Sequence record: MN445185.1
Source of the DNA: Escherichia phage vB_EcoM_EC001
Direction: 5' to 3' (one strand)
DNA: 64,000 nucleotides
Part shown: positions 1-64,000 of the stretch, one piece after another
Layout: the number at the start of each line of letters is the position of its first letter
Numbering within the stretch: the first letter of the stretch is position 1
Notes under the pieces: model-generated
Told to the model about the DNA's origin: nothing
Database searches by the model: none
What the model saw: only the letters and a program-made list of their open reading frames with translations
Translations under genes and position numbers: made by a program

Positions 1-984
1 TATTAAGATCTTAAAACGCGTGCGGGCGCGCGCGTGATCCTTATTAAGAGATCGTGATCGGACGGAAGACCGAGATCGGGTACCCTGTGTATTTTTTACG
101 TGGTTTCCCTATCGTGTGTTCAGACCACCACTCGATGTCCAAAAACCCATAGCTTCGGTGGTCGCCTCCCTGGTCGGTAGACTCTGACAAGTCGACCCAC
201 AACACCAACCCGTCCGGGGACGGATTTTTATTCCAACGACAAGCTCCACGAAAATCCCCGCAGAGGGACTCACTGCTGTGTGACTCACCGGCTCCTGGAC
301 GCCTACGCCTCGAGCCGGTAATTTTTTGATTACGTGAGTTTGTTGTTATATGCGAATAGCGATTGACCGCGCCAATGGTCCAATCACTTTTAAACCCTGC
401 ACGCTAGGGCTCCAAGTCCTGGGACTGATACCCAGGACGCTTTTTCGAAAATACCTACCGTGGTGTCTTCGACAAAGCGCAATCTAACACTGCGTGATTT
501 ATTATGTTCTGGAAAACTTTCGCCGTGGAACAGAACCGGTGAGCGTCGGCGGGGATTCCGACAATCACCACCCATTCAGGTACTCGGTAGATAACCGACC
601 TGCCGACGGTGCTACGTCGGGCGTAGTTCGGTTTGCGAGAGTGTCGAGAAAGTCGACTGCGCACCCATGACAAAATCCGAGTTGACCGTGGCAGCGCCAG
701 AGGACTGGGCAGCGGAGAGACGTCGTTGAACTTACCTCCGATAGTTATCGCTGATTCCGCTCTGGCGTCGGGCCAAAACTGATTCGAATTCGGCGTTGCG
801 TCGAAAAGGGGTCTGCGTGTAGAACCGCAGACTTGGGGGATAACTCCAAAGTGGGGTGATCGGATCTTGACGGCTCGGAACAGACGAGAGGGGTGGGTAC
901 TCCCGTTGTGAAACGCCAGTACCTGGCTGATTAAAATTTACAGATTCTGCGTGAGGTATGATAAACCAAACGGAGAATTAAACC

Positions 985-1560
985 ATGAACTTGTATCGCA
1001 TCGGGTTTTACCGGAACGAGGTACCAGAATCGGTTTTGGTTGTCTTAGCCGAAAACGAGGAGCAGGCCAAATCCTTCTGGCCGGTTAGCGCAGAGCGTAC
1101 AGCGGTTGCGTGCTGCTACGACGGTCCAGTTGCCGCAACGGATGTCGCTGCAGGCGTAGTCCTGAAGATGGGCCGATGGGAAGATTACTCCCATCCCGGT
1201 TTGGAGTTTGTTTCCGAACCTGCCAGACATTCCTGGGAATTTCCCTCAGGCAACACCGAGACGTATTTCGGATTTCAGGTTAAACAACCTTCGACGCTCA
1301 AACTGTACCTGGTGTACAGCGACGCCGCTACCGAAGACTACGTCGATTCCGGAATCATCGTCGGGGCAACAACCCCTGCTGCGGCATTCGCACATTGGGA
1401 CGGTGATAAACCCGGAATCGTTTCGGTCTGTGAGCTACCACTTGAAGCCGGTTTGGTTACGAACATCAAGTGTGAGCAAGGCCAGGAGCTGACTTGGATC
1501 CGCCAGGATTACCTGACGGAAACGACATTCGAGTACACACCGAGGAAGGTGACCCAATGA
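985..1560 (+). CDS. hypothetical protein (MNLY N-terminal family)
   Basis: 191-aa ORF; stop overlaps next start (ATGA). N-terminal about 35 aa resembles ORF 2283..2525 (MNLY...V.VV.A..EEQA). Confidence 0.5.
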   Translation: MNLYRIGFYRNEVPESVLVVLAENEEQAKSFWPVSAERTAVACCYDGPVAATDVAAGVVLKMGRWEDYSHPGLEFVSEPARHSWEFPSGNTETYFGFQVKQPSTLKLYLVYSDAATEDYVDSGIIVGATTPAAAFAHWDGDKPGIVSVCELPLEAGLVTNIKCEQGQELTWIRQDYLTETTFEYTPRKVTQ

Positions 1561-2048
1561 CGACGATAGCGTTCGACGGAAAAGTCTTAGCTGCTGACGG
1601 TCAGCTGACCCGCGGGTCGAATATCTGCAACCTGAACACCCAGAAGTTATTCATCTGCCCTTCTGACGAGGAATGGTGGATTACTGGTGAACGGATTGTG
1701 GCGTTCGGAGTAAGCGGTGACATCACAGGACAGTTGGCCCTGCTGGAAACGGTCCGCTTGAGACCCGGCTACAAGGGGTTAACACAAAGCTCGCAGTTAC
1801 CTGCGAAGATGGATTTTACTTTCCTGATGCTTTTGGCCTCAGGAAAAGCGATAGTCGGCGGAAAACGTGAAGACGACGTGACGTTGTGGTGGAGTGAAGC
1901 CACACCACCTCTGGCAACCGGAAGCGGTTACGAGTATGCGTTGGGTGCGATGAAGATGGGCGCGAATGCGGTTCGTGCTGTTGAGATTGCGTCCGAATGC
2001 GATATCTACACCGGTGGTGAGATTAGCACTTACGAACTACGGAGGTGA
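1557..2048 (+). CDS. HslV-like Ntn-hydrolase (proteasome-type threonine peptidase)
   Basis: Internal ATG with AGGAAGG RBS. Product starts M-TTIAFDGKVLAADGQ (Thr right after Met as in HslV TTIV..GDGQ); Lys about 30 residues in; GSGYEYALGA resembles the HslV GSGG..A motif. Confidence 0.6.
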   Translation: MTTIAFDGKVLAADGQLTRGSNICNLNTQKLFICPSDEEWWITGERIVAFGVSGDITGQLALLETVRLRPGYKGLTQSSQLPAKMDFTFLMLLASGKAIVGGKREDDVTLWWSEATPPLATGSGYEYALGAMKMGANAVRAVEIASECDIYTGGEISTYELRR

Positions 2049-2140
2049 ATCATGCGGGAGTCAGAAGCACGCAAGCTTGACCCCATCAATCGCCTGCGAT
2101 AACGGGGTAGCGCATCCGTATAAACACGTTCAAGAATTCT

Positions 2141-2216
2141 AGGAAAGTGACGCAATTGGTAGCGTACCGGTCTCCAAAACCGGCTGTTTAGAGTTCGAGT
2201 CTCTACTTTCCTGCCA
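2141..2216 (+). tRNA. tRNA-Trp (anticodon CCA), CCA end encoded
   Basis: Hand-folded 76-nt cloverleaf: acceptor aggaaag/ctttcct 7 bp, D stem acgc/gcgt, anticodon stem ccggt/accgg with loop ctCCAaa, T stem tagag/ctcta, T loop ttcgagt, discriminator g, CCA. Anticodon and T arms closely match E. coli tRNA-Trp. Confidence 0.8.
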
Positions 2217-2282
2217 CATTTAGCCAACAAGGCCATGATTCAAAGCAGAATGACACCGAATGTCTAACTGCGGAGAATAATC

Positions 2283-2525
2283 ATGAACTTGTATTTGCTA
2301 GAACGAACTGACGATATCGGGTATGATGAATTTGATTCCATAATCGTGGCGGCTCCTACGGAGCAAGCCGCGTGTGCAATTCCTCCCGACCGTGGTCATT
2401 GGATGGACTGCCGCTGGTTACCGAAAGAGCGCTGGGATGAAGGGCTTACCCTGACCGTTACTCTTATCGGTACTACGCACTATCCTGCTGGGACCGTCGT
2501 TCATGAATCGTTCAATGCTGGCTAA
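2283..2525 (+). CDS. hypothetical small protein (MNLY N-terminal family)
   Basis: 80-aa ORF starting MNLYLLERTDD; N-terminus similar to ORF 985..1560; followed by hairpin gtgggcttcggcccac. Confidence 0.4.
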   Translation: MNLYLLERTDDIGYDEFDSIIVAAPTEQAACAIPPDRGHWMDCRWLPKERWDEGLTLTVTLIGTTHYPAGTVVHESFNAG

Positions 2526-3300
2526 ACAGTGGGCTTCGGCCCACTAACCCTATTCGAGCCGTGATACTTACTCAGATTGTGCGGGTTGATGTCCCGCATG
2601 AGCCGGTAGCAGCTCAGACCTACGGTAGACCAATAAATCCGTAGCAGCCAGGTACACAAAGCACCAGGTCGCTTGTACAGGATGCTGGGTATCTGACCGG
2701 TCATAACCTCATTCGATACGAGACACGTTTATGCATGAAATACTCCAGTACATCAGGATGTTGATTTCCAACATCCGGTTCTGGGTATTCAGTCATGTTT
2801 GGTTTACAGGCGATGGGTTTTCCCGTAAGGGCCCCACTTACAGACTGGCGTCTCCACGACAACCGTCCCTAGGGGACAGGCAAGCACCGGCCCATTAAGC
2901 CGCTACGCTACGCCTGTAAATCCACAATCTGATAACCGAATGGGATTGAGTTCCCAGTGTTAGGGTGACTGTGTGTCACCGTAGGCGCGGTACCTCATAC
3001 GGCCGGTACGCCACGAATGTACGTGATAGCGGGTGGTGCTTGGAGACGCTAAGACCTGACCTTACGGACAGGCTCAGAAGAAGAAGTCCATCACCTGTAT
3101 TCAGAAATGAATTTAGGTTAATTATTGGAAGTGGCGAAATCACTTACGTGATAACTTAGTAGTATGCAACGAACAATACCAGAGTGACTTTACGAGGTTA
3201 CTGTGGTATATGTCGGTGCGCCGGGCAACGTGTTGCCGCAGATAAGCCCGAGGGAGCTGAGTGCACTAACACACGCCGGGATGCACCGGCACCTTACAAC

Positions 3301-3373
3301 GGCTTTGTAGCTCAGGTAGGTAGAGCAGCCTCTTCGAGGAAGGTCGCTGGTTCGAGACCGGTCAAAGCAAGAG
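3301..3373 (+). tRNA. tRNA-like element, possibly a degenerate tRNA or pseudogene (anticodon arm does not fold canonically)
   Basis: Canonical D arm gtagctcaggtaggtagagc and T arm gctgg-ttcgaga-ccggt, acceptor 6 of 7 bp, but only 19 nt between D and T arms so no standard anticodon stem-loop. Confidence 0.35.
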
Positions 3374-3828
3374 CAGCGAAGTTAGAGGAATTAACACCCG
3401 ACTCATAATCGGATATTTCGACGGTTCGAATCCCTGCCACTTGCTCGCCCTATTTGTGTTATCCTTATCCCGAAGGCATTCGAAATAAGACGCGTATCCA
3501 CACACGGGTCAAGGATAACACGAACCACTTCCGCGGTCACCGTGTCCATTGCCGCCTACCTGCATGGGCTGTCCTCCGACACGGTGACTTCGGGCCAAAT
3601 TACAGACCAGGGCCGTTTGGGTTTTTCTTACGCATCCGTCCAGAGCCACCTCGAGCCCTGGTTTGTTCTCCCTTTTCTGTTCCTAGTTAGCCAACTAAAT
3701 CAATTAAGCCTGGTGCGTTGCCCTGGGAACAGAAAAACTTATTCGGTTACACACCGAACCCACCCACGAGGGATATGTCGTGGACTACCAATAGAAGCAG
3801 CAATAGTAGAAGTAAGAAGGAAAGCAAC

Positions 3829-4650
3829 ATGTTTACAGTTAAACGTGTGATTGATGGTGACCGCATTATTACCGAACATGAAAAAGTTCGTATCGGTGAC
3901 CGTAAGTCTCGTGTATTCCGCGAGGCATTAAAAATGCTCGAGAACGAGCGATTCGACATTGTTGTCGATGATGAAAAGTTAGCCCTTAATCCGGGGTTAA
4001 AACGCGTTGCCCCTGATGTGCCTGATCCGAACACCATGCATTTGTCTGACTACTGCAGCTGGTCGCACAGATTATATAAAAGTCAGGTTTATGCACACAC
4101 GTATTTGCGGCAGCTTTTCCCCAACCTTATTATCCCCGATTTGGAAACGGTCGAGGTGTTTAACTGCAACGCACGCGAGTTTATTAGCTACGTGCTAGAT
4201 AATAAGGGCAATGCTATCTTGGTACTGGACACAAGTTCCAGTATACCTGATGCTGTGGCTAGCATACGTGGTGAAATCATCGGTTACGGTACTCCCCCAG
4301 AGAAATTAGGCTGGTACAAACCATCTCCTGATAGCGACATGGCGATCATTGTCTACACTCAGGAAGAACTGCAACAAGTCGAATTAGAGCCTGGCCCATC
4401 TATCGAGTTCACTGATGTCCAGGAGCAGTCGCAGTGGATTAACGGTGAGTCTGTTGTTACTGTTTTAAAAGGCGCTCGCCCTGGCGACCGGTCAGTCGAT
4501 GAACTGATTGGCGCAATGTGCATCGAAGAAGAATCTGGATACGATCCTGATAACCAGATCAGTACCGGTGCGTTGTACGAACTGTTTTATAAAGGCGACG
4601 AAGTCTACGTGGTTAACTCTCACGGTAAGACTACCGACGCCCTTCGCTGA
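3829..4650 (+). CDS. hypothetical protein
   Basis: Internal ATG of track ORF 3718..4650 with AAGGAAAG RBS; 274 aa; followed by terminator. Confidence 0.6.
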   Translation: MFTVKRVIDGDRIITEHEKVRIGDRKSRVFREALKMLENERFDIVVDDEKLALNPGLKRVAPDVPDPNTMHLSDYCSWSHRLYKSQVYAHTYLRQLFPNLIIPDLETVEVFNCNAREFISYVLDNKGNAILVLDTSSSIPDAVASIRGEIIGYGTPPEKLGWYKPSPDSDMAIIVYTQEELQQVELEPGPSIEFTDVQEQSQWINGESVVTVLKGARPGDRSVDELIGAMCIEEESGYDPDNQISTGALYELFYKGDEVYVVNSHGKTTDALR

Positions 4651-4740
4651 ATTAGCTAACGCCCAGTAGCTATGTTCCTGACGATTAGCCCTCGTCTGAC
4701 CTTGTAAGACCTTGTAGATTTACATGCCAACACCAGGGAA

Positions 4741-4784
4741 GTCCTCACTCTTCGGAGTGAGGACAACTCTTTTATTTTTTTTTG
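4741..4784 (+). terminator. intrinsic terminator (hairpin gtcctcactcttcggagtgaggac plus T-run)
   Basis: Perfect GC-rich stem with TTCG loop followed by a T-run. Confidence 0.6.
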
Positions 4785-4797
4785 TATTCCAAATATA

Positions 4798-4825
4798 CAC
4801 AGATAGATATTACCTAAGTGAGATG
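4798..4825. promoter_or_regulatory. conserved promoter-like motif copy 1 (cacAGATAGATATTACCTAAGTGAGATG)
   Basis: One of 7 dispersed copies; closest match to copy at 58724; sits about 50 nt upstream of ATG 4875. Confidence 0.45.
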
Positions 4826-4874
4826 AGAAAGCCTCATCTGAATTCTCCCAACTCGACTATAAAAGGTATGCATC

Positions 4875-5825
4875 ATGTACAGACCAAGTAATCCTAGCGC
4901 TATTGAAGGATTAAACCAGGATGGCTTCAGCCTCGCAGAAGCAACCCGCATTCGACCTTTCTTACCTCGCAGATTCTTCCCTTTCGGTTCGTTATACAGA
5001 ACGAATTTCGACGCTTGGGAAGCGATACGTGCTGTAAAAGATGCACTACAGTACAAGAACTTCGAATTCCGATTTGTTTTCAAATGGGGCAACGGCGAAT
5101 TGCTCCACCACTTCGGATTCCAACAGAACGAGTTCATTGAGTATACCTCACCTACGTACCACACCAGGTTCTTAAGTATCGAATTCGTTCGCCATTTCGG
5201 CGATGCACTCTTTACGGAACGGGCTACAGATGAAAACCACGGACGTAGGCTGATGTTAACGAACGGCGCACTGCGCATCAAGATGAATCGTTTACGGGAA
5301 GCGTATAACCAGCTTATCAATCCTGAACCGGTAATGTTTCCAACTGTAGCTGATTTGAACATTACACCGCTCCAGTTACCTGTGGATGTGGATAGACCGA
5401 TTCTGGCAATCCACGCTCTCCAGGCAGGCTATGCAAACTGGTATAAAGAGCACAGTCTCCCGAACACCAGATTGAACATCGCACCGTTTGAGTTATGCCT
5501 GTTCTTAACGTTACGCAAACAACTCGAGCCAGAAAACTTAGACTTGCGTTATCTGGCTAAAACAGATAGCGGTAGTTACTACCCAACGACCTGGATGCTA
5601 GCGGCTGTACTACCCGGCGGTGAAATTATCGGTAACCCTGTCACCGATGTTCAACAGTTACCATCACCGTTAGCACCACCGAAGGATTCAATCTATCCAT
5701 ACGCTTCGTGGTACGCGAGCAGTATTGGCGTGAGATGGTTAATGTTACACGTTCCTGAAGAGGTCTATAATTTATTCCCGCATGAGCAATGGCTCCGTGC
5801 GTATGAAAATCGGTTTGGTTGGTAG
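4875..5825 (+). CDS. hypothetical protein
   Basis: 316-aa ORF between promoter-like motif and terminator. Confidence 0.65.
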   Translation: MYRPSNPSAIEGLNQDGFSLAEATRIRPFLPRRFFPFGSLYRTNFDAWEAIRAVKDALQYKNFEFRFVFKWGNGELLHHFGFQQNEFIEYTSPTYHTRFLSIEFVRHFGDALFTERATDENHGRRLMLTNGALRIKMNRLREAYNQLINPEPVMFPTVADLNITPLQLPVDVDRPILAIHALQAGYANWYKEHSLPNTRLNIAPFELCLFLTLRKQLEPENLDLRYLAKTDSGSYYPTTWMLAAVLPGGEIIGNPVTDVQQLPSPLAPPKDSIYPYASWYASSIGVRWLMLHVPEEVYNLFPHEQWLRAYENRFGW

Positions 5826-5835
5826 TCGATGCTTT

Positions 5836-5870
5836 TGAGGGAACTTCGGTTCCCTCTTTTTTTTCTTTTT
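5836..5870 (+). terminator. intrinsic terminator (gagggaacttcggttccctc plus T-run)
   Basis: Stem-loop plus long T-run; followed by conserved TTTTTTCACG...TCTTATAG module also seen at 11855..11900. Confidence 0.55.
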
Positions 5871-5907
5871 TCACGACTGCCTCAGAATCTTATAGGAGGA
5901 AGTTACC

Positions 5908-6324
5908 ATGATTACGCAGTGCTATTACCAGACGCAAGATTTATTTAAAGCATTGGAAGAAAATAAGTTACCCACGACTTTAAGACCGCAGTGCAGTTAT
6001 TCAAGAATGCTTGCAAGTGAGGTCTTTCCGGTGCTAATGCAGTTGCCTCAATTCCAACCGTGGCTCGACTCGCTAGATGTGGTAGATGTTGTGGCTATCT
6101 ACACTGGGTCAGACACACCAACAATAAATACAAGCGAGTGTTTATCCCGTAGCGAATCGTCGGCGTTAAATGAAATGCCGCAGCTAATGCCTTCTTTATT
6201 CGATTCGATGTGCGCTGCAGTTATGCAGAAACGACTACCTTATGAGGAAGTATTCGCCATTGTGTTAGACAGCATCCACGCAATGAATTATAAACACTAT
6301 AAAACCCTCGGAACCTTACACTGA
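5908..6324 (+). CDS. hypothetical protein
   Basis: 138-aa ORF with GGAGGAAG RBS. Confidence 0.55.
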   Translation: MITQCYYQTQDLFKALEENKLPTTLRPQCSYSRMLASEVFPVLMQLPQFQPWLDSLDVVDVVAIYTGSDTPTINTSECLSRSESSALNEMPQLMPSLFDSMCAAVMQKRLPYEEVFAIVLDSIHAMNYKHYKTLGTLH

Positions 6325-6391
6325 CTTTTTTACGGCAGGCACCTATCTTGTAGGGAGTCTGTGCTGTAATAGATTCCAAAGGAGATGCTCG

Positions 6392-6781
6392 ATGAAAAAC
6401 AAACTGCGTCCGCTGGACGTGATTATGGCGCATCCGGATACCCTCAAGAAAATTAAAGTGGTCAACGAACTTGACCGTGGTCTCCTGGATACAATTCAAT
6501 GGGGTTTTACTTTCCACCCCGATGAAGAGAACAACACGCGTCAATTAGATGTCTGCGACGGTGTAGAAATTGATTGGTCTTCTAACGAAGGCTTCAACGA
6601 TGTCGTCGATTATGTCAAACAAGCCACCGTTCCACCTGTGTTTCCCGTAGCGGGTTTAGCGGAACACACAATTTCTCTCCGCCGACTGGTTAACGCTCAA
6701 CCGGAAATCGTGCGTGAAGGTGAGGCGTGGACGTCAGGTATTACCCATCATCTTAAGGATGTGCTGGGTGTTGCCGGTTAA
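6392..6781 (+). CDS. hypothetical protein
   Basis: 129-aa ORF, AAGGAGA RBS, ends at bidirectional terminator. Confidence 0.55.
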   Translation: MKNKLRPLDVIMAHPDTLKKIKVVNELDRGLLDTIQWGFTFHPDEENNTRQLDVCDGVEIDWSSNEGFNDVVDYVKQATVPPVFPVAGLAEHTISLRRLVNAQPEIVREGEAWTSGITHHLKDVLGVAG

Positions 6782-6833
6782 AAAAGAAGAAGTACCTCTA
6801 CTTGCGTAGAGGTACGGAATCTTTCTTTTTTTG
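6781..6833. terminator. bidirectional intrinsic terminator
   Basis: A-run, hairpin gtacctctac-ttgc-gtagaggtac, T-run, between convergent genes. Confidence 0.6.
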
Positions 6834-7646
6834 TTACGACTTGAAGCGTCCACCGTTCATGTAGTTCCAACGGTTTCCGATGTTGTCGTTGTGGACCAGA
6901 CAACGCTGCATTTTCGGCAAGGTGTCTTCGAACATTTGACCTGCGTCCGAGTAACCTTCAATAACGTTTCTGAAGGCACCGAACTCCATACCATTTTCCA
7001 GTTTACCAGAGTCCATGTCGAAGATCATGGTGTTGTAAATATATTGCTTAACAGCCATGACTGCCAGCTCACCTACAACCGGATAGAATGCTGGTTTGAT
7101 TTCGTTCATCTCCTGGGATAGTTCGTACTTCACCACGAGTTTGGTAGAGTAAACGAACATGCCTGGGTCTTTGATACGAATGGTATTCGGACCGAGCACT
7201 TCGACTTCTGGTGAGGCGATGCGCGGCATCGCGGATTGACTATCAACCACTTGTTGAGTGGACGCCAGTACGCCAGAGGTGGCACCGTCCAGATATGAAC
7301 CTGCTGGAGGCATGGTGTACGCCTGTCCGGCAACGGGTGTTACAGAAATGTGGGCATCCAGAATAGGACGACCGCCTGTTTTGATGTCGTCGAGATAATA
7401 CACGCGACTGAAATAATCTTGCGTGTCGTTATCCCAAGGGACACCTTGCAAATCTACTTCTTGATACTGCCCCATTCTCGAGATTTCAGGGACCAGAATC
7501 TCACGAATAACACGTTGTTGGATTTCGTTATCTACAGAGCTTGCAATTCCCAGTAACTTGAGGTTTTCTGGAACAAAAGCCGCCTGTAGAATCGGGGCAG
7601 GGATATGCTGTCTGATTTTACGCAGACAGTAGTCGATAACATTCAT
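6834..7646 (-). CDS. hypothetical protein
   Basis: Track ORF 6834..7676 begins with TTG; in-frame ATG at 7646 is preceded by AGGAG at correct spacing; 270 aa. Confidence 0.65.
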   Translation of the reverse strand: MNVIDYCLRKIRQHIPAPILQAAFVPENLKLLGIASSVDNEIQQRVIREILVPEISRMGQYQEVDLQGVPWDNDTQDYFSRVYYLDDIKTGGRPILDAHISVTPVAGQAYTMPPAGSYLDGATSGVLASTQQVVDSQSAMPRIASPEVEVLGPNTIRIKDPGMFVYSTKLVVKYELSQEMNEIKPAFYPVVGELAVMAVKQYIYNTMIFDMDSGKLENGMEFGAFRNVIEGYSDAGQMFEDTLPKMQRCLVHNDNIGNRWNYMNGGRFKS

Positions 7647-7809
7647 TCTAAGGCTCCTATGAAGCTCGTAGGACAACTCATACCATCGGGTAATGCTATC
7701 CCATTACCTGACATTAAAATACGTTTTACGACCTTTATGTGCGCACCATACTCGAAGAAATTTTGCATAGATATTATCTTCGTGAATTATCCTTAAGGAG
7801 CATTTCTCG

Positions 7810-8130
7810 ATGACGCGCATGTTCTTTAATTTCTCTCCAGGGACAAATGAACAGATTGTGCCTGCGGACATGTTACTGTGCGCGATACAAGAAGTTATTT
7901 ATCCCGGCACGCATGAGTTTCCACGTGAGTGGACACGCATTGCCGAAAGTTATTTTGGCACGGAAGCGTGGTTTGTTATTTCGGCGTTGGGCCGAAACCA
8001 TCGCTATCCCTTTCATTACAAAAATGGAGTTGTGCAAACGTGGTCAGAATATACCTCGAACCAGCTGCGGTTCATTCTAGCTTCTGGGGGCCTGTCGATG
8101 CTTCCCAGTACGCTACCGCTCTGCGGATGA
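7810..8130 (+). CDS. hypothetical protein
   Basis: 106-aa ORF with TAAGGAG RBS; stop overlaps next start. Confidence 0.5.
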   Translation: MTRMFFNFSPGTNEQIVPADMLLCAIQEVIYPGTHEFPREWTRIAESYFGTEAWFVISALGRNHRYPFHYKNGVVQTWSEYTSNQLRFILASGGLSMLPSTLPLCG

Positions 8131-8690
8131 GCCAAAAAGAACGCGAGATGTTAACTGTACAACTGTTACACACTGCGCTCGAAGATATCTTTTACTCCGT
8201 TCCGGAAATGCCTAATGCACGTATGGAACCTTTGCTGGAACCTTATACTGACGCTTTTAATCTCACGATGATGTTGGTGGCTGACCAGATCATACTTCCA
8301 CCGAAAACAGTTCCTGTGGAACGTACACACGTTTCCAGTGGCGGTTTGGGTGCCCCGGTTAATAAGACGAAAGAGACCGTAGCGATTTTACGTTCTACCG
8401 AATATCTTATCGGATTGGCATTCGAAGACTGTTACAACAGTTTCCTGGACAGTATCCATGCACTTGTGGAGAATGCTGTGAAGGCCGCCAAACACCCGTT
8501 TAATCGTTATGCGACGATTAAACTGGAACCACACATAACCCGTCGTGGGCAGGTGCAATCTCTGGAGTTACAAATTGGAGAAGACATCAGATTCATCCAC
8601 TACCGCCAATGCTTCCCAAACAAACGATATCGTCCGTCTGGTACTGATCGATCACATCGCCTCGACGGCATACGTCAGGATATTGAATGA
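8127..8690 (+). CDS. hypothetical protein
   Basis: Internal ATG (MSQKEREML) of track ORF 7929..8690; upstream part of that ORF is Cys/Trp-rich and overlaps 7810..8130, so judged non-coding. Confidence 0.5.
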   Translation: MSQKEREMLTVQLLHTALEDIFYSVPEMPNARMEPLLEPYTDAFNLTMMLVADQIILPPKTVPVERTHVSSGGLGAPVNKTKETVAILRSTEYLIGLAFEDCYNSFLDSIHALVENAVKAAKHPFNRYATIKLEPHITRRGQVQSLELQIGEDIRFIHYRQCFPNKRYRPSGTDRSHRLDGIRQDIE

Positions 8691-8703
8691 CCCCAGCGAC
8701 ATC

Positions 8704-9012
8704 ATGTTCAGCATGTATGATGTTAATACGGGGTTGAAGCATATCATTCTCTGTATGCTCGAATACATGATTCCGACATTTACAGAACACGGTACGTGGG
8801 ACGTAGAAACAGTCTCACTGATTGTTAGGTGTTATCGTCCCAGAAGTCATTCGCGGGAAATCCACACCATCGCGTCACACGTTCATCGTGCTATCTGTGA
8901 GGAAATGGGCATTCCTCCAAAAGGGTATCGGTATCATTATAATCAAGCAGACAGAATTCTCCGTTTCATTCCACGTAAGGTAACAGATGTCTATGATGAC
9001 GGTTTATACTGA
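8704..9012 (+). CDS. hypothetical protein (start uncertain)
   Basis: First ATG downstream of the stop of the preceding gene within track ORF 8545..9012; true start may be upstream non-ATG. Confidence 0.4.
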   Translation: MFSMYDVNTGLKHIILCMLEYMIPTFTEHGTWDVETVSLIVRCYRPRSHSREIHTIASHVHRAICEEMGIPPKGYRYHYNQADRILRFIPRKVTDVYDDGLY

Positions 9013-9394
9013 GTTCGTGCGATTGACTTGCCGACTCACCGCACTCGTCAAAGAGAATCTCGGCATCGATTACCAGGATGCTGCGGTAGAGCTTGACGAC
9101 TATATCGAGCAAATTGTTCGGTTGCATGTTCTGCGGAAAAAATATGGCGTTATCGATAGCATGATACGTCAGTTCTTTATGGAGTATGTTCACGATAACC
9201 CAATCATTACCCCAACCACGTCGGCAAAATACTGGGCTCTTTGTCGATTTGAGTTGTTGATACGGGACACCGATTGCATCTGGCAAGCAATCGACGAGGA
9301 CATGACTTTTTTACCACAATCCGACTTTCTCCTCTGGCATGTAGGAGACGGTGTCTGGAAAATGTTAACTACAGGGGTTACTTACAATGATTGA
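8987..9394 (+). CDS. hypothetical protein
   Basis: 135-aa ORF in tightly packed operon-like array. Confidence 0.5.
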   Translation: MSMMTVYTEFVRLTCRLTALVKENLGIDYQDAAVELDDYIEQIVRLHVLRKKYGVIDSMIRQFFMEYVHDNPIITPTTSAKYWALCRFELLIRDTDCIWQAIDEDMTFLPQSDFLLWHVGDGVWKMLTTGVTYND

Positions 9395-9896
9395 GCGATC
9401 TCATTTTTATATCCCAGGCTATCAGTTATTGGCTGGGCCGTTAACGGAGTTTTCGCCAAACGATGTGCTCCGCGAAGTGAATGACGATTTGAACTCGATA
9501 ATCAATACCGCCATGAGCTTCGTGGAACGTGGAACCATTGGTAGTGAGTTAAAGTTTATGATGAACAATACCTTTGGGTTTGTTTCTCGTACACTGAATG
9601 CGCACGGCGTTGTGTTGGAAAATGAGCAAGTAATCACTTACGGCACCGCAATTCAAAACATCGGTCGTGCGTATATGACCGCCGTATCGCAGTCTCCTTA
9701 TTGGTTTACTCACTACGGTCGTTGGGTCGGTGCACAATACACAACGCGCAATCCGGCGGATGTCGAATTCTTATTAGACTATAACGGTGGTGATAAATTC
9801 CCACAGTTTGCCAGCCAGGAAGCGTACGAGCGAATCACCCCACAACTTCTGCCTGTTATCGATTTGCTTATCGGTAATCTCGGAGGTCGTGTATGA
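9387..9896 (+). CDS. hypothetical protein
   Basis: 169-aa ORF overlapping neighbours by a few nt. Confidence 0.55.
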   Translation: MIERSHFYIPGYQLLAGPLTEFSPNDVLREVNDDLNSIINTAMSFVERGTIGSELKFMMNNTFGFVSRTLNAHGVVLENEQVITYGTAIQNIGRAYMTAVSQSPYWFTHYGRWVGAQYTTRNPADVEFLLDYNGGDKFPQFASQEAYERITPQLLPVIDLLIGNLGGRV

Positions 9897-10381
9897 GCGT
9901 TCTGTTTGATGTGGCGGATATTGCGAACCAATATAGCGCGACTCGGTTTTACGAGCATGTTCGTGAAGCGGCATTGCGTGTACTGGAAGCCAGTAACCTG
10001 GAGATCGATGAAACACAGATACGTGATTTTTATCAACGTTTTGCGTTTGCATATATCATCGGTGTGAAAACTCGTGACCCTTCGACGATGGTTGATTTGT
10101 TACAGGAAGACACGCTTGAACCTCTGGGCAATTGGGAGTTGGTGTCCGATGGTCTGTCCGTTGACCAGTTCGCTAAGGAAACGTCTGTCGATACGACGTT
10201 TCTGGCAGCACAAGGTTCGCCCGAACAACATCAAGCCGCCTTCGGCGCTGCGGTAAGTTTGCTGGCCGAAGAGTTAACAAACTTAACTGGTTTTGCTGGA
10301 CTGATAGAGTCGCTGTATCCGGGGCGATATCAAACGTATGTAGGTGATAGTTTTAACGATGTGGTGTTAATCTGCGAATGA
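9893..10381 (+). CDS. hypothetical protein
   Basis: 162-aa ORF, start overlaps previous stop (ATGA). Confidence 0.55.
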   Translation: MSVLFDVADIANQYSATRFYEHVREAALRVLEASNLEIDETQIRDFYQRFAFAYIIGVKTRDPSTMVDLLQEDTLEPLGNWELVSDGLSVDQFAKETSVDTTFLAAQGSPEQHQAAFGAAVSLLAEELTNLTGFAGLIESLYPGRYQTYVGDSFNDVVLICE

Positions 10382-10809
10382 AACTGTACATGACCATAGG
10401 CGAAGTCTTCAAATATGAGTCGTTGTTGGCACGGGCCGAGATTGCTGATACTAGCGAGATCGAGCCCGCTGTCGCTTATTTGTTTCTGGCCAGTTACGCC
10501 GAATTAACGGTTCGTTCTATTGTTAATGGGCTAGGTAAGGGTAAGAACTTTCTTACTTTTATTCCCCCAGACCCTGCGTTGATACTGGAACAGTTGAGCG
10601 GGATGTGGGGTACTGAAAAGGTGCTGCCTCTAAACTGCTACAGCATGAGCAGTGGGATTAAGGATGATGTTCGGTTCTATGAAATCCTTTCCGTGATAGA
10701 ACGTGTGTGGGGCATGGCTGGCTTGACTCCAGAAGACGGAGCAAAAAAGACAAAGGTTTCACTCCTTATGAATGAAATTGGCAACGCACTCATCTGTGTT
10801 GAATGTTAA
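10378..10809 (+). CDS. hypothetical protein
   Basis: 143-aa ORF, ATGA overlap with previous gene. Confidence 0.55.
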   Translation: MKLYMTIGEVFKYESLLARAEIADTSEIEPAVAYLFLASYAELTVRSIVNGLGKGKNFLTFIPPDPALILEQLSGMWGTEKVLPLNCYSMSSGIKDDVRFYEILSVIERVWGMAGLTPEDGAKKTKVSLLMNEIGNALICVEC

Positions 10810-10818
10810 GGAGTACGA

Positions 10819-11418
10819 ATGATCTACAAGGTGATCGCCAACCACTTGATTAATGTGGACTTGGGGGTCGTGGGGTATCTTCCGGACGGTATGCGGTTTT
10901 TGGATTTGGTGGTTGACACCGTAGTCCGCCTACCGCGTATCACCGTGGAGATACCCGTAAAAGAATTGGACCAGGACGAGATGCACGAACTTATACGTGA
11001 AACGCTGACCAGCTACACGTACGAGTTTCGTTGCATGTTACCTCGCACCGACCTTACGTTCTTGCACGACTTCTTTACGTTACTGACTGACGAGTACCGT
11101 CGGTGGAAGTTTAATGTTGCAATGGAAGCCAGCACTGAATCACATTTTAACGGGCTGACACCATTGTTAGATTTAGCGTTGATGTACAAAGAGCAAGACA
11201 GCTCACACTGGGCCACGCTCAAGCACTATACGTTGGATCTAATGGCGACCGCCGTAACGGAGGCAGTTATGGTGCATTATGTTGAGCCGGTGAAGATGTT
11301 CTTAGAGGCGCATAATGGCGCTATCCGTACGTTGGTTCTCAAGGTGGACTTCCCGAAAACACCAGTGACCAATGCTTTGGATATGAGGCTGCTTATTGAT
11401 GTTCCTGAGGAGGAATAA
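10819..11418 (+). CDS. hypothetical protein
   Basis: 199-aa ORF with TAAGGAG RBS. Confidence 0.55.
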   Translation: MIYKVIANHLINVDLGVVGYLPDGMRFLDLVVDTVVRLPRITVEIPVKELDQDEMHELIRETLTSYTYEFRCMLPRTDLTFLHDFFTLLTDEYRRWKFNVAMEASTESHFNGLTPLLDLALMYKEQDSSHWATLKHYTLDLMATAVTEAVMVHYVEPVKMFLEAHNGAIRTLVLKVDFPKTPVTNALDMRLLIDVPEEE

Positions 11419-11828
11419 TGTTCGATTTACGCACACTGGTCGCTGGGCAAAAAGTTAACATTGTTTACGACACCCCTTTGAAAGGGCAAGAGACGCGTGT
11501 AATTATTCTGGCAACCGGCGTTGGCTATGAAATGGCCAAAAGCTATATGGATGTGATGGCGGAGCAGAAGAATATCTACTCATCCATCGTCTCTCAGCCA
11601 GAAGATAACGTGAACAAATACACGTATCTGATTTTCAAAGGTGTTGACGGCAAACCCAAAGTCGCTGCCGATGCCTGGATTCGTGATGTTCAGATTATCG
11701 AAAACACGAAGGTGCGTTTCACCGTCACTCTGGATAACAAACAGGAGATTGACGACCTTAAACGCGCCCTGGCTGCCAATGGTTTCAATGATGTCGATTT
11801 TGAAATCGTTGAGAGCATTGCCGGTTAA
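11418..11828 (+). CDS. hypothetical protein
   Basis: 136-aa ORF, start overlaps previous stop; followed by terminator. Confidence 0.55.
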   Translation: MFDLRTLVAGQKVNIVYDTPLKGQETRVIILATGVGYEMAKSYMDVMAEQKNIYSSIVSQPEDNVNKYTYLIFKGVDGKPKVAADAWIRDVQIIENTKVRFTVTLDNKQEIDDLKRALAANGFNDVDFEIVESIAG

Positions 11829-11834
11829 AGTAAT

Positions 11835-11869
11835 CCCACTCTTCGGAGTGGGTTATTTTTTTTTCTTTT
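11835..11869 (+). terminator. intrinsic terminator (cccactcttcggagtggg plus T-run)
   Basis: Hairpin with TTCG loop and T-run; followed by TTTTTTCACG...TCTTATAG module. Confidence 0.55.
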
Positions 11870-11919
11870 TTCACGTATCCCGCAAGTCTTATAGCTGAGT
11901 AAAAACCAAGGGGCCAGAC

Positions 11920-14211
11920 GTGGACTACAATTCACCATTTCGTCTTAGTCAAGACGAGTATCATCGCGACATTGACGTTATCGATGCGTACTACGAACAA
12001 CTGGCGCTCTACATTCATACCGTCACCAACGGGAAATATTCTTTGGAGTTCTGTCGACAGCAGGTCGAAGAAATGTTCCAACCTGGTGGTGAGTTAGTAC
12101 ACGAATTCCCCGTGTGTAAGATGTGGGTGCGCAATCAAAAGACCGGCGATCGCGAAGAAAAATACACCACGGTAGATAAACTGTTCCGTACAGTGATTGA
12201 TAAGCAGATTATTTCTGCACCGTCGCTGACCTTTTATCTGCCTGAGCACGTCAAGCGCTCTAAGCTTGCTGAATTTACCGCAGAGAACGTGCGTAAGCGT
12301 GCGGTTGTTAAGAAAGAGATGTACGCAGCAGGTGCTGCGGGTAATGAAGTTCTGCGTATTAACAAAAAGAACGAACAGAACGCTGTTAAGACGTTGAACA
12401 ACGGGATGTCGGGTGCATTCTCATCACCGTACACGGTAATCTTTAACCAGTCTTCGCACTCTGTATTGACGTCAACCTGCCGTACGGCTACATCGTTCGG
12501 TAACGCGGGCAACGAACGTCTACTGGGCGGTAATCGTCACTACGACACGCCGTCCCGTGTTATCGACCACTTACTGTCTATTGGTACACTGACTAACTTT
12601 GCTGAGTTCAAGAAGTGTATGGAACTCTATAACCTCCACTACCCAACAGTGGACGAGGTTATGGAAGTGGTTATGTACTCTGCAGAGTTTTACTTCCGTA
12701 ACGACGAAGGGCTGGAGTTCATTCGTCACTACGTCGGTAATTGTAGCCCGCTGGTACGTGCAGCGTTTGTCTACATGGGTGACTTCTACCACCTGGCGAA
12801 ATACAACGATGAATTCATGCGTGGGTTTATCGGTGCGCTGATTGCCGAGGAGATGGAAGACGAGATCACCGATTGGGATGCTGCTGAGCGCTCTATCGAC
12901 GGTGACATGCAGATCATTATCTCGCAGTTCCGTACTGATATCGTGCCGTTAGGTAAGTCGTTCTCTGACGTTAAACTCAAAGACGAAAACACGAACAAAG
13001 CGGAACCGTGGGATAAGCAGGAAAAATACAAAGAGCTGATTCGCTCAGCTGTGTATCTGCAGAAAACCATCGGTAAGTACGCGTGCTTGATTCGTAATAT
13101 CCTGACTACCAAAAACCTGCCGATTAACATTGCCAGGATGCCTGACGTGGTTCGTCGTGTCGGTGTGGTATCTGATACCGACTCCACGATGATGACTGCA
13201 CAGTGGTGGGCACAGTGGTATACCGGTCAACATTACGGTCGTGAAGCTACGCGCGTATCGGATGCGATGATTTATATTGCAACCCAGCACTTACGTCATC
13301 TGATGGCGAGCATGTCGGCGAACATTGGCGTGGCGAAAGAGCGTTTGTTCTTGTACGCAATGAAGAACGAATTTAAGTTCGACTCCTTTGCGTTAACCAC
13401 AAAAGCAAAACACTACTTCTCCATCATCACTGGTCAGGAAGGACAATTGAAGTCCGACCCTGAGTTAGAAGTTAAAGGTGTGTCTTTACGTACGTCAAAC
13501 ATACCGCCTGTGGTCATGAAAGAGTTCAAACGCACGATTAAAGAACTCTGTGAGATTGTAGCGCGCGGCGATAAGATTAAGATTCTGCCTCTGCTGGAAA
13601 AGGTTGCTGCAATTGAGCACGTTGTGGTGGACTCTATTCGTGCTGGTAAAGCAGGCTACCTGAAAACAACCAACGTCAAAGACCGTAGTGCGTACTCTGA
13701 AGATGATGAAAAGAGCTACCACTACCACCGCATGTACAACGCCATCTTTGGACCGAAGTACGGCTACCTGGACGAACCGCCTTATGATGCCGTGAAGCTT
13801 CCGGTAAACCTGGAGAACAAAACAGCCGTTAAAGAGTGGCTGGAAAACATTAAAGACCCGATGATTAAGACCACCGCAACACGGTGGTTCGAAGAAAACA
13901 ACTATCGTACCTATCGTACTCTGATACTGCCAGAGTTCCTGGTGGAAAACTTCGGTATTCCGCCGGAGCTGATTGATGCTGCAGACACACGTCGAAGCGC
14001 ATTCTCCACAGTAGAACCTTACTATCACATTCTGGAATGTCTGGGTGTGTTCATGATGGACAAGAACAGAACTCGTCTGCTTTCGGATTACTACGGCGAA
14101 TCTGTAGACTCGGTCAAGGAAGAATTAGGTAGCGGTGAGTACGTTAAGAAATCTGAACGTGATGGAGAGGAAGAAGATGGGGAAGAAGATGGGGAAGAAG
14201 CGGAGGAGTAA
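11920..14211 (+). CDS. family-B DNA polymerase, C-terminal fragment (fingers, motifs B and C, thumb); acidic C-terminal tail
   Basis: GTG start with AAGGGG RBS. Lys/Arg-rich helix then KTLNNGMSG fits motif B (K-x3-N-x3-G); VVSDTDS fits motif C (DTDS); ends EEEDGEEDGEEAEE. No exonuclease or motif A, which lie in minus-strand ORF 43654..45438. Confidence 0.6.
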   Translation: MDYNSPFRLSQDEYHRDIDVIDAYYEQLALYIHTVTNGKYSLEFCRQQVEEMFQPGGELVHEFPVCKMWVRNQKTGDREEKYTTVDKLFRTVIDKQIISAPSLTFYLPEHVKRSKLAEFTAENVRKRAVVKKEMYAAGAAGNEVLRINKKNEQNAVKTLNNGMSGAFSSPYTVIFNQSSHSVLTSTCRTATSFGNAGNERLLGGNRHYDTPSRVIDHLLSIGTLTNFAEFKKCMELYNLHYPTVDEVMEVVMYSAEFYFRNDEGLEFIRHYVGNCSPLVRAAFVYMGDFYHLAKYNDEFMRGFIGALIAEEMEDEITDWDAAERSIDGDMQIIISQFRTDIVPLGKSFSDVKLKDENTNKAEPWDKQEKYKELIRSAVYLQKTIGKYACLIRNILTTKNLPINIARMPDVVRRVGVVSDTDSTMMTAQWWAQWYTGQHYGREATRVSDAMIYIATQHLRHLMASMSANIGVAKERLFLYAMKNEFKFDSFALTTKAKHYFSIITGQEGQLKSDPELEVKGVSLRTSNIPPVVMKEFKRTIKELCEIVARGDKIKILPLLEKVAAIEHVVVDSIRAGKAGYLKTTNVKDRSAYSEDDEKSYHYHRMYNAIFGPKYGYLDEPPYDAVKLPVNLENKTAVKEWLENIKDPMIKTTATRWFEENNYRTYRTLILPEFLVENFGIPPELIDAADTRRSAFSTVEPYYHILECLGVFMMDKNRTRLLSDYYGESVDSVKEELGSGEYVKKSERDGEEEDGEEDGEEAEE

Positions 14212-14315
14212 GAATAAGTCACGATCGTGTGTACCACAAACAATAACCTTTACGTGGGTGGACCCAGCACCGGTACCGACGGCGTTACTCAATCTTTGGT
14301 TATCTTATCTAAAGG

Positions 14316-14597
14316 ATGAACATTGTGTCGAAACGAAACAGTAAAGCAAATAACTGGGGCTGGCGACAGCTCTATTTGCACAGCCAGCCTAACCTGGTAC
14401 GGCAGCATGTGTTGTCTTTGCCAACGCAGTTTCAAACACTGGCATCGTGTGAAGGTTCAGTGTCGCCACGCGACGATCGTTGGAAAACCATGAAACCGGT
14501 TGTGTCTATTGACAAGCAATTTGACAATCCTCTCGACGGTTGGTTTGCAGCAATAGGCGGTTTAAACGTGCTGGTGGAAGGGTATGTATCGAAATAG
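14316..14597 (+). CDS. hypothetical small protein
   Basis: 93-aa ORF with AAAGGA RBS. Confidence 0.35.
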   Translation: MNIVSKRNSKANNWGWRQLYLHSQPNLVRQHVLSLPTQFQTLASCEGSVSPRDDRWKTMKPVVSIDKQFDNPLDGWFAAIGGLNVLVEGYVSK

Positions 14598-14781
14598 CGG
14601 GAAGTCCACAGAGATGATAACCGCAATCCGTCGCGACCTCGAAGAACGGGGTTGCGTGGATATTGAGTTACATCAGGCAGGCGAAACGGTGCATATCACG
14701 GCATTGGATGCCAAACGGAAACGTAGTATCACTGTGTGGGGTAAACCGTACGCAAGTGATTTCATGGAGACGATAAAATGA
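14584..14781 (+). CDS. hypothetical small protein
   Basis: 65-aa ORF; stop overlaps next start (ATGA). Confidence 0.35.
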   Translation: MYRNSGKSTEMITAIRRDLEERGCVDIELHQAGETVHITALDAKRKRSITVWGKPYASDFMETIK

Positions 14782-15449
14782 GTGATGAACAAGATTTGAA
14801 GTTACCAATGTCAATACCCGAATTGACTTATCTCACCGTCAACCGAGACGATCTCATTAATCAAGTAAGCAAACGCGTAGAGAAAGCCTTTGCTCAGAGT
14901 GGTTATAGTGAAGCGATTCGTAATTTCCGTACACCACTGGCACAATCAGTTACACAACCGCATGGTAAAGGCACTCAGTTATTAGTCGCTGTTCACCCGA
15001 CCTCACCTCTGGCAAAACAGCTGCTTACTGAAATGAACTGGCACTATAAGTGTGTTGAAGAAGTTCAGTCAGCTAATATCGAATGGGCTATGTCGCACAA
15101 GTCTCGCGAAGTGGCGTTAGTCGAATACCTGCGAAAACTACCTTGGGTTGGTGATTCTGCTGTTCTCCGCGATGGCGTAGGTGGGCCGGAAGTCTGGTCA
15201 CCTAATGCGGTGATTGATGTCGATTTCGTGGTTATCGATCCGGGTAGCAATACGCATGTCGTTCGTTTTACGGATGCGAATGTCGCTTCTGTGTGTAAAC
15301 AGTTGGGTATTGCCTACTATCAATGCGGGAAGAAAAAGAAGTCGTCGAGTGTTGAAATTGAGGTGGCGTTTACTGCGGTACAAACCCTAGATCCCGCTGC
15401 GGTTGAACATGCTTTAAACTTCCTCAAGAACCACCCAGACAGCAAATAA
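14778..15449 (+). CDS. hypothetical protein
   Basis: 223-aa ORF ending at bidirectional terminator. Confidence 0.55.
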   Translation: MSDEQDLKLPMSIPELTYLTVNRDDLINQVSKRVEKAFAQSGYSEAIRNFRTPLAQSVTQPHGKGTQLLVAVHPTSPLAKQLLTEMNWHYKCVEEVQSANIEWAMSHKSREVALVEYLRKLPWVGDSAVLRDGVGGPEVWSPNAVIDVDFVVIDPGSNTHVVRFTDANVASVCKQLGIAYYQCGKKKKSSSVEIEVAFTAVQTLDPAAVEHALNFLKNHPDSK

Positions 15450-15457
15450 AAAAAGAA

Positions 15458-15483
15458 CTACACACCGAAGTGTGTAGTTTTTG
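15458..15483. terminator. bidirectional intrinsic terminator (ctacacaccgaagtgtgtag flanked by A-run and T-run)
   Basis: Between convergent genes 14778..15449 (+) and 15532..16599 (-). Confidence 0.5.
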
Positions 15484-15531
15484 TATATAGTATGAATACT
15501 CGAAAGAGTGTTCGCGAGGAGAGAGTAAGTC

Positions 15532-16599
15532 TTATTTTTCTTCTAGCTCTGTCGTCAACGGGATAATCAAATCCCGTTGGATAAAGTTATAGAAGGATTT
15601 GGTCAAACGTGTGAGGACTTTAGAGTCCACATAACGCGCCAAATCAACCAACATCGTACGTTTATGCTTTTCCATATTCCCCTGGTTGTATTGAAGACAA
15701 AACAGTGCCCAGTACCAGTTCACCATGTTCTGGTGCCAGGTGTTCTGCAGTGTTTGACCTGGTTCTCGAAAGACAATCAGTTCCAGTGCTGTGTGGCCTT
15801 CTTCATCAGGGTGTTGGAAGAACAATGGGATGTTGTTTAAGACTTGTCCCGGTAACGGGTTGGCAGCCAGTAGTTTACTACGGATGCCTTTTGCGTGCTT
15901 CACAGCTAAAGCTTGAAGCGGTGGAACAGGAATGACACGTAATGTTTCATCCGGTTCAATCTCTTTCCCAAAGGCTATCGCACGATGTATATTTACAAAG
16001 GCGATATCCATGTAGCTCGGCAACATGCGAGAGATCACATGTCGTTGGAGATACACAGGTGTGGCAATAGGTTCGGTACCGCGACTGTAGTGCTGCTGAC
16101 CTTTGACATATTGCCAAAGCAAAGCAACCAGGTTGATTTCGATCACCGTAACACCTCGGGGCCGTCCGTCACCGAACTTCCAATTGAGGTTGGTATACTC
16201 ATGGTAGAGGTAACGGGCGGGGGTGTAGTCGCGGAACGAAAGGTCTGGATTTACTGGGCGGGCTACGAGAGAGATTACCTCATCTTGGCCCTGGATAAAC
16301 TTGCTATTAAAGATTTGACCGTACTCACCAACAGACGTCAAGCGTAAGGCGTTACCGATCTGAACAAGTTTGCGACGGCAAGCCCATTCGATGTCTTCGT
16401 ACTCTGGTTCACCGGCATAGCCGATGGCAGACAACACCTGTTGCAACAAATGGCCATTACCAGCACTGCGATTAAGCTGTTCGAAGTAGTTGCGTATACG
16501 CTGGCTGTTGTTTTTTACGTGAGCCGCTAATGTTATAGCGGAGGGGTCCGTGCTGTGACCCTTTATGGCCACTTGGTTTAACTCGGCTTGGCTGAACAT
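15532..16599 (-). CDS. hypothetical protein
   Basis: Track ORF 15532..16620 starts at GTG; in-frame ATG at 16599 (MFSQAEL) is preceded by TAAGGAG; 355 aa. Confidence 0.65.
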   Translation of the reverse strand: MFSQAELNQVAIKGHSTDPSAITLAAHVKNNSQRIRNYFEQLNRSAGNGHLLQQVLSAIGYAGEPEYEDIEWACRRKLVQIGNALRLTSVGEYGQIFNSKFIQGQDEVISLVARPVNPDLSFRDYTPARYLYHEYTNLNWKFGDGRPRGVTVIEINLVALLWQYVKGQQHYSRGTEPIATPVYLQRHVISRMLPSYMDIAFVNIHRAIAFGKEIEPDETLRVIPVPPLQALAVKHAKGIRSKLLAANPLPGQVLNNIPLFFQHPDEEGHTALELIVFREPGQTLQNTWHQNMVNWYWALFCLQYNQGNMEKHKRTMLVDLARYVDSKVLTRLTKSFYNFIQRDLIIPLTTELEEK

Positions 16600-16653
16600 G
16601 GCAGACTCCTTAGATTCCACATAGGAAGTCAGTCACAGTCAAAAATATCTCAG

Positions 16654-16667
16654 ATTGATATTATCTA
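16654..16667. promoter_or_regulatory. promoter-like palindromic motif copy 2 (GATTGATATTATCT)
   Basis: In divergent intergenic region between 15532..16599 (-) and 16806..18659 (+). Confidence 0.4.
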
Positions 16668-16747
16668 TGTGACAGTTCCTGAGAAATGTCTGGACTATGT
16701 GCCTTGTAAGTAAGCGACGGCATACTTGCATTCCATGGAATTACAGG

Positions 16748-16760
16748 CAGATATTATCTC
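16748..16760. promoter_or_regulatory. promoter-like palindromic motif copy 3 (GCAGATATTATCT)
   Basis: About 45 nt upstream of ATG 16806. Confidence 0.4.
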
Positions 16761-16805
16761 TGCGAACCGAACTATGATTGCAATCACTATTAAGGAATAT
16801 TTAAA

Positions 16806-18659
16806 ATGGTAAAAATCGTTGACTCTAACAACAACGCTCAGCAGAACAACACTCAGACTCAAGACACCGCACCACTGGGCGGTCTGGGCAACGAGACTGT
16901 AAAAGTGCAAACTGCTGTGCCGGGTACTTCTACTGTCAGCCAATTCGATAACGCATTTGGCATCCGCAACATCAGCACCTATGCAATGCACTTCACCAAC
17001 CTCCTGGATGAGCTGAAGAAAAGCAACGAATACCTCAACGCATTCCGCTGGGGCACCATCGTCGGCGTGGGTAACGAAATGGGTTCCGCGGCGTATGTCG
17101 CAGGCCAATGGCAGGGCCACTGGCTGTATGGTATCATCTTCTTTGAACGCGGTCAGTCTCTGCGTCTGAAAGAAACTACCAACAACGGCCAGGAAGACTA
17201 CTACACCATCACTGAACTGTTCAACAAAGACGTGCTGGCAGTAGTACAGAAAAACATCATGGAAGCGCATGGTCTGACCAATGCGAACTTCATGATCATC
17301 AACTCCGTACCAGACCTGGGTAAAGTTCTGGATGCTGAGTGGGCACGTACACTGATGGGTCAGATGATGATGGGCATCTTCGGTCGTATCGCAGGCTACC
17401 TGGGTACGCTGAACCTGCGTAAGCATGACCGTTATCAGGCCGCAGTAATGCCGCTGGAAGATGGTGCGGTTGTTGATGCTAACGGCCACGCACAGCGTGC
17501 TGATTTCGCAATCACCGTTGAGCACAGCCCAAGCAACGTAACCGATGCCACTCCGACTCTGCTGGACACCAATCAGGTACAGGTGTATCCGCGTGTATCC
17601 GGTACCGGTTTCGTCAATATGCGTTTCACCGGTCAGAAGCCTGTCGTTAACGGCGTCTACGACCTGAAACAGCTGCAGGCTGAAATCGTAGTAAGTCTGA
17701 TCGATTCTCAAACTGAAGGTGCAATGGCACCGTATGAACGTCAACTGCTGCTGCTGGCTGCATTTGCAGAAATCGCGGCAATCGGTGGCTGGCGTGACCT
17801 GTTTGTGAAACGTCTGAACAAACAAGATCGCAAGTTCTCCCGTGTGGCAGAATACCTGTCCTGGGGTGCTGACGCTCGTCCTGATGTATCCAAAATCGAC
17901 GGTAGCCGTGAAGCTATCGAAGGTTGCCTGGATATGTTCGCACCGCGTGAAGCAGCACTGGTAGTTAGCCATCGTGCCGGTAACGGCCTGGGTGGTCTGT
18001 CTACTTTGCTGTCTGAAATTGCGGTCGGTTACGACAACTCTCTGAAACAGCTGCTCGCTATTCTGAATTCCATGTCCCCGCGTGATCAGAACGGCGAAGT
18101 TGTTGCAGCGACCAGCTTCACTGCAGTATTTGCTTCTGCACTGAAAGCACAGCTGGGCGATGCCTTCAATGGTACCATCCATTGCAGCCACATCGTGAAA
18201 GCAGCCGTACCGACTGTTTCCGGTGTTTACACCGGTACTGCACAGAAACGTAGCTTCCAGGATATGGACCTGATTTCCGTTGTTACCAAACTGGGTGATA
18301 ACGCGAACGACGTCTATAGCTACCTGAACGCACAGTCCTACAGCCACCGTGAACTGAACGAGCGTCAACAGCGTATCTACATGCTGAAACTGGCCGCTTC
18401 TCTGTTCGCATCCAAAGCACCGCAAGCTACCGGTGAATCTCTGGATATGGCTATCAACCCGATCTTCGGTAAATGCCTGCTGGACTTCGTCCGTAACAAC
18501 TGCACCTGGTCTATGACTGGTGTAAATGCCTACAACACGATGGCGACCTCTCTGTTCTTCAACAACGGTGGGGAAGACTTCACGCTGTCTGGCAACGGCC
18601 TGTCTGCAAGCGGTTCCGATTTCGGTCTGGGCGTGACTCTGAGCAACTTCAAACTGTAA
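16806..18659 (+). CDS. abundant protein with host-like codon bias; candidate phage-nucleus shell protein (chimallin-like), function unconfirmed
   Basis: 617-aa ORF with strong preference for ctg/ccg/ggt/cgt/aac codons, two promoter-like motifs upstream, TAAGGAA RBS, low-complexity N-terminal tail, immediately upstream of the RNAP beta-prime N-terminal gene. Confidence is for the CDS, not the function. Confidence 0.7.
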   Translation: MVKIVDSNNNAQQNNTQTQDTAPLGGLGNETVKVQTAVPGTSTVSQFDNAFGIRNISTYAMHFTNLLDELKKSNEYLNAFRWGTIVGVGNEMGSAAYVAGQWQGHWLYGIIFFERGQSLRLKETTNNGQEDYYTITELFNKDVLAVVQKNIMEAHGLTNANFMIINSVPDLGKVLDAEWARTLMGQMMMGIFGRIAGYLGTLNLRKHDRYQAAVMPLEDGAVVDANGHAQRADFAITVEHSPSNVTDATPTLLDTNQVQVYPRVSGTGFVNMRFTGQKPVVNGVYDLKQLQAEIVVSLIDSQTEGAMAPYERQLLLLAAFAEIAAIGGWRDLFVKRLNKQDRKFSRVAEYLSWGADARPDVSKIDGSREAIEGCLDMFAPREAALVVSHRAGNGLGGLSTLLSEIAVGYDNSLKQLLAILNSMSPRDQNGEVVAATSFTAVFASALKAQLGDAFNGTIHCSHIVKAAVPTVSGVYTGTAQKRSFQDMDLISVVTKLGDNANDVYSYLNAQSYSHRELNERQQRIYMLKLAASLFASKAPQATGESLDMAINPIFGKCLLDFVRNNCTWSMTGVNAYNTMATSLFFNNGGEDFTLSGNGLSASGSDFGLGVTLSNFKL

Positions 18660-18687
18660 TCGAATCGGTTACTGAGTAGTTAGGAAA

Positions 18688-18727
18688 CGGACGGGGGCTA
18701 ACGCCTCCGTCCTTCCCTCTTTTTTTG
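18688..18727 (+). terminator. intrinsic terminator (ggacgggggctaacgcctccgtcc plus T-run)
   Basis: GC-rich hairpin followed by T-run after 16806..18659. Confidence 0.55.
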
Positions 18728-18741
18728 TTGAGGTTGACAGT

Positions 18742-20076
18742 GTGAGAAAGGTACCAAAATTCTACGGAATATCCGGCCGGTTGGTTAGTCAGGATAACTA
18801 TTTGTCCGATTTGCAAATAGAAGCTGCTGCCAAAGGTATTAAACCACCCACTATTATTAACGATGTCGCCGTTAACGGGGATGCGATCGAGGTTGCTGAA
18901 CTTATCGATCGCATGGTACAGAACAGAATCGTTGACGAAGAACTGAACTCTGCACCGATTTGTAGTTTGGATTGTCCGGCACCGATCGCGCATCGTTACA
19001 ATCTCGGTTGTAAGTGTCCGACGTGTGGCTATGTTGTAACTGAACATCGAATTGAATCCGATGTCTGGTTACGTGCACCTGATGAAATGGGTAACTTCGT
19101 CAACCCACGATTCTGGGCAATGTTCAATGCTTTCTTTAATAGCAAGTTGAAGAAGTTTGAACGTAACAAGGTCACTATCGAACGCGGTAATGACTTGATG
19201 ATGTGGATGATTGACCCGTATTACCGTATAGAAGAACCAGACGGTAAACGCGCACATGCTGTGAAACGTGTATTGGAAGAACATGGTTTCGTTCGTGGCT
19301 TGCGCAATCTGGTTGATAACCACGTTAGTATCTTTAACATCCTTACCACGCCAGAAGCCTGGAAGGAAATCTTCGCACCTAATCGGCATAACGCCGCTGA
19401 AGGTGAACGCTTACGTTTACAATGGAAGGAGCTATTCGAAACGCAACGACACGCATTCTTCCCAAGACACTTACCGCTAATCTCCTCTAAACTTATCGTT
19501 ACTGAGGAAGGTCGTCGTGGTGTCATGGTAGACCCAGTGTTCACGGGTGCTATTGATGCGGTGAAAAATATCGCGTTGCTCTATACGCGGCGTAAAGCGA
19601 TCGAACCACGTTTTCTGATTAGTCGTGCTTTGAAAGCGAACCGTCAGTTAACGTACTTCCACATGGACTTCCGTCGTGAGTCTATGGAAGGTAAACCGGG
19701 TGACTATCGTGCGAAATTGGGTTCTACCCACATCCCGTTCGGTGGTCGTGCAACCATCTCACCTATCTCAGAACCACATGATGCCTGGAAGTTAAAAGCA
19801 CCATGGCGTTGGATGGTTGGGTTGATGTCGACCCACATCGAGAACAAACTGCTACGACGCGGTTATTCGTCACGGCAGTGTGAACGTATCGTTGCGAAAG
19901 CGGCAATGCAGTATGACCCGCTTGTAGATGAAATCTTTAAAGAACTGATTCGTGAATCCCCAGGCGGTCTTGGGATCATGGTCATACCGCTACGTAACCC
20001 AACGCTGGTACAGTTGTCTATTCAAACGCTGTACATCGATGAAGTTGTTACCGATGTTAACCAGTGTTCGCTGCGT
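18742..20076 (+). CDS. multisubunit RNA polymerase beta-prime-like subunit, N-terminal fragment, exon 1 (3-prime boundary approximate)
   Basis: GTG start. Zinc-ribbon CSLDCPAPIAHRYNLGCKCPTCG; LRNPTLVQLSIQ...CSL resembles RQPTLHRLGIQ...HPLVC just upstream of the catalytic loop. ORF continues 58 codons into the intron to stop at 20250. Confidence 0.65.
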
Positions 20077-20453
20077 ATCTCTGACCGTGTGATCAAGATG
20101 GCTAACGGTTCGAAAAGAGCCCCATCGGACGGGAAACCTCTGATGCGTATTCTCCTGAAATGCTGGGAAACCCTAAAGCGTATCTACCAGAAATGGGGAC
20201 GAAAGTCTGAAACAACAGATACGATGGCCTACGCTAAACAATACTGCTAACGGTTGTGATAATGGGTAATCAGCAGCGAAGCCTCGTGAGAGGAACGTTC
20301 AACGACTATCGCTGAAATGCGAGTAGGGGTCCCAGTGGACTTCGAAGTGGGAGAACACCTAAGGCGATAGCTATGGTGAAGATATAGTCTGTGCCTTATC
20401 GAGAGATAAGGAGGGTGTCTTAGCACACCTGCTGTATACGGAAACGGTATACG
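20077..20453 (+). ncRNA. group I self-splicing intron (no internal ORF), boundaries +/- about 10 nt
   Basis: Conserved core elements R (GTTCAACGACTA, 20297..20308) and S (AAGATATAGTC, 20379..20389) with complementary gacta/tagtc. Frame changes between flanking coding segments; beta-prime homology stops at CSLR and resumes at DKQDFDGDQ. Confidence 0.75.
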
Positions 20454-20693
20454 GTGGACAAACAGGATTTCGATGGCGACCAGTTCCAGGTACGTTTACC
20501 AGTCGATGAAACTGAGATGAAGTTGGCGCTCCAATTCCGTCCAGATAACGGCTTTATGTCTTCTACTGATGTGGACCGCGTAGAACACGGCATGGTTTTA
20601 CATAACGAGCTAATCAGTATGCAGAACCAGTTCCTTATTGAAGCAGATGAGGATGATGAAGAAGGCATTCCGTTGGAAGCGGTGATGGGCTAA
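20454..20693 (+). CDS. RNA polymerase beta-prime-like N-terminal fragment, exon 2 (catalytic DFDGDQ loop)
   Basis: Begins VDKQDFDGDQFQVRLPVDETEMKLA, matching [23 protein letters not shown]; ends 79 codons later. Confidence 0.65.
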   Translation: MDKQDFDGDQFQVRLPVDETEMKLALQFRPDNGFMSSTDVDRVEHGMVLHNELISMQNQFLIEADEDDEEGIPLEAVMG

Positions 20694-20706
20694 TAGGAGT
20701 ATTGTA

Positions 20707-21288
20707 ATGTGGCTACAAGGTAGCACGGTGTGGACGAAACAGACCGAAGGTAGCGGGGCACTCAGCGTATTCAAAGAATCGTTTTCGCTGTCTAGCCTGG
20801 CACCCGATCTCGTTGACCGTGTAAAAGAACATTGTCAGGACTTAATCTCACTGGAGCGTTTCCGTGAAACATTCAGTACCGCACGTAAATTACGTTATAG
20901 CGATGCGGTAGAGATGGTAAGACAGATCGAAGAGTTGGGTGAATTCCAGTTCGCCAATGCTGCTTTACAGCCATTCCTCGTTGCCATGCCGGAATATCGT
21001 AAGTTGTATAATGACGGTATGGCGACTGGTTATGAGAACGGCTTTTCGCGGTTGGATGTGTTCAAAGGCAATGCGTATATGCGTACCGATGACCACTTCC
21101 GCGAAGCAACATCGGGCATTTCGACGAAGTACGACGAAGATAAGATTTGGCAATGGGCTACCAATGAAGATCGTGCAGTACGACTGAGTCGAATCGATAA
21201 AGTGGATATTCAACTTAACTGGGCACGCATGTCAGCTTTCGACTGGGAAGATGGTGATCCCTGTTCGGAACTTGGCGCGACGTGTTAA
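20707..21288 (+). CDS. hypothetical protein
   Basis: 193-aa ORF followed by terminator. Confidence 0.55.
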   Translation: MWLQGSTVWTKQTEGSGALSVFKESFSLSSLAPDLVDRVKEHCQDLISLERFRETFSTARKLRYSDAVEMVRQIEELGEFQFANAALQPFLVAMPEYRKLYNDGMATGYENGFSRLDVFKGNAYMRTDDHFREATSGISTKYDEDKIWQWATNEDRAVRLSRIDKVDIQLNWARMSAFDWEDGDPCSELGATC

Positions 21289-21295
21289 AAAAGAT

Positions 21296-21318
21296 GGGGC
21301 TTCGGCCCCTCTTTTTTT
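21296..21318 (+). terminator. intrinsic terminator (ggggcttcggcccc plus T-run)
   Basis: Hairpin plus T-run. Confidence 0.6.
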
Positions 21319-21370
21319 CTTCACTGGGGGCTGTATGCAGCATCCTACCTTGAATTTGACAGGAGCTAAC

Positions 21371-21757
21371 ATGATTGCGGTAGGAACCTTATCCACACGT
21401 GGCTGGGCACGTACACCCCAGGAAAAGGCGCGTGAGCTGATGAACCATTACACCGAGTCTGGCTATAGCCAATCGGTGGTTTATCGTGGGAACATTAAAT
21501 CACTTGCGTATACGCAAGCTGTGTTTGCACAAGATCCCGACGGGATGGTTGCCCAGATTAAAATGGATTTGGAGAACCTCTACGGGAACGTATTTCCTGC
21601 TGGCGTTGAAGTTGAAACCAGCTGGGAGTTTTTAAAAGATTCAGATGTACGTTACCGCATCTTCATTAGTGTCCGTGTGCAAGAAGTTGTAGACGGTGAA
21701 TGGTACGATGTTGAGCGGTACGTGGATACCGAGTCGAGTGCGATTGAGGATATGTAA
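21371..21757 (+). CDS. hypothetical protein
   Basis: Internal ATG (MIAVGTL) of track ORF 21251..21757 with AGGAG RBS. Confidence 0.5.
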   Translation: MIAVGTLSTRGWARTPQEKARELMNHYTESGYSQSVVYRGNIKSLAYTQAVFAQDPDGMVAQIKMDLENLYGNVFPAGVEVETSWEFLKDSDVRYRIFISVRVQEVVDGEWYDVERYVDTESSAIEDM

Positions 21758-22431
21758 TGAGCCAGGAACCTACATTTAACGGTGTACCGTTAAGTCAGAT
21801 GAATGAGCAGATGCGCTTTGAGTATAACAAACTCAAAGAGATTGAAAAGGATTTGGCGGAAAGCCAGAACGTCTGTAGTGTCTTCACCGAAGCACAGTTC
21901 CGTCGACAGGGCTTACCACTGCTGTCCGGGATGCTGGATGGTACTTTTAACGAAGAGACCTGGACGGCTTACGTAGGAAGTCCATTTGTACCCCTACAGA
22001 TTGTGGACGATGCTGATAACAGCAAACTGCTATTTACCATCCCTGCTCTGTTGAACACCGGTCGCTCGTTAATCACCGTTGACGGCGAACCCTCCCTCTC
22101 CGATGAGACTGAGTACATCCGTCGTCAGGTTGATGTGATTGCAACCGTCGGTGAAACCCAGATGTACAAGATGATCGATTACACCTTAACCGGGATCGAA
22201 AATATGTCTCTGGCTGAAAATTCAGTTCGTGCGAAGTACATTATTGACTTGCTGAACTGGATTTTCCGACGCTACGGCGTGGGCGGTCAATTGCCGTATC
22301 CGGAAGGGTTGGTTGAATACGTCGATAAAATTACTGGCGGTAAAAACACAGCGACAGCTGCAGAGACCTCGGTGCAAGCCCCAGCTCAAACGCAGCCAAT
22401 CGTAGGGATCGGTGATGGAGAAGATTACTAA
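21757..22431 (+). CDS. hypothetical protein
   Basis: 224-aa ORF, start overlaps previous stop. Confidence 0.55.
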   Translation: MSQEPTFNGVPLSQMNEQMRFEYNKLKEIEKDLAESQNVCSVFTEAQFRRQGLPLLSGMLDGTFNEETWTAYVGSPFVPLQIVDDADNSKLLFTIPALLNTGRSLITVDGEPSLSDETEYIRRQVDVIATVGETQMYKMIDYTLTGIENMSLAENSVRAKYIIDLLNWIFRRYGVGGQLPYPEGLVEYVDKITGGKNTATAAETSVQAPAQTQPIVGIGDGEDY

Positions 22432-23563
22432 ACCTCCTAAAAAACCAGAAGGTGTTAAGCGCCTTTTGAACACTAACGATATCCATTTGTTGCATAAACG
22501 TGTGCCCACTTGGCACATCGTGGATGTGATACGTGAGGTACTCATTAGCTGCGAAAATACGCTTGACGCCTTTTATATAGCAGGGGATTTATTTGATGAT
22601 TCCCGACATCTTCGCCAGGAAGATTCTCAAGAAGCTGTGGGCTTCTTGACGTGGTTGCTCCAGTGGTCTAAGGCCACTAATACCGCAGTTCGCATCGTTG
22701 AGGGAACACCGTCCCATGACCACGGCCAGTCCAAAATAGTTGAGTCGCTGAACATCAGTATAGGCGCAGACTGTTTGTATTTGGCAGGGATCGGGATATT
22801 TTACGATCCGGCTCTCGATGCGATGGTAGGTTGGGTGCAGGACGAATATAAAGCTGCTGGCGTCGATGAAATTAATGCTGCTGCCACTGAGGCAGAAATG
22901 GCAGAACTGATGGCGACACGAGGCTTGGAGAAGTTAGACTTTATCTTCATGCACGGCTGCTTCCAGTTTCAACTCCCTGTCGAGTCCCCTCGTTCTTTCC
23001 ACGAGGAGTTCTGGTTGCCGAGAGTCAAGCACCTGATATTTATCGGGCACGACCATCGACCTAAAGAATTAGACAAGATAAGAGTTGTAGGTAGTCCTGA
23101 GCGACTATCTCAAGGTGAAGAGGAGGACAAAGGCGTAGCTCTTGTCGATTTCACCGATACGGTTGCCAGGGACTATTTCCTGGTTAACCCACGCGCGTGC
23201 CCGCAGAAAAAGATTCGGGCACAGGAAGACTTTGATGCGCAGTTAGCAGCTTGTCTTTCTGCATTAGAATACATCGACAATCATCCCTCGTCCGCTATTG
23301 GGCGATTTGAAGTCGAGTATTACGCAGGTTCACCGATGGCCGAATACGTCAGTCGGTGGAAAAAAGAATACACGTTCCACATATCTGGAGAACGTGTGCG
23401 CTCCTCTGAAGAAGAGGAGTTGTTAGTGAAGAGTTTTTCGAACGAAGCCCCAGTGTACGAAAAACCTACTCCTGAGAACTTCGAACGGTTGGTTCTCGAA
23501 GAGCTAACATCAGTGAAGTACGACCCTGATGTTGTTACTGCAATCATTAGGAAAATAGAATGA
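22415..23563 (+). CDS. calcineurin-like metallophosphoesterase (SbcD/Mre11-type nuclease or phosphatase)
   Basis: Ordered motifs TNDIHL (D-x-H), IAGDLFD (GD-x2-D), VEGTPSHD (GNH[DE]-like), FIFMHG, IFIGHDH (GH-x-H). Confidence 0.6.
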   Translation: MEKITKPPKKPEGVKRLLNTNDIHLLHKRVPTWHIVDVIREVLISCENTLDAFYIAGDLFDDSRHLRQEDSQEAVGFLTWLLQWSKATNTAVRIVEGTPSHDHGQSKIVESLNISIGADCLYLAGIGIFYDPALDAMVGWVQDEYKAAGVDEINAAATEAEMAELMATRGLEKLDFIFMHGCFQFQLPVESPRSFHEEFWLPRVKHLIFIGHDHRPKELDKIRVVGSPERLSQGEEEDKGVALVDFTDTVARDYFLVNPRACPQKKIRAQEDFDAQLAACLSALEYIDNHPSSAIGRFEVEYYAGSPMAEYVSRWKKEYTFHISGERVRSSEEEELLVKSFSNEAPVYEKPTPENFERLVLEELTSVKYDPDVVTAIIRKIE

Positions 23564-24396
23564 ATCCAATCAGTGTTGATCGCACTTTCGGGTTCTATTC
23601 AGTGTCAATCGCCAGTTCGCTGGCGTTTGAAGGTCTGCTGCATACCGGCGAATACGCCGACTGGAAAGGCGAATTGCCTATCCATTCCTATCAGGAAATA
23701 TACCTGAATCTCCGGACATTGTTCCGTAACGCCTTCTATGCGTTTGAAGAGAATAGAGAACGGTTAACACCCGACGTGATGCTAACATCGATTGAAGAAG
23801 ATATTAATAATCTTACGGCTACCGCGAGAGCGGTAGCCCCTTCGGTGTTATGCGTTCCGTACCTTTGTAGCTATCGTAGCGCTAACAAAGTGTTTCCCGA
23901 AGCCTCGTTCAAAAACATTGCAGGCGGTCAGGATAAGATGACGCCAAACCAGCTGCACTATAATGCACTGGAACACGACACCTTAAAAATGTACGGTGAG
24001 AAACACGAAAATGACTTCCGTCAATTCGATGTTTTCCCAGAGGGTAGCCGCGACACACTGTTACTGACCCACATGCCAGCTGATCTCCTGGCACGTAAAG
24101 ATTTCCCTAAACTGGGTTTGTTGGAATCGCACACCGGTAAAGTGAAAACACAACTGGAGTGGTACACCAAACTTAACGGGAAACCCCAACATATTCCGTT
24201 TAACAAAGCGTTCCTGACGTTGTTTGGCGACGGGATAATGTTTTCACCCCTCGATCGCAAAACGCGTGGGGTGGTGTTAAAAACCGCAGAGAAGTACAGC
24301 TGGAAACAGGATACCACAATGGACCGTATTTATAACTGTCTAAAACTGGTGAATGAGCCATTTGTAATTGAACTGCTCCGCAGGCTTATGAAGTAA
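23560..24396 (+). CDS. hypothetical protein
   Basis: 278-aa ORF, ATGA overlap with previous gene. Confidence 0.55.
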   Translation: MNPISVDRTFGFYSVSIASSLAFEGLLHTGEYADWKGELPIHSYQEIYLNLRTLFRNAFYAFEENRERLTPDVMLTSIEEDINNLTATARAVAPSVLCVPYLCSYRSANKVFPEASFKNIAGGQDKMTPNQLHYNALEHDTLKMYGEKHENDFRQFDVFPEGSRDTLLLTHMPADLLARKDFPKLGLLESHTGKVKTQLEWYTKLNGKPQHIPFNKAFLTLFGDGIMFSPLDRKTRGVVLKTAEKYSWKQDTTMDRIYNCLKLVNEPFVIELLRRLMK

Positions 24397-24461
24397 GTTA
24401 AAATTTACGTTAGTGGGACATCATGTGTGAACCACTAGACTGCTTTTCCGAAAAGGATGAA

Positions 24462-25115
24462 ATGATGATTAACCAAGAAATTTTCAAAGACAAATGGCTT
24501 TACCCGCAGACCGAACCGGATCAGCAAAACCGTACGCGTAAACTCAACATCGAACCGAATGATTTCAACGGTGATGTTGAAACTATGAAGTTTAGCTACT
24601 CCTTTGGTAAGGGCGAAGGTCTCTATTTCTCTGCGCCGATTACGGTTTGCCGTACCATTATCGAAGCTCTGCAGGATTGTCTGCGTAAGAGCGAAAAGAG
24701 TATGCTGAAGTTTACTAACGAAAACGGCAACAAACCGCCCGTTAGTCTGATTGTTGGCCGTGAAGACAACCTGGTACCGTTCATCGCTATTGCCGGTGAA
24801 ATCCAGGGCGTTGGTGCCCGCCAGAAGAAGTTCTACTTCTCCTACCCGAAAGGTTTCCGTATTTTCCGCGACGGCCAGCAGGTTTCTGATTTAGAACTTG
24901 CTGAGCGCTGTGCACGTGCGTTTATCACTAACTTCGAGAAGTTCTTACAGAACCTGGAAGAGAAATATAAGCCGCGTGAATTCCAGCAAGGTGGTGGTAG
25001 CTTCGGTCGTGGCGGATACGGCGGTGGCCAGGGTGGCGGTCAGCGTAGCGGCGGTTATCAACAGCAACAATCTGCACCTCCAGCAACCACTGATTCTTAC
25101 GACGAATTCCTCTAA
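24462..25115 (+). CDS. abundant protein with SSB-like C-terminal tail (Gly/Gln-rich linker plus acidic tip); possible ssDNA-binding protein or SSB-tail mimic
   Basis: Host-like codon usage; ends GGGSFGRGGYGGGQGGGQRSGGYQQQQSAPPATTDSYDEFL, resembling the E. coli SSB tail (shared QQSAP, acidic aromatic terminus). Start chosen at ATG after AAGGA; track ORF starts 24423. Confidence 0.5.
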   Translation: MMINQEIFKDKWLYPQTEPDQQNRTRKLNIEPNDFNGDVETMKFSYSFGKGEGLYFSAPITVCRTIIEALQDCLRKSEKSMLKFTNENGNKPPVSLIVGREDNLVPFIAIAGEIQGVGARQKKFYFSYPKGFRIFRDGQQVSDLELAERCARAFITNFEKFLQNLEEKYKPREFQQGGGSFGRGGYGGGQGGGQRSGGYQQQQSAPPATTDSYDEFL

Positions 25116-25200
25116 GAAACAAAATAAAAAATACGCCCAAGGGAAACCTTGGGCTATTAACGCTTATGCGTGGTCCTGCAACACACACTGTAAGAAGATT

Positions 25201-25221
25201 GAGATAGATATTATCTCAGTG
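25201..25221. promoter_or_regulatory. promoter-like palindromic motif copy 4 (GAGATAGATATTATCTCAGTG)
   Basis: About 30 nt upstream of ATG 25251. Confidence 0.45.
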
Positions 25222-25250
25222 CAATCGACTATTCGCGGAGTTCAACTATA

Positions 25251-26885
25251 ATGAAAATTACGAAGATTAAAGACCGGATGACAATCGAGCATCACGGTCA
25301 AGAGGTCTCATTTATTGGCTTACGTTATCGGAAGGATAACAACGCACCCGACTACATCACTGTTAAAGGTAAACAGATTGCACGCGACAACATTCTCTTC
25401 ATGGAATTACAACGCGTGTGGGATTATTTAACGCCAGACGAACAAGATGAACTGTTCATGGCGTATCTGATGCTGGACGAGCTGGCAAACGAATCGACGG
25501 AAACGCAGCGTAAGCACATGCCGAAGATTGTGCAGACGATTGCGAAGTTCCACAAGGCCGAAGTGTATCGTAAGCTGTATCCCATCGATAAGCTGTGGAT
25601 TCCGCAGAACATGGAAGATACGCACGATGAAATGAACAGTAATTATCCGGAAGCGATGACGTACATTCGTCCGGACTATTACGAGTTGTTGATACTGGTC
25701 CTGATGATTAAACCGTATATTCCGGTGTTCCTTACCATGGGGACGTTCCCGATAGGTAAGAACTTGCCAATCGAAACACATCGGAAAATGGTGTACAATC
25801 TGACATACTGTCTGGAGATGCTTCAAGACACAGAAGTCATGTCTTTACCTGCTATTCCGAAACTGCGTGGGTTCCTACAGACAGTGATGGAAAAGGTAGA
25901 AAAAGAACTGGCAAACAAAGGTACGAACAGCACCAGTTTGTCGGTACTGGCTACGGTGCGGGGCTATGGCACGGATATGATGGAAGATTATATCCTGGCG
26001 TATGCTATTATTAAATTGTTGGCTGTCCGTGAAGTCGGTGGTGAATTACCGGTTGAAATCATGGTTAACAACAATATCGTCACCGGCATGTATTTTCTGG
26101 TTAAACAAGAGATTGAAACAGGTTTTGCAAACAAAATCTCTAACCAGCCGGTGCTGTTGAAAGCGCATCCAGAAAGTGTGGTATTCAATGGCGAAAAGGG
26201 CAAGATAAACGCCATGGATTTGGTGCAGGCACGTTCTCCTGCCCAGATGAAAGAATACGTCCGTACCGAGTACGTATTTAAAGAATACCGCTCTTTCTTG
26301 AAAACAATGCGTCTGGATAATGCCGCTCCAGCAGATGTTAAGTTATTGATTGATTCGCAACTGGCAACACACGACGGTCCTGTCTATACATTGCACGAAT
26401 GGTTAGTCGCATTAGCACTCCATCGTAGCGCGCATTATAAGACGTATACTGAATGTGGACCAGAAGCGTTTCGCTACGGTATGGCGTTGGCGCAGGCAAC
26501 TTATCTCAATTATGGAATGTATGACGTTGCGCAACTGTTAAGTTGCAATATGGTGCGTTCTGAGATGTCTGCCGGTTATGCAGCCGATCCAATTCGATCT
26601 GAACTCAAAGCAGATTTAGATAGATATTATCTTCAGGAGTATCGCAACCCGCGTAATCTCGAACCGCAATCTACACCACGGGAATCACTGACCTTGTTAC
26701 ACAAGGATCACATCAACCCGTATCTGTTCCATCTCAGGGCTACACCAGAAGCAGCTGCGCTGCTGAAGTGTGAGACGGATCAGCCAAACTATATACCTCA
26801 CTTGTCACTGCACAATAGCCTGGCGGAGTTTATGGTGTTGAATGCACGTCGCAAGTTAGAAGAAGTTGAATGGTTTAATTCTTAA
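25251..26885 (+). CDS. hypothetical protein
   Basis: 544-aa ORF downstream of promoter-like motif. Confidence 0.65.
   Translation: MKITKIKDRMTIEHHGQEVSFIGLRYRKDNNAPDYITVKGKQIARDNILFMELQRVWDYLTPDEQDELFMAYLMLDELANESTETQRKHMPKIVQTIAKFHKAEVYRKLYPIDKLWIPQNMEDTHDEMNSNYPEAMTYIRPDYYELLILVLMIKPYIPVFLTMGTFPIGKNLPIETHRKMVYNLTYCLEMLQDTEVMSLPAIPKLRGFLQTVMEKVEKELANKGTNSTSLSVLATVRGYGTDMMEDYILAYAIIKLLAVREVGGELPVEIMVNNNIVTGMYFLVKQEIETGFANKISNQPVLLKAHPESVVFNGEKGKINAMDLVQARSPAQMKEYVRTEYVFKEYRSFLKTMRLDNAAPADVKLLIDSQLATHDGPVYTLHEWLVALALHRSAHYKTYTECGPEAFRYGMALAQATYLNYGMYDVAQLLSCNMVRSEMSAGYAADPIRSELKADLDRYYLQEYRNPRNLEPQSTPRESLTLLHKDHINPYLFHLRATPEAAALLKCETDQPNYIPHLSLHNSLAEFMVLNARRKLEEVEWFNS
26612..26636. promoter_or_regulatory. 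promoter-like motif copy 5, internal to the 3-prime end of CDS 25251..26885
   Basis: AGATTTAGATAGATATTATCTTCAGG about 260 nt upstream of the next gene. Confidence 0.35.
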
Positions 26886-26897
26886 GGAGTATTTAAA

Positions 26898-28598
26898 ATG
26901 CAGCTTGTAAATCTACTGATGTATCCGGTCTACGATGTTCCAGAGCAAGTTCGTCGCCGCATCGGCTTTAACGCATCGACGGGTGCACTGGATGACTTAG
27001 CAGCAGCGGTTGAACTGGGCGGGGAAAAAGCTGTGGGAACACAGCAGTATCAAGAAGCGTTATCTGCCATCGTGGGCTTCGATGGCACCCAGAATGGTTT
27101 TGAGCGTCCATTCATCAACGTGTCCGATGATGACAATCGTCCTGTACAGTTCCAATGGGAATCACGTGATACCGGTATCTTTAACTTCGTGGCGGTGTTT
27201 ATTGCTAAACCTCTGAATGCAACACGCACTCAGGAAACGCAATACATCGTCTCCGGTTATACCAGTCAGGCAGAAACCAGCCTGGGTAGCCTGCTGCCGG
27301 ACGATATGGTGTTGTACATTAACGACATCTACGGCTTACAGGCAACGTATACACACGATGCCCTGGGCGGCAAAACATTGAACCCAGACTCATTCCGTCT
27401 ACTGGATAACTACGTTTTATCGAAAGCGCTGTCTGTTGAAGGTCAAACAGAAAGTACGGTAGATATCATTTCGATCGCGAAAGCAGCGGACATGGTAAAA
27501 CGTATTGAAATGAATAGCGGTGAGAAGTTCGTCCCAACGAGCGACTCTGTGCTATCCGCAACCAGTAGCTCTGCACCACAGTTGATGGTATCCCAACTCC
27601 AGCGTCCAGAAAACTACGTATCTGCAATCAGTAATGCGTATCTGGCAAGCTCTGGGGTAGATACCGAACTCGGTAGCGTGGAAAGCTTCTTTGCAGGTAA
27701 TAACTCCATCGGCGTTGAATCTGAATTGAAGCAGCGTGGTGTTATCCGTAACTACAGCAACCACGAACTGATTGCTGCGATGCGTCAAGCACTCCAGAAC
27801 GGGATGTCTGATGTATCTGGCGGTTGGAAAGCAACCAGTAAGGCGACGTTCCGTTTGGCTGATTTGCGTAATGCGATTGTCAACCCAATGCGGTTGGATG
27901 AATGTATCCGTGAATCGCTGGCGCTGGCAAGTCGCCGTGGGTTGGGTGCAGGGCTGGTTAACCAAACCGACCACTGGATTGGACGTAATGGCTTCTCCAC
28001 GCAGGGTAGTCTAGTTGCGTATGATCTGGCTATGTCTATCGGGCCGATTATGTCACGTAACCTGATTGGTGAAGTGAGCTTTGTCTTTGATAACCGCAAC
28101 ACAGATATCATGATAGAGCCTACGCTGGAAGTTATTCCTAACTCAGTCAGCAGCATCACGCACCATCAGTTACCTGCTGCATTAGGTCGTCGTTTCTTGC
28201 AGAACATGAAAGAAGCGATGGTTCAGGTTACTAAACATAACCATATTCGCTGCCACATGCTGGTCACCGCATTGTTGGGGACCGTTACTCGTATTGAAAT
28301 CCGTGTCGACGACGAACCGCTGGAATATTACACCTACGCGTCGTTTATGCAATTCCGTCTCCATACCGGCAACACCACCGATCTCAAATACGTTGGTGAG
28401 CTGGCACAGAACACCGCAACGCTGCTGAAAGCCGTGGAAGAAGGTTATACAGAATTCGAGAAAGGCCAAGGCCGGGGTCGAATGCTATCTAACATTCCAA
28501 CTAACACAGGTGGCTTAGATCCTCTTGGAGGTCTTGACCTGGGTGGTGGCTTAGGCGGTATAGGCGGAAACGGACTCGGCAACGGTCTCATTGATTAA
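26898..28598 (+). CDS. hypothetical protein with glycine-rich repetitive C-terminal tail
   Basis: 566-aa ORF, TAAGGAG RBS; tail GGLDPLGGLDLGGGLGGIGGNGLGNGLID. Confidence 0.65.
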   Translation: MQLVNLLMYPVYDVPEQVRRRIGFNASTGALDDLAAAVELGGEKAVGTQQYQEALSAIVGFDGTQNGFERPFINVSDDDNRPVQFQWESRDTGIFNFVAVFIAKPLNATRTQETQYIVSGYTSQAETSLGSLLPDDMVLYINDIYGLQATYTHDALGGKTLNPDSFRLLDNYVLSKALSVEGQTESTVDIISIAKAADMVKRIEMNSGEKFVPTSDSVLSATSSSAPQLMVSQLQRPENYVSAISNAYLASSGVDTELGSVESFFAGNNSIGVESELKQRGVIRNYSNHELIAAMRQALQNGMSDVSGGWKATSKATFRLADLRNAIVNPMRLDECIRESLALASRRGLGAGLVNQTDHWIGRNGFSTQGSLVAYDLAMSIGPIMSRNLIGEVSFVFDNRNTDIMIEPTLEVIPNSVSSITHHQLPAALGRRFLQNMKEAMVQVTKHNHIRCHMLVTALLGTVTRIEIRVDDEPLEYYTYASFMQFRLHTGNTTDLKYVGELAQNTATLLKAVEEGYTEFEKGQGRGRMLSNIPTNTGGLDPLGGLDLGGGLGGIGGNGLGNGLID

Positions 28599-28610
28599 GG
28601 ATTATTAACC

Positions 28611-29978
28611 ATGAAATTGATTGAATTCTACCGTTCGTTTCTGACCTCGCTCGGATACGGATTCGAAGGTGACATGCTGACTATCGATGATGGTCATCCG
28701 GCAATGTTCACCTACAACAAAGTGAAGCGCCGCTTGGTGCTTCCAACTGCAGCGATGATTAAGCGTGGGTTGGAAGATGACGAAGGTAGTGAATGTCATG
28801 CGTTCCACCCACTGTGTGAATCGGTACTGGCTGGCGAATCTGGAACGATTCGTTTCCTGAAGAAAGCCATCAGCGCGAACCTCTTCCTGAAAAGCTTCGA
28901 GTTAATCGATGCGATTTTGGAAACAGCAGCCGAAGGAAAAAATATCCGTCTGGCATCGTACAAGAAGTTTTTAAGCGATGTGGTTTGTGCTGACCTGAAA
29001 GATCCAACGATGGATAAGAAACTGGTTCAGAGCTGGCACGCAGTGAAGAACTACGTTTACGGGTTGCTGGAAGAAGATAAAAAGACAAAGATCACCAGTA
29101 TCTTCATCTCCAGCGATATGACCATTGAAGGTATCAAATATATCCGTGTGGCGAACTACAAACACATGTTTGAAGAAGAGTCACTGGATGGTACGGCAAC
29201 ATTCTTCGGTGCCAAGCTCCAGCGTAAGCAGGATAAGGTTATTATCTTTAACCTGCTAACTGCAGTGTTTGGTTGGTATCCTTCGGTTACGGGTTCTAAC
29301 GATCCGCGTCCGTACTTCGGTTCTTTGGCACGCGGTTGGGCACAATACGTGACCAACTACAATCAAGTGGTTCGTGGTCTGCGTGACCACACTCCACTGC
29401 GTCCGTTAGAAGAAGAATGGATTGGCCAACTGGATAACATGAGCGTTTATGATAACGTTATCCAAACTCTGCCGTATAATACCGGCCCACGTAACGATCA
29501 GGCAACAGACACCACCGCAACGGATTTCCGTATCGGGCGTACACCTGCCGGCACAAAGCCGGTCGTTGCTTTAGCTTCTCAACAAGCTCCGCAGGAAAAT
29601 CTTGATCTCAACGATCCGGTAAACTATTTCCGTGCGAAGAAAGCGCAACAGGCGTCTTCAGCTAATAGCTTCAATGCGTTAGCACCGAAGATTCAGGAAG
29701 CGCTGCGTGAGAACAACGGCCATTTACCGAAAGGGACAATTAAAGAACTGTCTCTCGGTGAAGCGCTGCGTGGTAATGCGGTGACGAAAGAAAGTGGTCT
29801 GGGTTCTGGTTTGCTGGGAAGTAGTAATAATCTCTTGGGGGGTAGCACGCAGTTGGGCGGCGGTAGCACCAACCTCTTAGGAGGGAGTAGTGACGTGTTA
29901 GGTGGTCTGGGTGGTTTAGGTGGCGGAAGTAGCAGCAGTTTAGGCAACCTACCATTCTCATCAGCTAATTTACGTTAA
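28611..29978 (+). CDS. hypothetical protein with glycine/serine-rich repetitive C-terminal tail
   Basis: 455-aa ORF; tail SGLGSGLLGSSNNLLGGSTQLGGGSTNLLGGSSDVLGGLGGLGGGSSSS. Confidence 0.65.
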   Translation: MKLIEFYRSFLTSLGYGFEGDMLTIDDGHPAMFTYNKVKRRLVLPTAAMIKRGLEDDEGSECHAFHPLCESVLAGESGTIRFLKKAISANLFLKSFELIDAILETAAEGKNIRLASYKKFLSDVVCADLKDPTMDKKLVQSWHAVKNYVYGLLEEDKKTKITSIFISSDMTIEGIKYIRVANYKHMFEEESLDGTATFFGAKLQRKQDKVIIFNLLTAVFGWYPSVTGSNDPRPYFGSLARGWAQYVTNYNQVVRGLRDHTPLRPLEEEWIGQLDNMSVYDNVIQTLPYNTGPRNDQATDTTATDFRIGRTPAGTKPVVALASQQAPQENLDLNDPVNYFRAKKAQQASSANSFNALAPKIQEALRENNGHLPKGTIKELSLGEALRGNAVTKESGLGSGLLGSSNNLLGGSTQLGGGSTNLLGGSSDVLGGLGGLGGGSSSSLGNLPFSSANLR

Positions 29979-29989
29979 GCGTTAGAAAG

Positions 29990-30016
29990 AAGGGACTGGG
30001 CGTCCCTTCTTTTTTT
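29990..30016. terminator. intrinsic terminator (aagggactgggcgtccctt plus T-run)
   Basis: Between convergent genes 28611..29978 (+) and 30016..30339 (-). Confidence 0.5.
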
Positions 30017-30339
30017 CAAGATTCTACGATAGTCGATAAGATGTTACTTACCACACCGACACTAGGAACCAATAAGGTCCTTATCTCTGGCGTGAAATCA
30101 AACGGAGTAGAAATTCCGTTCATTAACATCATCGGATAAATAATACTATTATCGTACTGTTTGAGACGACAGTACGCGTAGAAACTGTGTACCTCTGGGT
30201 AGGCATATTTTGGGTCAACAACTTCTTCTGTAGTATCTGGGTGTTTGCGAAGGAAGTCTGTATAGTCATGCAACACCTTATACTTGGTCGAATCAGGCGA
30301 AGGTATTATTTCGGATAAGGTAGCAAATTTATCTAGCAT
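30016..30339 (-). CDS. hypothetical protein
   Basis: 107-aa ORF; TAAGGAG 5 nt upstream of ATG on minus strand. Confidence 0.6.
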   Translation of the reverse strand: MLDKFATLSEIIPSPDSTKYKVLHDYTDFLRKHPDTTEEVVDPKYAYPEVHSFYAYCRLKQYDNSIIYPMMLMNGISTPFDFTPEIRTLLVPSVGVVSNILSTIVES

Positions 30340-30360
30340 CGTCTCTCCTTAAAATAAAAC

Positions 30361-30383
30361 AGATAGATATTATCTTACCGAGG
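30361..30383. promoter_or_regulatory. promoter-like palindromic motif copy 6 (AGATAGATATTATCTTACCGAGG)
   Basis: Single copy between divergent genes 30016..30339 (-) and 30406..32643 (+). Confidence 0.45.
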
Positions 30384-30405
30384 TAACCAAAAGGAGCATT
30401 TACGA

Positions 30406-32643
30406 ATGAAAACACCAGTCGAACTCATGTCAAGCGTTGCTGACCGTGAGGTGAATATCACTGGCGTATCTGGGGCACGTGCCTCAATGGTGGGTGGACA
30501 TATGAAGTCGGCGGTACCACTGGACAATCCAGATCCGACTATCCATTTTACCGGCGCTGATGTGAACTACCACGATTATTGTTTTAACGATATCGTGGAA
30601 GACAGTGGTACCGTGTGCAGTTACACAACCAAAGAAGGTGTTACTCGTGCAGCTGTTTTTGCACGCTATGGTCGTGAAGGGGATCACGATCCGCTCCAAC
30701 ATGTTATCTTCTTCACGCGCGCAGATTTAACCAACCAGCGCAAAGTGATGATTGATGTAATCGATATCAAGTATTACACCAACCACGATAACATTTTCTC
30801 GTCTAAGAAAGAGGCTACTGGGAAACTTCAGGCGTTGCTGCGCGGACAGACGCAGCACCTGGAAAAAGATGAAATGCTTACCGTACTGCCGGCACAGAAA
30901 GACGGTGAGTTTGTCGATGGGGTCAACCTGCACACTGTGACAATGTCGCACCCGGACATTATCGAGGACTCGTACACCATCTCCGAAACTGCAGCGAAGG
31001 CGATGCACGCTTATGGTTTGCGTGCAATCGACTTTACCTTGCGCGACGACGAGTACCTGCTTGATACGTATGGGACAACGGGTATTGATGGCGTTCGTCG
31101 GCCACAGTACCTGCCCAATAAAGGACAGGCAATTCGCGATGATGGGTTGGTTATAGCCGCGCGTCGTTTCGATAAGCTGTGGGCGGCTATTGACTCGCAC
31201 GTGGGCGAAACACAACATATCTCTCCACACTTCGACCGTTGTGAGTATGTTGATGCTGACCCTGAGCATTACAAAGCGCGTCAGGCCGGCGACTTTGAAA
31301 AGATGGAACGTACCGGTTCTCGTGTCGTTGATATTCAGGTATGGCGGGACGAAACCAAATGCGATCGTGGTGTTAACAATATCGCATGTACCGAAGAGAA
31401 CAAACGCGAGTTAGATCACTACGCGAACGCTTTGAAACGTTTTTACAATGATATCGTGCGGTTCTATTTTGCGATGTCCAAAGACAAGAACATTGTCTGG
31501 TCACCGAAAGCGTTTGAGATCCTTGACAAGGCGTTCTGTTCTGAGACGTATGAAGTCTATAACGACTTCCGTGAAGAGATTGGTCGTGAATACGATGAAG
31601 CCATGCGTAAAGGTGAGTATAACCGTTCTGCTGATAAGAACGTGTTGAACAAACTGGCGCAGCCGGTTCAGCGTGGTCTCTGGGACCCAATTGGTAGCTA
31701 CACGATACGCATCGTGGTACGTTATCCAATCCCAGTTACCGTCTCATCGAAAATCACCGACCGTTCAGGTACAAAAGGTATCGTGGGTGCAGTGCGGCCT
31801 GATGAAGAAATGCCGATTAACGAGTTCGGAGAACGTGTGCATGTCATTCGTTCCATGAACGCCGTAATTCGTCGTTCGACTTATGCTGCGCTGTTCCACA
31901 TGTATTGGTCTGCTGCATCCGAGCAGTTGAAGATGCGGTTGAAACCATTACTTGCCGCCAACCAGGTTGACGAAGCCTGGGAAATCCTGATGGACTATAT
32001 CGATCGCTATAACCCACGCTGGACATTCTATCTCAATGCCAGTCACCCGGATACTGGGTCACGTCTGGAACTCTTTAAAGAGATTTACGACTTCACGATT
32101 CGTATCTGGCTTCCCCACGAATTGAATGCTACCCAGGTAGAAATCTGCCGTGCTCTAGGCGAGTATGCACCACGCAAGTCTAAGCTACTGATTACTAACT
32201 ATCAGGGTGAGAAAGAGTGGACGAAGAACCAGTTCTACGTCGGCATGGTAGAGACTCTGCGCCTGGATAAAACCGGTCGTGAGTTCTCCAGTATCTCGTC
32301 GATGTACACGAACTATTTGGGTTGTATTGATGCATCCAACCAAGGACGTGGTTCATATCCGATTAACCTGAAAGGGTTGAAGTGGGGTGGTCCTTCCGAG
32401 CAGCGTCTTACCGACGGCTTTGGTCCGGGCAACTTCCCCGAAACTCATGACCGCGCTAATAACCCTGCGGTACACCGTGCGATCGTAACGGGGTTGTATA
32501 ACTCGCCAACACCAACCAATCCGGGGGTGCTGGTCGATCGTAAGAAACTGCCAATGGGAGATTCGCAGATTGACAGGATGATACGTAACATCCATCGCTG
32601 TGAAGGTTTTGAATTAGTGCGTCCAATTCGGGAGGATAAATAA
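30406..32643 (+). CDS. multisubunit RNA polymerase beta-like subunit, C-terminal half
   Basis: GARASMVGGHMKSAVPL resembles GANMQRQAVPTL; IIEDSYTISE resembles NFEDSILVSE; DRSGTKGIVGAVRPDEEMPINEFGERVHVIRSMNAVIRRSTYAALFHMY resembles GRHGNKGVIS..PVEDMPY..G.PVDIVLNPLGVPSRMN.GQI.E.HLG. Confidence 0.65.
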   Translation: MKTPVELMSSVADREVNITGVSGARASMVGGHMKSAVPLDNPDPTIHFTGADVNYHDYCFNDIVEDSGTVCSYTTKEGVTRAAVFARYGREGDHDPLQHVIFFTRADLTNQRKVMIDVIDIKYYTNHDNIFSSKKEATGKLQALLRGQTQHLEKDEMLTVLPAQKDGEFVDGVNLHTVTMSHPDIIEDSYTISETAAKAMHAYGLRAIDFTLRDDEYLLDTYGTTGIDGVRRPQYLPNKGQAIRDDGLVIAARRFDKLWAAIDSHVGETQHISPHFDRCEYVDADPEHYKARQAGDFEKMERTGSRVVDIQVWRDETKCDRGVNNIACTEENKRELDHYANALKRFYNDIVRFYFAMSKDKNIVWSPKAFEILDKAFCSETYEVYNDFREEIGREYDEAMRKGEYNRSADKNVLNKLAQPVQRGLWDPIGSYTIRIVVRYPIPVTVSSKITDRSGTKGIVGAVRPDEEMPINEFGERVHVIRSMNAVIRRSTYAALFHMYWSAASEQLKMRLKPLLAANQVDEAWEILMDYIDRYNPRWTFYLNASHPDTGSRLELFKEIYDFTIRIWLPHELNATQVEICRALGEYAPRKSKLLITNYQGEKEWTKNQFYVGMVETLRLDKTGREFSSISSMYTNYLGCIDASNQGRGSYPINLKGLKWGGPSEQRLTDGFGPGNFPETHDRANNPAVHRAIVTGLYNSPTPTNPGVLVDRKKLPMGDSQIDRMIRNIHRCEGFELVRPIREDK

Positions 32644-34748
32644 TGGCGGGTCGTTCTGTACACGTGCGTGATTTGCGTATGCTTAACTCTGATCAGGTGT
32701 GGAAACTACGCGGGCGTTATTACGTGACATTCGACGATGGTAAGTCGTTGGAAATGTCTAGTCGCCACATCAAACTCAGCTGGCCGTATTGGGGTGTGTC
32801 GCGTCTGTATCCGCAGGTGCCCACTCCATCGACCATGGCGTATCGTCCAGGTCAGGTAGCAACAGATGACCTGCATCTGGACTTTATGTCGGAAGCAGCG
32901 GTACTGGCCCGTAAAGCAGGTGTCGACCTTGCTGAAACGCGTTATATCCTGAGTCAACATGTCTACGCCGATGCGTTCAACATGACAGTGAAGAACCTGC
33001 TGTCCTATTGCACGACAATCGACTTTGATACGATGATGGAGATCTACGACCATCCGAACTTCGAACTCATCCGTCAGTGGGAAGTGCAATATCCTACTGG
33101 CTACGATGAAGATGGTCGGGATATGGTTGAAGAAGCGTACAAGCTTATCGAGAAAATCTTCAAAGACCCTGCGCTACGGTATAACCCGGTCGTGATGTCG
33201 GTACTGGATGGTACTGTGAAGATGAACCAGGTACTGCAAGCCTTCGTGCGTGGTAAAACGTCAGAAATTGACTCACGTGTATACACCAATCAGGTGTGGG
33301 AAGGCTTCTTTACCGGAATGCATTCGGTTATTTCGCGTTTGAAAGAATCTGGTGCAACTTCACGTTCCCACTTGTACAACACTGACAAGATTGCCGAAGC
33401 AGAATACGCCTCACGTAAACTGCAGCTGGCAGCAAACGTACTGATGTATTTCACGTACGACGACTGCGGTACAACTCACGCACACCGCTACACGTTTAAG
33501 GATACGCAGCTGGATGAGCGTGCCTATAAAGCGATGGTGGGGATGCGTTATCGTTTAGAAGGTGATAATGGTCCGTGGTTGAGATTTGAGAAAGGTGGAT
33601 ACGCAGACCTGGTTGGCAAACCGCTGGTCTTCCGTAGTGCCATGACCTGTAAAGAGATGGCGAATCAGTCCATCTGTGCGACCTGTATGGGGGATTTGAT
33701 TTATAACCTCTCTGAAGGTACGTCACCAGGTCATCTGGCATCCACGTCCATCTCGGAAAAGGGTACACAGGGAATTCTCTCTACCAAGCACCTTGACTTC
33801 TTGCGTTATCTGCTCAACCTGGTACTCACCCCACGTATGCGTGAGTATATGACCGAATACAAACATAACTCTCTGAAAGGGTTGTGCTTGCTGCCAAAAC
33901 CACAGCGTGGGAATTGGTCAGAATACGAGTTGGTTGTTACCGACAAAGTTTATTCGGAGCTGAGCCAGATTGCGTATCATGAAGATCTCGATGCAATTGA
34001 TGAAACGGCATTACCAGAAATCACCGACTTAACTTTCCAACGTCGTTTAGAAGATGGGCAGATAATCGCTGCGGATTCTATCGATGTGCGAATGGGTGTT
34101 TGTGGGAACTTCTCTAAACCGTTCCTGCACTACTTCTTGAAACAACGAGCGAACATTCGTATCGAGAAGAAGACGGTTCAGATTCCTTTGAAAGGATGGA
34201 ACCCGAAACACCCGGTCCTGGTCTACACCAACCGTTCTGAATCGATGGCGGAGTTCGTAGCCGGCTTAGAAACCAAGCTCCGTTCGATTGCTGCCGATAA
34301 GAACGAAGACATTGTGGAAATCATCAACACAGCCTCGACTGTGAAGCTGAACAAGAAACAAGGTCGTGTGAAACCGGTGACGTTGGTTGAAATGGGTGGT
34401 GCTACAGAGAAACAGTGTACTTATGCGTTGATGGACACGTTTAAGTATATCCAGCGTAAGCTGAGTGGTATACCGATGACGCACATTGCGATTATGTTGG
34501 CGATATCTCGTGTAGAGTCGCCAACCAATCCGTTCCCGGCAGTAGGATTTGACAGTGAGGATTCTACTAATGCCACCGGGAAACGGTTTGTCGATCACAA
34601 CACGCTCATTAGTTTGCGCTCGGCAATTCCGATGTTGTTGTTTGAAGGACAGCAGGGGAATATCGATCGCGTTGGTTTTTATACCGAGTACAAAATCCCG
34701 GCATCGTTGTACGATGACCTAGGAGCCGCTGTGGTAATTGAGTTGTAA
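32643..34748 (+). CDS. multisubunit RNA polymerase beta-prime-like subunit, C-terminal fragment (bridge helix and trigger-loop region)
   Basis: ATG overlaps the beta stop by 1 nt. ISRLKESGATSRSHL resembles the bridge helix ALKTANSGYLTRRL; ASTSISEKGTQGILSTKHLDF resembles SIGEPGTQLTMRTFH. Confidence 0.55.
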   Translation: MAGRSVHVRDLRMLNSDQVWKLRGRYYVTFDDGKSLEMSSRHIKLSWPYWGVSRLYPQVPTPSTMAYRPGQVATDDLHLDFMSEAAVLARKAGVDLAETRYILSQHVYADAFNMTVKNLLSYCTTIDFDTMMEIYDHPNFELIRQWEVQYPTGYDEDGRDMVEEAYKLIEKIFKDPALRYNPVVMSVLDGTVKMNQVLQAFVRGKTSEIDSRVYTNQVWEGFFTGMHSVISRLKESGATSRSHLYNTDKIAEAEYASRKLQLAANVLMYFTYDDCGTTHAHRYTFKDTQLDERAYKAMVGMRYRLEGDNGPWLRFEKGGYADLVGKPLVFRSAMTCKEMANQSICATCMGDLIYNLSEGTSPGHLASTSISEKGTQGILSTKHLDFLRYLLNLVLTPRMREYMTEYKHNSLKGLCLLPKPQRGNWSEYELVVTDKVYSELSQIAYHEDLDAIDETALPEITDLTFQRRLEDGQIIAADSIDVRMGVCGNFSKPFLHYFLKQRANIRIEKKTVQIPLKGWNPKHPVLVYTNRSESMAEFVAGLETKLRSIAADKNEDIVEIINTASTVKLNKKQGRVKPVTLVEMGGATEKQCTYALMDTFKYIQRKLSGIPMTHIAIMLAISRVESPTNPFPAVGFDSEDSTNATGKRFVDHNTLISLRSAIPMLLFEGQQGNIDRVGFYTEYKIPASLYDDLGAAVVIEL

Positions 34749-34751
34749 ACC

Positions 34752-34777
34752 GAGGGGCCTTGCGCCCCTCTTTTTTT
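34752..34777 (+). terminator. intrinsic terminator (gaggggccttgcgcccctc plus T-run)
   Basis: Hairpin plus T-run after the RNAP genes. Confidence 0.55.
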
Positions 34778-34794
34778 GTGCGAAGAGGGGCAGC

Positions 34795-37539
34795 ATGGTA
34801 GAAATTCAAATGACTTACACGAGTATGGGGGTACGGGTTGAAGTCCCTATCCGCCAGGCTGAAAGGGCCATACTCGCGTGGGCCGAAGAGAATATGCACG
34901 CCCCAAAGATGGGCAAGCAACATGGACGAATAACTACGGAACGCGGTGACGCGTACTACGCCCACATTCCGTCTTTAAGGACGTTCATTTTCCATAAAGT
35001 GTTCGCTGAGAAGATTAAACATATCCTCCAACGAGCAGCAATTGAATATGCTTTTCAGTACAAGCTTACAGAGCACCATCCTGAGCGAGGAACACCTTAC
35101 TGCTGTACATTTGATAACTACGGCTTCTCGATGGTAGAAAGCGATCCGGAGTCGCGTTTCTACTATCAGAACGAGGTTGTGGATGCAGCGTCCGATCCAA
35201 ACCGACCACAGACAATCTTTGCCATTCAGACAGGGAGAGGAAAATGCTGTGCTCATGGTACGCGTGTGCGTGTACCGGGTGGTTGGAAGAACATTGAGGA
35301 TATACAGCTAGGTGATTACGTTACGGGGCGTGACGGAAAACCAGCAATGGTCTCTGGAGTGTTCCCACAGGGTGTGGTTGACCTGTATCAGGTGACGTTT
35401 TGGGATGGTAGGAGTGTTGACGTATGTGGCGAGCACTTGTGGCAAAGCTACTACGTTAATACCACCGAGAATCGTCGCTGGGGTGTACGTGATACCCTAG
35501 AGATGAAACGTTTAATTTCGATGCCTAATCCACGGGTATACATCCCATTACCAGAACCAGAGGAAATGCCAGCTAAGGATTTTGTCATTCATCCGTATTT
35601 ACTCGGTATCCTCTTGGGTGATGGCTCCCTATCGATGCCTGGTGTTTTATACACCAAAGGCGATGTGGAGATTCGTGACCGTGTTGCTGAGGTCATGCCC
35701 GCTGGACATGCAATCCATGATTCATCGTACAGCGATGGGATAACGAAGTGCATCTCTTGTCCCGGCGGTGTTAACCTTGTCCGCAGAGAGCTTGAGCGGT
35801 TAGGGTTAATTGGCTGCAGGTCTTGGGAAAAGTTCATACCTGGAGATTACTTCGAAACGTCCATCGAACAACGGTGGGAGTTGTTGCGTGGCTTGATGGA
35901 TACTGACGGTACTGTGGATAAGGATGGTGGTACGCCTTCTTTCTGTTCCACCAGTAAAGAATTGGCTTTAGGTGTTCAGGAACTTGTGCGGTCTTTAGGA
36001 GGGATTGCAACACTACGCGAGAAACGTCCGTTCTTCACACACAACGGCGAACGTCGTGAAGGTCGTTTGGCTTATAACGTCTCCATCCGCCACAAAACAC
36101 CATCGAAACTGTTCCACCTTCCAAGGAAGAAAGAACTGTGTCGTGATAACGGACAATACACCGATATACTGAAACTCCGTGTTAAGTCTATCGAACCCAT
36201 TGGTCGTGATCTTGCCACGTGTATTCGTGTCGAGAACGACGATGCGTTGTTTGTGGTGGACAAGTGGATCGTTACGCACAACACCAAGACCTGTATGAAG
36301 TCGATGGTTAAACGGGGAACCCGTACCGCATTGATTCACCGTCCGTCGTACGTTCCCAAATGGCTGTTTGACGTCTGTGATGATGAAACAGGACTTCGTA
36401 TACTTCGTGACGAGGTGTTAGTTTGTACAGGCGTACAGGCGATTTACGACGCGCTGGAGATGGGTAAGTCGGGAGAGCTAGATAGTCGTGGTATTAAGGT
36501 AATAATCCTCCCCACGGTCTCTCTACAGCGTTTCCTGAAGGAGTACATTAACACTGCTGCGACTAACCCTGTGGACCTGGATACGTTTTATGATGTTCTG
36601 GGTGTGGGTCTGGTGGCGATGGATGAGGTGCACGAGCATTTTCACCTCGTTTACATGGCTGGTATAATGTTGAACCCTCCGGCATCGATAGAGATGTCTG
36701 CAACCCTTAAGCCGGGTAGCAGTAAAGCCTTTATCGCGGAGCGGTATTTAGAACGTTTCCCAATGGAGTACCGAATCAGTATTCCAATCATTCCGGTGGT
36801 TGACGTGAAGGCGTTGTACTATCGACTGGATGATAAGAAGTTTGCGTGGTGGGCGTCGAAGATGACGCCGTATAACCACAAGCTCTTCGAAGGGAAGCTG
36901 ATTAAAGAGAACTTGCATTTAGAATACGCGAACATGATCTGGGATGTGGTTGAGAAATCGTTCCTTAAACGGTATCAACCTGGCCAAAAATGTTTGATAC
37001 TCTTTGCTACGGTAGCGATGTGTGAGTTCTTTACCGAGTATGTGAAAGATAAGTTATCGCGTGACCCTGTATTCCATCCGTTGATGGTGGCGAAATATAA
37101 TGCAGGCGATTCGTATGACGACTTTATCCAAGCAGACTTCTCTATCTCCACACCGGGGAAAGCGGGGACTGCGGTCGATAAACCTGGGTTGGTACACATG
37201 TACATTTCAACCCCGGTAGAAGACCAGCAACTGAACGAACAGATGGCCGGTCGTCCACGTAAGATTCTCCACAACGAATGGGGTGAAATAGACCCAACGG
37301 TGTGGTTATTCCATGCGTATAACGTACCGAAGCATTGCAATTACCTGAATGCCCGCCAGAAATCACTCAAGGATGTCGTATTGTCGTTCCGTATCGCGAC
37401 ATCCCCCTACGTTGTAAGGAAATCACATGCTCACTCCGCCGCGTCCAGCAGAGCCGCTGCCACCCTACATCGGAATGACTTTAGCAAGTTTTCTCGAAAA
37501 CGTTCTAAAGGCGTATCCCGGCGTAGAAGACGTCGCTAA
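34795..37539 (+). CDS. SF2 (DExH-box) helicase interrupted by an intein in the Walker A motif; 3-prime end uncertain
   Basis: Start at ATG with GAGGGG RBS (track ORF 34738). Extein motifs: P-loop GRGK-[intein]-TKT, DEVHEH, SAT, QMAGRPRK. Basic C-terminal tail overlaps the next ORF. Confidence 0.65.
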   Translation: MVEIQMTYTSMGVRVEVPIRQAERAILAWAEENMHAPKMGKQHGRITTERGDAYYAHIPSLRTFIFHKVFAEKIKHILQRAAIEYAFQYKLTEHHPERGTPYCCTFDNYGFSMVESDPESRFYYQNEVVDAASDPNRPQTIFAIQTGRGKCCAHGTRVRVPGGWKNIEDIQLGDYVTGRDGKPAMVSGVFPQGVVDLYQVTFWDGRSVDVCGEHLWQSYYVNTTENRRWGVRDTLEMKRLISMPNPRVYIPLPEPEEMPAKDFVIHPYLLGILLGDGSLSMPGVLYTKGDVEIRDRVAEVMPAGHAIHDSSYSDGITKCISCPGGVNLVRRELERLGLIGCRSWEKFIPGDYFETSIEQRWELLRGLMDTDGTVDKDGGTPSFCSTSKELALGVQELVRSLGGIATLREKRPFFTHNGERREGRLAYNVSIRHKTPSKLFHLPRKKELCRDNGQYTDILKLRVKSIEPIGRDLATCIRVENDDALFVVDKWIVTHNTKTCMKSMVKRGTRTALIHRPSYVPKWLFDVCDDETGLRILRDEVLVCTGVQAIYDALEMGKSGELDSRGIKVIILPTVSLQRFLKEYINTAATNPVDLDTFYDVLGVGLVAMDEVHEHFHLVYMAGIMLNPPASIEMSATLKPGSSKAFIAERYLERFPMEYRISIPIIPVVDVKALYYRLDDKKFAWWASKMTPYNHKLFEGKLIKENLHLEYANMIWDVVEKSFLKRYQPGQKCLILFATVAMCEFFTEYVKDKLSRDPVFHPLMVAKYNAGDSYDDFIQADFSISTPGKAGTAVDKPGLVHMYISTPVEDQQLNEQMAGRPRKILHNEWGEIDPTVWLFHAYNVPKHCNYLNARQKSLKDVVLSFRIATSPYVVRKSHAHSAASSRAAATLHRNDFSKFSRKRSKGVSRRRRRR
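35245..36282 (+). mobile_element. intein (346 aa) with double-motif LAGLIDADG homing endonuclease
   Basis: Begins CCAHGTRVRVPGG...IEDIQLGDYV directly after P-loop GK; contains LLGILLGDGSL and LRGLMDTDGTV; ends VVDKWIVTHN followed by Thr. Predicted spliced P-loop is GRGKTKT. Confidence 0.7.
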
Positions 37540-37810
37540 GAAACTCTGCACCGACGCCACTATCAACCAAGCGTTTCATTACTACATGGTCACTGAACAT
37601 TACAGTGGCCTGTTCCTTAACCAACGCGGGTTGACGTATTACGTCACCCGCACGTCAAGTATCCGTAACACTTCGTCGTACGAGCTTTATACGTACGTGT
37701 TGTGGAATGAGAACCCGGCCGGTAGTGTCGATCAGAATCCAAAGATGGCTTATCGTCTTTACTCTGAAAAATGGCACGATTGGGTGACTGTTCCACACGA
37801 TGCAAGTTAA
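37475..37810 (+). CDS. hypothetical protein (start uncertain)
   Basis: Internal ATG (MTLASFLEN) of track ORF 37427..37810, which overlaps the helicase 3-prime end. Confidence 0.4.
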   Translation: MTLASFLENVLKAYPGVEDVAKKLCTDATINQAFHYYMVTEHYSGLFLNQRGLTYYVTRTSSIRNTSSYELYTYVLWNENPAGSVDQNPKMAYRLYSEKWHDWVTVPHDAS

Positions 37811-37870
37811 TCACGTTTTGGGTGTATATTGTGTATACACCCAACCCCTAATTTCAAAAGGATTATTACG

Positions 37871-38491
37871 ATGAGTCGTCGCAAAAAGAAACCCGCTTAT
37901 AACCCACGTAAAGACGCCCGCGATTTCGTCAAGGCGATGATGCAGTCTGTGTTGAAAAAACAAGCTGTGTTTATCGAAAGTACCGAATTCCTGTCAGGCA
38001 GAATTGATCGGGAGCGTGAAGTAACTGAAGCCATTACGCACGAAGAGCTGAAAGCCTTTACGTTGAAAGCGCTGGATGAAGCACAGGCGGCTTTCCTTGG
38101 CATGTGTCAGCAAGGCAAAGAGCTGTTCGGTAAACTGATTGTTGAGGCAGATGCTAAGGCTGTGCCGGTGTTTGACATGCTGAACGATAACAGCAAAACG
38201 TGGAAAGAAATCAAAGACCAGTTCCACGTCGACCACACCGAACTGTCCCTGATTGACCAGCGGGCAAACATGCTTGCGATGGATATTCAGGGCACCAGTA
38301 TCGAAATCTTCTCCACGTATAACGCGAAAGTGAAGTTCGTGAAGCAGGCGCTGAATAACGGGCATACCGTGGAACAAGCCGAAGTTCTGTTGGCTGAAGC
38401 TCTGGCTAATAATTCGAAGGAACTCCCTAAAAACGCCATCGTCGATCACAACGACGTTGTAGTAGAAACCGAGGAAGCGGCACATGTCTGA
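37871..38491 (+). CDS. hypothetical protein
   Basis: Internal ATG (MSRRKKKPAYN) of track ORF 37829..38491 with AAAGGA RBS. Confidence 0.55.
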   Translation: MSRRKKKPAYNPRKDARDFVKAMMQSVLKKQAVFIESTEFLSGRIDREREVTEAITHEELKAFTLKALDEAQAAFLGMCQQGKELFGKLIVEADAKAVPVFDMLNDNSKTWKEIKDQFHVDHTELSLIDQRANMLAMDIQGTSIEIFSTYNAKVKFVKQALNNGHTVEQAEVLLAEALANNSKELPKNAIVDHNDVVVETEEAAHV

Positions 38492-40454
38492 GATCCAAGA
38501 TCAGCGTCCGGGTAATGCCCGTCGCCCTAATCCCGACCAGCCAGCCCCTGTGGCGGCTGCTACCCAACAAGAGATGATTCTTCCGACCGTGCCTGATGAC
38601 GCGACCTCGGATGCAATCATCATGGCTATTAAACAAGCCAATCCCGATTTTTCTTTTGCCCGTGCAGAAGAAGTTTATCACCAACACTATCATCGTCCGG
38701 AGCCTAAGCTTGAGCGTCCGACGTTTGTAGAAGAGGCGTTGCCTGAACCTGCTGCACCTGTACCACCGGCACCTCAGACTTTTGCTGAACAGGTGCAGGA
38801 GCACCTACATCGTGCCCCGGAACCGGTAGTAGAGAAAGCGCCTACGGTAGAACCTGCTCCGCAGCCAAAAGCTCCGGAAGCGGTTGCACCGGCACAGCCG
38901 GCTGTAAAAGAAATGGAAGATGCAGCACCGAAGGTTCCGGAACAACAACAGATGCGTGAGATTGACTTCGGTAATACCCATTTAGCTGAAACCGCCGAAA
39001 TGGGTGAAGATGAAGCCGATCGTATTCTGACACAGTCGAAGATGTTGATTGGTCTGAAACAAGACCCTAACATCATTGCAGACTCCCTGCAAAAGTTCCT
39101 CGGTAATATTAAACGTTCACCGAAAGACGGCCGGCTGCTATTCGAAAGCCCTGAACAGCAACAGGTTTACGACGACATCTATCGTGCTTTGAACATGACC
39201 CCGCCACGTCTACAGGACGGCGTACCGGCATTCGCGGGTGCACTGGACCGTGGTGATACCGCTTGGGAACAGCGTGTGATGTTGCCGGACGGCAAGGCAT
39301 CTGGTGCTATTGCACCGCGTGACAATATGCACACTGGCGCGCTGGCTGCCTTACGTCGTGTACGTAAGTCGGGTATTCCGAACATGGTTTGGTTGCCGGC
39401 CACAGGTATCTACGTGGGCTTCCGCGCACCGCACGAACGTGACCTTTGTGACTTCGACATGCGTCTAACGCTGGAAACTGCGACCATCGGTATGCAGACC
39501 TACGGATTGATGCTGTCGTCGTCTTCTGGCGTGTACATGCGCCACATGGTTGAATTCGCACTTCAGTTTGTTACCGAAGCAACCATCGATTGTGCGGGTA
39601 ACGATCTGCGTACGGTGCTGTTGGATACCATTGATCTGGCTGACTACTGGCTGGTTATTCTGGGTCCGTTGCAGGCGAAGTGGCCGTCTGGTATTCCATG
39701 GACGCTGATGTGTGGCGAAGACGGTTGCAACCAGCAGGAAGATGTGAAGCTGAACATCGCGCGTTGTATCCGTTTCGGTTCCGGACTGTTTAGCGACCTG
39801 CAGAAACAACTGTGGGCACGTCAACGCGGTACTGAGCGTCCAGTGATTTCTATTGCAGAACAGCGCGAATATATCGCGGCGCATCAGGTTGATCCGTCCT
39901 CGGTATTTGAATACCACGACGTGCGTGTTGAATTTGGCCGTTCCACCCTGGGTAGCTTCTTTGACTCCACCGAGAAGTGGATTGAAGACGTTAACGCGTC
40001 AACTACGGCAGCGCTGTCTGAATTTGCTACCGAGCGTGAACGTGAATCCCATATGCGTTTAACTGCGGAAGCCCGTCGCTTAACGCGTTACGCTCACATG
40101 GTGAAGTCTATCACTGTTAATGAGCAACGTGAAGTAAACGGTGAAATGCAGGTTATCCCACAAACTGAAACCGACACAGCGAAAATCGTTGAGATGCTGG
40201 AAGAGCTGTCTTCCGACCGTATCTACGTTGGTCAGTTTGAAAACGCGATTGCTGAATACAACGAACGTACACGTTTAGCGGTATTCGGTTACATGGGTAA
40301 ACGCTGCCCGGCGTGTGGTAAAACACACGGCGAGAAAGACGGTCTGTATCGCGGTATTGTTACCATCAGTCCGGACAGGGTTTTTTTCGTGCTCTCTCGA
40401 GTGGTGTCCGAGATTCAGAAATTCTTGCTGGATCAATACGCCGATATTGGCTAG
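38484..40454 (+). CDS. hypothetical protein with proline-rich PAPE-repeat N-terminal region and single CxxC near the C-terminus
   Basis: 656-aa ORF, host-like codon usage; low-complexity Pro/Ala/Glu-rich N-terminal segment (about residues 80-140) with repeated PAP/PEP units; later CPACGKTHG. Confidence 0.6.
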   Translation: MSEIQDQRPGNARRPNPDQPAPVAAATQQEMILPTVPDDATSDAIIMAIKQANPDFSFARAEEVYHQHYHRPEPKLERPTFVEEALPEPAAPVPPAPQTFAEQVQEHLHRAPEPVVEKAPTVEPAPQPKAPEAVAPAQPAVKEMEDAAPKVPEQQQMREIDFGNTHLAETAEMGEDEADRILTQSKMLIGLKQDPNIIADSLQKFLGNIKRSPKDGRLLFESPEQQQVYDDIYRALNMTPPRLQDGVPAFAGALDRGDTAWEQRVMLPDGKASGAIAPRDNMHTGALAALRRVRKSGIPNMVWLPATGIYVGFRAPHERDLCDFDMRLTLETATIGMQTYGLMLSSSSGVYMRHMVEFALQFVTEATIDCAGNDLRTVLLDTIDLADYWLVILGPLQAKWPSGIPWTLMCGEDGCNQQEDVKLNIARCIRFGSGLFSDLQKQLWARQRGTERPVISIAEQREYIAAHQVDPSSVFEYHDVRVEFGRSTLGSFFDSTEKWIEDVNASTTAALSEFATERERESHMRLTAEARRLTRYAHMVKSITVNEQREVNGEMQVIPQTETDTAKIVEMLEELSSDRIYVGQFENAIAEYNERTRLAVFGYMGKRCPACGKTHGEKDGLYRGIVTISPDRVFFVLSRVVSEIQKFLLDQYADIG

Positions 40455-40498
40455 ACCAGGAAGACGTTCCGTCCGAGCAAATCATTACAACGCTCAAG

Positions 40499-40870
40499 AT
40501 GGATACCACCTCTCTCTTCAAGCAGCGTAGCACACGTCCTATTACGTATCAGGAAGCCCATAACGAGCTTCTGGAAGCGTATGACCGTACACTGGCTCTT
40601 AATACCGGCGACCATCAGGTAGGGTTGTCGGATTTTGAAAACCCGGTATACGGTAGTCTTTACGATATCTGGTACGCCACTTACTTACGTGAAGAGGTCG
40701 GTGAAAACTACCGGATGTCGATAGACGAGTTCCTCGACCGTCCCCGCTGGCAGATACTGCTGATGCTCGACAATATCCGTCGTCGCAAAGCGATTATCGC
40801 CAAAGCCGGCGAACAGGTGGCAGGTGAACGTGCGCTAAAGGAGCTGGAGAAAGATCTGACGGGACATTAA
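40499..40870 (+). CDS. hypothetical protein
   Basis: 123-aa ORF followed by terminator. Confidence 0.5.
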   Translation: MDTTSLFKQRSTRPITYQEAHNELLEAYDRTLALNTGDHQVGLSDFENPVYGSLYDIWYATYLREEVGENYRMSIDEFLDRPRWQILLMLDNIRRRKAIIAKAGEQVAGERALKELEKDLTGH

Positions 40871-40879
40871 TAGAAATTC

Positions 40880-40908
40880 GGGGCTTCGGCCCCGTTTTCT
40901 TTTTTTTA
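40880..40908 (+). terminator. intrinsic terminator (ggggcttcggcccc plus T-run)
   Basis: Hairpin plus long T-run. Confidence 0.6.
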
Positions 40909-40923
40909 TTCGCCTTGGTATGA

Positions 40924-41808
40924 ATGCCCTTTTCACTATGGAACAGAGCCATGATTGATATTTATACCGACTATGCGGCTGTATTGACAGTCAACCGTCA
41001 CGAAGGTCGTGCAGCACCGATGCTAGATTTAGTGACGCTCGGTATGGATTACGGTTACGATGTGGCGTTATCCGATGTTTATAGCAACCCGTTGTCTGAC
41101 CCCGCGGACGAAACTGTCCGTCTGGAATCCATTATCGTGAAGGTAGCGGTTGGATTAGGCAACCGCCTCGGTATCGGACTTAATCCACAAATCGTCTTCC
41201 AGAAACCGAAAGAAACCGTACGTATCCTTCACGGTGTGTTGGAAGCCTTCGAGGAGTTCGAAGACAGTGATGCCCTTTACGGGATTGTCTCCTCTGGTGA
41301 GACACCAGAGTATATCCTGGAGAACATGTGTCGTTATGTTTACGGTGACGAAAACCTGCACTTCGAAGACCTGATTACTGTTGTCAGCCCACGCGTGCTT
41401 ACCGTGATGGAGAACTTCTTAGCAGCAGAGTCGTTGGAAAGCCAGAAACGAAACGGCGACGACGAGCGTCAACAGCGTATCGTCGCTTACTTGCGGTTGT
41501 TCCCTGAGAACCCGTCAGCGTTTGTCTTTATGAATCTGCCTGCTGAGCCAGACTTAACGGTGGTGCAGCAGTCGTTAGAGTTTCGCGTAGAGGACATTAG
41601 CGAAATTGATTTGCTGACGATGTATGCGGTGGGCTTATCGATTATTCCTCATGCGGAGTTTGATGGGGCTTACGGTGACTTAGAAAAGAACCTTGCCCTG
41701 TTGAACGTCGACAACGTCCCGCCTGGAGAAATCTTGCGGAAAGGATTGGAAGCGTTGAAAGTCATATACGCTAGTGGGGACGCGGAGGTAGATGATGAAC
41801 AAGATTGA
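40924..41808 (+). CDS. hypothetical protein (start may be 40951)
   Basis: 294-aa ORF; alternative in-frame ATG at 40951. Confidence 0.5.
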   Translation: MPFSLWNRAMIDIYTDYAAVLTVNRHEGRAAPMLDLVTLGMDYGYDVALSDVYSNPLSDPADETVRLESIIVKVAVGLGNRLGIGLNPQIVFQKPKETVRILHGVLEAFEEFEDSDALYGIVSSGETPEYILENMCRYVYGDENLHFEDLITVVSPRVLTVMENFLAAESLESQKRNGDDERQQRIVAYLRLFPENPSAFVFMNLPAEPDLTVVQQSLEFRVEDISEIDLLTMYAVGLSIIPHAEFDGAYGDLEKNLALLNVDNVPPGEILRKGLEALKVIYASGDAEVDDEQD

Positions 41809-43090
41809 CTATCTGGTCGCTGCGTGTAAAGCAGAAGCTTGGCGTAGACTGGTGTGGCGTATTGCGGTTTTCAACGTGGCAATCTTTAATGAAAAAGGTG
41901 AGCCACCTGAGCAATACGACCTGAACTATATTGACGGCTTGCCCCACTACTGGGAAAACGAAGAAATTAAATGGGTGCCGATTGAAGGGTGCAAAAAAGA
42001 TGAAGAGCTGTTCGTGCCAGAAGAGCAGTTTGAATTGCGTCCTGAGATGTACCCAGGTTTAGCTGGTCCCATTCCGACTACCGTGGGTCGCTATGTCTTT
42101 AACTGGATTGCTATCTATTACGCTTTCGGTACCCGTCTCCCGTATCTGGCAGAGTCTCGTGACCCACTAGCCTACCGTAAAGAGATGTATGAGCGTTGTG
42201 TGGAATATGATGACAGCGATCCAGACAACGAAGACGCGATTCGACCGTACATGATAGGACGCTTTGTAGGGGGTCTACACGAGCTTGCTCCGTTGTGTCG
42301 TGGGATTGCCCCAACAGGAACTATTAGAAGCCTTACAACGCATCCTGACGCGTATAAGGTACGAGATGCGTTGCTGTTGAAGCACAAAGACGAACTGGAT
42401 AACCCTGCGGTTATCGTTATGATTGAAAAAGCTCTCGATGAACTTGATAAAGAGTGGTTGAGTGGCGACCAGTCCGTTGAGTTCTACAGCTCTCCTAAAG
42501 CGCGTATGCGTCGCCGTAAGCTGATGCTGATGTACGGTATTCAGACCGCTTTTAAAGAAGGTGCAGATTTTACCTTAATCCCAACGAGCCTGATGGAAGT
42601 TGATCAGACCGGGATGAAGTATCTGGTAGAGAAATTCAATGATACGCGAGAAGGTTCCTTCATGCGTGGTGCAGAAACTGCCAAGGGCGGGGAGCAAGTA
42701 CGTATCATCCAGATGATCTTCCAGAACCACAAAATCGTGCCTGGTGATTGCGGGACAAAACTGACACATGCAGTTGTAATTAACCAGTATAACTACAAGC
42801 GTTATGTTGGCATGAACGCGATGGTTAACGGTAAAGTTACCCAACTCACCGAAGAGTATTTGAAAACGCAATTTGGTAAAGTTGTTCGACTCCGCCGACC
42901 CATCTTATGTCAGCAAGGTCACGTAGACTGTTGTGCGGCGTGCTCCTCTGCACACAAAGCAGAAGAGCCACGGGCAATCGCTGCGGATATCTCTTCCGGC
43001 TTCTCGAACGTTATGACCACTGCAATGGGTGCGATGCACGGTCGTGAAACCGTGGTTAAAGAGTACATCCCTAAATTCCACATCACCTAA
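41792..43090 (+). CDS. hypothetical protein
   Basis: 432-aa ORF overlapping previous gene end. Confidence 0.55.
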   Translation: MMNKIDYLVAACKAEAWRRLVWRIAVFNVAIFNEKGEPPEQYDLNYIDGLPHYWENEEIKWVPIEGCKKDEELFVPEEQFELRPEMYPGLAGPIPTTVGRYVFNWIAIYYAFGTRLPYLAESRDPLAYRKEMYERCVEYDDSDPDNEDAIRPYMIGRFVGGLHELAPLCRGIAPTGTIRSLTTHPDAYKVRDALLLKHKDELDNPAVIVMIEKALDELDKEWLSGDQSVEFYSSPKARMRRRKLMLMYGIQTAFKEGADFTLIPTSLMEVDQTGMKYLVEKFNDTREGSFMRGAETAKGGEQVRIIQMIFQNHKIVPGDCGTKLTHAVVINQYNYKRYVGMNAMVNGKVTQLTEEYLKTQFGKVVRLRRPILCQQGHVDCCAACSSAHKAEEPRAIAADISSGFSNVMTTAMGAMHGRETVVKEYIPKFHIT

Positions 43091-43103
43091 GGATTGTTTC
43101 CTC

Positions 43104-43604
43104 ATGACTAAGAAAGACACTACTACCCTTGACCCGCGTACAGAAGGCGTGGTCCGTGATAGCGCTTCTTACAGCAACGACGACCAATATCGTGTTAAAC
43201 TGATCACCACGATGCTCGATGAAGCAGGTAACAATGCCGGTCCACGCAAAGCATCTGGTACCCAGGCTGAGAAAGATGCGTATAATAAGCTGCATCACTC
43301 TTTCCGTGAGCTGTTTAAACTGCGCGGTCAGGCCTTCCTGGACGGTTTCTACGCCTTCGTAGAAGCGGCTAATAAGCATCGTAACGGTATTTTCTACGCA
43401 CCGGCTGCTAATAACCGTATCAGTGAGAACTTCCCGAATCGCGACGAGCGTGAAGTCTTCGTTATCTTTATTAACATGCTGATTCGTTACGCACGTTGCG
43501 CCGACAAAGGCCGTTTCCGTGATACCAACGATGTTGACCGTCTGGCTCGTCGCTTGAACGACCCGGACCTGCGTTCGCTGGTTATGCACGCCTTTGGCGG
43601 TTAA
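43104..43604 (+). CDS. hypothetical protein (host-like codon usage)
   Basis: Internal ATG (MTKKDTTT) of track ORF 43029..43604 with AAGGA RBS; 166 aa. Confidence 0.6.
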   Translation: MTKKDTTTLDPRTEGVVRDSASYSNDDQYRVKLITTMLDEAGNNAGPRKASGTQAEKDAYNKLHHSFRELFKLRGQAFLDGFYAFVEAANKHRNGIFYAPAANNRISENFPNRDEREVFVIFINMLIRYARCADKGRFRDTNDVDRLARRLNDPDLRSLVMHAFGG

Positions 43605-43613
43605 ATAAAAGTA

Positions 43614-43650
43614 CCTCTCTACCCTAGGGTAGAGAGGCCTTTCTTTTTTT
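43614..43650. terminator. bidirectional intrinsic terminator (cctctctaccctagggtagagagg flanked by A-run and T-run)
   Basis: Between convergent genes 43104..43604 (+) and 43654..45438 (-). Confidence 0.55.
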
Positions 43651-43653
43651 GTT

Positions 43654-45438
43654 TTAGAACCCGCAGATGTACTCCATAGGCTCTGTCACTACTTCCCCTT
43701 GCTTACGTAAGAACGTAGACAGGACAGTGTCTTTGTCCGGTAAGCAGAAGAAGTCTGTCGCTATTTCCATGGCATTAACTCGCCCAGCAGTTAAGTTGAC
43801 GCCCGTGCGACGTCGAATCTCTTCACTAACCCCATTGATGGACAGTAGTTCGATGAGTGTGGTCTCACGAGACTGGTTCATCATGTTTGTGGCCGAAGGG
43901 TAGGCCTGGGTTAAGTCCGCATCCGCAGTTTGTCCACGGAACGCAGAGTAATATTCGTCAATCTCCTCCAGAATGTTATTCAGACCGTTCTCAGCATTCA
44001 TACATGCTGTCAGGGTAACAATCCAACCGTCTGTACCGATAACCTCTTCATCGTAATCGTTACGCATTGCAGACCCTACGGAACCGATGACGTATCCTTT
44101 GTCATACAGATAATAGGTAAAGGCCACACAGATACGTTTTGGTAACGACGGGAAGATATCGTACATCGAGAAACCTGCCAGAATGGATATTGCTGAAGAC
44201 AAGTCGTTCGTCTTCTTATCCAACAACACGATTAACAAGTTATCCATCATGTTGTATACGGCATATTCGGCAGGGTAGTCCCGTTGTGCTTTTATGTGCC
44301 ATTGCAGGTTATCTTCATACGGCAGTCCAGGAATGTCGAGTTTGTGTAAACCGAGTTCGGTGTACAGTATGGCAGATAACTTGTACGAAGGACGTTGCCC
44401 TTCGTGGACACGCAACGAACGGAATAACACCATGGCATCCACACAGTAGAAAGACGCAGTACAGTAGAGTACGTGCCACTGTTGAGACGGTGCTTTGGTG
44501 AGTGACTTGGATTCCGTCTTTTTGTTCGCCTGGTCTTCTTTAAACCACAGACGACGGTATTTCTCCGGAACATCCGGATGGTTAAAGACGCCCAGTGGAT
44601 CGATACCTTCTTTCTGCAAGGTTTCCAACATGCGTGAAATATCGAACTGGTGGTTCCATGCGACCAGCAAATCAGGAAGACGTGGATGAATTTCTTCGAA
44701 CATCCTGACGATGCACTGCCCTGCCGTAGCGCAGGTATAGGTGAATATTTTATAACCGCTGATAATGTCTTTGGTCTTTGTCACCTTTTCGCCAGTCTTT
44801 TTGTCTTTCTCATCGAATTCGATTTTGCTTAAGAGTTCCTGCGCTTTTTTGAGAATGACTTCTTCCGCGTTTTTACCGATGCGGTCCATGTAGTTCTTAG
44901 CACCAAAGAAATGGATTTCGTCGTCTAAGATAAACGACACGATCCACGGTTCCTTCGTGCCGTCCATTTCGTTGGTCTCCACGTCGTATACGCAAAGACG
45001 GTTAGGGCTGATGTTGTTCGGCCAGCGCTTTAAGTATTTCTGTTTAATCCAGCTGGTAATCGGTAAGTCGGCCCAATAAACGTACGGGCTAGTACAGACT
45101 CGGCGCAGGTTCTTTTTCGGGTCAGGGAAACGTGCACCTAAACCCATCTGCAACGTCTTCGCCATCTGCGCATCAGTAGTCCAGAGTTCTTGACATTTTC
45201 CTTTTTCTTCGAACTCTTTTTTCTCCTGGTGGTTACGATATTCTTCACGGGTAACGTACACCGGACGCTTTAAATTCTCACGCATTACCAAGCGCGGGAT
45301 AAGCCTGCCATCCTTAGTATGGATGACCTCTTTGATGAGGACAAAGTCATTTTCTTTTTCTTCGTCCGTCGCATAAGCGACGTGCTTGCACTCTTTAGCG
45401 ATGACATCCTCGGGTGCGTAATAGGTATTGATTTCCAT
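43654..45438 (-). CDS. family-B DNA polymerase, N-terminal fragment (3-prime to 5-prime exonuclease domain plus palm motif A)
   Basis: Exo I LCVYDVETNEMDG (D-x-E), Exo II WNHQFDISRML, Exo III YAVYNMMDNLL (Y-x3-D), motif A DLTQAYPSA (D-x2-SLYPS-like). ORF stops about 80 aa after motif A; motifs B and C are in 11920..14211. Confidence 0.65.
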   Translation of the reverse strand: MEINTYYAPEDVIAKECKHVAYATDEEKENDFVLIKEVIHTKDGRLIPRLVMRENLKRPVYVTREEYRNHQEKKEFEEKGKCQELWTTDAQMAKTLQMGLGARFPDPKKNLRRVCTSPYVYWADLPITSWIKQKYLKRWPNNISPNRLCVYDVETNEMDGTKEPWIVSFILDDEIHFFGAKNYMDRIGKNAEEVILKKAQELLSKIEFDEKDKKTGEKVTKTKDIISGYKIFTYTCATAGQCIVRMFEEIHPRLPDLLVAWNHQFDISRMLETLQKEGIDPLGVFNHPDVPEKYRRLWFKEDQANKKTESKSLTKAPSQQWHVLYCTASFYCVDAMVLFRSLRVHEGQRPSYKLSAILYTELGLHKLDIPGLPYEDNLQWHIKAQRDYPAEYAVYNMMDNLLIVLLDKKTNDLSSAISILAGFSMYDIFPSLPKRICVAFTYYLYDKGYVIGSVGSAMRNDYDEEVIGTDGWIVTLTACMNAENGLNNILEEIDEYYSAFRGQTADADLTQAYPSATNMMNQSRETTLIELLSINGVSEEIRRRTGVNLTAGRVNAMEIATDFFCLPDKDTVLSTFLRKQGEVVTEPMEYICGF

Positions 45439-45508
45439 GGTCTACTCTCAAATATGGTGTCTGCTATACTGATTTGTGGGTAACGTATTTTCTAAAAGGA
45501 ACGTCTAA

Positions 45509-46861
45509 ATGGGACACTGGCAAAAGCACATAACCTCGTTGGCCGACGCGAAAGCCGTGGCCTCGGAATCCATCGGATTCCAAGATAAAAAGAAACTCGC
45601 CTCTTTGGCGGAAGTGGTACGTAAGTTCCGTGATGCGGGCGACTTCTCGCCAGCGGGTTATCAGAGTTCTGGTATTGCTGCCTGGGTCTTTGACAACAAC
45701 GGTATTACAGTCCTGCCTCGTAACGGGTCCGACTTAGGTGTGGCGGACGTTGTGTTTGCGGGTGTGGAGCCGCCGAAGCTCGACGCGAACAACCCAATCA
45801 TCGCCGACCTGCAACGCAAGATGGTGCAGGGTAACATCGACCTGGATGTCTACAGTAAGTTCTTAAAAGAGAACGAGCTGAACGGCGAGTTCGACGATAA
45901 AAATGCGAAGCTTTCAGGCGAACTCAGCAAGGTGCCGTCCCCACTTTGGCTGACCCCGAAACTACTGACCGGTATCGAGTTAACGGATTTAGAAGTCGCG
46001 GCGATAATTCTGCATGAAGTCGGCCACGTCTATTACTATTTCCGTACCTTGATGCGTACGGTGGTAACGAACCTGATTGCGGATGCTGCAGCGAACCGCA
46101 TGATGCAAACCGAAGACCCGACAGTGCGTTTAAAAGTCGTAAAAGACGTTGAACGTATGCTGAACACCAAAGTGAATCAGCCGGAAACTATCTGCAAAGA
46201 GATGTCTAAAGAGAACATCTACATGCATCTGGTGACAGACATTCTGCTTGAGCGTCCGTTTGTTACCGGTTCGGAAGGGTTCGCTAACCGTACCTGGGAA
46301 CGTGCTGCGGATGACTTCGCAGCTCGCTTTGGTGCAGCCCCGTACCTGGCGTCAGCCTTGTACAAAATCGAAACGTCCCAATTCTATCTCTGCCGGAACG
46401 CGTCGTACATGAACTACGGTGTGCATCTGATGCTGGAAATGCTTAACGTTTCGCTGCTGATTGTGGCTTCGACTAATCCAGTTGGCCTGTTCTTCACGAC
46501 TATCTCGGTGGCGTTCGGTCTGATTGTGAACGACCCACGCAACACCATCTACGATCCGCCGCAGGAACGTTTTGAGACGATGCGTCGTAACTTAGTGGAG
46601 GAGCTGAACACCTTAAAAGGCAGCACCACGAAAGAAGCGAACGAACACCGTAAACGTATTCTGCAGGGCATTGCGTCTATCGACGAATTACTGAAAACCG
46701 TGAAAGACAAAGACAACGTCTTTAGCTTCATCATGAAAACGCTGACCCCTGGCGGTCGCCGTGAGCGTGCTGGGGTGGATTATCAGCGTACGATGGAGCG
46801 CTATCTTTCTAATGACCTGCGTGTGGCTTCTGCGAAGCTTAGTCAGGCGACTTCTTCCTAA
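45509..46861 (+). CDS. putative membrane-associated zinc metallopeptidase (HExxH)
   Basis: 450-aa ORF with IILHEVGHVYYY and hydrophobic segment NVSLLIVASTNPVGLFFTTISVAFGLIV. Confidence 0.5.
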   Translation: MGHWQKHITSLADAKAVASESIGFQDKKKLASLAEVVRKFRDAGDFSPAGYQSSGIAAWVFDNNGITVLPRNGSDLGVADVVFAGVEPPKLDANNPIIADLQRKMVQGNIDLDVYSKFLKENELNGEFDDKNAKLSGELSKVPSPLWLTPKLLTGIELTDLEVAAIILHEVGHVYYYFRTLMRTVVTNLIADAAANRMMQTEDPTVRLKVVKDVERMLNTKVNQPETICKEMSKENIYMHLVTDILLERPFVTGSEGFANRTWERAADDFAARFGAAPYLASALYKIETSQFYLCRNASYMNYGVHLMLEMLNVSLLIVASTNPVGLFFTTISVAFGLIVNDPRNTIYDPPQERFETMRRNLVEELNTLKGSTTKEANEHRKRILQGIASIDELLKTVKDKDNVFSFIMKTLTPGGRRERAGVDYQRTMERYLSNDLRVASAKLSQATSS

Positions 46862-46876
46862 GTAAGGGTACTTAAC

Positions 46877-47320
46877 ATGACGCATAAAGTTTCTTTAAAT
46901 AACCTGGTACTGGATTTCAAACGTACCAACGAAGGGAAAGGTGTACACGCCCAGCGTGCTTTGACCGGCCTGGTTGCTTTCTCACTGGCGTATAACGCGG
47001 TACTGGCTGATAATGGTCAATATGGCGCTGCAGAGGCCGCTGGGACGTTTTTACGTCCGGTAATGCGTAATATCGTCTCTGACGTTAACGAGCTGTACTG
47101 TGTTGATTTGGGCGTGATTGAGGACATGACCGTGGGTCTGTACTGCAATCGTTACTGCAACGTGTATGGCGGCGCTAAAGCTCTGGAAAGTTTCTCAGTT
47201 CGTGAGATTTTCAACCAGGCACTCGGGGAAGATATCTGGGAAACCGTTGGTCTGTGGATTAGCCGCTTTATGGAAGTGGTTGGTTTCTACATGGCAGAAC
47301 TGAAAGGGCAAATTTCATGA
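46877..47320 (+). CDS. hypothetical protein
   Basis: 147-aa ORF; stop overlaps next start. Confidence 0.5.
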   Translation: MTHKVSLNNLVLDFKRTNEGKGVHAQRALTGLVAFSLAYNAVLADNGQYGAAEAAGTFLRPVMRNIVSDVNELYCVDLGVIEDMTVGLYCNRYCNVYGGAKALESFSVREIFNQALGEDIWETVGLWISRFMEVVGFYMAELKGQIS

Positions 47321-49050
47321 GCATGGAAATGACAGGTAACGCCACCCACCCCAAATGGCGTTTGGGGGAGATCGGTGAAGTCCTGCGTTCACGTATGGCC
47401 GAGCGTATTGATTCTGTCAACCAGCTCAATCTGTACATGCAACGCAACGAAGCCGACCTAATCTACGGCTCTCGACTGATTCTGCAAATTGACGCGATTC
47501 TTGACGAAGTGCGTCGCGCAGGTCTGTCGAAAGATGTCGCTGTCGCTGTTGAATCTTCTCGCCCAGGTACAATTCCCGAAGCCGTTCGCAAAATCCTGAC
47601 TTCGAACTATACCCGCACGCACCAGAAAGAGACTATTGTTGCGCTCGAATCCTGGGCAAATGCAGGTAAAGTGGGATTGGTTGTGCTGATCATGACCGCG
47701 ATTATCAAAATCATCGGTTGGATTATCAGCAACGGTAACGGGTTTGCTGGTAATGGCGAATTCGATGGCGAAGGTTACGCTGAGAAAGTCGGCGAAAAAG
47801 CAGAGAGTTTCTCCCAGACCGAAAATACTATCATCGGTCAGCTGAAAATCAGCGCAGTGAAAGATGCATACATCGAAGCCTCTAAGGGTCTGAAAGGTCG
47901 TGACCTGGAAAACCTGAACTTGGCTATCGCGATGGCCGACGAAGTGTTTACGAACATGAACGCGGAAGAGTATCTGAACGACTTGAGCAGCGCGCTGGGT
48001 CGTTCGCCGTTCACTGAGTTGTTCAAAGGTTACACTAAGAAACGTCAGTCAAGCCAGCAGGTTATTCACGATCTGTTAGATACCCTGTTACAACACAACG
48101 TGACGTACGGTATCTACCCGATTGAAGTGGGTAAGAAAGCCTGGCAGGCGTTACCGAAGTCTGCTCGCGAAGCCGGTGTGCGTATTCCGAACCTGTTGAA
48201 CTTCCATCAGATGTCGAATGTTGCCAGCGAACTTATCGGTTACTTTGGCTCGCTCCAGAGTGCCTTTAAAGCGATGATTGACCCAAGCGTCGCCGAAGGT
48301 TTTAAGAATCAGCAAGGTTCAACCACCACGCACAACGGTAAGCAGGTTAACAAAGCAGCACACGACACCGCGCTTATTTTCGGTCAGGCGTTAGCGCAGC
48401 TGAACACCACGATGAACTTCATCATCAGCGACGTTTCCCGCAAAGGATTCGAATACGCCACTGCACCTTTGGTCGTTATCCCAGAAAACAAAGTTCGTGG
48501 TTTAGTGGGTTATGATGATGGTGTGGACTTCGTGCCTGGTAAGGTATTGGTCAACGCACAAGCATCTGCGTTCTTGGGACGCGAGTGCTTAGAGCAAATG
48601 CGCCAGGCAGGCACGTTATCGGTTGGTGACGAACGTGAGTTGCTGGCTGTAGTGGTAACGTTAGGTAAACAAGGCTTTACCAACGACACCGCTGCGACTA
48701 ACCTGAATCGTTACAGTGCGCTGGATAAGGCGGTTAACAACACGATTAAAGTGTTGGAGCAGTTCCAGAAAGCAACCAAGGATAACGTTGAATACGTTAA
48801 CCTGATTAGCGAAGTCATCATGAATGAGCTTAATCAGCCTTCTGGCCTGCGTACCGATGGTCGTGAACTCTCGATGGTGTTATTCTCCCCAGACGGGGAT
48901 GAAGACCTCTTCGTCGGCTTGCGACGTAACCTGTCGTTGGTGCGTCGTTGTTGCAGTGCTGCCGCTACATTGCAGACGATACTGAACCTGGCCAAACGTA
49001 ACCCGTTGGTGAAAGGCAATAATCGCAAAAACATGCTTGACGGCGAATAA
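47317..49050 (+). CDS. hypothetical protein with one predicted transmembrane helix
   Basis: 577-aa ORF; hydrophobic stretch GLVVLIMTAIIKIIGWII. Confidence 0.55.
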   Translation: MSMEMTGNATHPKWRLGEIGEVLRSRMAERIDSVNQLNLYMQRNEADLIYGSRLILQIDAILDEVRRAGLSKDVAVAVESSRPGTIPEAVRKILTSNYTRTHQKETIVALESWANAGKVGLVVLIMTAIIKIIGWIISNGNGFAGNGEFDGEGYAEKVGEKAESFSQTENTIIGQLKISAVKDAYIEASKGLKGRDLENLNLAIAMADEVFTNMNAEEYLNDLSSALGRSPFTELFKGYTKKRQSSQQVIHDLLDTLLQHNVTYGIYPIEVGKKAWQALPKSAREAGVRIPNLLNFHQMSNVASELIGYFGSLQSAFKAMIDPSVAEGFKNQQGSTTTHNGKQVNKAAHDTALIFGQALAQLNTTMNFIISDVSRKGFEYATAPLVVIPENKVRGLVGYDDGVDFVPGKVLVNAQASAFLGRECLEQMRQAGTLSVGDERELLAVVVTLGKQGFTNDTAATNLNRYSALDKAVNNTIKVLEQFQKATKDNVEYVNLISEVIMNELNQPSGLRTDGRELSMVLFSPDGDEDLFVGLRRNLSLVRRCCSAAATLQTILNLAKRNPLVKGNNRKNMLDGE

Positions 49051-49057
49051 AATAAAA

Positions 49058-49096
49058 GGCTACCCTCTCCTTCGGGAGAGGGTAGTGCTTTTTTTA
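49058..49096. terminator. bidirectional intrinsic terminator (ggctaccctctccttcgggagagggtag plus T-run)
   Basis: Between convergent genes 47317..49050 (+) and 49094..52054 (-). Confidence 0.55.
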
Positions 49097-52054
49097 TTCT
49101 TTTTCGGTATCGTGACGGTTGTACGACAGTACGATGTCATCTTTCAAACCGATGTCGCCATTGGCTTCAATATCGAGCTTCTTACCAATTGTAGCTCGCG
49201 CTGCTTCGGTAATGACAGTGAACAGCCGCAGGTCTTTATCTGGCCCCATATCGTCGAGTTCAACACCGATAATGGCATCGTTAAGCGTATTGCGTAACGC
49301 ATTACCGATCTCGGTTGCTGAAACGGTCAGATGTGTTGACAGATAGTCGTTAATGACTTGCGAAGTCCGTTTCCGGATTTGTGCCAGAAGCTCGCTGTTT
49401 GCACGGTTCGCTGCAGTGAGGTAATATTTGACAGTGAACTGGTTTTCAGCAGGCAACGGTGACACAACCCCGTCTTCGGTACGTACGTCGATATAACCCA
49501 TCGTGGTGATAGGAACAAAGAAGCCTTCAGTTTGCTCCAACAGCAGCGGTTTCAGATTAGGCAGTACCACCGTAACATAGTTGATGATGTTGTCAATTAC
49601 GCTATCAAGGTACGTTTTAACCGCCTTCGAGGTTGCGAACTTATAACGGGCATCAAAGACAGCCATTTCACTACGGAACTTAATACTGCGCGGTTTCGCA
49701 ATAATAGGCTGACCGTTCCCGTCGAAGATTTGCTCCCCAACGTGGTGTGCGATTTCTTGTTCACCGGTGGCCGGGTCTATTTTCGGATCGCCTTTACGAT
49801 GCAGGTACGTGATTTGCAACGGTGGAACAGCATTAGGGTCGTACGTATACTCAGGCGTTACACCGTCGTCTTTGGTTTTAATAACATCCTTTTCCCAATA
49901 CGCCAGAACGTCCTTCTGGTAGTATTCGTAGTTTATGCTGTCCGTTACTGCACGTGCTTTTCGCCAGTAATAGGACATGGCTTTACCCAGCTCGATTTTG
50001 AAAATCTCATGAGTAATCCCAATACCATCGCGCGCAGGTGGTACAATCATTGTATCCATTTCAGCGCGTTCGTAATTACCGGGGTAGTAACCCGTACAGC
50101 CGTAGAACACGTTATACTCGGTTAACAACGGTACCGGAGTATCCACGTCCGCTTCGGTGGTGATTCGGGTGTTGTTGATAATCAGCTCATCGTTACGGTC
50201 AACATCGAGATTGGTTTTCAACAAGAATTCCCATACACGCTCCGAACCTTGACGACCCACTAAGGTGCCGTTGATGTACGCCAACTTACCGTCTGCGTTA
50301 CGCGGCGAGAAGGAAATCTGCGCAAAGACTTGGTCATCACTTAACGCCTGGTACGGCGGTTCTGACTTAGTCACAGTGCGCAGGATATAACCTTCGCTCG
50401 TTTTCTCAATCTGATAATCTGCAGTGACAACACTCAGCTCCGTTGTCACGTTGGTGCTAACGAAACGTTTTGAGTTCAACTGCGGTTTATCGAGTTGGTA
50501 AATACGAACATCGCAAGATTTGTTGTTAATGTCCACCACGTAATGGAACGGCGTGAACAGGTAACGGTTAGTGTTACCCGCGTTAACCAAATCTTCTTTA
50601 CGCATGGTCTTCGCAAGAATGGTCATCTCCGCATCGATTTGCAGACTGGTATCCGTAAAGCGATACAGCGTATCTGGCTCAATTGTCAAACGGTTGCCGT
50701 TAATACGGACCGTCGGCAGTTTCACCAGTTCATCCCAGCTAAAGTACAGCGGGGCGGTGATGGTCCCGATAGGGGAACTCACTTTAGATAACGTGGATTC
50801 CGGCATCGGCGCGGTCAGGAAGTAAGTACGCCCAGTTACGTAATCGTTCGGCTTAGACAAGGTCAGGCCGTAATCCGATACCGTGGCTTCTAACTGCTTC
50901 TCTGTTACTGGCAGTTTGCGAATCCCCACTGCATTGTTTACCACACGGTCACGCAACTCATCAAACGAAAGTTGTGTACGCCCCCCAGTGGCGTAACTGC
51001 CTTCTTCCGCAACCAACATTTTGATGGAGAATGATTTCAACGGGTTGATGTATCCCGCATCGTATTCACCGTTCAAGTCTCGCAATGAGAAGGTGTACTC
51101 GTCCGCCGGAAATGCAGAAACGTCGAGGTCGAGTGGGCCGATGGTCGTATATACGTCCATGCGGATTTCACCACTTACCAGGTTCTTCGCCATGTAGATA
51201 GACGGTATCGTACAGCGAATGGACTGGTTAACGACTTGAATCAGCGCCGTAGGTGTGTTTGGATCGTAAACGTCACGACTGTGCGTGTGGTGGATTTCTG
51301 TCCAGGTGTTTGAATTGGACGGTTTATTCCACACCCGTGCGTAGAAGAACTTGTTGGTGAACGTGCGCGTCATCACAAACGTGTTCTGCCCCAACAACGT
51401 ATCGTTCTCGTCCTTTACACTGTACTGCATCACCGGAATACGGATAGCCAGTATCTGCGACGGTGTGCTAGGAACACTTGTCAGTTCCCAGTCCAACGCG
51501 TTAGTGGTTACGGGCGATATCGGTGACTGGGTTTCGGTAATCCACAAGACCTGGAAGGCTGGATTATCAACGGTACCATACGGCAGCACTCGAATTTCGA
51601 TGGGATACTGAATGGCAAAGTTGTAACCTGAAACAGTAAAGACGGTATCCCGTGGAATCACGACTTTACGAATACCTGCCACGTTTAACGGCATCGCCTT
51701 CGCTAATAGAGAGTCGACATCTAGAAGCAGCAGTAAGGTCGCTTGTGATGGCTGGGCAAAAACATCGACATAATCCACGTCAGACATGTGGCGGAACAGA
51801 TCATCGTGAGTTTGTGCCATAGAGGGGAACATTTTCGGAATGGTGTCCCGATCGCCCTGGATAATCGTGTGGCCCATCGTAATTCCGACTTCGGTCATGT
51901 AGACCACCGGGTCGGTCGGGTCACGTAGCAGGATTTGCCCGTCGGCGTCCTGCACGTCTTGGAGCTGGTTCAGCATTAATGACTGCATTGCTGATGGGTT
52001 ATGTGCCATCAGCAGCAAGTCTTTCGATAATGCGTCGTACGTTTTCGTAGTCAT
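49094..52054 (-). CDS. large hypothetical protein (986 aa), possibly virion structural
   Basis: Long ORF with upstream gene 52054..53316 overlapping at its start; no enzymatic motif seen; structural role is a guess from size and context. Confidence 0.6.
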   Translation of the reverse strand: MTTKTYDALSKDLLLMAHNPSAMQSLMLNQLQDVQDADGQILLRDPTDPVVYMTEVGITMGHTIIQGDRDTIPKMFPSMAQTHDDLFRHMSDVDYVDVFAQPSQATLLLLLDVDSLLAKAMPLNVAGIRKVVIPRDTVFTVSGYNFAIQYPIEIRVLPYGTVDNPAFQVLWITETQSPISPVTTNALDWELTSVPSTPSQILAIRIPVMQYSVKDENDTLLGQNTFVMTRTFTNKFFYARVWNKPSNSNTWTEIHHTHSRDVYDPNTPTALIQVVNQSIRCTIPSIYMAKNLVSGEIRMDVYTTIGPLDLDVSAFPADEYTFSLRDLNGEYDAGYINPLKSFSIKMLVAEEGSYATGGRTQLSFDELRDRVVNNAVGIRKLPVTEKQLEATVSDYGLTLSKPNDYVTGRTYFLTAPMPESTLSKVSSPIGTITAPLYFSWDELVKLPTVRINGNRLTIEPDTLYRFTDTSLQIDAEMTILAKTMRKEDLVNAGNTNRYLFTPFHYVVDINNKSCDVRIYQLDKPQLNSKRFVSTNVTTELSVVTADYQIEKTSEGYILRTVTKSEPPYQALSDDQVFAQISFSPRNADGKLAYINGTLVGRQGSERVWEFLLKTNLDVDRNDELIINNTRITTEADVDTPVPLLTEYNVFYGCTGYYPGNYERAEMDTMIVPPARDGIGITHEIFKIELGKAMSYYWRKARAVTDSINYEYYQKDVLAYWEKDVIKTKDDGVTPEYTYDPNAVPPLQITYLHRKGDPKIDPATGEQEIAHHVGEQIFDGNGQPIIAKPRSIKFRSEMAVFDARYKFATSKAVKTYLDSVIDNIINYVTVVLPNLKPLLLEQTEGFFVPITTMGYIDVRTEDGVVSPLPAENQFTVKYYLTAANRANSELLAQIRKRTSQVINDYLSTHLTVSATEIGNALRNTLNDAIIGVELDDMGPDKDLRLFTVITEAARATIGKKLDIEANGDIGLKDDIVLSYNRHDTEKE

Positions 52055-53316
52055 TACAGTAAGCCCGCTCGTTTAAGGATGAATTGGTAATCTGCCTGAT
52101 AAACATACCAGGTCAGTTTACGACGCAGGGAGTCGATGTGCGGATAGCCGTAGTAGTTGAACAGCGGTAGTAGCTGTGGTGCAATCGGCACAAGCTGGTC
52201 TTCAGCAATCGGGATAAAGTTGCCCGCTGCAACACTCCCTGGTTGCGGCATCATATCCGGGTTAAACATAGACACCGTCAAGTTGAACATCTCCATGTAC
52301 AATGGGTCATCGAAGCGCGCCCCGATGCATTGCCAGTTGAGGTTAATTGTGGTGTCGTCATTTAATTGAGGCTTGGTGTTATCGACATTCGCCATTTGAC
52401 CGGCGTTATCGTTCATCGGCCAACAAACACACGCTGTCCAGAAACGGGTAATGTTTCCGAGCGCGTCGTATTTAAACCCGTACATCCTTGACTGGTAGTC
52501 GATACGACGTTGGATGGAGTTACGCATCTTCGGTTTGAACTTACCCATTTTAATGCCGGACATATACTCCAGCCACACGCCCATCATTCGCATGATTGGG
52601 TTGCCGTATGGGTTGTTCAGCGACATCGACATGCTGTACTGGTTATTGATTTCATGTGTGGAGTCAACCATACCCCATTGTTCGCGCATTAAACCTTCTT
52701 CAGACATCCAGTTATCGACAGACTGGTCAGGCATCCCCGAGAGGCTCAGCATCTGCGTACTCAGCAATGGTATGAATGCCTGAAGATTGTCAAACATAAT
52801 GTCCTTCATGAATGGCGTGCCCAAACGGTTCTTTCTTCGCCCATCTTCCATCGGTGAATCAGAGAACCCCAATTCAAAATCTGGGTCTAACGCTGCCAGA
52901 ATGGAATAGTCGAGTGACGATTTCGGCTGAGAAGCCATGTTCGACATCTTGCGCGAGTTGGCAATGTTGTCAAAGCACAAGTTGAAGTCAGGGCGGGTAA
53001 TGAAGGTTAGGCCACCGTACTCACGGTTAACAGGCGTCGGGTTCGACGCCATCATATGGTTGAACCCCATGTAGGGGTTGGTCACACGCTGCGCAGCCAG
53101 ACCCAAACCTAACGTAAGACGGATACGGTCATTCCAACCCGATAACTCATCATTAACGTTGTACGCCGTGGTGGGTTTCGCATCGGACAGTCGACGGTCA
53201 AAGTAGTCGGCGACCGATGGTACTGCATCGATATTATTCGGGTTTTGATACGAATTGTCGTAGTCGGTATTCGGGTCATACCCCGGATCGTTCTTATCGG
53301 TCTCGTTACTCATCAT
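52054..53316 (-). CDS. hypothetical protein (420 aa), possibly virion structural
   Basis: Minus-strand ORF co-oriented with 49094..52054; start 22 nt from divergent + gene 53339. Confidence 0.6.
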   Translation of the reverse strand: MMSNETDKNDPGYDPNTDYDNSYQNPNNIDAVPSVADYFDRRLSDAKPTTAYNVNDELSGWNDRIRLTLGLGLAAQRVTNPYMGFNHMMASNPTPVNREYGGLTFITRPDFNLCFDNIANSRKMSNMASQPKSSLDYSILAALDPDFELGFSDSPMEDGRRKNRLGTPFMKDIMFDNLQAFIPLLSTQMLSLSGMPDQSVDNWMSEEGLMREQWGMVDSTHEINNQYSMSMSLNNPYGNPIMRMMGVWLEYMSGIKMGKFKPKMRNSIQRRIDYQSRMYGFKYDALGNITRFWTACVCWPMNDNAGQMANVDNTKPQLNDDTTINLNWQCIGARFDDPLYMEMFNLTVSMFNPDMMPQPGSVAAGNFIPIAEDQLVPIAPQLLPLFNYYGYPHIDSLRRKLTWYVYQADYQFILKRAGLL

Positions 53317-53338
53317 TAACTCCGGAGTTTAGTTAAAA

Positions 53339-54457
53339 ATGGCAGAAAAAACATTTGAGACATCGCTCGTCTCCTTTCTTTCTAAGTTTCCCATGCTGCT
53401 TCGCCAGCGGGCGGAATCGACGGAAGAATTCAACTCTGTGCTGTACAACGAGCACACCACGCTGGTTGAACAAAGTCTGTTGGGCTTAGATTACCTGCCA
53501 GGTATTCTGGAGAAAATCCAAATCCTGCTCGCGGGCAACCAACTTACCGCCATCTCAATTCTGGTAGGTGTTCCTGAGGTTGATATCCTTGGTACGCTTG
53601 ACCAGGTTAGCACCCGTCGTAATGCCCTCGATGCGGCTGCACGTTCGGGTTCTCGCTTAGCGTCTTTCGCAATCGGCGAGTCCTCCCGTCACACGCTGCC
53701 GTCATACGATAAAATCGGGCTTGCGGTCGGTGAATCCCGTCGCCAGAAATCCGATAACAAAGTAGCGACTGAATCATCCGCAGGTTCTGTGCTGCCGAAC
53801 AACACGCTGAAGCTCCTGCACGATCAGGAAGGTCTGTCCAACGGTAAAGTGTTCTCTGTTACCTTCGAACGCGACGGTAATAAAGTCGAGCTGCCGATGC
53901 GTCTGCGTCTTGATGTGAAGTCTCTGCCAACCGATGAAATGAAGACGCTGATTGCGTTCAGCGATCAAACCAAAACCTTCTGGGAACGTGTGCTGCGGGC
54001 GAAGGTCGGTTCTCTCAGCTACGCGAAAGATATCGCGCTGTGTAATGACCTCATTGAAGAATACCGTAAGAACCGCTTCCGTGATAAGTCCGGTTATTAC
54101 CGTAAGATGATGGAAAAGAAAAACGCCAACTGGCTGTCTGGCCTGCTGACGCTGAGCCCATCCATCAACAACGCGTCTTCGGTTATGGTGGTTTCTCAAG
54201 AAACTATCGACGATCTGACTGCTCAGCTGGGCGGAGACTTCGATGATTACAATATCCGCCAGCGTGTGTTCAAAGACACCCTGACTGTTTACTACGTGGT
54301 TGTCGACCAGACCTGGAACCGTGTAACCATTTATACGCGTGGTCAGACCGGGTCTCAGGAACTCGACAAATCAGACTTTAGCAAGGCGAAGTCCGGTAGC
54401 GGCGATGTAAACAAAATCATCGATGCCTATCGCGTCGGCGCGAATCCGGTACTGTAA
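53339..54457 (+). CDS. hypothetical protein (host-like codon usage)
   Basis: 372-aa ORF biased to ctg/ccg/cgt codons. Confidence 0.65.
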   Translation: MAEKTFETSLVSFLSKFPMLLRQRAESTEEFNSVLYNEHTTLVEQSLLGLDYLPGILEKIQILLAGNQLTAISILVGVPEVDILGTLDQVSTRRNALDAAARSGSRLASFAIGESSRHTLPSYDKIGLAVGESRRQKSDNKVATESSAGSVLPNNTLKLLHDQEGLSNGKVFSVTFERDGNKVELPMRLRLDVKSLPTDEMKTLIAFSDQTKTFWERVLRAKVGSLSYAKDIALCNDLIEEYRKNRFRDKSGYYRKMMEKKNANWLSGLLTLSPSINNASSVMVVSQETIDDLTAQLGGDFDDYNIRQRVFKDTLTVYYVVVDQTWNRVTIYTRGQTGSQELDKSDFSKAKSGSGDVNKIIDAYRVGANPVL

Positions 54458-54467
54458 GGGGAAAAGA

Positions 54468-55400
54468 ATGCCGATTCCGAATATGTTGGCGATGTTGCTG
54501 CCGAGCTTCGAAGCCACCAACTTAAAAAATCAACTGTCATCTAACTGCGACTCGATTGCTGCGTTAGAGCCACAGTTCCAGAACCTCCAGGAACTGGTAG
54601 GAAGTATCCAGGGTAAGCCATTTAAAGCGAAGCCTGTTGCAGACCTTTCTACTGAAATCGTTAAGTACCTGCATAGCTCCGGTTTGGAAGTTAAAGGGTT
54701 ACGTAACGCAAGTATGCTGGAGTACGTCATCGCGTCTATGCAGAACGTACAGGCGCTGCGACCTTTCCTGGAGCAGTGTATCGACCGTGACATCGGGAAA
54801 ACGTTGGTGACATCATCTCTAACGTTCAACAAACAAACCGTGTTGCAGTTGCTGGATATGATCGAATTCTTCGTCGGTTACGCTAGCACCCTGATTAACT
54901 ACATCACGGCCGAAGAGATTGCCGCTGTACAAGACTCGAACATTGCAGTGAAGGGAATCGGTCCGAAAGACCTTCAGTATCTGCAAACCCGTAAGACGTC
55001 TTTCTGTATTGCGGTGCGCGTCCTGGCAACCCCCATTACCAAACTGAAAGCAGACTACGCTGAGATACCCGAAGCGGTGTTTGACGAAGAGACATATAGC
55101 CAATTGGTTCAGCAGTTCGGTTCGAACACCACTGACCCGCTGGGTATGTCCTCCGTTCCGTTCCCGCTGTCGATCGTCTACCGCGTGCGTCTGAATATTG
55201 CAGAATGGCAAATGGATCGTTATGACGAGTGCGTGGAAGCCGCGAAAGCGACTGAGCTGCGTATTCTGTTGTACAAGAAACAACAGGCTGCCGGTGAAGG
55301 GGACGTGCACATTGAGAAACTCATCGAAGCACACGAAAAGCGCTTGATGGAACTCAAGTACAAACGTGAACGTCTGGAGAAAAAATACGGTCTGGTCTAA
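54468..55400 (+). CDS. hypothetical protein
   Basis: Internal ATG (MPIPNML) of track ORF 54423..55400 with GGGGAAAAGA RBS. Confidence 0.55.
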   Translation: MPIPNMLAMLLPSFEATNLKNQLSSNCDSIAALEPQFQNLQELVGSIQGKPFKAKPVADLSTEIVKYLHSSGLEVKGLRNASMLEYVIASMQNVQALRPFLEQCIDRDIGKTLVTSSLTFNKQTVLQLLDMIEFFVGYASTLINYITAEEIAAVQDSNIAVKGIGPKDLQYLQTRKTSFCIAVRVLATPITKLKADYAEIPEAVFDEETYSQLVQQFGSNTTDPLGMSSVPFPLSIVYRVRLNIAEWQMDRYDECVEAAKATELRILLYKKQQAAGEGDVHIEKLIEAHEKRLMELKYKRERLEKKYGLV

Positions 55401-55423
55401 GACCGTATTATCAGGAGAGTCTC

Positions 55424-55981
55424 ATGTTTGACAATGACCAGAATTTTAACCTCGCCGAGAAGTTGATTAAAAACTACATGGCGAAACTGACCCAAAACCC
55501 CGTGCTGGTTCATGACGACGAACTGATACATGAAACCCTGGAAGCTGCAGCCGTTGTGCTGCCGTATTTCCGCATGATGGGCGCTGACTCTGTCCAACAA
55601 GTATTATATGACGAATATCCGCAGGTCGGTTTTACGTTTAATACGTTTTATAACGAATCTGCATCGTTCATACTTGACGGTAAACGCCGTACAGTGTCAA
55701 CAGGACAGTGGTCCGTTCTTCTGGTATCGTACATGAACGATATCCACTCTACTAAGCAAGTAGAGCGAACCGGTTCCCTGGGCTCACGACTTCTTGCTGC
55801 GGCTTACGGTCGTAGTGGGCAAGTTCGCCGTATGGGAACTGCGCATCAGACGTACACGCCTGACCGGCGTCTATTATCTTATGCAGACCACGAACTGCTG
55901 GCACGTTGGTTGACACGTCCGAACGGGTTATCCGATATGATCTCGTCGTTAGCAGTGTTTTTAAAAATCGCACGTCCCTAA
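55424..55981 (+). CDS. hypothetical protein
   Basis: 185-aa ORF with AGGAGAG RBS. Confidence 0.5.
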   Translation: MFDNDQNFNLAEKLIKNYMAKLTQNPVLVHDDELIHETLEAAAVVLPYFRMMGADSVQQVLYDEYPQVGFTFNTFYNESASFILDGKRRTVSTGQWSVLLVSYMNDIHSTKQVERTGSLGSRLLAAAYGRSGQVRRMGTAHQTYTPDRRLLSYADHELLARWLTRPNGLSDMISSLAVFLKIARP

Positions 55982-56037
55982 GGGGGCCCCTTATCTAGGG
56001 GCGTGTAATTGGGTTATAACCAAAGGAACCGAAACAA

Positions 56038-57315
56038 ATGGCAAACTTTGTAAAAAGTAAACTCGCCCGCGAGTCCGTTGAAGCTACCGGCGACGTAATC
56101 GACGGTCTGAGCAACGTTGAACCGGCAGAAGAGAACATCGACGTTCAGCTGGCAGAAGTTGCGTCTATCGACGGTCAGCTGGAACAGCTCGATGGTGACC
56201 AGGAAACCCTGGCTGCTGATACCGAGCGTACCGAAGCTGCTATCGACGCTGCTGACGAAAAAATCGAAAACGGTGAAGAGATGCCTGAAGAAGCCATCGC
56301 TCACACCGAAGTGGCGCAGGAATCTATCCGTAAGCGTTGGGCTATCGATCGTACCAAACTGGCACGCGAATCTTATCGCCGCGGCCGTGGCATGACCAAA
56401 GCAGCTCAGGAAGGCTGGAAAGAAACCCTGAAAGATCTGTTCAAGCGCTTCGTTGAACTGTGTAAAGCAGTTATCGCGAAAGCGAAAGAGCTGAAGCTGA
56501 AATACATCAACGTTGGTAAGTCTGCACAGAAACGTGCGAAAGCTTACCAAGAGATGCTGCGTAAGCTCGGTAAGCAGAAGAAAGAAAACATCTCTGGCGG
56601 CTTTATTAGCAAACTGTCTATCGAAGGCGACTTCGATGTGGCCAACTCCATCGCTATCGCGAAAGAGCTGACCGGCGGTAAAGCGAAAGATGCTATCAAC
56701 AAGCTGTCCTCTCAGGCGGCTGACTCTGCCGTAGCGATCACCAAAACTGCAGAAGGTACTGCAACGGCTGCTAAAGGCGCCGTTGATGTTGCCCTGTTCG
56801 GTACCGCTGCTAAGAAACTGCGCACCCTGCCGCAGTTCGAAGATGGCGAAGGCGGTCAGAAAGTTCTGGCACTGCCAGGCAACGCCTATGTGCAGATCGG
56901 TAGCAAAACTCTGGCCGGCGGCCAGGAGTACACTGCGGTGGCGTTCCTGTCAACTGGCGACTCTACCGACACGAAAGAGATTGCTACCCCGGCAATTACC
57001 GCACTGGCGTCTGCAGCAACCGCTCTTGATGCGATCGGTAAAGGTTTCGAGAAAGTGCTGCAGGACTTCCGCTCCTATGACGCCGAAGTTGAGAAACTGG
57101 AGCAGGCTGCTAGCAAAGCTGCTGCTGCCCTGGATAAATCCAACGACGAAGGCGAGTGGGAAGCACTGCGTAATGCACGTACTGCAGCCGACCAGGCTGT
57201 GCGTAACTACCAGACTCTGAACCGTGCCGTGGCGCATGTTGGTAACACTGTTATCAGCGGCCTGAACGGTTACATCGGTGCTGGTATCGGCGCGTACGAA
57301 AAGTCTAAAGCTTAA
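56038..57315 (+). CDS. abundant paralog A with acidic N-terminal propeptide-like region; possibly virion or internal protein
   Basis: 425-aa ORF, host-like codon usage; first 15 aa identical to 57393..58652; shared VAQESIRKRW and C-terminal GLNGYIGAGIGAYEKSKA. Confidence 0.7.
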   Translation: MANFVKSKLARESVEATGDVIDGLSNVEPAEENIDVQLAEVASIDGQLEQLDGDQETLAADTERTEAAIDAADEKIENGEEMPEEAIAHTEVAQESIRKRWAIDRTKLARESYRRGRGMTKAAQEGWKETLKDLFKRFVELCKAVIAKAKELKLKYINVGKSAQKRAKAYQEMLRKLGKQKKENISGGFISKLSIEGDFDVANSIAIAKELTGGKAKDAINKLSSQAADSAVAITKTAEGTATAAKGAVDVALFGTAAKKLRTLPQFEDGEGGQKVLALPGNAYVQIGSKTLAGGQEYTAVAFLSTGDSTDTKEIATPAITALASAATALDAIGKGFEKVLQDFRSYDAEVEKLEQAASKAAAALDKSNDEGEWEALRNARTAADQAVRNYQTLNRAVAHVGNTVISGLNGYIGAGIGAYEKSKA

Positions 57316-57392
57316 TCCGCTTTACGTACCAAACGTCGGTTGACAAATCATTAATGGCGGTACACGGCGTACCGCCTAGAGGATAGAAAAAG

Positions 57393-58652
57393 ATGGCAAA
57401 CTTTGTAAAAAGTAAACTCGCTCGTGAATCTGTCGAAGGCGCAGGCACTGTCGTTCCAGATGGTATCGAGCTGCCGGCTGAGTCCGTGGAAGGTACTCTG
57501 GCTGACATCGAGCATGACACCAAACCGATCGACCAGCTGGACGCAGAAGCAGACGTGCTGGCAGAAGACGGTGACGAAACTGATGCACAGCTGGATGCAG
57601 TTGATGCTGCTGAAGCTGCCGCTGACGGTGAAGGTGAAGATGGCGAAGAGCCAATGGAAGTGGAAGAAGATATGCCTGACGATGCTGCTGAGCAGCTGGA
57701 CGTTGCGCAGGAATCTATCCGTAAACGTTGGGCATTCGACCACCGCGTAAGCGTTGCGCAGGAATCTTACGGTGCACGTAAGCGTCGTCAGGTTGCTCGT
57801 GAAAGCCTGTGGGAAGATATCAAAGCCTTCCTGAAGCGCATCTACGAGTGGCTGAAAGAGCAGGGCCGTAAAATCAAAGATCGCTGGCTCAAGTTCAGCA
57901 ACCAGGGTAAATCCATTCAGGCGCGTGCTAAGAAATATGACGCTGCGCTGTCTGGCCTGGGCAAGCAGAAGAAAGACACCGTTTCCGGTGGCTTCATCAA
58001 GAACCTGACCTCTAACGGCAAGTTCCTGGGTGACAACCTGCAGGTGCTGAAAGAGCTGCTGGCTAACATCGGTGGCGTTTACAGCATGCAAGAAGACGTC
58101 GTTCGTGAAGCAACTGTAATGGTAACTTCTATTGAGTCTGGCAAACACGTTGGCGGTTTCGCTGCAGCGGTTAATAAAGCAGTTTCTGGTAAGTCCGGCG
58201 ATCTGCAGCTGCTGGGCAACCAGATCGGTAAAGCTGACGTTAAAGTCAACGGTGACGACCTGGAAGCATCCTTCACTGTTATCGATGCAGAAGGCAGCGT
58301 AGAGCAGTCCGTAGCGACTCCTTCTCTGACCACCCTGAGTGGTCTGGTGGCGTTCTTCAATCAGCTGGGTAAAGCTGTGGAAGAAAACGTGAAAGCGTAC
58401 CACAAGAACAACCAGGCGCAAGAGAAGTACGAGCAGGCTATTGACAAGCTGCTGAAGCGTATCGACAGCGTGAAGATCGACGACAACGCCGAGCTGACCA
58501 ACAACGTACGTGTTGCTCGCCGTGCTATCACCATCGCGAACCAGTTCGTTTCCTGGACCGAACGTTGCGTTGCAACTGGCCAGAAAAACCTGATCGCCGG
58601 TGTTAACGGCTACATCAGCGCCGGTATCGGTGCTTATGAAAAGGCTAAGTAA
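57393..58652 (+). CDS. abundant paralog B (tandem duplicate of 56038..57315)
   Basis: 419-aa ORF; same N-terminus, AQE motifs and C-terminal GVNGYISAGIGAYEKAK; followed by terminator. Confidence 0.7.
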   Translation: MANFVKSKLARESVEGAGTVVPDGIELPAESVEGTLADIEHDTKPIDQLDAEADVLAEDGDETDAQLDAVDAAEAAADGEGEDGEEPMEVEEDMPDDAAEQLDVAQESIRKRWAFDHRVSVAQESYGARKRRQVARESLWEDIKAFLKRIYEWLKEQGRKIKDRWLKFSNQGKSIQARAKKYDAALSGLGKQKKDTVSGGFIKNLTSNGKFLGDNLQVLKELLANIGGVYSMQEDVVREATVMVTSIESGKHVGGFAAAVNKAVSGKSGDLQLLGNQIGKADVKVNGDDLEASFTVIDAEGSVEQSVATPSLTTLSGLVAFFNQLGKAVEENVKAYHKNNQAQEKYEQAIDKLLKRIDSVKIDDNAELTNNVRVARRAITIANQFVSWTERCVATGQKNLIAGVNGYISAGIGAYEKAK

Positions 58653-58663
58653 TTAGTCTGGCG

Positions 58664-58703
58664 AATCCCCCACTTCGGTGGGGGATTTACCCTTTCTTTT
58701 TTT
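58664..58703 (+). terminator. intrinsic terminator (aatcccccacttcggtgggggatt plus T-run)
   Basis: Hairpin with TTCG loop then T-run. Confidence 0.6.
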
Positions 58704-58723
58704 GTCTCGGATTAGAAAAGATT

Positions 58724-58750
58724 TCAGATATATATTACCTAGGTGAGATT
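58724..58750. promoter_or_regulatory. promoter-like motif copy 7 (CAGATATATATTACCTAGGTGAGATTG)
   Basis: Nearly identical to copy 1 over TATTACCTA(A/G)GTGAGAT; about 40 nt upstream of ATG 58789. Confidence 0.45.
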
Positions 58751-58788
58751 GCATTGGTAATCTTTTAACCGACTATCACTTAAGGAAT

Positions 58789-59550
58789 ATGAAAATGAAA
58801 ACTATCAATCTGCTCACTCTGGCTAATGGCTCTATCGAACGTAACGAAGACGACGGTGCTATCCTGCAAGCAACCAACGGCTTTAAAGTTATACTGTCCC
58901 CAATTCAATTCACAGGCTTACAAGTCTGGCTGCGCGAAATCAACAAACGCAAACTGCCGCGTCGTATGGCGGTTGGCGACCTGCTCTTTACACTGGATAA
59001 CGTTGACGGTGTTAAACCGGAACTGTACGAAGTTCAGTACAAAGCCGCAGTCGATACACTGCGACTGAAGAAAGGGGAAGAAATCAAATTCATTCCGGTG
59101 ACCTATAATGGTAACACTTACCTGCAGATGGAAGACACTCCGTTCGCTGCGCACGTCACTGACACTGCTGTTGAACTGGTCATTGCCATTGGTCTGGTTG
59201 CGACTCCGGCGGTACTGGAAGTCAGCGAAGATCCACTGCAGGATTTCGGTACGCTGTTCGAAACCATACTGGGTGGCACGAAGCTCGGGAACATCACCAA
59301 GGTCATCCGCCGTATTCCGATTCGGAATGCGCAGCCGAAAGTGATGACGCTGGCAGAAAGCATGACGGAACACCCGGAGCTGACTGCTGAAGAAATTCAG
59401 GCGCAAGAAGAAGCAATTGAAGAAGAACGTCAGAACGCCCAGCGTGAAGCCATGAAGCCGTTCCGTGGTTTCCTGGATGCTATCTTCGACTGTGCGAACT
59501 CGCTGATGAAACCGGTTGAAGTGAAAACCGCTGAAGAACCAGCAGCGTAA
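58789..59550 (+). CDS. hypothetical protein (start may be second ATG at 58795)
   Basis: 253-aa ORF with TAAGGAA RBS. Confidence 0.6.
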   Translation: MKMKTINLLTLANGSIERNEDDGAILQATNGFKVILSPIQFTGLQVWLREINKRKLPRRMAVGDLLFTLDNVDGVKPELYEVQYKAAVDTLRLKKGEEIKFIPVTYNGNTYLQMEDTPFAAHVTDTAVELVIAIGLVATPAVLEVSEDPLQDFGTLFETILGGTKLGNITKVIRRIPIRNAQPKVMTLAESMTEHPELTAEEIQAQEEAIEEERQNAQREAMKPFRGFLDAIFDCANSLMKPVEVKTAEEPAA

Positions 59551-59608
59551 ATATTACGTTAGCCCGAAACCGTATGTAATCGACCATTAATCTTAAGGAG
59601 TATTTATA

Positions 59609-60154
59609 ATGAAACGTGTCAATCTTAAAGATATTATTAGCGTAAGTAACGATAAATCATCACCCCTTTGGGATGAGGTTACTACGCTGCAATTTAGTAC
59701 CAGTGTCATGACAATTCCACGTCCAGTTATGATTGGTCTAGGTGTGTTTATTTTAGAATGTGACCGTCGCTCAGCAGGCACGCACATTCTAACGTACGGT
59801 GGGTACGAGTTTGTCGTCGAAAGCGAACTTAACAAACATTGCTCAGAGGGCATCATCGGTCTTTGGAAATACTTAATCGATGCGGGATTGTCCGACATGT
59901 CTAAAGTCTGTAGTCACGATTACGGTAAGTTGGAGCATTTTGTTCGTCGTAACGGTGAGCGTGTTCCGGTGACGATTGATGGTTACCAGACCAAAATGGT
60001 CACCGCGCCTTACAGCGCTGAGGGGATACGTGCAACGCTTTACATTCGCCAGACGCTCGTACGCGATGACCTGTTAGACGAAGCAGAGCAAACTCTACAT
60101 GGTCGTGTTGTGAACCTCGCACCGTCTTACGACGCGCAGCGTATGGTTCAATGA
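59609..60154 (+). CDS. hypothetical protein
   Basis: 181-aa ORF, TAAGGAG RBS, followed by terminator. Confidence 0.55.
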   Translation: MKRVNLKDIISVSNDKSSPLWDEVTTLQFSTSVMTIPRPVMIGLGVFILECDRRSAGTHILTYGGYEFVVESELNKHCSEGIIGLWKYLIDAGLSDMSKVCSHDYGKLEHFVRRNGERVPVTIDGYQTKMVTAPYSAEGIRATLYIRQTLVRDDLLDEAEQTLHGRVVNLAPSYDAQRMVQ

Positions 60155-60160
60155 TTTAAT

Positions 60161-60190
60161 AAGGTGGCCTAACAAGCCACCTTCTTTTTT
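60161..60190 (+). terminator. intrinsic terminator (aaggtggcctaacaagccacctt plus T-run)
   Basis: Hairpin plus T-run. Confidence 0.55.
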
Positions 60191-60198
60191 GGGATTGT

Positions 60199-60573
60199 GT
60201 GATGACTGATAAATTTAAATTTGAGATGACGCCAGAAACCGCAAACGTAGAACCGCAGATTCGCCTCCGTGTACGAGATGACGAATACTGTCTAGCGATA
60301 GTTGAAGAAGACCTGGCAGAGGCCTTGTTGCTGCTCGGCGACAGAGAATGGCTTGGCACGCTAACTATTAGGCTTAAGAGGCCGTTGGTTGGTAGTGGGA
60401 TGTTTGCAGGTTGCTGTACGAACAGTCTGTTGGTCGATGTGGATGCCAGAACGGTATCACTGTCGGTGATTCTGGACTATCCGGTGACATTCTCGTATAG
60501 CCGTCTTGAATTTAGTCGCCATTTACGCCACGCAATGAAAGAATTATCTAAAGCCCGTAGGAGCAAACCGTGA
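60199..60573 (+). CDS. hypothetical protein
   Basis: 124-aa ORF; stop overlaps DHFR GTG start. Confidence 0.5.
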   Translation: MMTDKFKFEMTPETANVEPQIRLRVRDDEYCLAIVEEDLAEALLLLGDREWLGTLTIRLKRPLVGSGMFAGCCTNSLLVDVDARTVSLSVILDYPVTFSYSRLEFSRHLRHAMKELSKARRSKP

Positions 60574-61121
60574 AACTCTCTATTATCGTCGCGATGGACC
60601 GCAACAATGCCATCGGTAAAAACAATGAACTGCCGTGGCGTCTGCCTGCCGACCTGGCTAACTTTAAGGCAATTACCACAGGGAAGAACGTTATCATGGG
60701 TAGTAGGACCTGGGAATCGTTAGGTTGTCGTCCTTTGCCTAACCGCGGCAACTTAATTGTTACTCGTAACCCAGAAGGGTACATCAATGGCCGGGAAGAA
60801 CACACGGACATGCGTTTGGTGACGTTTCACACGAGTATTGATTTAGCCATCAAAGCTCTGGAACGTATCGAGAAAGATACCGGAAAAGAGCAAGAGGTGA
60901 TGATTATTGGTGGCGCATCAGTTTATCAACAAACCCTCGCTCGTGCGGATCGTATTTATCTATCGCGTATTGACATCGCTGTTGAAGGTGCCGATGCTTT
61001 CTTCCCAGAAATTGACAGAGATGTTTTTCAAGTCGATTACACCATGACCCATTTACCCGACGGCCAGAAACACACGCACCGTTGGACGTATCAAATTTTA
61101 AATCGTATCGCTGGAGTTTAA
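60570..61121 (+). CDS. frd: dihydrofolate reductase
   Basis: GTG start with GTAGGAG RBS. MKLSIIVAMDRNNAIGKNNELPWRLPADLANFKAITTGKNVIMGSRTWESLG and VMIIGGASVYQQ match DHFR signature regions. Confidence 0.85.
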   Translation: MKLSIIVAMDRNNAIGKNNELPWRLPADLANFKAITTGKNVIMGSRTWESLGCRPLPNRGNLIVTRNPEGYINGREEHTDMRLVTFHTSIDLAIKALERIEKDTGKEQEVMIIGGASVYQQTLARADRIYLSRIDIAVEGADAFFPEIDRDVFQVDYTMTHLPDGQKHTHRWTYQILNRIAGV

Positions 61122-61122
61122 A

Positions 61123-61452
61123 GTGGAAAAGAAATCTGTTAAAGGTTACGTGATGGAAGTAACCCCAAAAGCGGCTGAACTGGCGAGAGAATATACCGGA
61201 TGTATCGTGCCACTGACCTCAATCGTGGTGTGTGAGGGTTCCTTCTATCTCATCTTCGGCAGTAATGAGCCGGTCTATGCGTACATCGATGACCCTGATC
61301 AAGTTACAGCCCTCTCTATTGCGATGGGTAAAATGGTATCAGACAAGATGATTGAATTCGTTGTCGGGAAAACGATGGACATTATCCGCAATCCGGTTGG
61401 ACACAGCGGAATAAAATGTAAGAAGTGGCAGCTAGCTTGGCTGGCACATTAA
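61123..61452 (+). CDS. hypothetical protein
   Basis: 109-aa ORF from GTG with GGAG RBS. Confidence 0.45.
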   Translation: MEKKSVKGYVMEVTPKAAELAREYTGCIVPLTSIVVCEGSFYLIFGSNEPVYAYIDDPDQVTALSIAMGKMVSDKMIEFVVGKTMDIIRNPVGHSGIKCKKWQLAWLAH

Positions 61453-61479
61453 ACGGTTATCTTCTTAAGGAGTATTAAA

Positions 61480-62070
61480 ATGCTTAGTGAACGTGCGCCC
61501 CGTTTAGAAGCGGCGGTATTGAAAATTGAACGTGTGAATATCAAATTGTTATCGAACGATGTTGGTCGGGCATCGTACAGTGACTTATGGAGTATCCCCG
61601 CACCACCGCGTACGTTGGTGGTGAACTGGTTAACGAATCGTTTGGGCTCATGCGATGTTAAAGCCAAGGATGTCGTACTAACGCTACCTGACGGCAAAAC
61701 AACTACCGGCGATGTGTTGATTGCCAGTGGTTCTAAATTGCGTATGGGCGATATTCGCTTGGGTGAGTCCTATCTTCCGGACGGTATGCGACCTATGCCG
61801 ATTGGCGAGGTAGAAAACCGAATTCTGGAAAAAGAAAGAGTGCTGGCGTTCATACGCCGCCCGCCGGATAGCACGGTGTCGTTTAAGCAACGTAAACCGG
61901 CTGCAGACAACACACCCGTTGTCGAGTGGCTCGAAAAGTATTTTGGCGAATATGGCATCAGTCCTGATGAGGTCATTCTCATCAACGGCCACGCCATGAT
62001 GCCGTTTAAGCCCAGCCCGTATTACACGATGGGACAACTGCGCGCTTCCTTCAAAGGGAAAGCACGCTAA
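61480..62070 (+). CDS. hypothetical protein
   Basis: 196-aa ORF, TAAGGAG RBS, followed by terminator. Confidence 0.55.
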   Translation: MLSERAPRLEAAVLKIERVNIKLLSNDVGRASYSDLWSIPAPPRTLVVNWLTNRLGSCDVKAKDVVLTLPDGKTTTGDVLIASGSKLRMGDIRLGESYLPDGMRPMPIGEVENRILEKERVLAFIRRPPDSTVSFKQRKPAADNTPVVEWLEKYFGEYGISPDEVILINGHAMMPFKPSPYYTMGQLRASFKGKAR

Positions 62071-62074
62071 AGTG

Positions 62075-62103
62075 TGGGGGACTTCGGTCCCCTTTCTTTT
62101 TTT
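62075..62103 (+). terminator. intrinsic terminator (ggggacttcggtcccc plus T-run)
   Basis: Hairpin plus T-run. Confidence 0.55.
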
Positions 62104-62144
62104 GCGTTTTAGGCCAGTGATATGACTACAACGAGGGACAGCTA

Positions 62145-63647
62145 ATGCAACAGTATTTTGAAATTCCATCGTTGGACAAGACCATGCGCAAAGCTGTGGT
62201 CGACGGCGTCGTAGAACGTGTGCTAAACGAATCTGGTATTGAACGTGCCAGTGTTGTTTTCACGGATAGCTTCAACACCGCCCATCAGCCAGGCTCTACG
62301 CTCGGCGATGAGACACCGGTGGACTATTCAGCACCGAACCGTGTCTACGTCGAAGTGGAAGAAGAACGTGATGAACGCGCACGCATTAACCGTCAAGTTG
62401 GGTTAGCGGCAGAGATTCCATTCTTCCATAACCCCGAAGACCAAGTACGCGCCGCTCCTGTCCGCGTAATGTATAACGTGACTATCACGCTACGGCGTGT
62501 CGGCCCATCGCGTGACGAATTGTTACGTTGGGCGAACCGCCTGGATTCACTTATCGACATGGGTCGCTATTCAACCATGACGGAATCCGAAGCGTACTAC
62601 TTGATTCCAAAACCTGCGCTTAAGCTATTGAACGAATGCTATATCGCCGCAGGGACCCGTGTGCCGAAATACGATGACTTTAAAGATTATCTAAAGGCGC
62701 ACTTCACACCCGACGTTTTCACCACAGGTAATGTTGCCGGTGGTCAGAATGTCTTAGCGGTACGCTACGCACCAACCCGTATCGAGACGGTTTACGATGT
62801 TATCTCTCCTACCTGGGATAACGACGAAAACCGTTACGAGACCAGCTTCGTTATACGCTTCTCATATCAGCGACCCGAAGAGGTGGTGATTACCTACCCG
62901 TACATTATCAACCAGACACCGTTGCCTGATGAATGGTGGCCTGAGATAGACCCACCGTTTGTGAGTAATGAAGAGGGTGTGCAACGTCACCAACAGCAAA
63001 AGAACCTCGACGGCACTTGGTGGATTAATGAATCTCGCCAGTTCTTACGCCTACCGTATCTGCTGTCACCGACAGAACAGTTTGAACGTACACACTCGCC
63101 GCTAAAAGCAAAGCTTCTGCATGTGTTCGGCACCGATGTAGCCTTCGGTGAAGAAAACATGATCGACCCTGAGGTTTGTAGTATCGATGATTTACCGTAT
63201 GTCTGGAATGCCGACGTGGTTCCTTATATCGAACACTGTCGCACGATAGACCCGACAGGTCAGACTGGCATTATCCGTATGGAATTGTTCGAGAATGGTC
63301 AAATCATTGAACCACGTTTCTACCATTGGGAAAACGGCGTCTTCTCGCTACGTAACCGTGAAGTTCATGTCGAGAAAGCGTACTACTTAACAGAGTCGGC
63401 AATACACGACTGGCGTAATATGGACTTATGGCCACTGCATCTTTATCCAAAAGCGGCAAAAGTGCTTATTGAGTGGTTATTCCCAGATTGGGATTGCCCG
63501 GATTGGTGGTGGGATAAACCTGTGTTACCACCAAGTGTGATTGATGAAATCACGAAGTTCTATCGCCGTGTCCTGTTGACGCAATTTAATACCACGATTA
63601 TAGCCATCAGAGGAGCCGATAATGCTCAAGGCGAACAAGAGGGGTGA
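62145..63647 (+). CDS. hypothetical protein
   Basis: 500-aa ORF. Confidence 0.6.
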   Translation: MQQYFEIPSLDKTMRKAVVDGVVERVLNESGIERASVVFTDSFNTAHQPGSTLGDETPVDYSAPNRVYVEVEEERDERARINRQVGLAAEIPFFHNPEDQVRAAPVRVMYNVTITLRRVGPSRDELLRWANRLDSLIDMGRYSTMTESEAYYLIPKPALKLLNECYIAAGTRVPKYDDFKDYLKAHFTPDVFTTGNVAGGQNVLAVRYAPTRIETVYDVISPTWDNDENRYETSFVIRFSYQRPEEVVITYPYIINQTPLPDEWWPEIDPPFVSNEEGVQRHQQQKNLDGTWWINESRQFLRLPYLLSPTEQFERTHSPLKAKLLHVFGTDVAFGEENMIDPEVCSIDDLPYVWNADVVPYIEHCRTIDPTGQTGIIRMELFENGQIIEPRFYHWENGVFSLRNREVHVEKAYYLTESAIHDWRNMDLWPLHLYPKAAKVLIEWLFPDWDCPDWWWDKPVLPPSVIDEITKFYRRVLLTQFNTTIIAIRGADNAQGEQEG

Positions 63648-64000
63648 TACTAAATTCGTTCCTGTTGAACCTGAAATTCCGATTATCAATAAACCGCAGG
63701 ACGGGGTGAAAGAAGCCAGCAACTTGGTAACGATTCCAACCCGCACCACGGTAACGGACTTCGACAGGATTCCGAAACAGTATCTCCTGCAATACAACGA
63801 AGGTTCTGAATGGCCGGTTGATTTTTATCACGCGTTGTCGGGTCGCAACGATCCGAAGACGATGTTCGATACTCAGAATGACAGCCCTACGCAACAGCTG
63901 CTTAAGATTGTTAATCTGTCATTACGTGTTAACGCACCGCTCGACCGTACGCAGGACGAACAACGTAAGACTTTCGAACTGACCGGGACGTCGACCCTGG
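63622..64000 (+). CDS. hypothetical protein, 5-prime partial (runs off window end)
   Basis: ATG at 63622 with AGGAG RBS; open frame (MLKANKRGDTKFVPVEPE...) to the last base; not in the ORF track because no stop is reached. Confidence 0.45.
   Translation, partial: MLKANKRGDTKFVPVEPEIPIINKPQDGVKEASNLVTIPTRTTVTDFDRIPKQYLLQYNEGSEWPVDFYHALSGRNDPKTMFDTQNDSPTQQLLKIVNLSLRVNAPLDRTQDEQRKTFELTGTSTL

Follow-up and report, generated by a model that had tools for sequence, protein, structure and literature searches.

The interrupted RNA polymerase gene

The window analysed here, 64,000 nucleotides of Escherichia phage vB_EcoM_EC001 (MN445185.1), belongs to an SPN3US-like jumbo phage (Seoulvirus), and all features described below lie on its + strand. 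Exon 1 of the gene in question (18742–20109) ends ATG GCT AAC GGT (MANG) and is colinear with SPN3US_0023 to 20109; exon 2 (20466–20693, with the stop codon at 20691–20693) begins DFDGDQFQVRLPVDETEMK, is colinear with SPN3US from GAT TTC GAT GG, and covers positions 418–477 of the phrog_2987 profile. Gene identity was taken from PHROGs and a PDB search. The gene matches phrog_2987, 'RNA polymerase beta subunit' (E 2e-151), and the predicted spliced protein matches PDB 7ogp_A, phiKZ gp55 (E 1.4e-38), as well as bacterial beta-prime with E-values down to about 1e-5, the alignment running through NADFDGDQ. The protein has the catalytic DFDGD loop of the double-psi beta-barrel together with homology to solved beta-prime structures, as expected of a multisubunit RNA polymerase beta-prime, and by these sequence matches the gene is assigned as orthologous to that of phiKZ gp55, the subunit that makes up the N-terminal part of beta-prime in the non-virion RNA polymerase (nvRNAP). 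Pfam had no match for the two separate exon products or their neighbours, the 617-aa ORF upstream had none among PDB sequences, and a promoter and terminator scan of 18400–21000 gave nothing above shuffles.

Extent of the intron

The exons are separated by a 356-nt group I intron that carries no endonuclease ORF (20110–20465), has a match to Rfam RF00028 and is absent from SPN3US. The EC001 and intron-less SPN3US alleles differ in length by exactly 356 nt; homology to the SPN3US protein continues to 20109 (...CSLRISDRVIKMANG) and restarts at 20466 (DFDGDQ), and the intron is therefore 20110–20465. By sequence it sits between the codons for ...MANG and those for DFDGDQ, just before the active-site aspartate codons. 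An earlier note, made from the sequence of the window, had proposed that a group I intron interrupts a beta-prime-like RNA polymerase gene directly before its DFDGD codons; the full-length Rfam match, the intron-less allele and the covarying core fold all bear it out. Its borders need adjustment: it had homology stopping near 20076 and restarting at 20454, which misplaces the 5' junction by 33 nt and the 3' junction by 12 nt and makes the intron about 377 nt (about 20077–20453) instead of 356, and the upstream frame that it read for 58 codons into the intron is open for 46.

The junctions have U at position -1 and G at the last intron position, so that a terminal G (omega G, G20465), set by the intron-less SPN3US allele, immediately precedes the 3' splice site. 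The 'VDKQ' codons come from the conserved 3' tail of the intron, GUGGACAAACAG, and not from the exon; the tail ...ACAAWCAG, ending at the splice site, is common to the introns of EC001, SaP7 and VB_ZK_P1. Splice sites after U20099 or U20103 combined with 3' sites at 20455–20459 were rejected, as they give either no terminal G or a product unlike the intron-less protein.

With the intron removed, a continuous conserved frame is restored. The ligated exons read ...VIKMANG followed by DFDGDQFQV, the predicted RNA across the junction being ...ATGGCTAACGGT joined to GATTTCGATGGC and the peptide spanning the predicted junction MANGDFDGDQFQVR, and they encode a 531-aa protein with a single substitution relative to SPN3US_0023 (Y431F). 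The continuity into DFDGDQ that the earlier note had set out as a check is present in the 531-aa frame, with MANG/DFDGDQ in place of the border it gave. In unspliced RNA the exon-1 frame (ORF 18742–20250) runs across P2–P5 and is stopped by TAA at 20248–20250. Such an open frame could disturb folding if transcription and translation were coupled.

Secondary structure

The Rfam RF00028 covariance model matches EC001 at 20090–20411 over its full length (model positions 1–253 of 253) with 69.4 bits and E 1.6e-15, above the curated gathering score of 50 bits; a covariance-model search was among the checks set out in the earlier note. In the whole 64,000-nt window an Rfam scan at E<=0.05 gave no further intron. 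The minimum free energy (MFE) of the intron has a z-score of -3.9, and unguided folding recovers P1, P2, P5a/b, P7.1/7.2 and P9. ORFs of at least 40 aa within 20110–20465 have no Pfam match and include no endonuclease ORF, in agreement with the earlier reading, and L1, where the SaP7 allele holds its ORF, is a 5-nt loop.

A fold comprising P1–P9.2 with P7.1/P7.2 was drawn manually on six sequences from four diverged lineages; MAFFT misaligned P1 and the 3' end of PDCC-1, and composites with trimmed L1 inserts were therefore used for the pair counts. The fold contains 85 pairs, with 91.1% of cells paired as against 39–46% when partners are slid, and none of 500 shuffles is as good. Both-side compensatory changes are found in 39 of the 85 pairs across the four independent lineages, the structure having been drawn from these same sequences. 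The P1–P9 folding suggested earlier thus yields a foldable core with abundant compensatory changes, and a P1 that takes in the exon.

The P1 hairpin (20107–20121) pairs GGU of the exon and UC of the intron (20107–20111) with the internal guide GAGCC (20117–20121) around a GAAAA loop, and is 100% paired in the six sequences. The 5' splice site follows U20109, whose wobble pair with G20119 is invariant (6/6 sequences); three of the five pairs are compensatory and follow the exon end of the phage concerned (GGU/GCC, GCU/GGC, GAU/GUC), the exon and intron sides covarying in the four lineages. The Rfam alignment of P1 (CAAGAUGGC/GCCCCAUCG, with three marked mismatches) conflicts with the junction given by the intron-less allele, and the covarying 5-bp P1 was used instead.

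P2 (20123–20145; 8 pairs, 100% paired, three changed on both sides) has an invariant GAAA tetraloop at 20133–20136, and the P3 5' strand (20150–20156) pairs with its 3' strand at 20349–20355 (7 pairs, 100% paired, four changed on both sides). The P4–P6 domain (20161–20298), placed by Rfam alignment and pair counts, consists of P4 (20161–66/20270–75; 100% paired, with no compensatory change and two pairs varying on one side), P5 (20170–73/20264–67), P5a (20179–85/20217–23; 5/7 pairs changed on both sides), P5b with a GAAA loop (20197–200/20205–08; 3/4 pairs) and P6 with a GUGA loop (20276–77/20297–98 plus 20282–85/20290–93).

The R element GUUCAACGACUA (J6/7 and the P7 5' strand, 20297–20308) and the S element AAGAUAUAGUC (J8/7 and the P7 3' strand, 20379–20389) are supported by sequence, Rfam and pair counts, and lie exactly where the earlier note had placed them as GTTCAACGACTA and AAGATATAGTC. 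The GACTA and TAGTC segments that it had paired do form P7 (20304–20308 with 20385–20389), with five pairs, 100% paired, and one compensatory change, U-A to C-G. All P3 and P7 cells are paired, which gives a P3–P8 core with the P3/P7 pseudoknot. P8 (20357–20377; compensatory changes in 3/6 pairs) contains an 11-nt GAAA-tetraloop receptor, read from the sequence as CCUAAG (20358–63)/UAUGG (20372–76), which is conserved in relatives with a closing pair that covaries A-U/G-C/U-A; the GAAA loop of L2 or L5b may dock into it.

Peripheral helices P7.1 (20309–12/20319–22; 3/4 pairs changed on both sides) and P7.2 (20326–32/20337–43; 5/7 pairs) lie between P7 and the P3 3' strand, a position that is the hallmark of subgroup IA in the Michel-Westhof classification. 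The intron accordingly falls in subgroup IA (T4 td-like), an assignment that does not distinguish IA1 from IA2. The 3' region (20394–20454), based on pair counts and MFE, forms P9 with a GAGA loop (20394–400/20405–11), P9.1 (20414–18/20425–29) and P9.2 with a GAAA loop (20432–35/20451–54 plus an inner stem). P10 is weak, with three A-U pairs offset by two, and the choice of 3' splice site must therefore rest on the terminal G and contacts in the P9 region. From this anatomy we infer catalysis and splicing in vivo, and 20110–20465 is very probably a functional, ORF-less, self-splicing group I intron (subgroup IA-like) in the phiKZ gp55 ortholog.

Distribution among Seoulvirus phages

Within one phage species the site has three states—empty, an ORF-less intron, and an intron of 1404 nt with an HNH/NUMOD1 endonuclease gene—so that a single site would show every one of the three stages of the homing cycle. 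Among the 30 records listed, five have the ORF-less intron, three the ORF-containing intron and 22 none; SPN3US and about 21 further Seoulvirus genomes lack the EC001 intron, which is 98–100% identical in the independently isolated, plaque-forming phages 1252, JN03, Lh1B, SPLA3 and SPLA5c. SaP7 and Proteus phage 7 have the 1404-nt intron at the same site, with a 288-aa HNH_3+NUMOD1 ORF in loop L1 whose product is homologous to phiKZ gp56 (27% identity, E 1e-18). A search of IMG/VR with the exon flank found SPN3US alone.

Presence or absence of the intron among close relatives is accompanied by exon changes clustered at the site, with four of the 28 exon-1 mismatches to SPN3US falling within the last 16 nt. 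The final nine nucleotides (20101–20109) are GCT AAC GGT in the five intron-containing alleles compared and GCA AAT GGA in the three intron-less Seoulvirus alleles compared (site sequence ATGGCAAATGGA followed by GATTTCGATGGT), three synonymous third-position differences that include the obligatory U at -1. Because same-species relatives have either an empty site or a diverged endonuclease intron, we infer that the EC001 intron is part of a mobile-intron system.

Loss of the ORF is the usual fate of homing introns under the homing cycle model, and the EC001 and SaP7-type introns share the site, the P1 exon pairing (GGU/GCC), the flank GCT AAC GGT and overall architecture. It is nevertheless unlikely that the EC001 intron merely descends from a SaP7-type intron by loss of the endonuclease ORF, as opposed to having been acquired separately: identity is 98.6% between the flanking exons but only 78.6%, over 315 nt, between the cores of the two introns, and divergence so far above that of the host genomes points to independent invasions or to replacement from different donors.

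Proposed splicing

From the anatomy of the intron and standard group I chemistry, the pre-mRNA would fold into P1–P9.2, and an external guanosine bound at P7 would attack the phosphate after U20109, which its wobble pair with G20119 in P1 would present; the 3'-OH released on U20109 would next attack after the terminal G20465, ligating the exons into a single 531-codon frame with the catalytic Asp triad restored. The product of unspliced RNA would end at 20250 and have none of the Mg-binding aspartates, so that splicing would be obligatory for middle and late phage transcription. Native gp55 of phiKZ has a mass of 56 kDa, which corresponds to the spliced product (PMC4666361).

It is quite unlikely that the intron no longer splices alone and reaches useful rates in vivo only with a phage or host protein (a chaperone or maturase-like factor) or under the conditions of the phage nucleus. 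The weak P10, the short 5-bp P1 and the long open read-through into the core would fit such dependence, as would the uncoupling of transcription and translation in nucleus-forming phages (PMC12908238) and the failure of long-read RNA sequencing (ONT-cappable-seq) to detect spliced reads of the analogous phiKZ intron (PMC10914365). However, core and periphery (two GAAA loops, the 11-nt receptor and P7.1/7.2) are complete and conserved, and the sequence gives no sign of a missing domain; the distinction from autonomous splicing is a matter of degree.

That the gene is truly split as in GenBank, with polypeptides from 18742–20250 and from a GTG-initiated frame at 20454–20693 assembling non-covalently and the RNA structure irrelevant, is highly improbable: jumbo-phage RNA polymerase subunits are naturally split elsewhere (PMC7598289), two CDSs are annotated in the Lh1B, SPLA5c and JN03 records, and an in-frame GTG is present at 20454, but the catalytic loop itself would contain the break, intron-less alleles within the species encode the 531 aa as a single uninterrupted protein, the intervening RNA is under selection for group I pairing that includes the exon, and neither the 46-aa read-through tail nor the 79-aa product has family matches beyond its exon part. 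The equivalent GTG frame in VB_ZK_P1 reads VDNQDFDG and stops five codons later, so that the GUGGACAA tail owes its conservation to the RNA and not to a coding function. If the intron is spliced, at least five deposited genomes (Lh1B, JN03, SPLA3, SPLA5c and 1252) that give two unrelated CDSs or hypothetical proteins should instead list one spliced 531-aa protein as the product of this essential polymerase gene.

Comparison with other introns

The EC001 intron is real and unannotated, but an ordinary example of the introns that phiKZ and other related phages were known to have, and it overturns nothing in current understanding. The T4 td, nrdB and sunY introns (subgroup IA2) also occupy conserved catalytic sites in phage protein genes, and share with it P7.1/P7.2 between P7 and P3', the R/S consensus GUUCAACGACUA/AAGAUAUAGUC, a short P1 and the exon end GGU. 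They differ in lying in genes of nucleotide metabolism, in having ORFs (GIY-YIG or HNH) in P6 or P9 loops, and in an early in-frame stop, where the EC001 frame stays open.

The closest precedent is the intron of phiKZ gene 55 (gp56/PHIKZ056, HNH; exons PHIKZ055 and PHIKZ056.1), in the orthologous gene, and the insertion region was thus already known to hold an intron, one codon away. Both are group I introns (a near-identical copy in KTN4 scores 74.7 bits in Rfam) at the catalytic NADFDGD codons; they have R/S core motifs in common, and P1 is short in both. The phiKZ intron is inserted between N and A, 3 nt upstream of the EC001 G/D position, carries an ORF where EC001 has none—right after the 5' splice site, as in the SaP7 allele—and is about 76% identical over only about 97 nt of core. 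Raoultella phage VB_ZK_P1, Klebsiella phage phiKp_32 and Photobacterium phage PDCC-1 have introns in the same gene with cores about 72% identical (Rfam 59–66 bits). The VB_ZK_P1 and phiKp_32 site is identical to that of EC001 (NA/DFDG) and the PDCC-1 junction is one codon downstream (NAD/FDGD); unlike EC001, phiKp_32 encodes a 339-aa HNH-type ORF in L1, and the gene is interrupted again after 12 nt in both VB_ZK_P1 and phiKp_32, which would leave a mini-exon of that length between the insertions. No Rfam family gave a match to the later VB_ZK_P1 insertion, even at E<=1.

Four insertion points are occupied in different phages: N/A in phiKZ, A/D or G/D just before the first aspartate in VB_ZK_P1 and EC001, D/F in PDCC-1, and the later G/D in Miami and VB_ZK_P1. 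Tentatively, the stretch of some 15 nt that encodes N-A-D-F-D-G-D in the nvRNAP beta-prime gene of chimalliviruses may be a hot-spot contested by related HNH homing endonucleases in an arms race, in which the EC001 intron persists as immunity. With no endonuclease of its own, the intron would remove a target sequence by occupying the site; under the hot-spot reading, this would destroy the target of the endonuclease in co-circulating SaP7-type phages.

The PhiPA3 gp210 intron is likewise a group I intron in a chimallivirus multisubunit RNA polymerase gene, beside conserved aspartates, and experiments showed that it functions in competition, its nuclease targeting the allele without the intron in a co-infecting relative (Birkholz et al. 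2024, PMC11620839). It interrupts the virion RNA polymerase beta subunit (gp209/211) whereas that of EC001 interrupts the non-virion beta-prime, and it encodes an HNH endonuclease, which the EC001 intron lacks. With E. coli and Salmonella as hosts, and with amber-mutant genetics available for SPN3US, Seoulvirus phages are well suited as a natural system for studying how introns mediate competition among nucleus-forming phages, so far shown only for PhiPA3 against phiKZ, and could be used to test how splicing behaves when transcription is separate from translation. If the hot-spot reading holds, the EC001 intron would be the reverse of the PhiPA3 gp210 'weaponised intron' effect, in a genetically tractable phage of E. 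coli and Salmonella.

Identification and borders of the intron

The Rfam group I intron model (RF00028) matches the window at 20090-20411 on the + strand, over the full model length and with 69.4 bits (E 1.6e-15) against a gathering score of 50 bits, and a more permissive Rfam scan found no second intron in the whole window. The R element (GTTCAACGACTA, 20297-20308) and the S element (AAGATATAGTC, 20379-20389) are exactly where the earlier note had placed them. Judged on its sequence, this is a genuine, intact and unannotated group I intron.

The DNA around the intron shares 98-99% identity with SPN3US-like jumbo phages (genus Seoulvirus), and its CDS coordinates are the same as in Escherichia phage vB_EcoM_Lh1B. 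The insert is missing from SPN3US, whose uninterrupted gene SPN3US_0023 reads ...SDRVIKMANGDFDGDQFQV..., and in the alignment the extra DNA sits between GCT AAC GGT (T20109 last) and GAT TTC GAT (20466 first), which sets the intron at 20110-20465 (356 nt), with a U before its first position and G as its last base. The earlier note's reading of a group I intron in a beta-prime gene holds, with corrected coordinates: its borders, near 20076 and 20454, were wrong by 33 and 12 nt, the 'VDKQ' that it read is a translation of the intron 3' tail GUGGACAAACAG, and the exon-1 frame enters the intron for 46 codons (TAA at 20248-20250) rather than 58. As it had stated, there is no endonuclease ORF inside; the intron encodes nothing recognisable.

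The joined exons (18742-20109 and 20466-20693) form one continuous protein of 531 residues, as predicted, with Y431F the sole change from SPN3US. This protein matches phiKZ gp55, the non-virion RNA polymerase beta-prime N-terminal subunit (PDB 7ogp_A, E 1.4e-38), and in the PDB search also aligns to bacterial beta-prime across the NADFDGDQ loop. The interrupted ORF has a PHROGs match to phrog_2987 ('RNA polymerase beta subunit'), and neither exon product is recognised separately by Pfam.

Directly 5' of the polymerase gene lies a 617-aa ORF (16806-18659, +) of phrog_8316, function unknown, which is a putative nuclear-shell gene; its syntenic counterpart in PDCC-1 is annotated as nuclear shell protein (chimallin), and Pfam and PDB sequence searches gave no support for this identity. 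A tRNA-Trp (CCA) at 2141-2216 (+) is called by both Rfam and ARAGORN, and a second, weak tRNA-like match at 3301-3370 (+) by Rfam only (33.6 bits, cut-off 29).

Ribozyme fold

The intron stretch folds better than 100 of 100 dinucleotide-preserving shuffles (z = -3.9), and P1, P2, P5a/b, P7.1/7.2 and P9 are all present in the unguided fold. SaP7 and Proteus phage 7 carry a related intron in this gene at the window's site, with a core 78% identical to the window's; for the related introns that this gene has in Raoultella phage VB_ZK_P1 and Klebsiella phage phiKp_32 identity is 72%, and for that of Photobacterium phage PDCC-1 it is 72% in part. All of these introns score 52-66 bits with RF00028. 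A P1-P9.2 structure was drawn by hand on the alignment of these with the window, and its pairs were then counted. In a sample of only four independent lineages, the same sequences from which the structure was derived, 91.1% of cells are paired across the 85 pairs, compared with 39-46% once the 3' partners are shifted by 1-3 columns. In 39 of the 85, both partners change, and in 500 shuffles the drawn fold was never equalled.

P1 is a 5-bp hairpin, GGU↓UC with GAGCC (↓ marks junctions throughout), closed by a GAAAA loop. Its splice-site U.G wobble is invariant and the remaining pairs track each phage's exon end (GGU/GCC, GCU/GGC, GAU/GUC), independent confirmation of where the 5' splice site lies. 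P10 is weak. The L2 and L5b loops are invariant GAAA tetraloops and P8 bears the canonical 11-nt receptor CCUAAG/UAUGG; contact between a tetraloop and this receptor is therefore likely. P7.1 and P7.2 are located between P7 and P3', a position typical of subgroup IA introns such as that of T4 td.

The 10-mer GCTAACGGTT occurs twice in the window, across the 5' splice junction (20101-20110) and inside the P5 extension (20238-20247). Its GCUAA part is kept in all relatives and its CGGTT part in the window type only; the three synonymous exon changes marking intron-containing alleles all raise the match. The repeat may be due to chance.

Allele states in Seoulvirus

Among the best 30 database records, 22 are without the insert (SPN3US and about 21 other Seoulvirus genomes), five have the ORF-less intron, 98-100% identical (phages 1252, JN03, Lh1B, SPLA3 and SPLA5c), and three have a longer insert. 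In SaP7 the latter is a 1404-nt intron with a junction identical to the window's. Its L1, which a 9-bp stem closes, encodes a 288-aa protein that has an HNH_3 and a NUMOD1 domain and shows homology to phiKZ gp56 (E 1e-18) and to the product of the L1 ORF of phiKp_32 (339 aa, E 1e-14). The window and SaP7 intron cores are only 78.6% identical, a divergence far beyond that of the exons (98.6% identical), and this argues for separate acquisitions and not simple ORF loss. The codons before the site are GCT AAC GGT in all intron-containing alleles examined and GCA AAT GGA in all intron-less Seoulvirus alleles examined, and of the 28 positions at which exon 1 differs from SPN3US, four lie within the last 16 nt; these exon-end changes are consistent with co-conversion in the course of homing, with selection for P1 pairing and the -1 U, or with both. 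All three states of the homing cycle are available in Seoulvirus, whose host is tractable.

Salmonella phage SPFM1 (LR535901) and other SPFM records (H24-H30) match the window only as 26-28 separate blocks of ~60 nt. In SPFM1, where this was checked, the blocks are in reversed order, as would result from reversing the FASTA lines but not complementing them; the pattern is likely a deposition artefact, corrupting CDS annotation too.

Proposed splicing and alternatives

By standard group I chemistry, a P7-bound guanosine would attack after U20109 and the exon 3'-OH would then attack after G20465, the joining of the exons returning the Asp triad to a single polypeptide. Unspliced RNA would give only a product without catalytic aspartates, and phage middle and late transcription would for that reason depend on splicing. 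In nucleus-forming phages transcription is apart from translation (PMC12908238), which, speculatively, may explain why an open frame reaching so far into the core is tolerated.

Dependence of this splicing on helper proteins is improbable in our estimate. That the gene is truly split into two polypeptides is very unlikely: the break would land in the catalytic loop, selection acts on the RNA fold, and the equivalent GTG frame is truncated in VB_ZK_P1. An assembly artefact is excluded because five independent isolates carry the intron.

Related insertions and known introns in jumbo-phage RNA polymerase genes

The 15 nt encoding NADFDGD appear, from these comparisons, to be an intron hot-spot, different chimalliviruses having insertions at four distinct positions. 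In VB_ZK_P1 (PV662128) and phiKp_32 the gp55 ortholog is interrupted twice within 2483-3166, at the same coordinates in both: intron 1 (2483-2847) at NA↓DFDG, a 12-nt mini-exon GATTTTGACGGT encoding DFDG (2848-2859), and a second insertion of 307 nt (2860-3166) preceding GAT ACC ATG (DTM...). The second insertion begins GGT↓AAACGTATTGCC, mimicking intron 1's P1. Rfam gives this insertion no family match at E<=1, and Aeromonas jumbo phages alone have relatives of it, which are partial. In Klebsiella phage Miami (MT701590, 1861-3271) NADFDG is contiguous, and an insertion of ~1.4 kb follows at G↓D, ahead of DTMYC, the 5' part giving a sub-threshold group I match (42.9 bits, E 7e-9) and the remaining ~1.1 kb being without annotated CDS. 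The 392-nt group I intron of PDCC-1 (NC_048821, 2455-2846) is inserted one codon further downstream, at NAD↓FDGDQ, with a guide that fits the GAU exon end (P1 GAU↓AG / CUGUC), suggesting that the site has shifted within a single intron family.

Group I introns of jumbo-phage RNA polymerase genes are well documented: they are reported in phiKZ gp56, gp72 and gp179 (Mesyanzhinov 2002, as cited in PMC10914365 and PMC11512511) and in the RNA polymerase gene of 201phi2-1, gp273/274 (PMC11512511), and the PhiPA3 gp210 intron has a demonstrated role in competition between phages (PMC11620839). In the phiKZ record PHIKZ055 ends ...KAPN↓, PHIKZ056 (HNH) lies within the intron, and the next exon starts ↓ADFDGDQ, from which it follows that interruption of the orthologous gene in the type phage was already known, one codon upstream of the window's site. 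This gp56 intron at N↓ADFDGD is common to phiKZ and Pseudomonas phage KTN4 (KU521356), where Rfam scores it at 74.7 bits. At HRN↓PTL of gene 55, KTN4 carries a further group I intron (87.5 bits), which has a 273-aa ORF of its own; phiKZ is without it, HRNPTL being contiguous. Native phiKZ gp55 is 56 kDa, the mass of the spliced product (PMC4666361), and 417-DFDGD-421 is contiguous in its solved structure (PMC8287921); spliced phiKZ reads were unseen in one long-read RNA study (PMC10914365). No paper that we found mentions an intron in Seoulvirus, and the word is absent from the SPFM and Lh1B genome papers. Five GenBank records (OK428535, MT799840, OR413581, OR413585 and PP695294) mark no intron or joined CDS for the gene at 18742-20693, which they annotate as 'beta subunit 1' and 'beta subunit 2', two 'RNA polymerase beta subunit' CDSs, or hypothetical proteins. 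The window intron is a further example, itself unannotated, of the already known introns of jumbo-phage RNA polymerase genes.

Follow-up and report, generated by a model that had tools for sequence, protein, structure and literature searches.

The gene at positions 22415–23563, on the forward strand of the 64 kb window (the whole stretch of phage DNA analysed here), raises the question of what kind of enzyme it encodes and where the partner of that enzyme, if it has one, might be found. From the letters alone it had been described as a calcineurin-like metallophosphatase, either an SbcD/Mre11-type nuclease or a phosphatase, with no Rad50/SbcC-like gene beside it. We consider it very likely that the product serves as nuclease subunit, of the SbcD/Mre11 type, in a phage SbcCD/Mre11-Rad50-like complex belonging to an SPN3US-like jumbo phage related to ΦKZ.

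The gene and its surroundings

The open reading frame starts with an ATG at 22415, ends with a stop codon at 23561–23563 and codes for a protein of 382 aa; its start, stop and length are as first reported and agree with the annotation of SPN3US gp27 (1149 nt). A Shine–Dalgarno-like AGGGA can be read from the sequence at 22404–22408 (+), 6 nt 5' of the ATG. The start lies within the 3' end of the upstream gene (21757–22431, +; 224 aa), which corresponds to SPN3US gp26 and belongs to phrog_5171 (function not assigned), the overlap being 17 nt. This upstream gene is fast-evolving, and phmmer comparison with its positional counterparts in seven divergent phages gave no match. The downstream gene (23560–24396, +) codes for 278 aa, as previously stated, and belongs to the SPN3US gp28/ΦKZ gp66 family, listed as core gene cg9, ‘hypothetical’. 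Its ATG overlaps the SbcD stop codon (ATGA), an arrangement suggesting that its translation is coupled to that of the SbcD gene.

Identification as SbcD

Between 20000 and 26000, the DNA is 98.9–99.2% identical to that of SPN3US-like phages in which the gene is annotated as SbcD. SPN3US itself, whose gp27 is annotated in GenBank as ‘putative nuclease SbcCD D subunit’, is 98.6% identical to the window over 20466–35231 and about 99% over the target region, and tblastn against close relatives, among them SPLA3 and SPFM19, found proteins of 100% identity. The protein matches phrog_100 ‘SbcD-like’ with E=8.5e-64 and has tblastn homologs in 289 phage records, so that the observation is far beyond chance. 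Orthology with ΦKZ gp65 and RAY gp238 was supported by phmmer (E=2.8e-31 and 4.4e-33, respectively), and Goslar gp178 is a further ortholog.

Generic domain models were less informative. A Pfam search with the protein and nine neighbours gave no match at E≤0.01, and only when relaxed to E≤10 did the search return PF00149 Metallophos on the SbcD protein (15.1 bits, E=0.032, aa 16–81 only, under the gathering score of 21.5). A precomputed PF00149 match is present on a few distant homologs. The sub-threshold score reflects the sensitivity limit of the Pfam model and is not evidence against the fold. A search of the PDB with the single sequence returned noise only (Netrin receptor DCC, E~1), so that a family profile was needed; with this profile Mre11/SbcD chains were the only matches (2q8u, E=2e-12; E. 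coli SbcD 6s6v, E=1.5e-6).

The AlphaFold (AF2) model of the protein, with a pLDDT of 92.1 and a pTM of 0.82, leads to the same family: the top 34 Foldseek matches are all Mre11/SbcD (7yzo_A, E=1.5e-14), followed by LpxH at about 1e-5 with a TM of 0.35. In the model, the phosphoesterase core is followed by a Mre11-type capping domain of mixed beta/alpha structure, with approximate, model-derived bounds at about aa 235–330 (23117–23404, +), and then by a C-terminal helical tail (aa 331–382; 23405–23560, +) with helices at 331–341, 356–363 and 371–381. The tail, modelled with a lower pLDDT of 61–85, is a candidate SbcC/Rad50-binding helix-loop-helix. An LpxH-type or other non-nuclease metallophosphatase was rejected on the separation in the fold search, as it is not the best full-length match. 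Of the two enzymes originally proposed, the profile, structure and fold evidence thus supports SbcD/Mre11, and the phosphatase is the less favoured, since no structures other than those of Mre11/SbcD match over both the core and the capping domain.

Conservation of the metallophosphoesterase motifs

The motifs were examined in an alignment of 40 homologs reaching down to about 25% identity (A1) and in another that takes in RAY, EL, E. coli SbcD and T4 gp47 (A4). Motif I, D22-I-H24 (22478–22486, +), carries the D-x-H metal ligands, is at least 90% conserved in the 40 homologs and has as its aligned counterparts SDWHLG in E. coli SbcD and GDWHLG in T4 gp47. In motif II, G57-D58-L-F-D61 (22583–22597, +), a GDxxD with the bridging Asp, the first two residues, G57 and D58, are invariant, whereas D61 is conserved in at least 90%. 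Motif IV is represented by H180 in the context MHG (22952–22954, +), invariant in A1 and 90% conserved in A4, and motif V by G211-H212-D-H214 (GHxH; 23045–23056, +), with H212 and H214 invariant and the GHDH aligned with GHIH and GHFH in the E. coli SbcD/T4 gp47 alignment. With these four motifs intact and the catalytic His-Asp of motif III retained, the protein is predicted to possess a two-metal phosphoesterase core.

Motif III is a variant, E96-G-T-P-S100-H101-D102 (22700–22720, +), in which G97, T98, S100, H101 and D102 are invariant in A1. S100 stands where the canonical GNHD carries the metal-ligand Asn, after a two-residue TP insertion; the HMM alignment to T. maritima Mre11 places LEGTPSHDwk over LPG--NHDWK. 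In A4, RAY has D at the position of S100 and EL reads GTHSHD. The family pattern is EGT-x-[S/D]-HD, the Asn being replaced in all members examined. The sequence-only reading had listed five motifs in order, which holds for the canonical and conserved I, II, IV and V and fails for motif III, which is EGTPSHD and not GNH[D/E]. It had also named non-conservation of the motif residues as the observation that would count against it, and these residues proved invariant or at least 90% conserved among the 40 homologs.

The variant is fixed in the family and undescribed; Thomas et al. 2016 make no mention of it. As conservation is strong and the gene matters for ΦKZ plaque formation, the change of Asn to Ser or Asp together with the insertion probably alters the tuning of the second metal site without destroying it. 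The variant bears on metal use and catalysis.

A distant SbcC/Rad50-like partner

No partner adjoins the gene or lies elsewhere in the 64 kb window: tblastn with SPN3US gp186 gave noise only (E>3), open frames of at least 100 aa contain no G-x4-GK[ST] P-loop, and PHROG annotation of the large ORFs revealed no SbcC/Rad50-like ATPase. The possibility that the flanking genes are split or degenerate halves of Rad50 was rejected, as neither has a P-loop, the model of gp28 is FEN-like and not that of an ABC ATPase, and gp26 is unconserved.

The suggestion that a partner, if any, would be encoded elsewhere is borne out by SPN3US, the phage about 99% identical over the target region, where the search for an SMC-like ATPase leads to gp186, at 168.9–171.4 kb, about 148 kb from gp27. 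This SbcC/Rad50-like protein of 836 aa matches phrog_77 ‘SbcC-like’ (E=3.7e-96), and its best PDB matches are Rad50 chains. An N-terminal Walker A (GGNGCGKT) is followed by about 700 residues with a single central CxxC zinc hook (CPQC at aa 413) and by a C-terminal Walker B/D-loop (LLLDEP) and H-loop (VVSHE). Five divergent gp186 orthologs retain Walker A, the single central CxxC, Walker B and the H-loop, all of which are also present in E. coli SbcC and T4 gp46. Closely related genomes such as that of SPN3US thus encode a full Rad50/SbcC-like ABC ATPase. The SbcC-like and SbcD genes co-occur across about 290 phage genomes (297 versus 289 records), with near-identical genus counts, and lie more than 70 kb apart in all nine genomes with coordinates compared.

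Much of this was already known. Thomas et al. 2016 (J Virol) identified gp27 as the SbcD and gp186 as the SbcC subunit, found gp186 to be essential by amber mutation and described the two genes as ‘drastically separated’ in SPN3US, ΦKZ and relatives (PMC5105663). Nearly every jumbo phage has SbcC and SbcD (PMC7824862), and the two are core genes cg44 and cg8 of Chimalliviridae (PMC10299810 supplement), where cg8 (ΦKZ gp065/RAY gp238/Goslar gp178) is listed as a ‘putative nuclease’ (Table S3, PMC10299810). The identity of SbcD, its distant SbcC and the separation of the genes had therefore been described before, and our finding is correct but ordinary, because the gene is annotated as SbcD, the partner and the separation were published in 2016, and both are listed core genes. 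As posed, it matters little; the analysis adds modestly to it through the motif III variant and the predicted fold of cg9. In ΦKZ, knockdown reduces plaque formation strongly for ΦKZ065 (++), less strongly for ΦKZ165 (+) and mildly for ΦKZ066 (+) (PMC12571901), and orf165 carries no transposon insertions (PMC12676376). The knockdown and mutant data indicate that chimallivirus SbcCD is important. The literature searched contained no biochemical or interaction data for this SbcD protein or any chimallivirus ortholog, no localization data for chimallivirus SbcCD and nothing specific on the motif III variant, SbcD in the phage nucleus or the function of ΦKZ gp65/gp66.

Proposed role and alternative explanations

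SbcD and the distally encoded SbcC-like protein would come together in trans as an M2R2-type complex; at the expense of ATP, this complex may clamp hairpins or the ends of DNA, and the SbcD active site would then cut them. Such cutting could supply recombination-dependent replication and genome processing with recombinogenic ends, as with T4 gp46/gp47, and would probably take place inside the phage nucleus. Chimallivirus SbcCD would bear on how recombination-dependent replication works inside this compartment. Features that run against an SbcCD reading are the motif III without the canonical Asn metal ligand, the Metallophos score under the Pfam gathering threshold and the separation of the SbcD and SbcC genes, which do not adjoin in any of the nine genomes compared, in contrast to sbcDC and T4 46/47.

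The adjoining gene offers a different partner. SbcD could be an SbcC-independent nuclease that works mainly with the coupled gp28/ΦKZ gp66 family as a DNA-processing module, its co-occurrence with SbcC reflecting shared core status only. Homologs of gp28 lie directly 3' of SbcD in all seven divergent genomes, with the start overlapping the SbcD stop, and SbcD and SbcC fall in different core-gene blocks. The order of core block 2 (gp62-...-65-66-67-68) is kept here, with gp62-, gp66- and gp67-like flanking genes in the same order; however, this block also holds unrelated functions (ChmC, nvRNAP factor, PicA), so that adjacency within it is weak evidence of shared function. The knockdown phenotype of ΦKZ065, stronger than that of ΦKZ165, fits a role without SbcC but equally fits unequal knockdown efficiency, and that of ΦKZ066 is only mild. 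Furthermore, the SbcD model keeps the capping domain and C-terminal helical tail of Rad50-binding Mre11/SbcD. Nothing significant links the sequence of gp28 to FENs, whose catalytic carboxylates it seems to lack. We regard this explanation as improbable.

Still less probable, and to the same slight degree, are two readings that concern the active site. The protein might not be a DNA nuclease but a calcineurin-like phosphatase or phosphodiesterase of a generic kind, with nucleotides, lipids or phosphoproteins as substrates: its sole Pfam signal is the generic, sub-threshold Metallophos, a homolog with 65% identity goes under the name ‘LpxH’ in one source, another source calls a homolog ‘predicted MPP superfamily phosphohydrolase’, and LpxH structures are secondary Foldseek matches. 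Yet the family profile finds nothing but Mre11/SbcD in the PDB, the model has the Mre11-type capping domain, and the gene co-occurs with an SbcC-like ATPase. Alternatively, replacement of the Asn by Ser (Asp in RAY) and the two-residue insertion, seen in all family members examined, could impair the second metal site and leave a catalytically weakened Mre11-like scaffold that mainly organizes or regulates the SbcC-like ATPase. However, the invariance of the other metal ligands and of the catalytic His101 over such deep divergence is unexpected for a dead enzyme, and Ser or Asp may still ligate metal, directly or through water. An active nuclease subunit of an SbcCD-like complex remains the reading we prefer.

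The downstream gene cg9

The model of gp28 (23560–24396) has a predicted FEN-like fold, although the protein has no Pfam match and no PDB sequence match. Aligned by hhalign with a FEN alignment, a small divergent set built from annotated genomes (a homolog search with E. coli Xni gave close relatives only, at least 76% identical), gp28 reached a probability of 0.2% and E=0.34. In this weak register, invariant N50 and Y101 of gp28 stand opposite the invariant catalytic D13 and D63 (PolA numbering), and N50, Y101, H171, E189, H191 and K196 are invariant in place of the usual FEN carboxylate cluster, as might be expected if a FEN-like 5'-nuclease fold carried a remodelled active site. True membership in the FEN/5'-3' exonuclease (PIN-like) family is thus unsupported by sequence, the catalytic carboxylate cluster not being found. 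It is possible that gp28 is an accessory factor of SbcD. We know of no described module in which a Mre11-like nuclease is combined with a FEN-fold partner and a distal Rad50-like ATPase; that SbcD with the motif III variant, cg9 and the distal ATPase form such a lineage-specific end-resection module in nucleus-forming jumbo phages is conceivable but rather unlikely. Even so, the FEN-like fold leads to a hypothesis that can be tested for a core protein of Chimalliviridae, one among many listed as ‘hypothetical’.

Comparison with known systems

The gene and its arrangement are the same as for SPN3US gp27/gp186, with no material difference. ΦKZ gp65/gp165 (cg8/cg44; Prichard 2023; Gerovac 2025) are orthologs with the same local gene order; gp65 is about 26–34% identical to the SbcD protein, with tblastn covering 62% of the query, and the N-terminal leader and C-terminal third diverge. 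E. coli SbcCD (6s6v, 7yzo) is more remote, with about 17–20% identity to the phage SbcD. Its motif III is GNHD where the phage protein has GTPSHD, its sbcD and sbcC overlap in one operon whereas gp27 and gp186 of SPN3US are ~148 kb apart, and its SbcC is longer (1048 aa versus 836 aa for gp186).

In T4, both recombination-dependent replication and the degradation of host DNA require the Mre11/Rad50 homologs gp47 and gp46. These likewise constitute a phage-encoded SbcD/SbcC pair; gp46 has one central CPTC hook and, at 560 aa, is much shorter than gp186, and genes 46 and 47 are clustered, with two small ORFs between them, in contrast to the distant SPN3US pair. Thomas et al. 2016 invoked the T4 proteins as a functional model in the absence of BLASTP-level similarity to those of SPN3US (PMC5105663). 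The motifs of gp47 can be aligned with those of the phage SbcD, from which it differs in its canonical GNHD motif III.

Genomic context

Genes in the window are densely packed and nearly all on the same strand, with a GC content of 46-53%. A megablast search with positions 20000-26000 retrieved 25 phage genomes of at least 99% identity, all SPN3US-like jumbo phages (genus Seoulvirus), among them Salmonella phages 1252 and SPLA3 and Escherichia phage Lh1B. The 382-aa ORF studied here starts at an ATG at 22415, preceded six bases upstream by AGGGA, and its stop codon ends at 23563 (+), exactly as the sequence-only reading had placed it. Its start overlaps the upstream gene by 17 nt and its stop overlaps the ATG (ATGA) of the next gene, which has the previously noted length of 278 aa. 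Its SPN3US counterpart is SPN3US_0027 (gp27, 1149 nt), and records of relatives label it ‘putative nuclease SbcCD D subunit’ or ‘SbcD-like subunit of palindrome specific endonuclease’. The surrounding genes match subunits of the multisubunit RNA polymerases that characterise ΦKZ-like phages.

Relative to SPN3US, the 3′ part of the RNA polymerase beta-subunit gene carries an insertion of approximately 363 nt (20090-20465, +); the ORF there spans 18742-20250, and a downstream exon-like ORF lies at 20454-20693. The insertion matches the group I intron family (Rfam RF00028, 20090-20411; 69.4 bits against a gathering threshold of 50, E=2e-17), and no ORF was found within it. The 933-aa helicase ORF (34738-37539, +) has an insertion at approximately 35232-36414, of about 1.18 kb versus about 145 nt in SPN3US, or roughly 1 kb extra. 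Pfam matches to LAGLIDADG_3 (E=3.6e-10, aa 380-430) and to a Hom_end-associated Hint domain (aa 170-221) identify it as an intein that carries a homing endonuclease. Over aa 140-525 the helicase also hits PHROGs named ‘terminase large subunit’ and ‘DNA primase’, most likely through the intein. Two more insertions, at about 989-1556 and 14780-15435, contain one ORF apiece (985-1560, 191 aa; 14778-15449, 223 aa), neither with a Pfam match; these may be mobile or accessory genes.

An Mre11/SbcD-fold protein

Single-sequence searches were of little help: Pfam Metallophos scored 15.1 bits, under the 21.5 cut-off, spanning motifs I-II only, and a PDB search returned noise. The ORF nevertheless matches phrog_100 ‘SbcD-like’ (E=8.5e-64), and a profile of its family matched no PDB chains other than those of Mre11/SbcD, namely Thermotoga maritima Mre11 (E=2e-12, across the nuclease and capping domains), Pyrococcus furiosus Mre11, Escherichia coli SbcD and Staphylococcus aureus SbcD. 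With a confident AlphaFold2 model (pLDDT 92.1, pTM 0.82), the top 34 Foldseek matches in the PDB were all Mre11/SbcD. E. coli SbcD, from a structure of the SbcCD head complex, ranked first with E=1.5e-14 and TM ~0.61; LpxH was the first other family to appear, at E~1e-5 and TM ~0.35. These lines of evidence bear out the SbcD/Mre11-type assignment proposed from sequence, and the protein is therefore modelled as a phosphoesterase core with an Mre11-type capping domain. Its C-terminal helical tail (aa 331-382) could be a Rad50-binding helix-loop-helix.

The claim that all five metallophosphatase motifs are present holds only in part. In an alignment of 40 homologs from a 5.8-billion-protein database, with identity down to about 25%, motifs I (D22, H24), II (G57, D58, D61), IV (H180) and V (G211, H212, H214) are invariant or at least 90% conserved, so the assignment withstands this comparison. 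Motif III, however, is an invariant EGTPSHD and not GNH[D/E]. The profile alignment with T. maritima Mre11 places LEGTPSHDwk over LPG--NHDWK, and aligning the protein directly against E. coli SbcD and T4 gp47 gives the same mapping: two residues are inserted, S100 then stands where the metal-ligand Asn would be, and His101 and Asp102 are retained. In more distant chimalliviruses this position is Ser, or Asp in RAY. As every other ligand is deeply conserved, the fixed change probably alters, rather than destroys, the second metal site. The searchable literature did not yield any description of this variant.

A probable, distant SbcC-like partner

The suggestion that any partner lies elsewhere proved correct: no SMC- or Rad50-like gene was found anywhere in the 64-kb window, and the SbcC/Rad50-like protein of SPN3US, gp186 (836 aa), is encoded at 168,900-171,410, approximately 148 kb from gp27. 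It matches phrog_77 ‘SbcC-like’ (E=3.7e-96); its Pfam signals (SMC_N, AAA_15, AAA_23) are all sub-threshold, and its best PDB sequence matches are Rad50 ATPases. Its sequence contains a Walker A motif at aa 36 (GGNGCGKT), one CxxC only, at aa 413 (CPQC) and thus exactly midway along the protein, a Walker B/D-loop reading LLLDEPSEGMD, and the H-loop VVSHE. Orthologs of ΦKZ-type (KTN4), 201φ2-1, RSF1 and pTD1 conserve this arrangement of motifs, likewise with one central CxxC.

With tblastn, 297 phage records contain the SbcC-like protein, against 289 for the SbcD-like protein; tallies per genus are nearly the same, and equal for phages of Pseudomonas (81/81), Erwinia (62/62), Serratia (21/21), Aeromonas (19/19), Klebsiella (16/16) and Ralstonia (13/13). 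In Salmonella-phage records SbcD was found in 24 and SbcC in 33. The probable cause lies in several SPFM records (P0032, P0035, P0037, P0152-P0161), whose proteins score highly against SbcD and gp28 queries over short aligned stretches only, which suggests frameshifts or mis-assembly in these gene models. The two genes are distant in every genome with both coordinates listed (SbcD-like and SbcC-like, respectively): SPN3US, 21.0 and 168.9 kb; KTN4, 58.0 and 170.5 kb; 201φ2-1, 63.8 and 180.7 kb; Caitlin, 22.0 and 166.3 kb; RSF1, 214.6 and 64.1 kb. Directly after the SbcC-like gene, SPN3US encodes gp187 (63 aa, phrog_16515; L003:21401-21592, outside the window), which has a predicted transmembrane segment and was likened to T4 gp47.1 (Thomas 2016, PMC5105663); in 201φ2-1 a tiny 41-aa ORF, gp251, immediately follows the SbcC gene.

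An SbcD gene with a distant SbcC partner is thus correct and already known. Thomas et al. (2016, PMC5105663) assigned gp27 as the SbcD subunit, found gp186, ‘a predicted SbcC subunit’, essential by amber mutagenesis, noted that the two genes lie far apart in SPN3US, ΦKZ and relatives, and proposed a T4 gp46/47-like role for the pair, which Iyer et al. (2021, PMC7824862) described as ‘practically universally conserved’ in jumbo phages. Prichard et al. (2023, PMC10299810) placed core genes cg8 (‘putative nuclease’; ΦKZ gp065, RAY gp238, Goslar gp178) and cg44 (‘putative SbcC-like protein’; ΦKZ gp165) in different conserved blocks. Antisense knockdown of ΦKZ065 (‘Nuclease’) strongly reduced plaque formation (++), with a milder effect for ΦKZ165 (+; Gerovac et al. 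2025, PMC12571901), and ΦKZ orf165 received zero insertions in a transposon screen (PMC12676376). Potential novelty is limited to two points, the motif III variant, which is undescribed, and the FEN-like fold predicted for the core gene next to SbcD.

The downstream core gene

In each of the seven divergent chimalliviruses compared, a homolog of this neighbour (23560-24396, +; SPN3US gp28, ΦKZ gp66, EL orf31, core gene cg9, ‘hypothetical’) follows closely downstream of SbcD, directly adjoining it in six; one small ORF intervenes in RSF1. It is conserved about equally to SbcD (phmmer E-values 1e-24 to 1e-34). Pfam and PDB sequence searches found nothing. Polar residues invariant across the family suggest an enzyme (N50, T53, R56, N57, Y101, T170, H171, E189, S190, K196 and K204, together with G193). 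The AlphaFold2 model is very confident (pLDDT 94.8, pTM 0.91). An hhalign comparison with a FEN alignment built from annotated genomes was not significant (probability 0.2%, E=0.34), and its register sets the invariant N50 and Y101 opposite two invariant FEN catalytic aspartates; gp28 is consequently FEN-like in predicted fold only and probably lacks the canonical FEN carboxylate cluster. Adjacency alone is weak evidence of a link to SbcD, as ChmC (ΦKZ gp67), the nvRNAP factor gp68 and PicA also belong to this conserved block.

Counterparts of SPN3US gp29 (24423-25115, +) and gp30 (25251-26885, +) follow gp28, so core block 2 is intact in the window. The first, essential in SPN3US, is listed as a homolog of ΦKZ ORF67 (Thomas 2016, PMC5105663), that is ChmC/Imp6, a nucleus-associated RNA-binding protein; the second matches ΦKZ gp68, an nvRNAP sigma-like factor, by position and size.

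Proposed function and comparison with known systems

The ORF encodes a protein of Mre11/SbcD fold whose predicted two-metal site is largely intact, co-occurring with a Rad50/SbcC-like ATPase that has a zinc hook. By analogy with what is established for SbcCD, Mre11-Rad50 and T4 gp46/47, the two proteins would form a complex in trans, in which the SbcC-like heads, by binding and hydrolysing ATP, would control the entry of DNA ends or hairpins to the active site of SbcD; resected ends would supply recombination-dependent replication and genome maturation, presumably inside the phage nucleus. We give low weight to a nuclease acting independently of SbcC, mainly with the adjacent gp28, as adjacency within a conserved block is weak evidence of a shared function; to a generic phosphatase, as the profile matched Mre11/SbcD chains only and LpxH trails in the fold search; and to a catalytically weakened scaffold, as the other metal ligands and His101 are deeply conserved.

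The SbcC-like protein of this SbcCD-type pair shares its motif layout, with one central CxxC, with E. coli SbcC and T4 gp46. Unlike the far-apart phage genes, however, E. coli sbcD and sbcC overlap, and T4 genes 47 and 46 have just two small ORFs between them.

Follow-up and report, generated by a model that had tools for sequence, protein, structure and literature searches.

Described split RNA polymerases and their introns

The closest well-described counterpart of the enzyme encoded at this locus is the non-virion RNA polymerase (nvRNAP) of phiKZ, which is built of five pieces (gp55/56.1, gp68, gp71-73, gp74 and gp123; PDB 7OGP). In the published structure gp55 carries DFDGD, gp71-73 contributes K386 and K394, and gp74 holds the bridge helix, trigger loop and Zn site (PMC8287921). 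Homologues of gp68 are present in all jumbo phages encoding such RNAPs (reviewed in PMC7598289). A role in middle and late transcription, expression from early genes and the absence of the subunits from virions come from virion proteomics of Salmonella phage SPN3US (PMC5105663) and from phiKZ biochemistry (PMC8287921, PMC7598289). In SPN3US, gp35 has been named the nvRNAP beta-prime C-terminal subunit, and the virion RNAP set comprises gp42, gp218, gp240, gp241 and gp244 (PMC5105663).

Introns are known in polymerase genes of such phages. That phiKZ gp55/gp56/gp56.1 holds an intron was predicted as early as 2002 (according to PMC10914365, PMC11512511). In long-read transcriptome data, one study reported no sign that the homologous phiKZ introns are spliced (PMC10914365), and PMC11512511 cites RNA-seq support for introns in gp55 and gp180. 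In the chimallivirus (nucleus-forming jumbo phage) PhiPA3, the group I intron gp210 interrupts the virion RNAP subunit gene gp211/209, and its active HNH nicking endonuclease harms a competitor (Birkholz et al. 2024, PMC11620839).

Polymerase genes in the window

We analysed a stretch of 64,000 nt (the window) of Escherichia phage vB_EcoM_EC001 (MN445185.1). By its DNA identities the phage is a Seoulvirus, close to SPN3US and related to phiKZ: SPN3US and SEGD1 are 98-99% identical to the window, and Escherichia phage vB_EcoM_Lh1B (Lh1B) is collinear with it at 98.2% identity, with substitutions mostly at third codon positions. The initial annotation had proposed a split multisubunit RNAP of a phiKZ-like jumbo phage, and both this placement and matches to the phiKZ nvRNAP structure support it.

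Two adjacent plus-strand ORFs, 30406..32643 (745 aa) and 32643..34748 (701 aa), lie exactly where they had been described as C-terminal halves of beta and beta-prime, the start of the second overlapping the stop codon of the first by 1 nt (32643). Database matches bear out these identities, which are already known from related phages. The 745-aa protein, the nvRNAP beta C-terminal subunit (orthologue of SPN3US gp34 and phiKZ gp71-73), matches phrog_3295 'RNA polymerase beta subunit' (6e-268), phiKZ gp71-73 (7ogp_C, 1.8e-29) and Pfam Rpb2_6 (24.1 bits, gathering score 23.4). Its second double-psi beta-barrel (DPBB) carries the motif ITDRSGTKGIVG, as read from the translation, and an SGTKGIVG motif is present in this gene, giving the lysine-bearing DPBB typical of phiKZ-type nvRNAPs. 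The 701-aa protein, the beta-prime C-terminal subunit (orthologue of SPN3US gp35 and phiKZ gp74), matches phrog_3015 (1e-240) and phiKZ gp74 (7ogp_D, 8.9e-39). It carries the bridge helix, Zn site and trigger loop; from the bridge helix to the trigger loop it can be aligned with gp74 residues 233-391 (2.4e-19), and there is a weak alignment of the same segment with residues 799-829 and 892-949 of bacterial beta-prime.

The initial annotation passed over an intron in the beta-prime N gene, a sigma-like subunit and a virion-RNAP beta-prime fragment (41795-43090; phrog_2962). Its statement that no sigma-like factor was visible is contradicted by a plus-strand ORF at 25251..26885, an orthologue of SPN3US gp30, which matches phiKZ gp68 (7ogp_B, PHIKZ068; E=1.5e-5), the sigma-like fifth subunit, over ~390 residues (~47-435 versus 41-413). 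The match is distant (25 bits, ~19% identity), and tblastn gave E~4e-7 to phiKZ-like genes annotated 'non-virion DNA-dependent RNA polymerase subunit'. The remark that the window lacks a beta N-half was right for the nvRNAP: the orthologue, SPN3US gp77 (3e-20 to phiKZ gp123), lies ~10 kb past the window end.

The SPN3US nvRNAP genes gp23, gp30, gp34 and gp35 are orthologous to those of the window at 98-99% DNA identity, with identical order and spacing and equal lengths of beta C and beta-prime C. With phiKZ the window phage has in common the five-piece architecture and the split points; each of the four window proteins matches its counterpart among the chains (A, B, C or D), and DFDGD, the lysine-bearing DPBB, bridge helix, trigger loop and Zn cysteines are all kept. 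However, protein identity to phiKZ is only ~19-30%, the gene order differs, and the phiKZ beta C gene (gp71-73) has an intron (gp72) that the window's beta C gene lacks.

A group I intron in the beta-prime N gene

The segment 18742..20693 had been described as coding for the part of beta-prime from the zinc ribbon to DFDGDQ. This domain content is recovered once the intron is removed, but the coding sequence is not continuous. The ORF that starts with GTG at 18742 ends at a stop at 20250, and the DFDGDQ codons from 20466 lie in another frame, since the intervening sequence (20110..20465) is 356 nt long, a length of 3n+2. Exon 1 of the nvRNAP beta-prime N-terminal subunit (18742..20109, plus strand, 456 codons; phrog_2987, 5e-155) encodes the Zn ribbon and clamp and the beginning of the DPBB and ends with ...VIKMANG (AAC GGT), its end being set by alignment with the uninterrupted SPN3US gene. 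Exon 2 (20466..20693, plus strand, 75 codons and a stop) opens with GAT TTC GAT GGC GAC CAG (DFDGDQ), the catalytic Mg-binding loop. SPN3US differs from the window by a clean 356-nt indel, and removing exactly these nucleotides restores the reading frame. The spliced product of 531 aa extends from the zinc ribbon (CSLDC...CKCPTC) through DFDGDQ and ends ~70 residues beyond it, at the beta-prime split point of phiKZ-type nvRNAPs. It is identical at 530 of 531 residues to the product of the intron-less gp23 (Y431F is the sole difference) and matches phiKZ gp55 (7ogp_A, 1.4e-38) as well as E. coli beta-prime residues 329-480.

The 356 nt form a complete, IA2-like group I intron. They match Rfam RF00028 over its full length (model positions 1-253) on the plus strand only (69.4 bits, E=1.6e-15; gathering cut-off 50 bits), and the core sequences GUUCAACGACUA and GAAGAUAUAGUC agree with the Rfam consensus. 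The intron is preceded by U20109 and its last base is the terminal G20465 (omega-G). In P1 (GGU/UC[GAAAA]GAGCC, slash at the 5' splice site) U20109 forms the U.G wobble with G20119 within GGUUC/GAGCC. Our structure model has 90 pairs in 22 helices, including the P3/P7 pseudoknot core, P7.1/P7.2 and P9.1/P9.2, and all core helices are intact. Across seven distinct homologues 86.9% of this structure is paired (37-46% in slid controls), and 50 base pairs show compensatory changes on both sides, with 0 of 500 shuffles as high; the covariation spans P2 to P9.2, with five such pairs in P3 and one in P7. The minimum-free-energy fold (z=-3.9) independently recovers P1, P2, P5a-c, P7.2, P9 and P9.2. 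The exon part of P1 comprises 3 bp only, and a search for P10 gave no convincing candidate.

The T4 td, nrdB and sunY introns are small ribozymes of subgroup IA2 in essential phage genes; T4-type introns sit at codons for conserved active-site residues and have P7.1/P7.2 extensions, and the T4 introns carry endonuclease ORFs in P6 or P9. The window intron is likewise a small ribozyme with P7.1/P7.2 at conserved active-site codons. Its relatives, unlike T4, have the ORF in loop L1, closed by a long stem. The window intron itself holds no reading frame longer than the 47 codons by which the exon-1 frame reads into it, and hence no homing endonuclease gene. The first in-frame stop is 141 nt in, not near the 5' splice site as in T4-type introns. 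Where transcription and translation are coupled, as in bacteria, translation through those 47 codons could interfere with folding of the ribozyme.

Overall, we are highly confident that the window encodes four of the five nvRNAP subunits and that its beta-prime N gene is interrupted by an ORF-less group I intron that has to be excised. One could instead expect two separately translated polypeptides (18742-20250 and 20454-20693) with ordinary intergenic DNA as a spacer. GenBank records of Lh1B, SPLA3 and phage 1252 do annotate beta-prime N as two CDSs, a GTG at 20454 (ATG in Lh1B) is in frame with exon 2, and in such phages RNAP subunits are, as a rule, already split into extra pieces. However, the Rfam model finds a complete group I intron in the spacer, its covariation is strong, and its removal yields a frame for a protein nearly identical to that of the uninterrupted gene. 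The cut would also separate the DPBB strands that flank DFDGD in phiKZ gp55 (PMC8287921), and neither the 47 read-through codons nor the four codons before DFDGD have a counterpart in intron-less orthologues. Together these observations make two polypeptides very improbable.

We give slightly less credence still to a decayed, non-splicing intron that would leave beta-prime N a pseudogene or need a trans-acting helper. The lost endonuclease ORF, the short exon part of P1, the unclear P10 and the study in which splicing of the phiKZ introns was not seen (PMC10914365) all fit such decay. They are set against the intact core helices and the existence of at least five independently isolated, plaque-forming phages with the ORF-less form at ≥98% identity; the gene holds the sole DFDGD loop of an enzyme that is believed to be essential. 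Moreover, the intron differs from that of Lh1B at 1 of 356 positions, versus 1.8% over the surrounding 45 kb, which suggests either constraint or recent spread. A functional intron thus remains the preferred reading, and the beta-prime N transcript is presumably spliced in vivo.

Distribution of the intron and its relatives

The ORF-less form occurs in phages 1252, JN03, Lh1B, SPLA3 and SPLA5c. Proteus phage 7 has an endonuclease-bearing form (ORF confirmed), and SaP7 is assigned to the same form solely from a matching 79% intron-core hit. SPN3US, SEGD1, the SPFM phages and SPLA1a lack the intron, and presence or absence is polymorphic among Seoulvirus records (7 with, >25 without). Among nine genomes, the synonymous sites -7, -4 and -1 (GCT AAC GGT versus GCA AAT GGA) follow the presence or absence of the intron without exception, unlike other flanking sites.

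Homologous introns are found at the NADFDGD codons in relatives, all six scoring above the Rfam gathering score, and those of Proteus phage 7, Klebsiella phiKp_32, EL and phiKZ contain HNH_3 and NUMOD1 endonuclease ORFs. The phiKZ gp55/gp56/gp56.1 intron has a homologous ribozyme core (75.6 bits, Rfam) in the NADFDGD codons of the orthologous gene. It is inserted one codon upstream (between N and A of NADFDGD, versus between G and D of NGDFDGD in the window), its guide is GUU rather than GCC, and it carries a 334-aa HNH/NUMOD1/NUMOD4 endonuclease, whereas the window intron has no ORF. The PhiPA3 gp210 intron resembles that of the window in interrupting an RNAP gene and in being present or absent between related phages (PMC11620839); it differs in its host gene, virion RNAP beta, and in its insertion site. 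Because it lacks an endonuclease, the window intron cannot harm a competitor in the PhiPA3 manner on its own.

Altogether, these elements occupy four neighbouring positions within the NADFDGD codons, with matching changes in the guide sequence. Insertion is between N and A in phiKZ, between A or G and D in the window phage, EL, Proteus phage 7 and Raoultella/Klebsiella phages, and between D and F in Vibrio and Photobacterium phages. In the Raoultella and Klebsiella phages two intervening sequences flank a 12-nt micro-exon (GATTTTGACGGT), and the element at the fourth position, between G and D there, is a putative intron with no Rfam match. The exon/guide pair covaries in four lineages: GGU/GCC in the window, GCU/GGC in EL and Raoultella, GAU/GUC in Vibrio and AAU/GUU in phiKZ. 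We tentatively suggest, as a conjecture we would not yet favour, that in nucleus-forming jumbo phages the 21 nt for N-A-D-F-D-G-D in the gene for nvRNAP beta-prime N are a multi-site hotspot for one group I ribozyme family, which may have hopped between the four positions by re-tuning a 3-nt guide. By separating transcription from translation, the phage nucleus might make long in-frame read-through tolerable for introns of this kind and allow them to build up in these genomes. In the literature searched we found no paper describing this multi-site pattern.

The non-virion enzyme and its predicted assembly

Among solved structures, all three beta/beta-prime fragments match the phiKZ nvRNAP best, which, together with the assignments of gp35 and of the virion set in SPN3US (PMC5105663), places them in the non-virion set. 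This answers the question of which of the two sets the genes belong to. Fragments of a virion-packaged RNAP, injected with the DNA to transcribe early genes, are a most unlikely alternative: although both enzymes are built from split beta/beta-prime fragments and one true virion-RNAP fragment is in the window (41795-43090), that fragment belongs to a separate PHROG (phrog_2962) with no PDB match, each fragment discussed here best matches a phiKZ non-virion chain, and the SPN3US virion set consists of other proteins, gp35 being nvRNAP beta-prime C (PMC5105663).

The non-virion enzyme would be made early in infection and would serve middle and late transcription independently of the host polymerase, as in phiKZ-like nucleus-forming phages. 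Beta-prime N contributes the clamp/Zn ribbon as well as the DPBB whose DFDGD loop binds Mg, beta C the second DPBB with its conserved lysines, and beta-prime C the bridge helix, a Zn site and the trigger loop; the gp68-like protein stands in for sigma, and the remaining piece, beta N, comes from the gene ~10 kb beyond the window. With the intron sitting between the Gly and first Asp codons of N-G-D-F-D-G-D, full-length, catalytically competent beta-prime N would arise only after self-excision of the ribozyme from the transcript. By the standard route, guanosine would attack after U20109, paired with G20119 in P1, and the exons would then be joined after omega-G at 20465. The intron is probably a remnant or passenger of a mobile element: relatives carry the ribozyme at the identical site with an HNH/NUMOD1 homing endonuclease gene in L1, and other near-identical phages lack it.

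The polymerase itself adds nothing new, being the ordinary, already known non-virion enzyme of SPN3US and phiKZ; the intron belongs to a known class of jumbo-phage RNAP introns, to which it adds a new member that had gone unannotated. The intron-plus, intron-minus and endonuclease-plus alleles in near-identical, culturable Salmonella, E. coli and Proteus phages offer a ready system for studying intron homing and for tests of phage-phage competition, a phenomenon shown for PhiPA3 and phiKZ. In this system it would play out at the catalytic centre of a presumably essential polymerase. The same alleles could be used to ask if the usual limits on intron folding are loosened by the phage nucleus.

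The practical value is in annotation: in at least five deposited genomes the catalytic subunit split by the intron appears as two unrelated genes. In those genomes the sigma-like subunit is 'hypothetical' and the helicase a single 914-aa protein in which the intein is not noted. In the window, the helicase gene (orthologue of SPN3US gp36) carries this intein, and SPN3US gp36 is without it.

A group I intron splits the gene for the N-terminal part of beta-prime

The initial annotation assigned 18742..20693 to the zinc-ribbon-to-DFDGDQ part of beta-prime. We found that the ORF starting at 18742 stops at 20250, and that the DFDGDQ codons start at 20466 in a different frame. An Rfam search placed a full-length group I intron between the two exons (RF00028, 69.4 bits versus a cut-off of 50). 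The SPN3US orthologue, gp23 (531 aa), is uninterrupted, and its alignment to the window reveals a clean 356-nt insertion (20110-20465, + strand). Joined, exons 18742-20109 and 20466-20693 encode 531 aa with a single residue difference from SPN3US gp23, and the product matches phiKZ gp55 (7ogp_A, 1.4e-38) and E. coli beta-prime residues 329-480; MANGDFDGDQFQVR is the peptide of this predicted spliced product. The domain identity of the region thus holds, while its continuity is lost to the intron. The intron is preceded by U, ends in G, and breaks N-G|D-F-D-G-D-Q just 5' of the first catalytic aspartate. A junction with exon 1 ending at 20108 and the intron ending in A would yield the same protein but was rejected, having neither a U at –1 nor a terminal G. 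A search for an intron ORF found none beyond the 47-codon read-through from exon 1.

The split RNAP genes of phiKZ-like phages and the assignments of the SPN3US genes have already been published, as have chimallivirus RNAP genes whose group I introns carry HNH endonucleases; known chimallivirus introns include those of phiKZ gp56, gp72 and gp179, PhiPA3 gp210, and 201phi2-1 gp273/274. In the literature searched, we found no mention of an intron in any Seoulvirus and no paper tying DFDGD to group I introns in phages. The paper on phage Lh1B does not mention an intron, and deposited records list the two beta-prime N exons as separate genes. Hence, the window intron is a new, unannotated addition to the published chimallivirus RNAP group I introns, and the split RNAP as originally described is already known.

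Directly upstream of beta-prime N lies a 617-aa ORF (16806-18659, + strand; phrog_8316, unknown function), where phiKZ (gp54) and Vibrio phage 2 TSL-2019 have their nuclear-shell protein gene. When tested as a nuclear-shell protein, this ORF had no BLASTP similarity to phiKZ gp54 and no PDB or Pfam hit; by gene position only, it may be a chimallin.

Ribozyme structure and covariation

We built the secondary structure from the window sequence with the Rfam alignment as a guide. P1 consists of G20107-C20121, G20108-C20120, U20109.G20119, U20110-A20118 and C20111-G20117, closed by a GAAAA loop. The P2 loop is GAAA, P3 to P6a are present with further GNRA-type loops in P5b, P5c and P6a, and a P3/P7 pseudoknot together with P7.1/P7.2, P8, P9, P9.1, P9.2 and P9.0 could be derived. 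With the P1 proposed by Rfam (20094-20102 with 20119-27), the splice-site U would be looped out and several positions would not pair. We rejected it in favour of GGUUC/GAGCC, which agrees with the U.G rule, with the free-energy fold and with covariation.

Covariation was assessed on eight intron cores from Seoulvirus, Elvirus, Phikzvirus, Aphroditevirus and the Raoultella/Klebsiella phages. The structure pairs 86.9% of cells versus 37–46% in controls with partners slid by 1–3 columns, part of this excess being expected since the structure was derived from the window sequence. The more telling figure is the count of compensatory pairs, i.e. those changed on both sides: 50 versus 12–20 in the slid controls. 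None of 500 shuffles reached the observed values. The minimum-free-energy fold (z = –3.9) independently recovers P1, P2, P5a-c, P7.2, P9 and P9.2, and all six related introns (6/6) pass the Rfam gathering score.

Homologous introns use different bonds within the NADFDGD codons

By tblastn, 293 records are positive for a chimallivirus beta-prime N gene. Homologous ribozymes occupy differing phosphodiester bonds in the NADFDGD codons. In phiKZ the guide is GUU and splicing follows AAU (N|A); in the window and in Proteus phage 7 a GCC guide goes with splicing after GGU. The EL and Raoultella/Klebsiella introns sit at the same position as that of the window, with GCU as the preceding codon and GGC as the guide. 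The introns of Vibrio phage 2 TSL-2019 and Photobacterium phage PDCC-1, whose guide is GUC, follow GAU (D|F). The introns of the Vibrio/Photobacterium phages (loci L006/L012, 2455-2846), phiKZ (L013, 3643-5012) and EL (L010, 1384-2800) are shifted by –3, 0 or +3 nt, and the 3-nt guide changes to match. A Vibrio junction after GCT would also obey the U/G rule but was rejected, since it would encode NAMFDGD and does not fit guide GUC.

Raoultella phage VB_ZK_P1 and Klebsiella phage phiKp_32 carry a second, 311-nt intervening sequence after DFDG, 12 nt past the first, which would leave a 12-nt micro-exon, GATTTTGACGGT (DFDG), between the two (2848-3170 in the respective loci, L005 and L009). The second sequence is also preceded by U, ends in G and has a P1-like element, GGU|AA[ACGUA]UUGCC; relaxing the threshold to E ≤ 1 gave no Rfam hit for the Raoultella copy. 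Part of this second sequence, 95 nt long, also occurs in Aeromonas phages CF8, ZPAH34 and AhC3_1.

Intron polymorphism and mobility

Phages 1252, JN03, Lh1B, SPLA3 and SPLA5c carry the ORF-less intron with at least 98% identity, and at this site Proteus phage 7 and SaP7 have a 79%-identical core (SaP7 being assigned from its intron-core match only). SPN3US, SEGD1, SPLA1a and the SPFM series lack the intron. In the SPFM1 record (LR535901) 60-nt blocks of the beta-prime N gene stand in reversed order, and matches to other SPFM records are fragmented; the SPFM1 pattern looks like a sequence-record artefact rather than biology, and this sequence was left out of comparisons.

The Proteus phage 7 intron is 1404 nt long and encodes a 286-aa HNH_3/NUMOD1 protein. 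Comparable ORFs are found in the introns of EL, Klebsiella phage phiKp_32 and phiKZ. All of these endonuclease ORFs lie in loop L1, downstream of the 5' splice site and upstream of the guide, and in each ORF-bearing intron a long-range stem (9 to ~19 bp) closes L1.

Among nine Seoulvirus alleles, the intron is completely linked to synonymous sites –7, –4 and –1 (GCT AAC GGT versus GCA AAT GGA) and not to other flanking polymorphisms. P1 needs the U at –1 anyway. Intron-minus SPLA1a and intron-plus SPLA3 are otherwise almost identical around the site. Such a pattern is what a very short homing co-conversion tract, or a precise recombinational gain or loss, would leave. Having no endonuclease, the window intron would be able to spread only by ordinary recombination or, as we infer, with the enzyme of a co-infecting relative.

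The beta C and beta-prime C genes and the identity of the polymerase

The ORF at 30406-32643 (745 aa) matches phrog_3295, 'RNA polymerase beta subunit' (6e-268), scores above the Pfam gathering threshold for Rpb2 domain 6, and among solved structures matches phiKZ gp71-73 (7ogp_C, 1.8e-29); a match to cyanobacterial beta residues 801-926 is weak. Its translation contains ITDRSGTKGIVG, which we take to be the counterpart of the lysine-bearing double-psi beta-barrel (DPBB) motif of E. coli beta. The ORF at 32643-34748 (701 aa; phrog_3015, 1e-240) shares one base with the 745-aa ORF and matches phiKZ gp74 (7ogp_D, 8.9e-39). An extracted segment aligns with gp74 residues 233-391 (2.4e-19), a range that takes in the published bridge helix (L242-Y279) and trigger loop as well as the Zn cysteines (PMC8287921); the same segment aligns weakly with bacterial beta-prime 799-829 and 892-949. 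Both genes therefore encode what the initial annotation had read in them, the C-terminal half of beta and the bridge-helix and trigger-loop part of beta-prime.

The proposed split, phiKZ-like multisubunit RNAP can now be assigned to the non-virion set (nvRNAP), since beta-prime N, beta C and beta-prime C all match the phiKZ non-virion enzyme. The published SPN3US virion set consists of gp42, gp218, gp240, gp241 and gp244, and the same paper names gp35 as nvRNAP beta-prime C (PMC5105663). The beta N-half, which the initial annotation did not see here, is encoded beyond the window end: its SPN3US counterpart, gp77 (73.8–75.5 kb), matches phiKZ gp123 (3e-20). The statement that no sigma-like factor is visible has to be withdrawn. 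The ORF at 25251-26885 (+ strand), the orthologue of SPN3US gp30, matches phiKZ gp68 over ~390 residues (E = 1.5e-5) and also hits phiKZ-like genes annotated as nvRNAP subunit. By sequence, it is a distant homologue of gp68, the sigma-like fifth nvRNAP subunit, in agreement with the statement that all phages with such RNAPs have gp68 homologues (PMC7598289). SPN3US gp78, which adjoins beta N, was considered for this role and had no PDB match; gp30 is taken as the gp68 homologue instead. All Seoulvirus records annotate the 25251-26885 ORF as 'hypothetical protein'. The ORF at 41795-43090 (+ strand; phrog_2962, 8e-176; no PDB match) is orthologous to SPN3US gp42, which is the beta-prime 'middle' subunit of the virion RNAP, so parts of both the virion and the non-virion enzyme are encoded in the window.

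Homology with phiKZ suggests the following course (PMC8287921, PMC7598289): the virion RNAP, once injected, would transcribe these early genes, and the beta-prime N pre-mRNA would have to self-splice, joining the DPBB strands to the DFDGD loop. Five polypeptides would then form an enzyme without alpha and omega, in which the gp68-like protein would be needed for promoter binding, and the assembled nvRNAP would transcribe later genes inside the phage nucleus. An unspliced beta-prime N message would give a 502-aa protein devoid of the Mg-binding aspartates. Since phages with the intron allele are viable isolates, self-splicing would have to be efficient; for the homologous phiKZ introns the literature on splicing is mixed (PMC11512511, PMC10914365).

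Other mobile elements and genome comparison

The helicase gene at 34795-37539 contains a 346-aa intein with a LAGLIDADG homing endonuclease (35245-36282). The intein starts with Cys, ends in ...VTHN and is followed by Thr; its insertion point lies within the Walker A loop of this DNA helicase (GRGK|T), and SPN3US gp36 (568 aa) has no such insert. The extein sequence flanking the intein is more diverged than the remainder of the gene, which GenBank annotates as a plain 914-aa helicase.

The region analyzed is 98–99% identical to Salmonella phages SEGD1 and SPN3US, Proteus phage 7 and ~30 other Seoulvirus genomes. All ORF coordinates in the first 45 kb are the same as in Escherichia phage vB_EcoM_Lh1B (OK428535), with which the window is collinear without indels (98.2% identity, most differences falling at third codon positions). 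These comparisons identify the window as the left 64 kb of a jumbo phage that is SPN3US-like and related to phiKZ. At 37501-42500 there are 165 and 80 differences per 2.5 kb relative to Lh1B versus roughly 20–60 elsewhere, which suggests a recombinant patch. Relative to SPN3US, the window has insertions at 989-1556 (ORF 985-1560, 191 aa, no family hit) and 14780-15435 (ORF 14778-15449, 223 aa, phrog_14096, unknown function) that may be additional mobile or accessory genes. ARAGORN and Rfam both identify a tRNA-Trp (CCA) at 2141-2216 (+ strand), and Rfam only finds a weak tRNA-like element (33.6 bits) at 3301-3370 (+ strand), annotated as 'tRNA-OTHER' in SPN3US.
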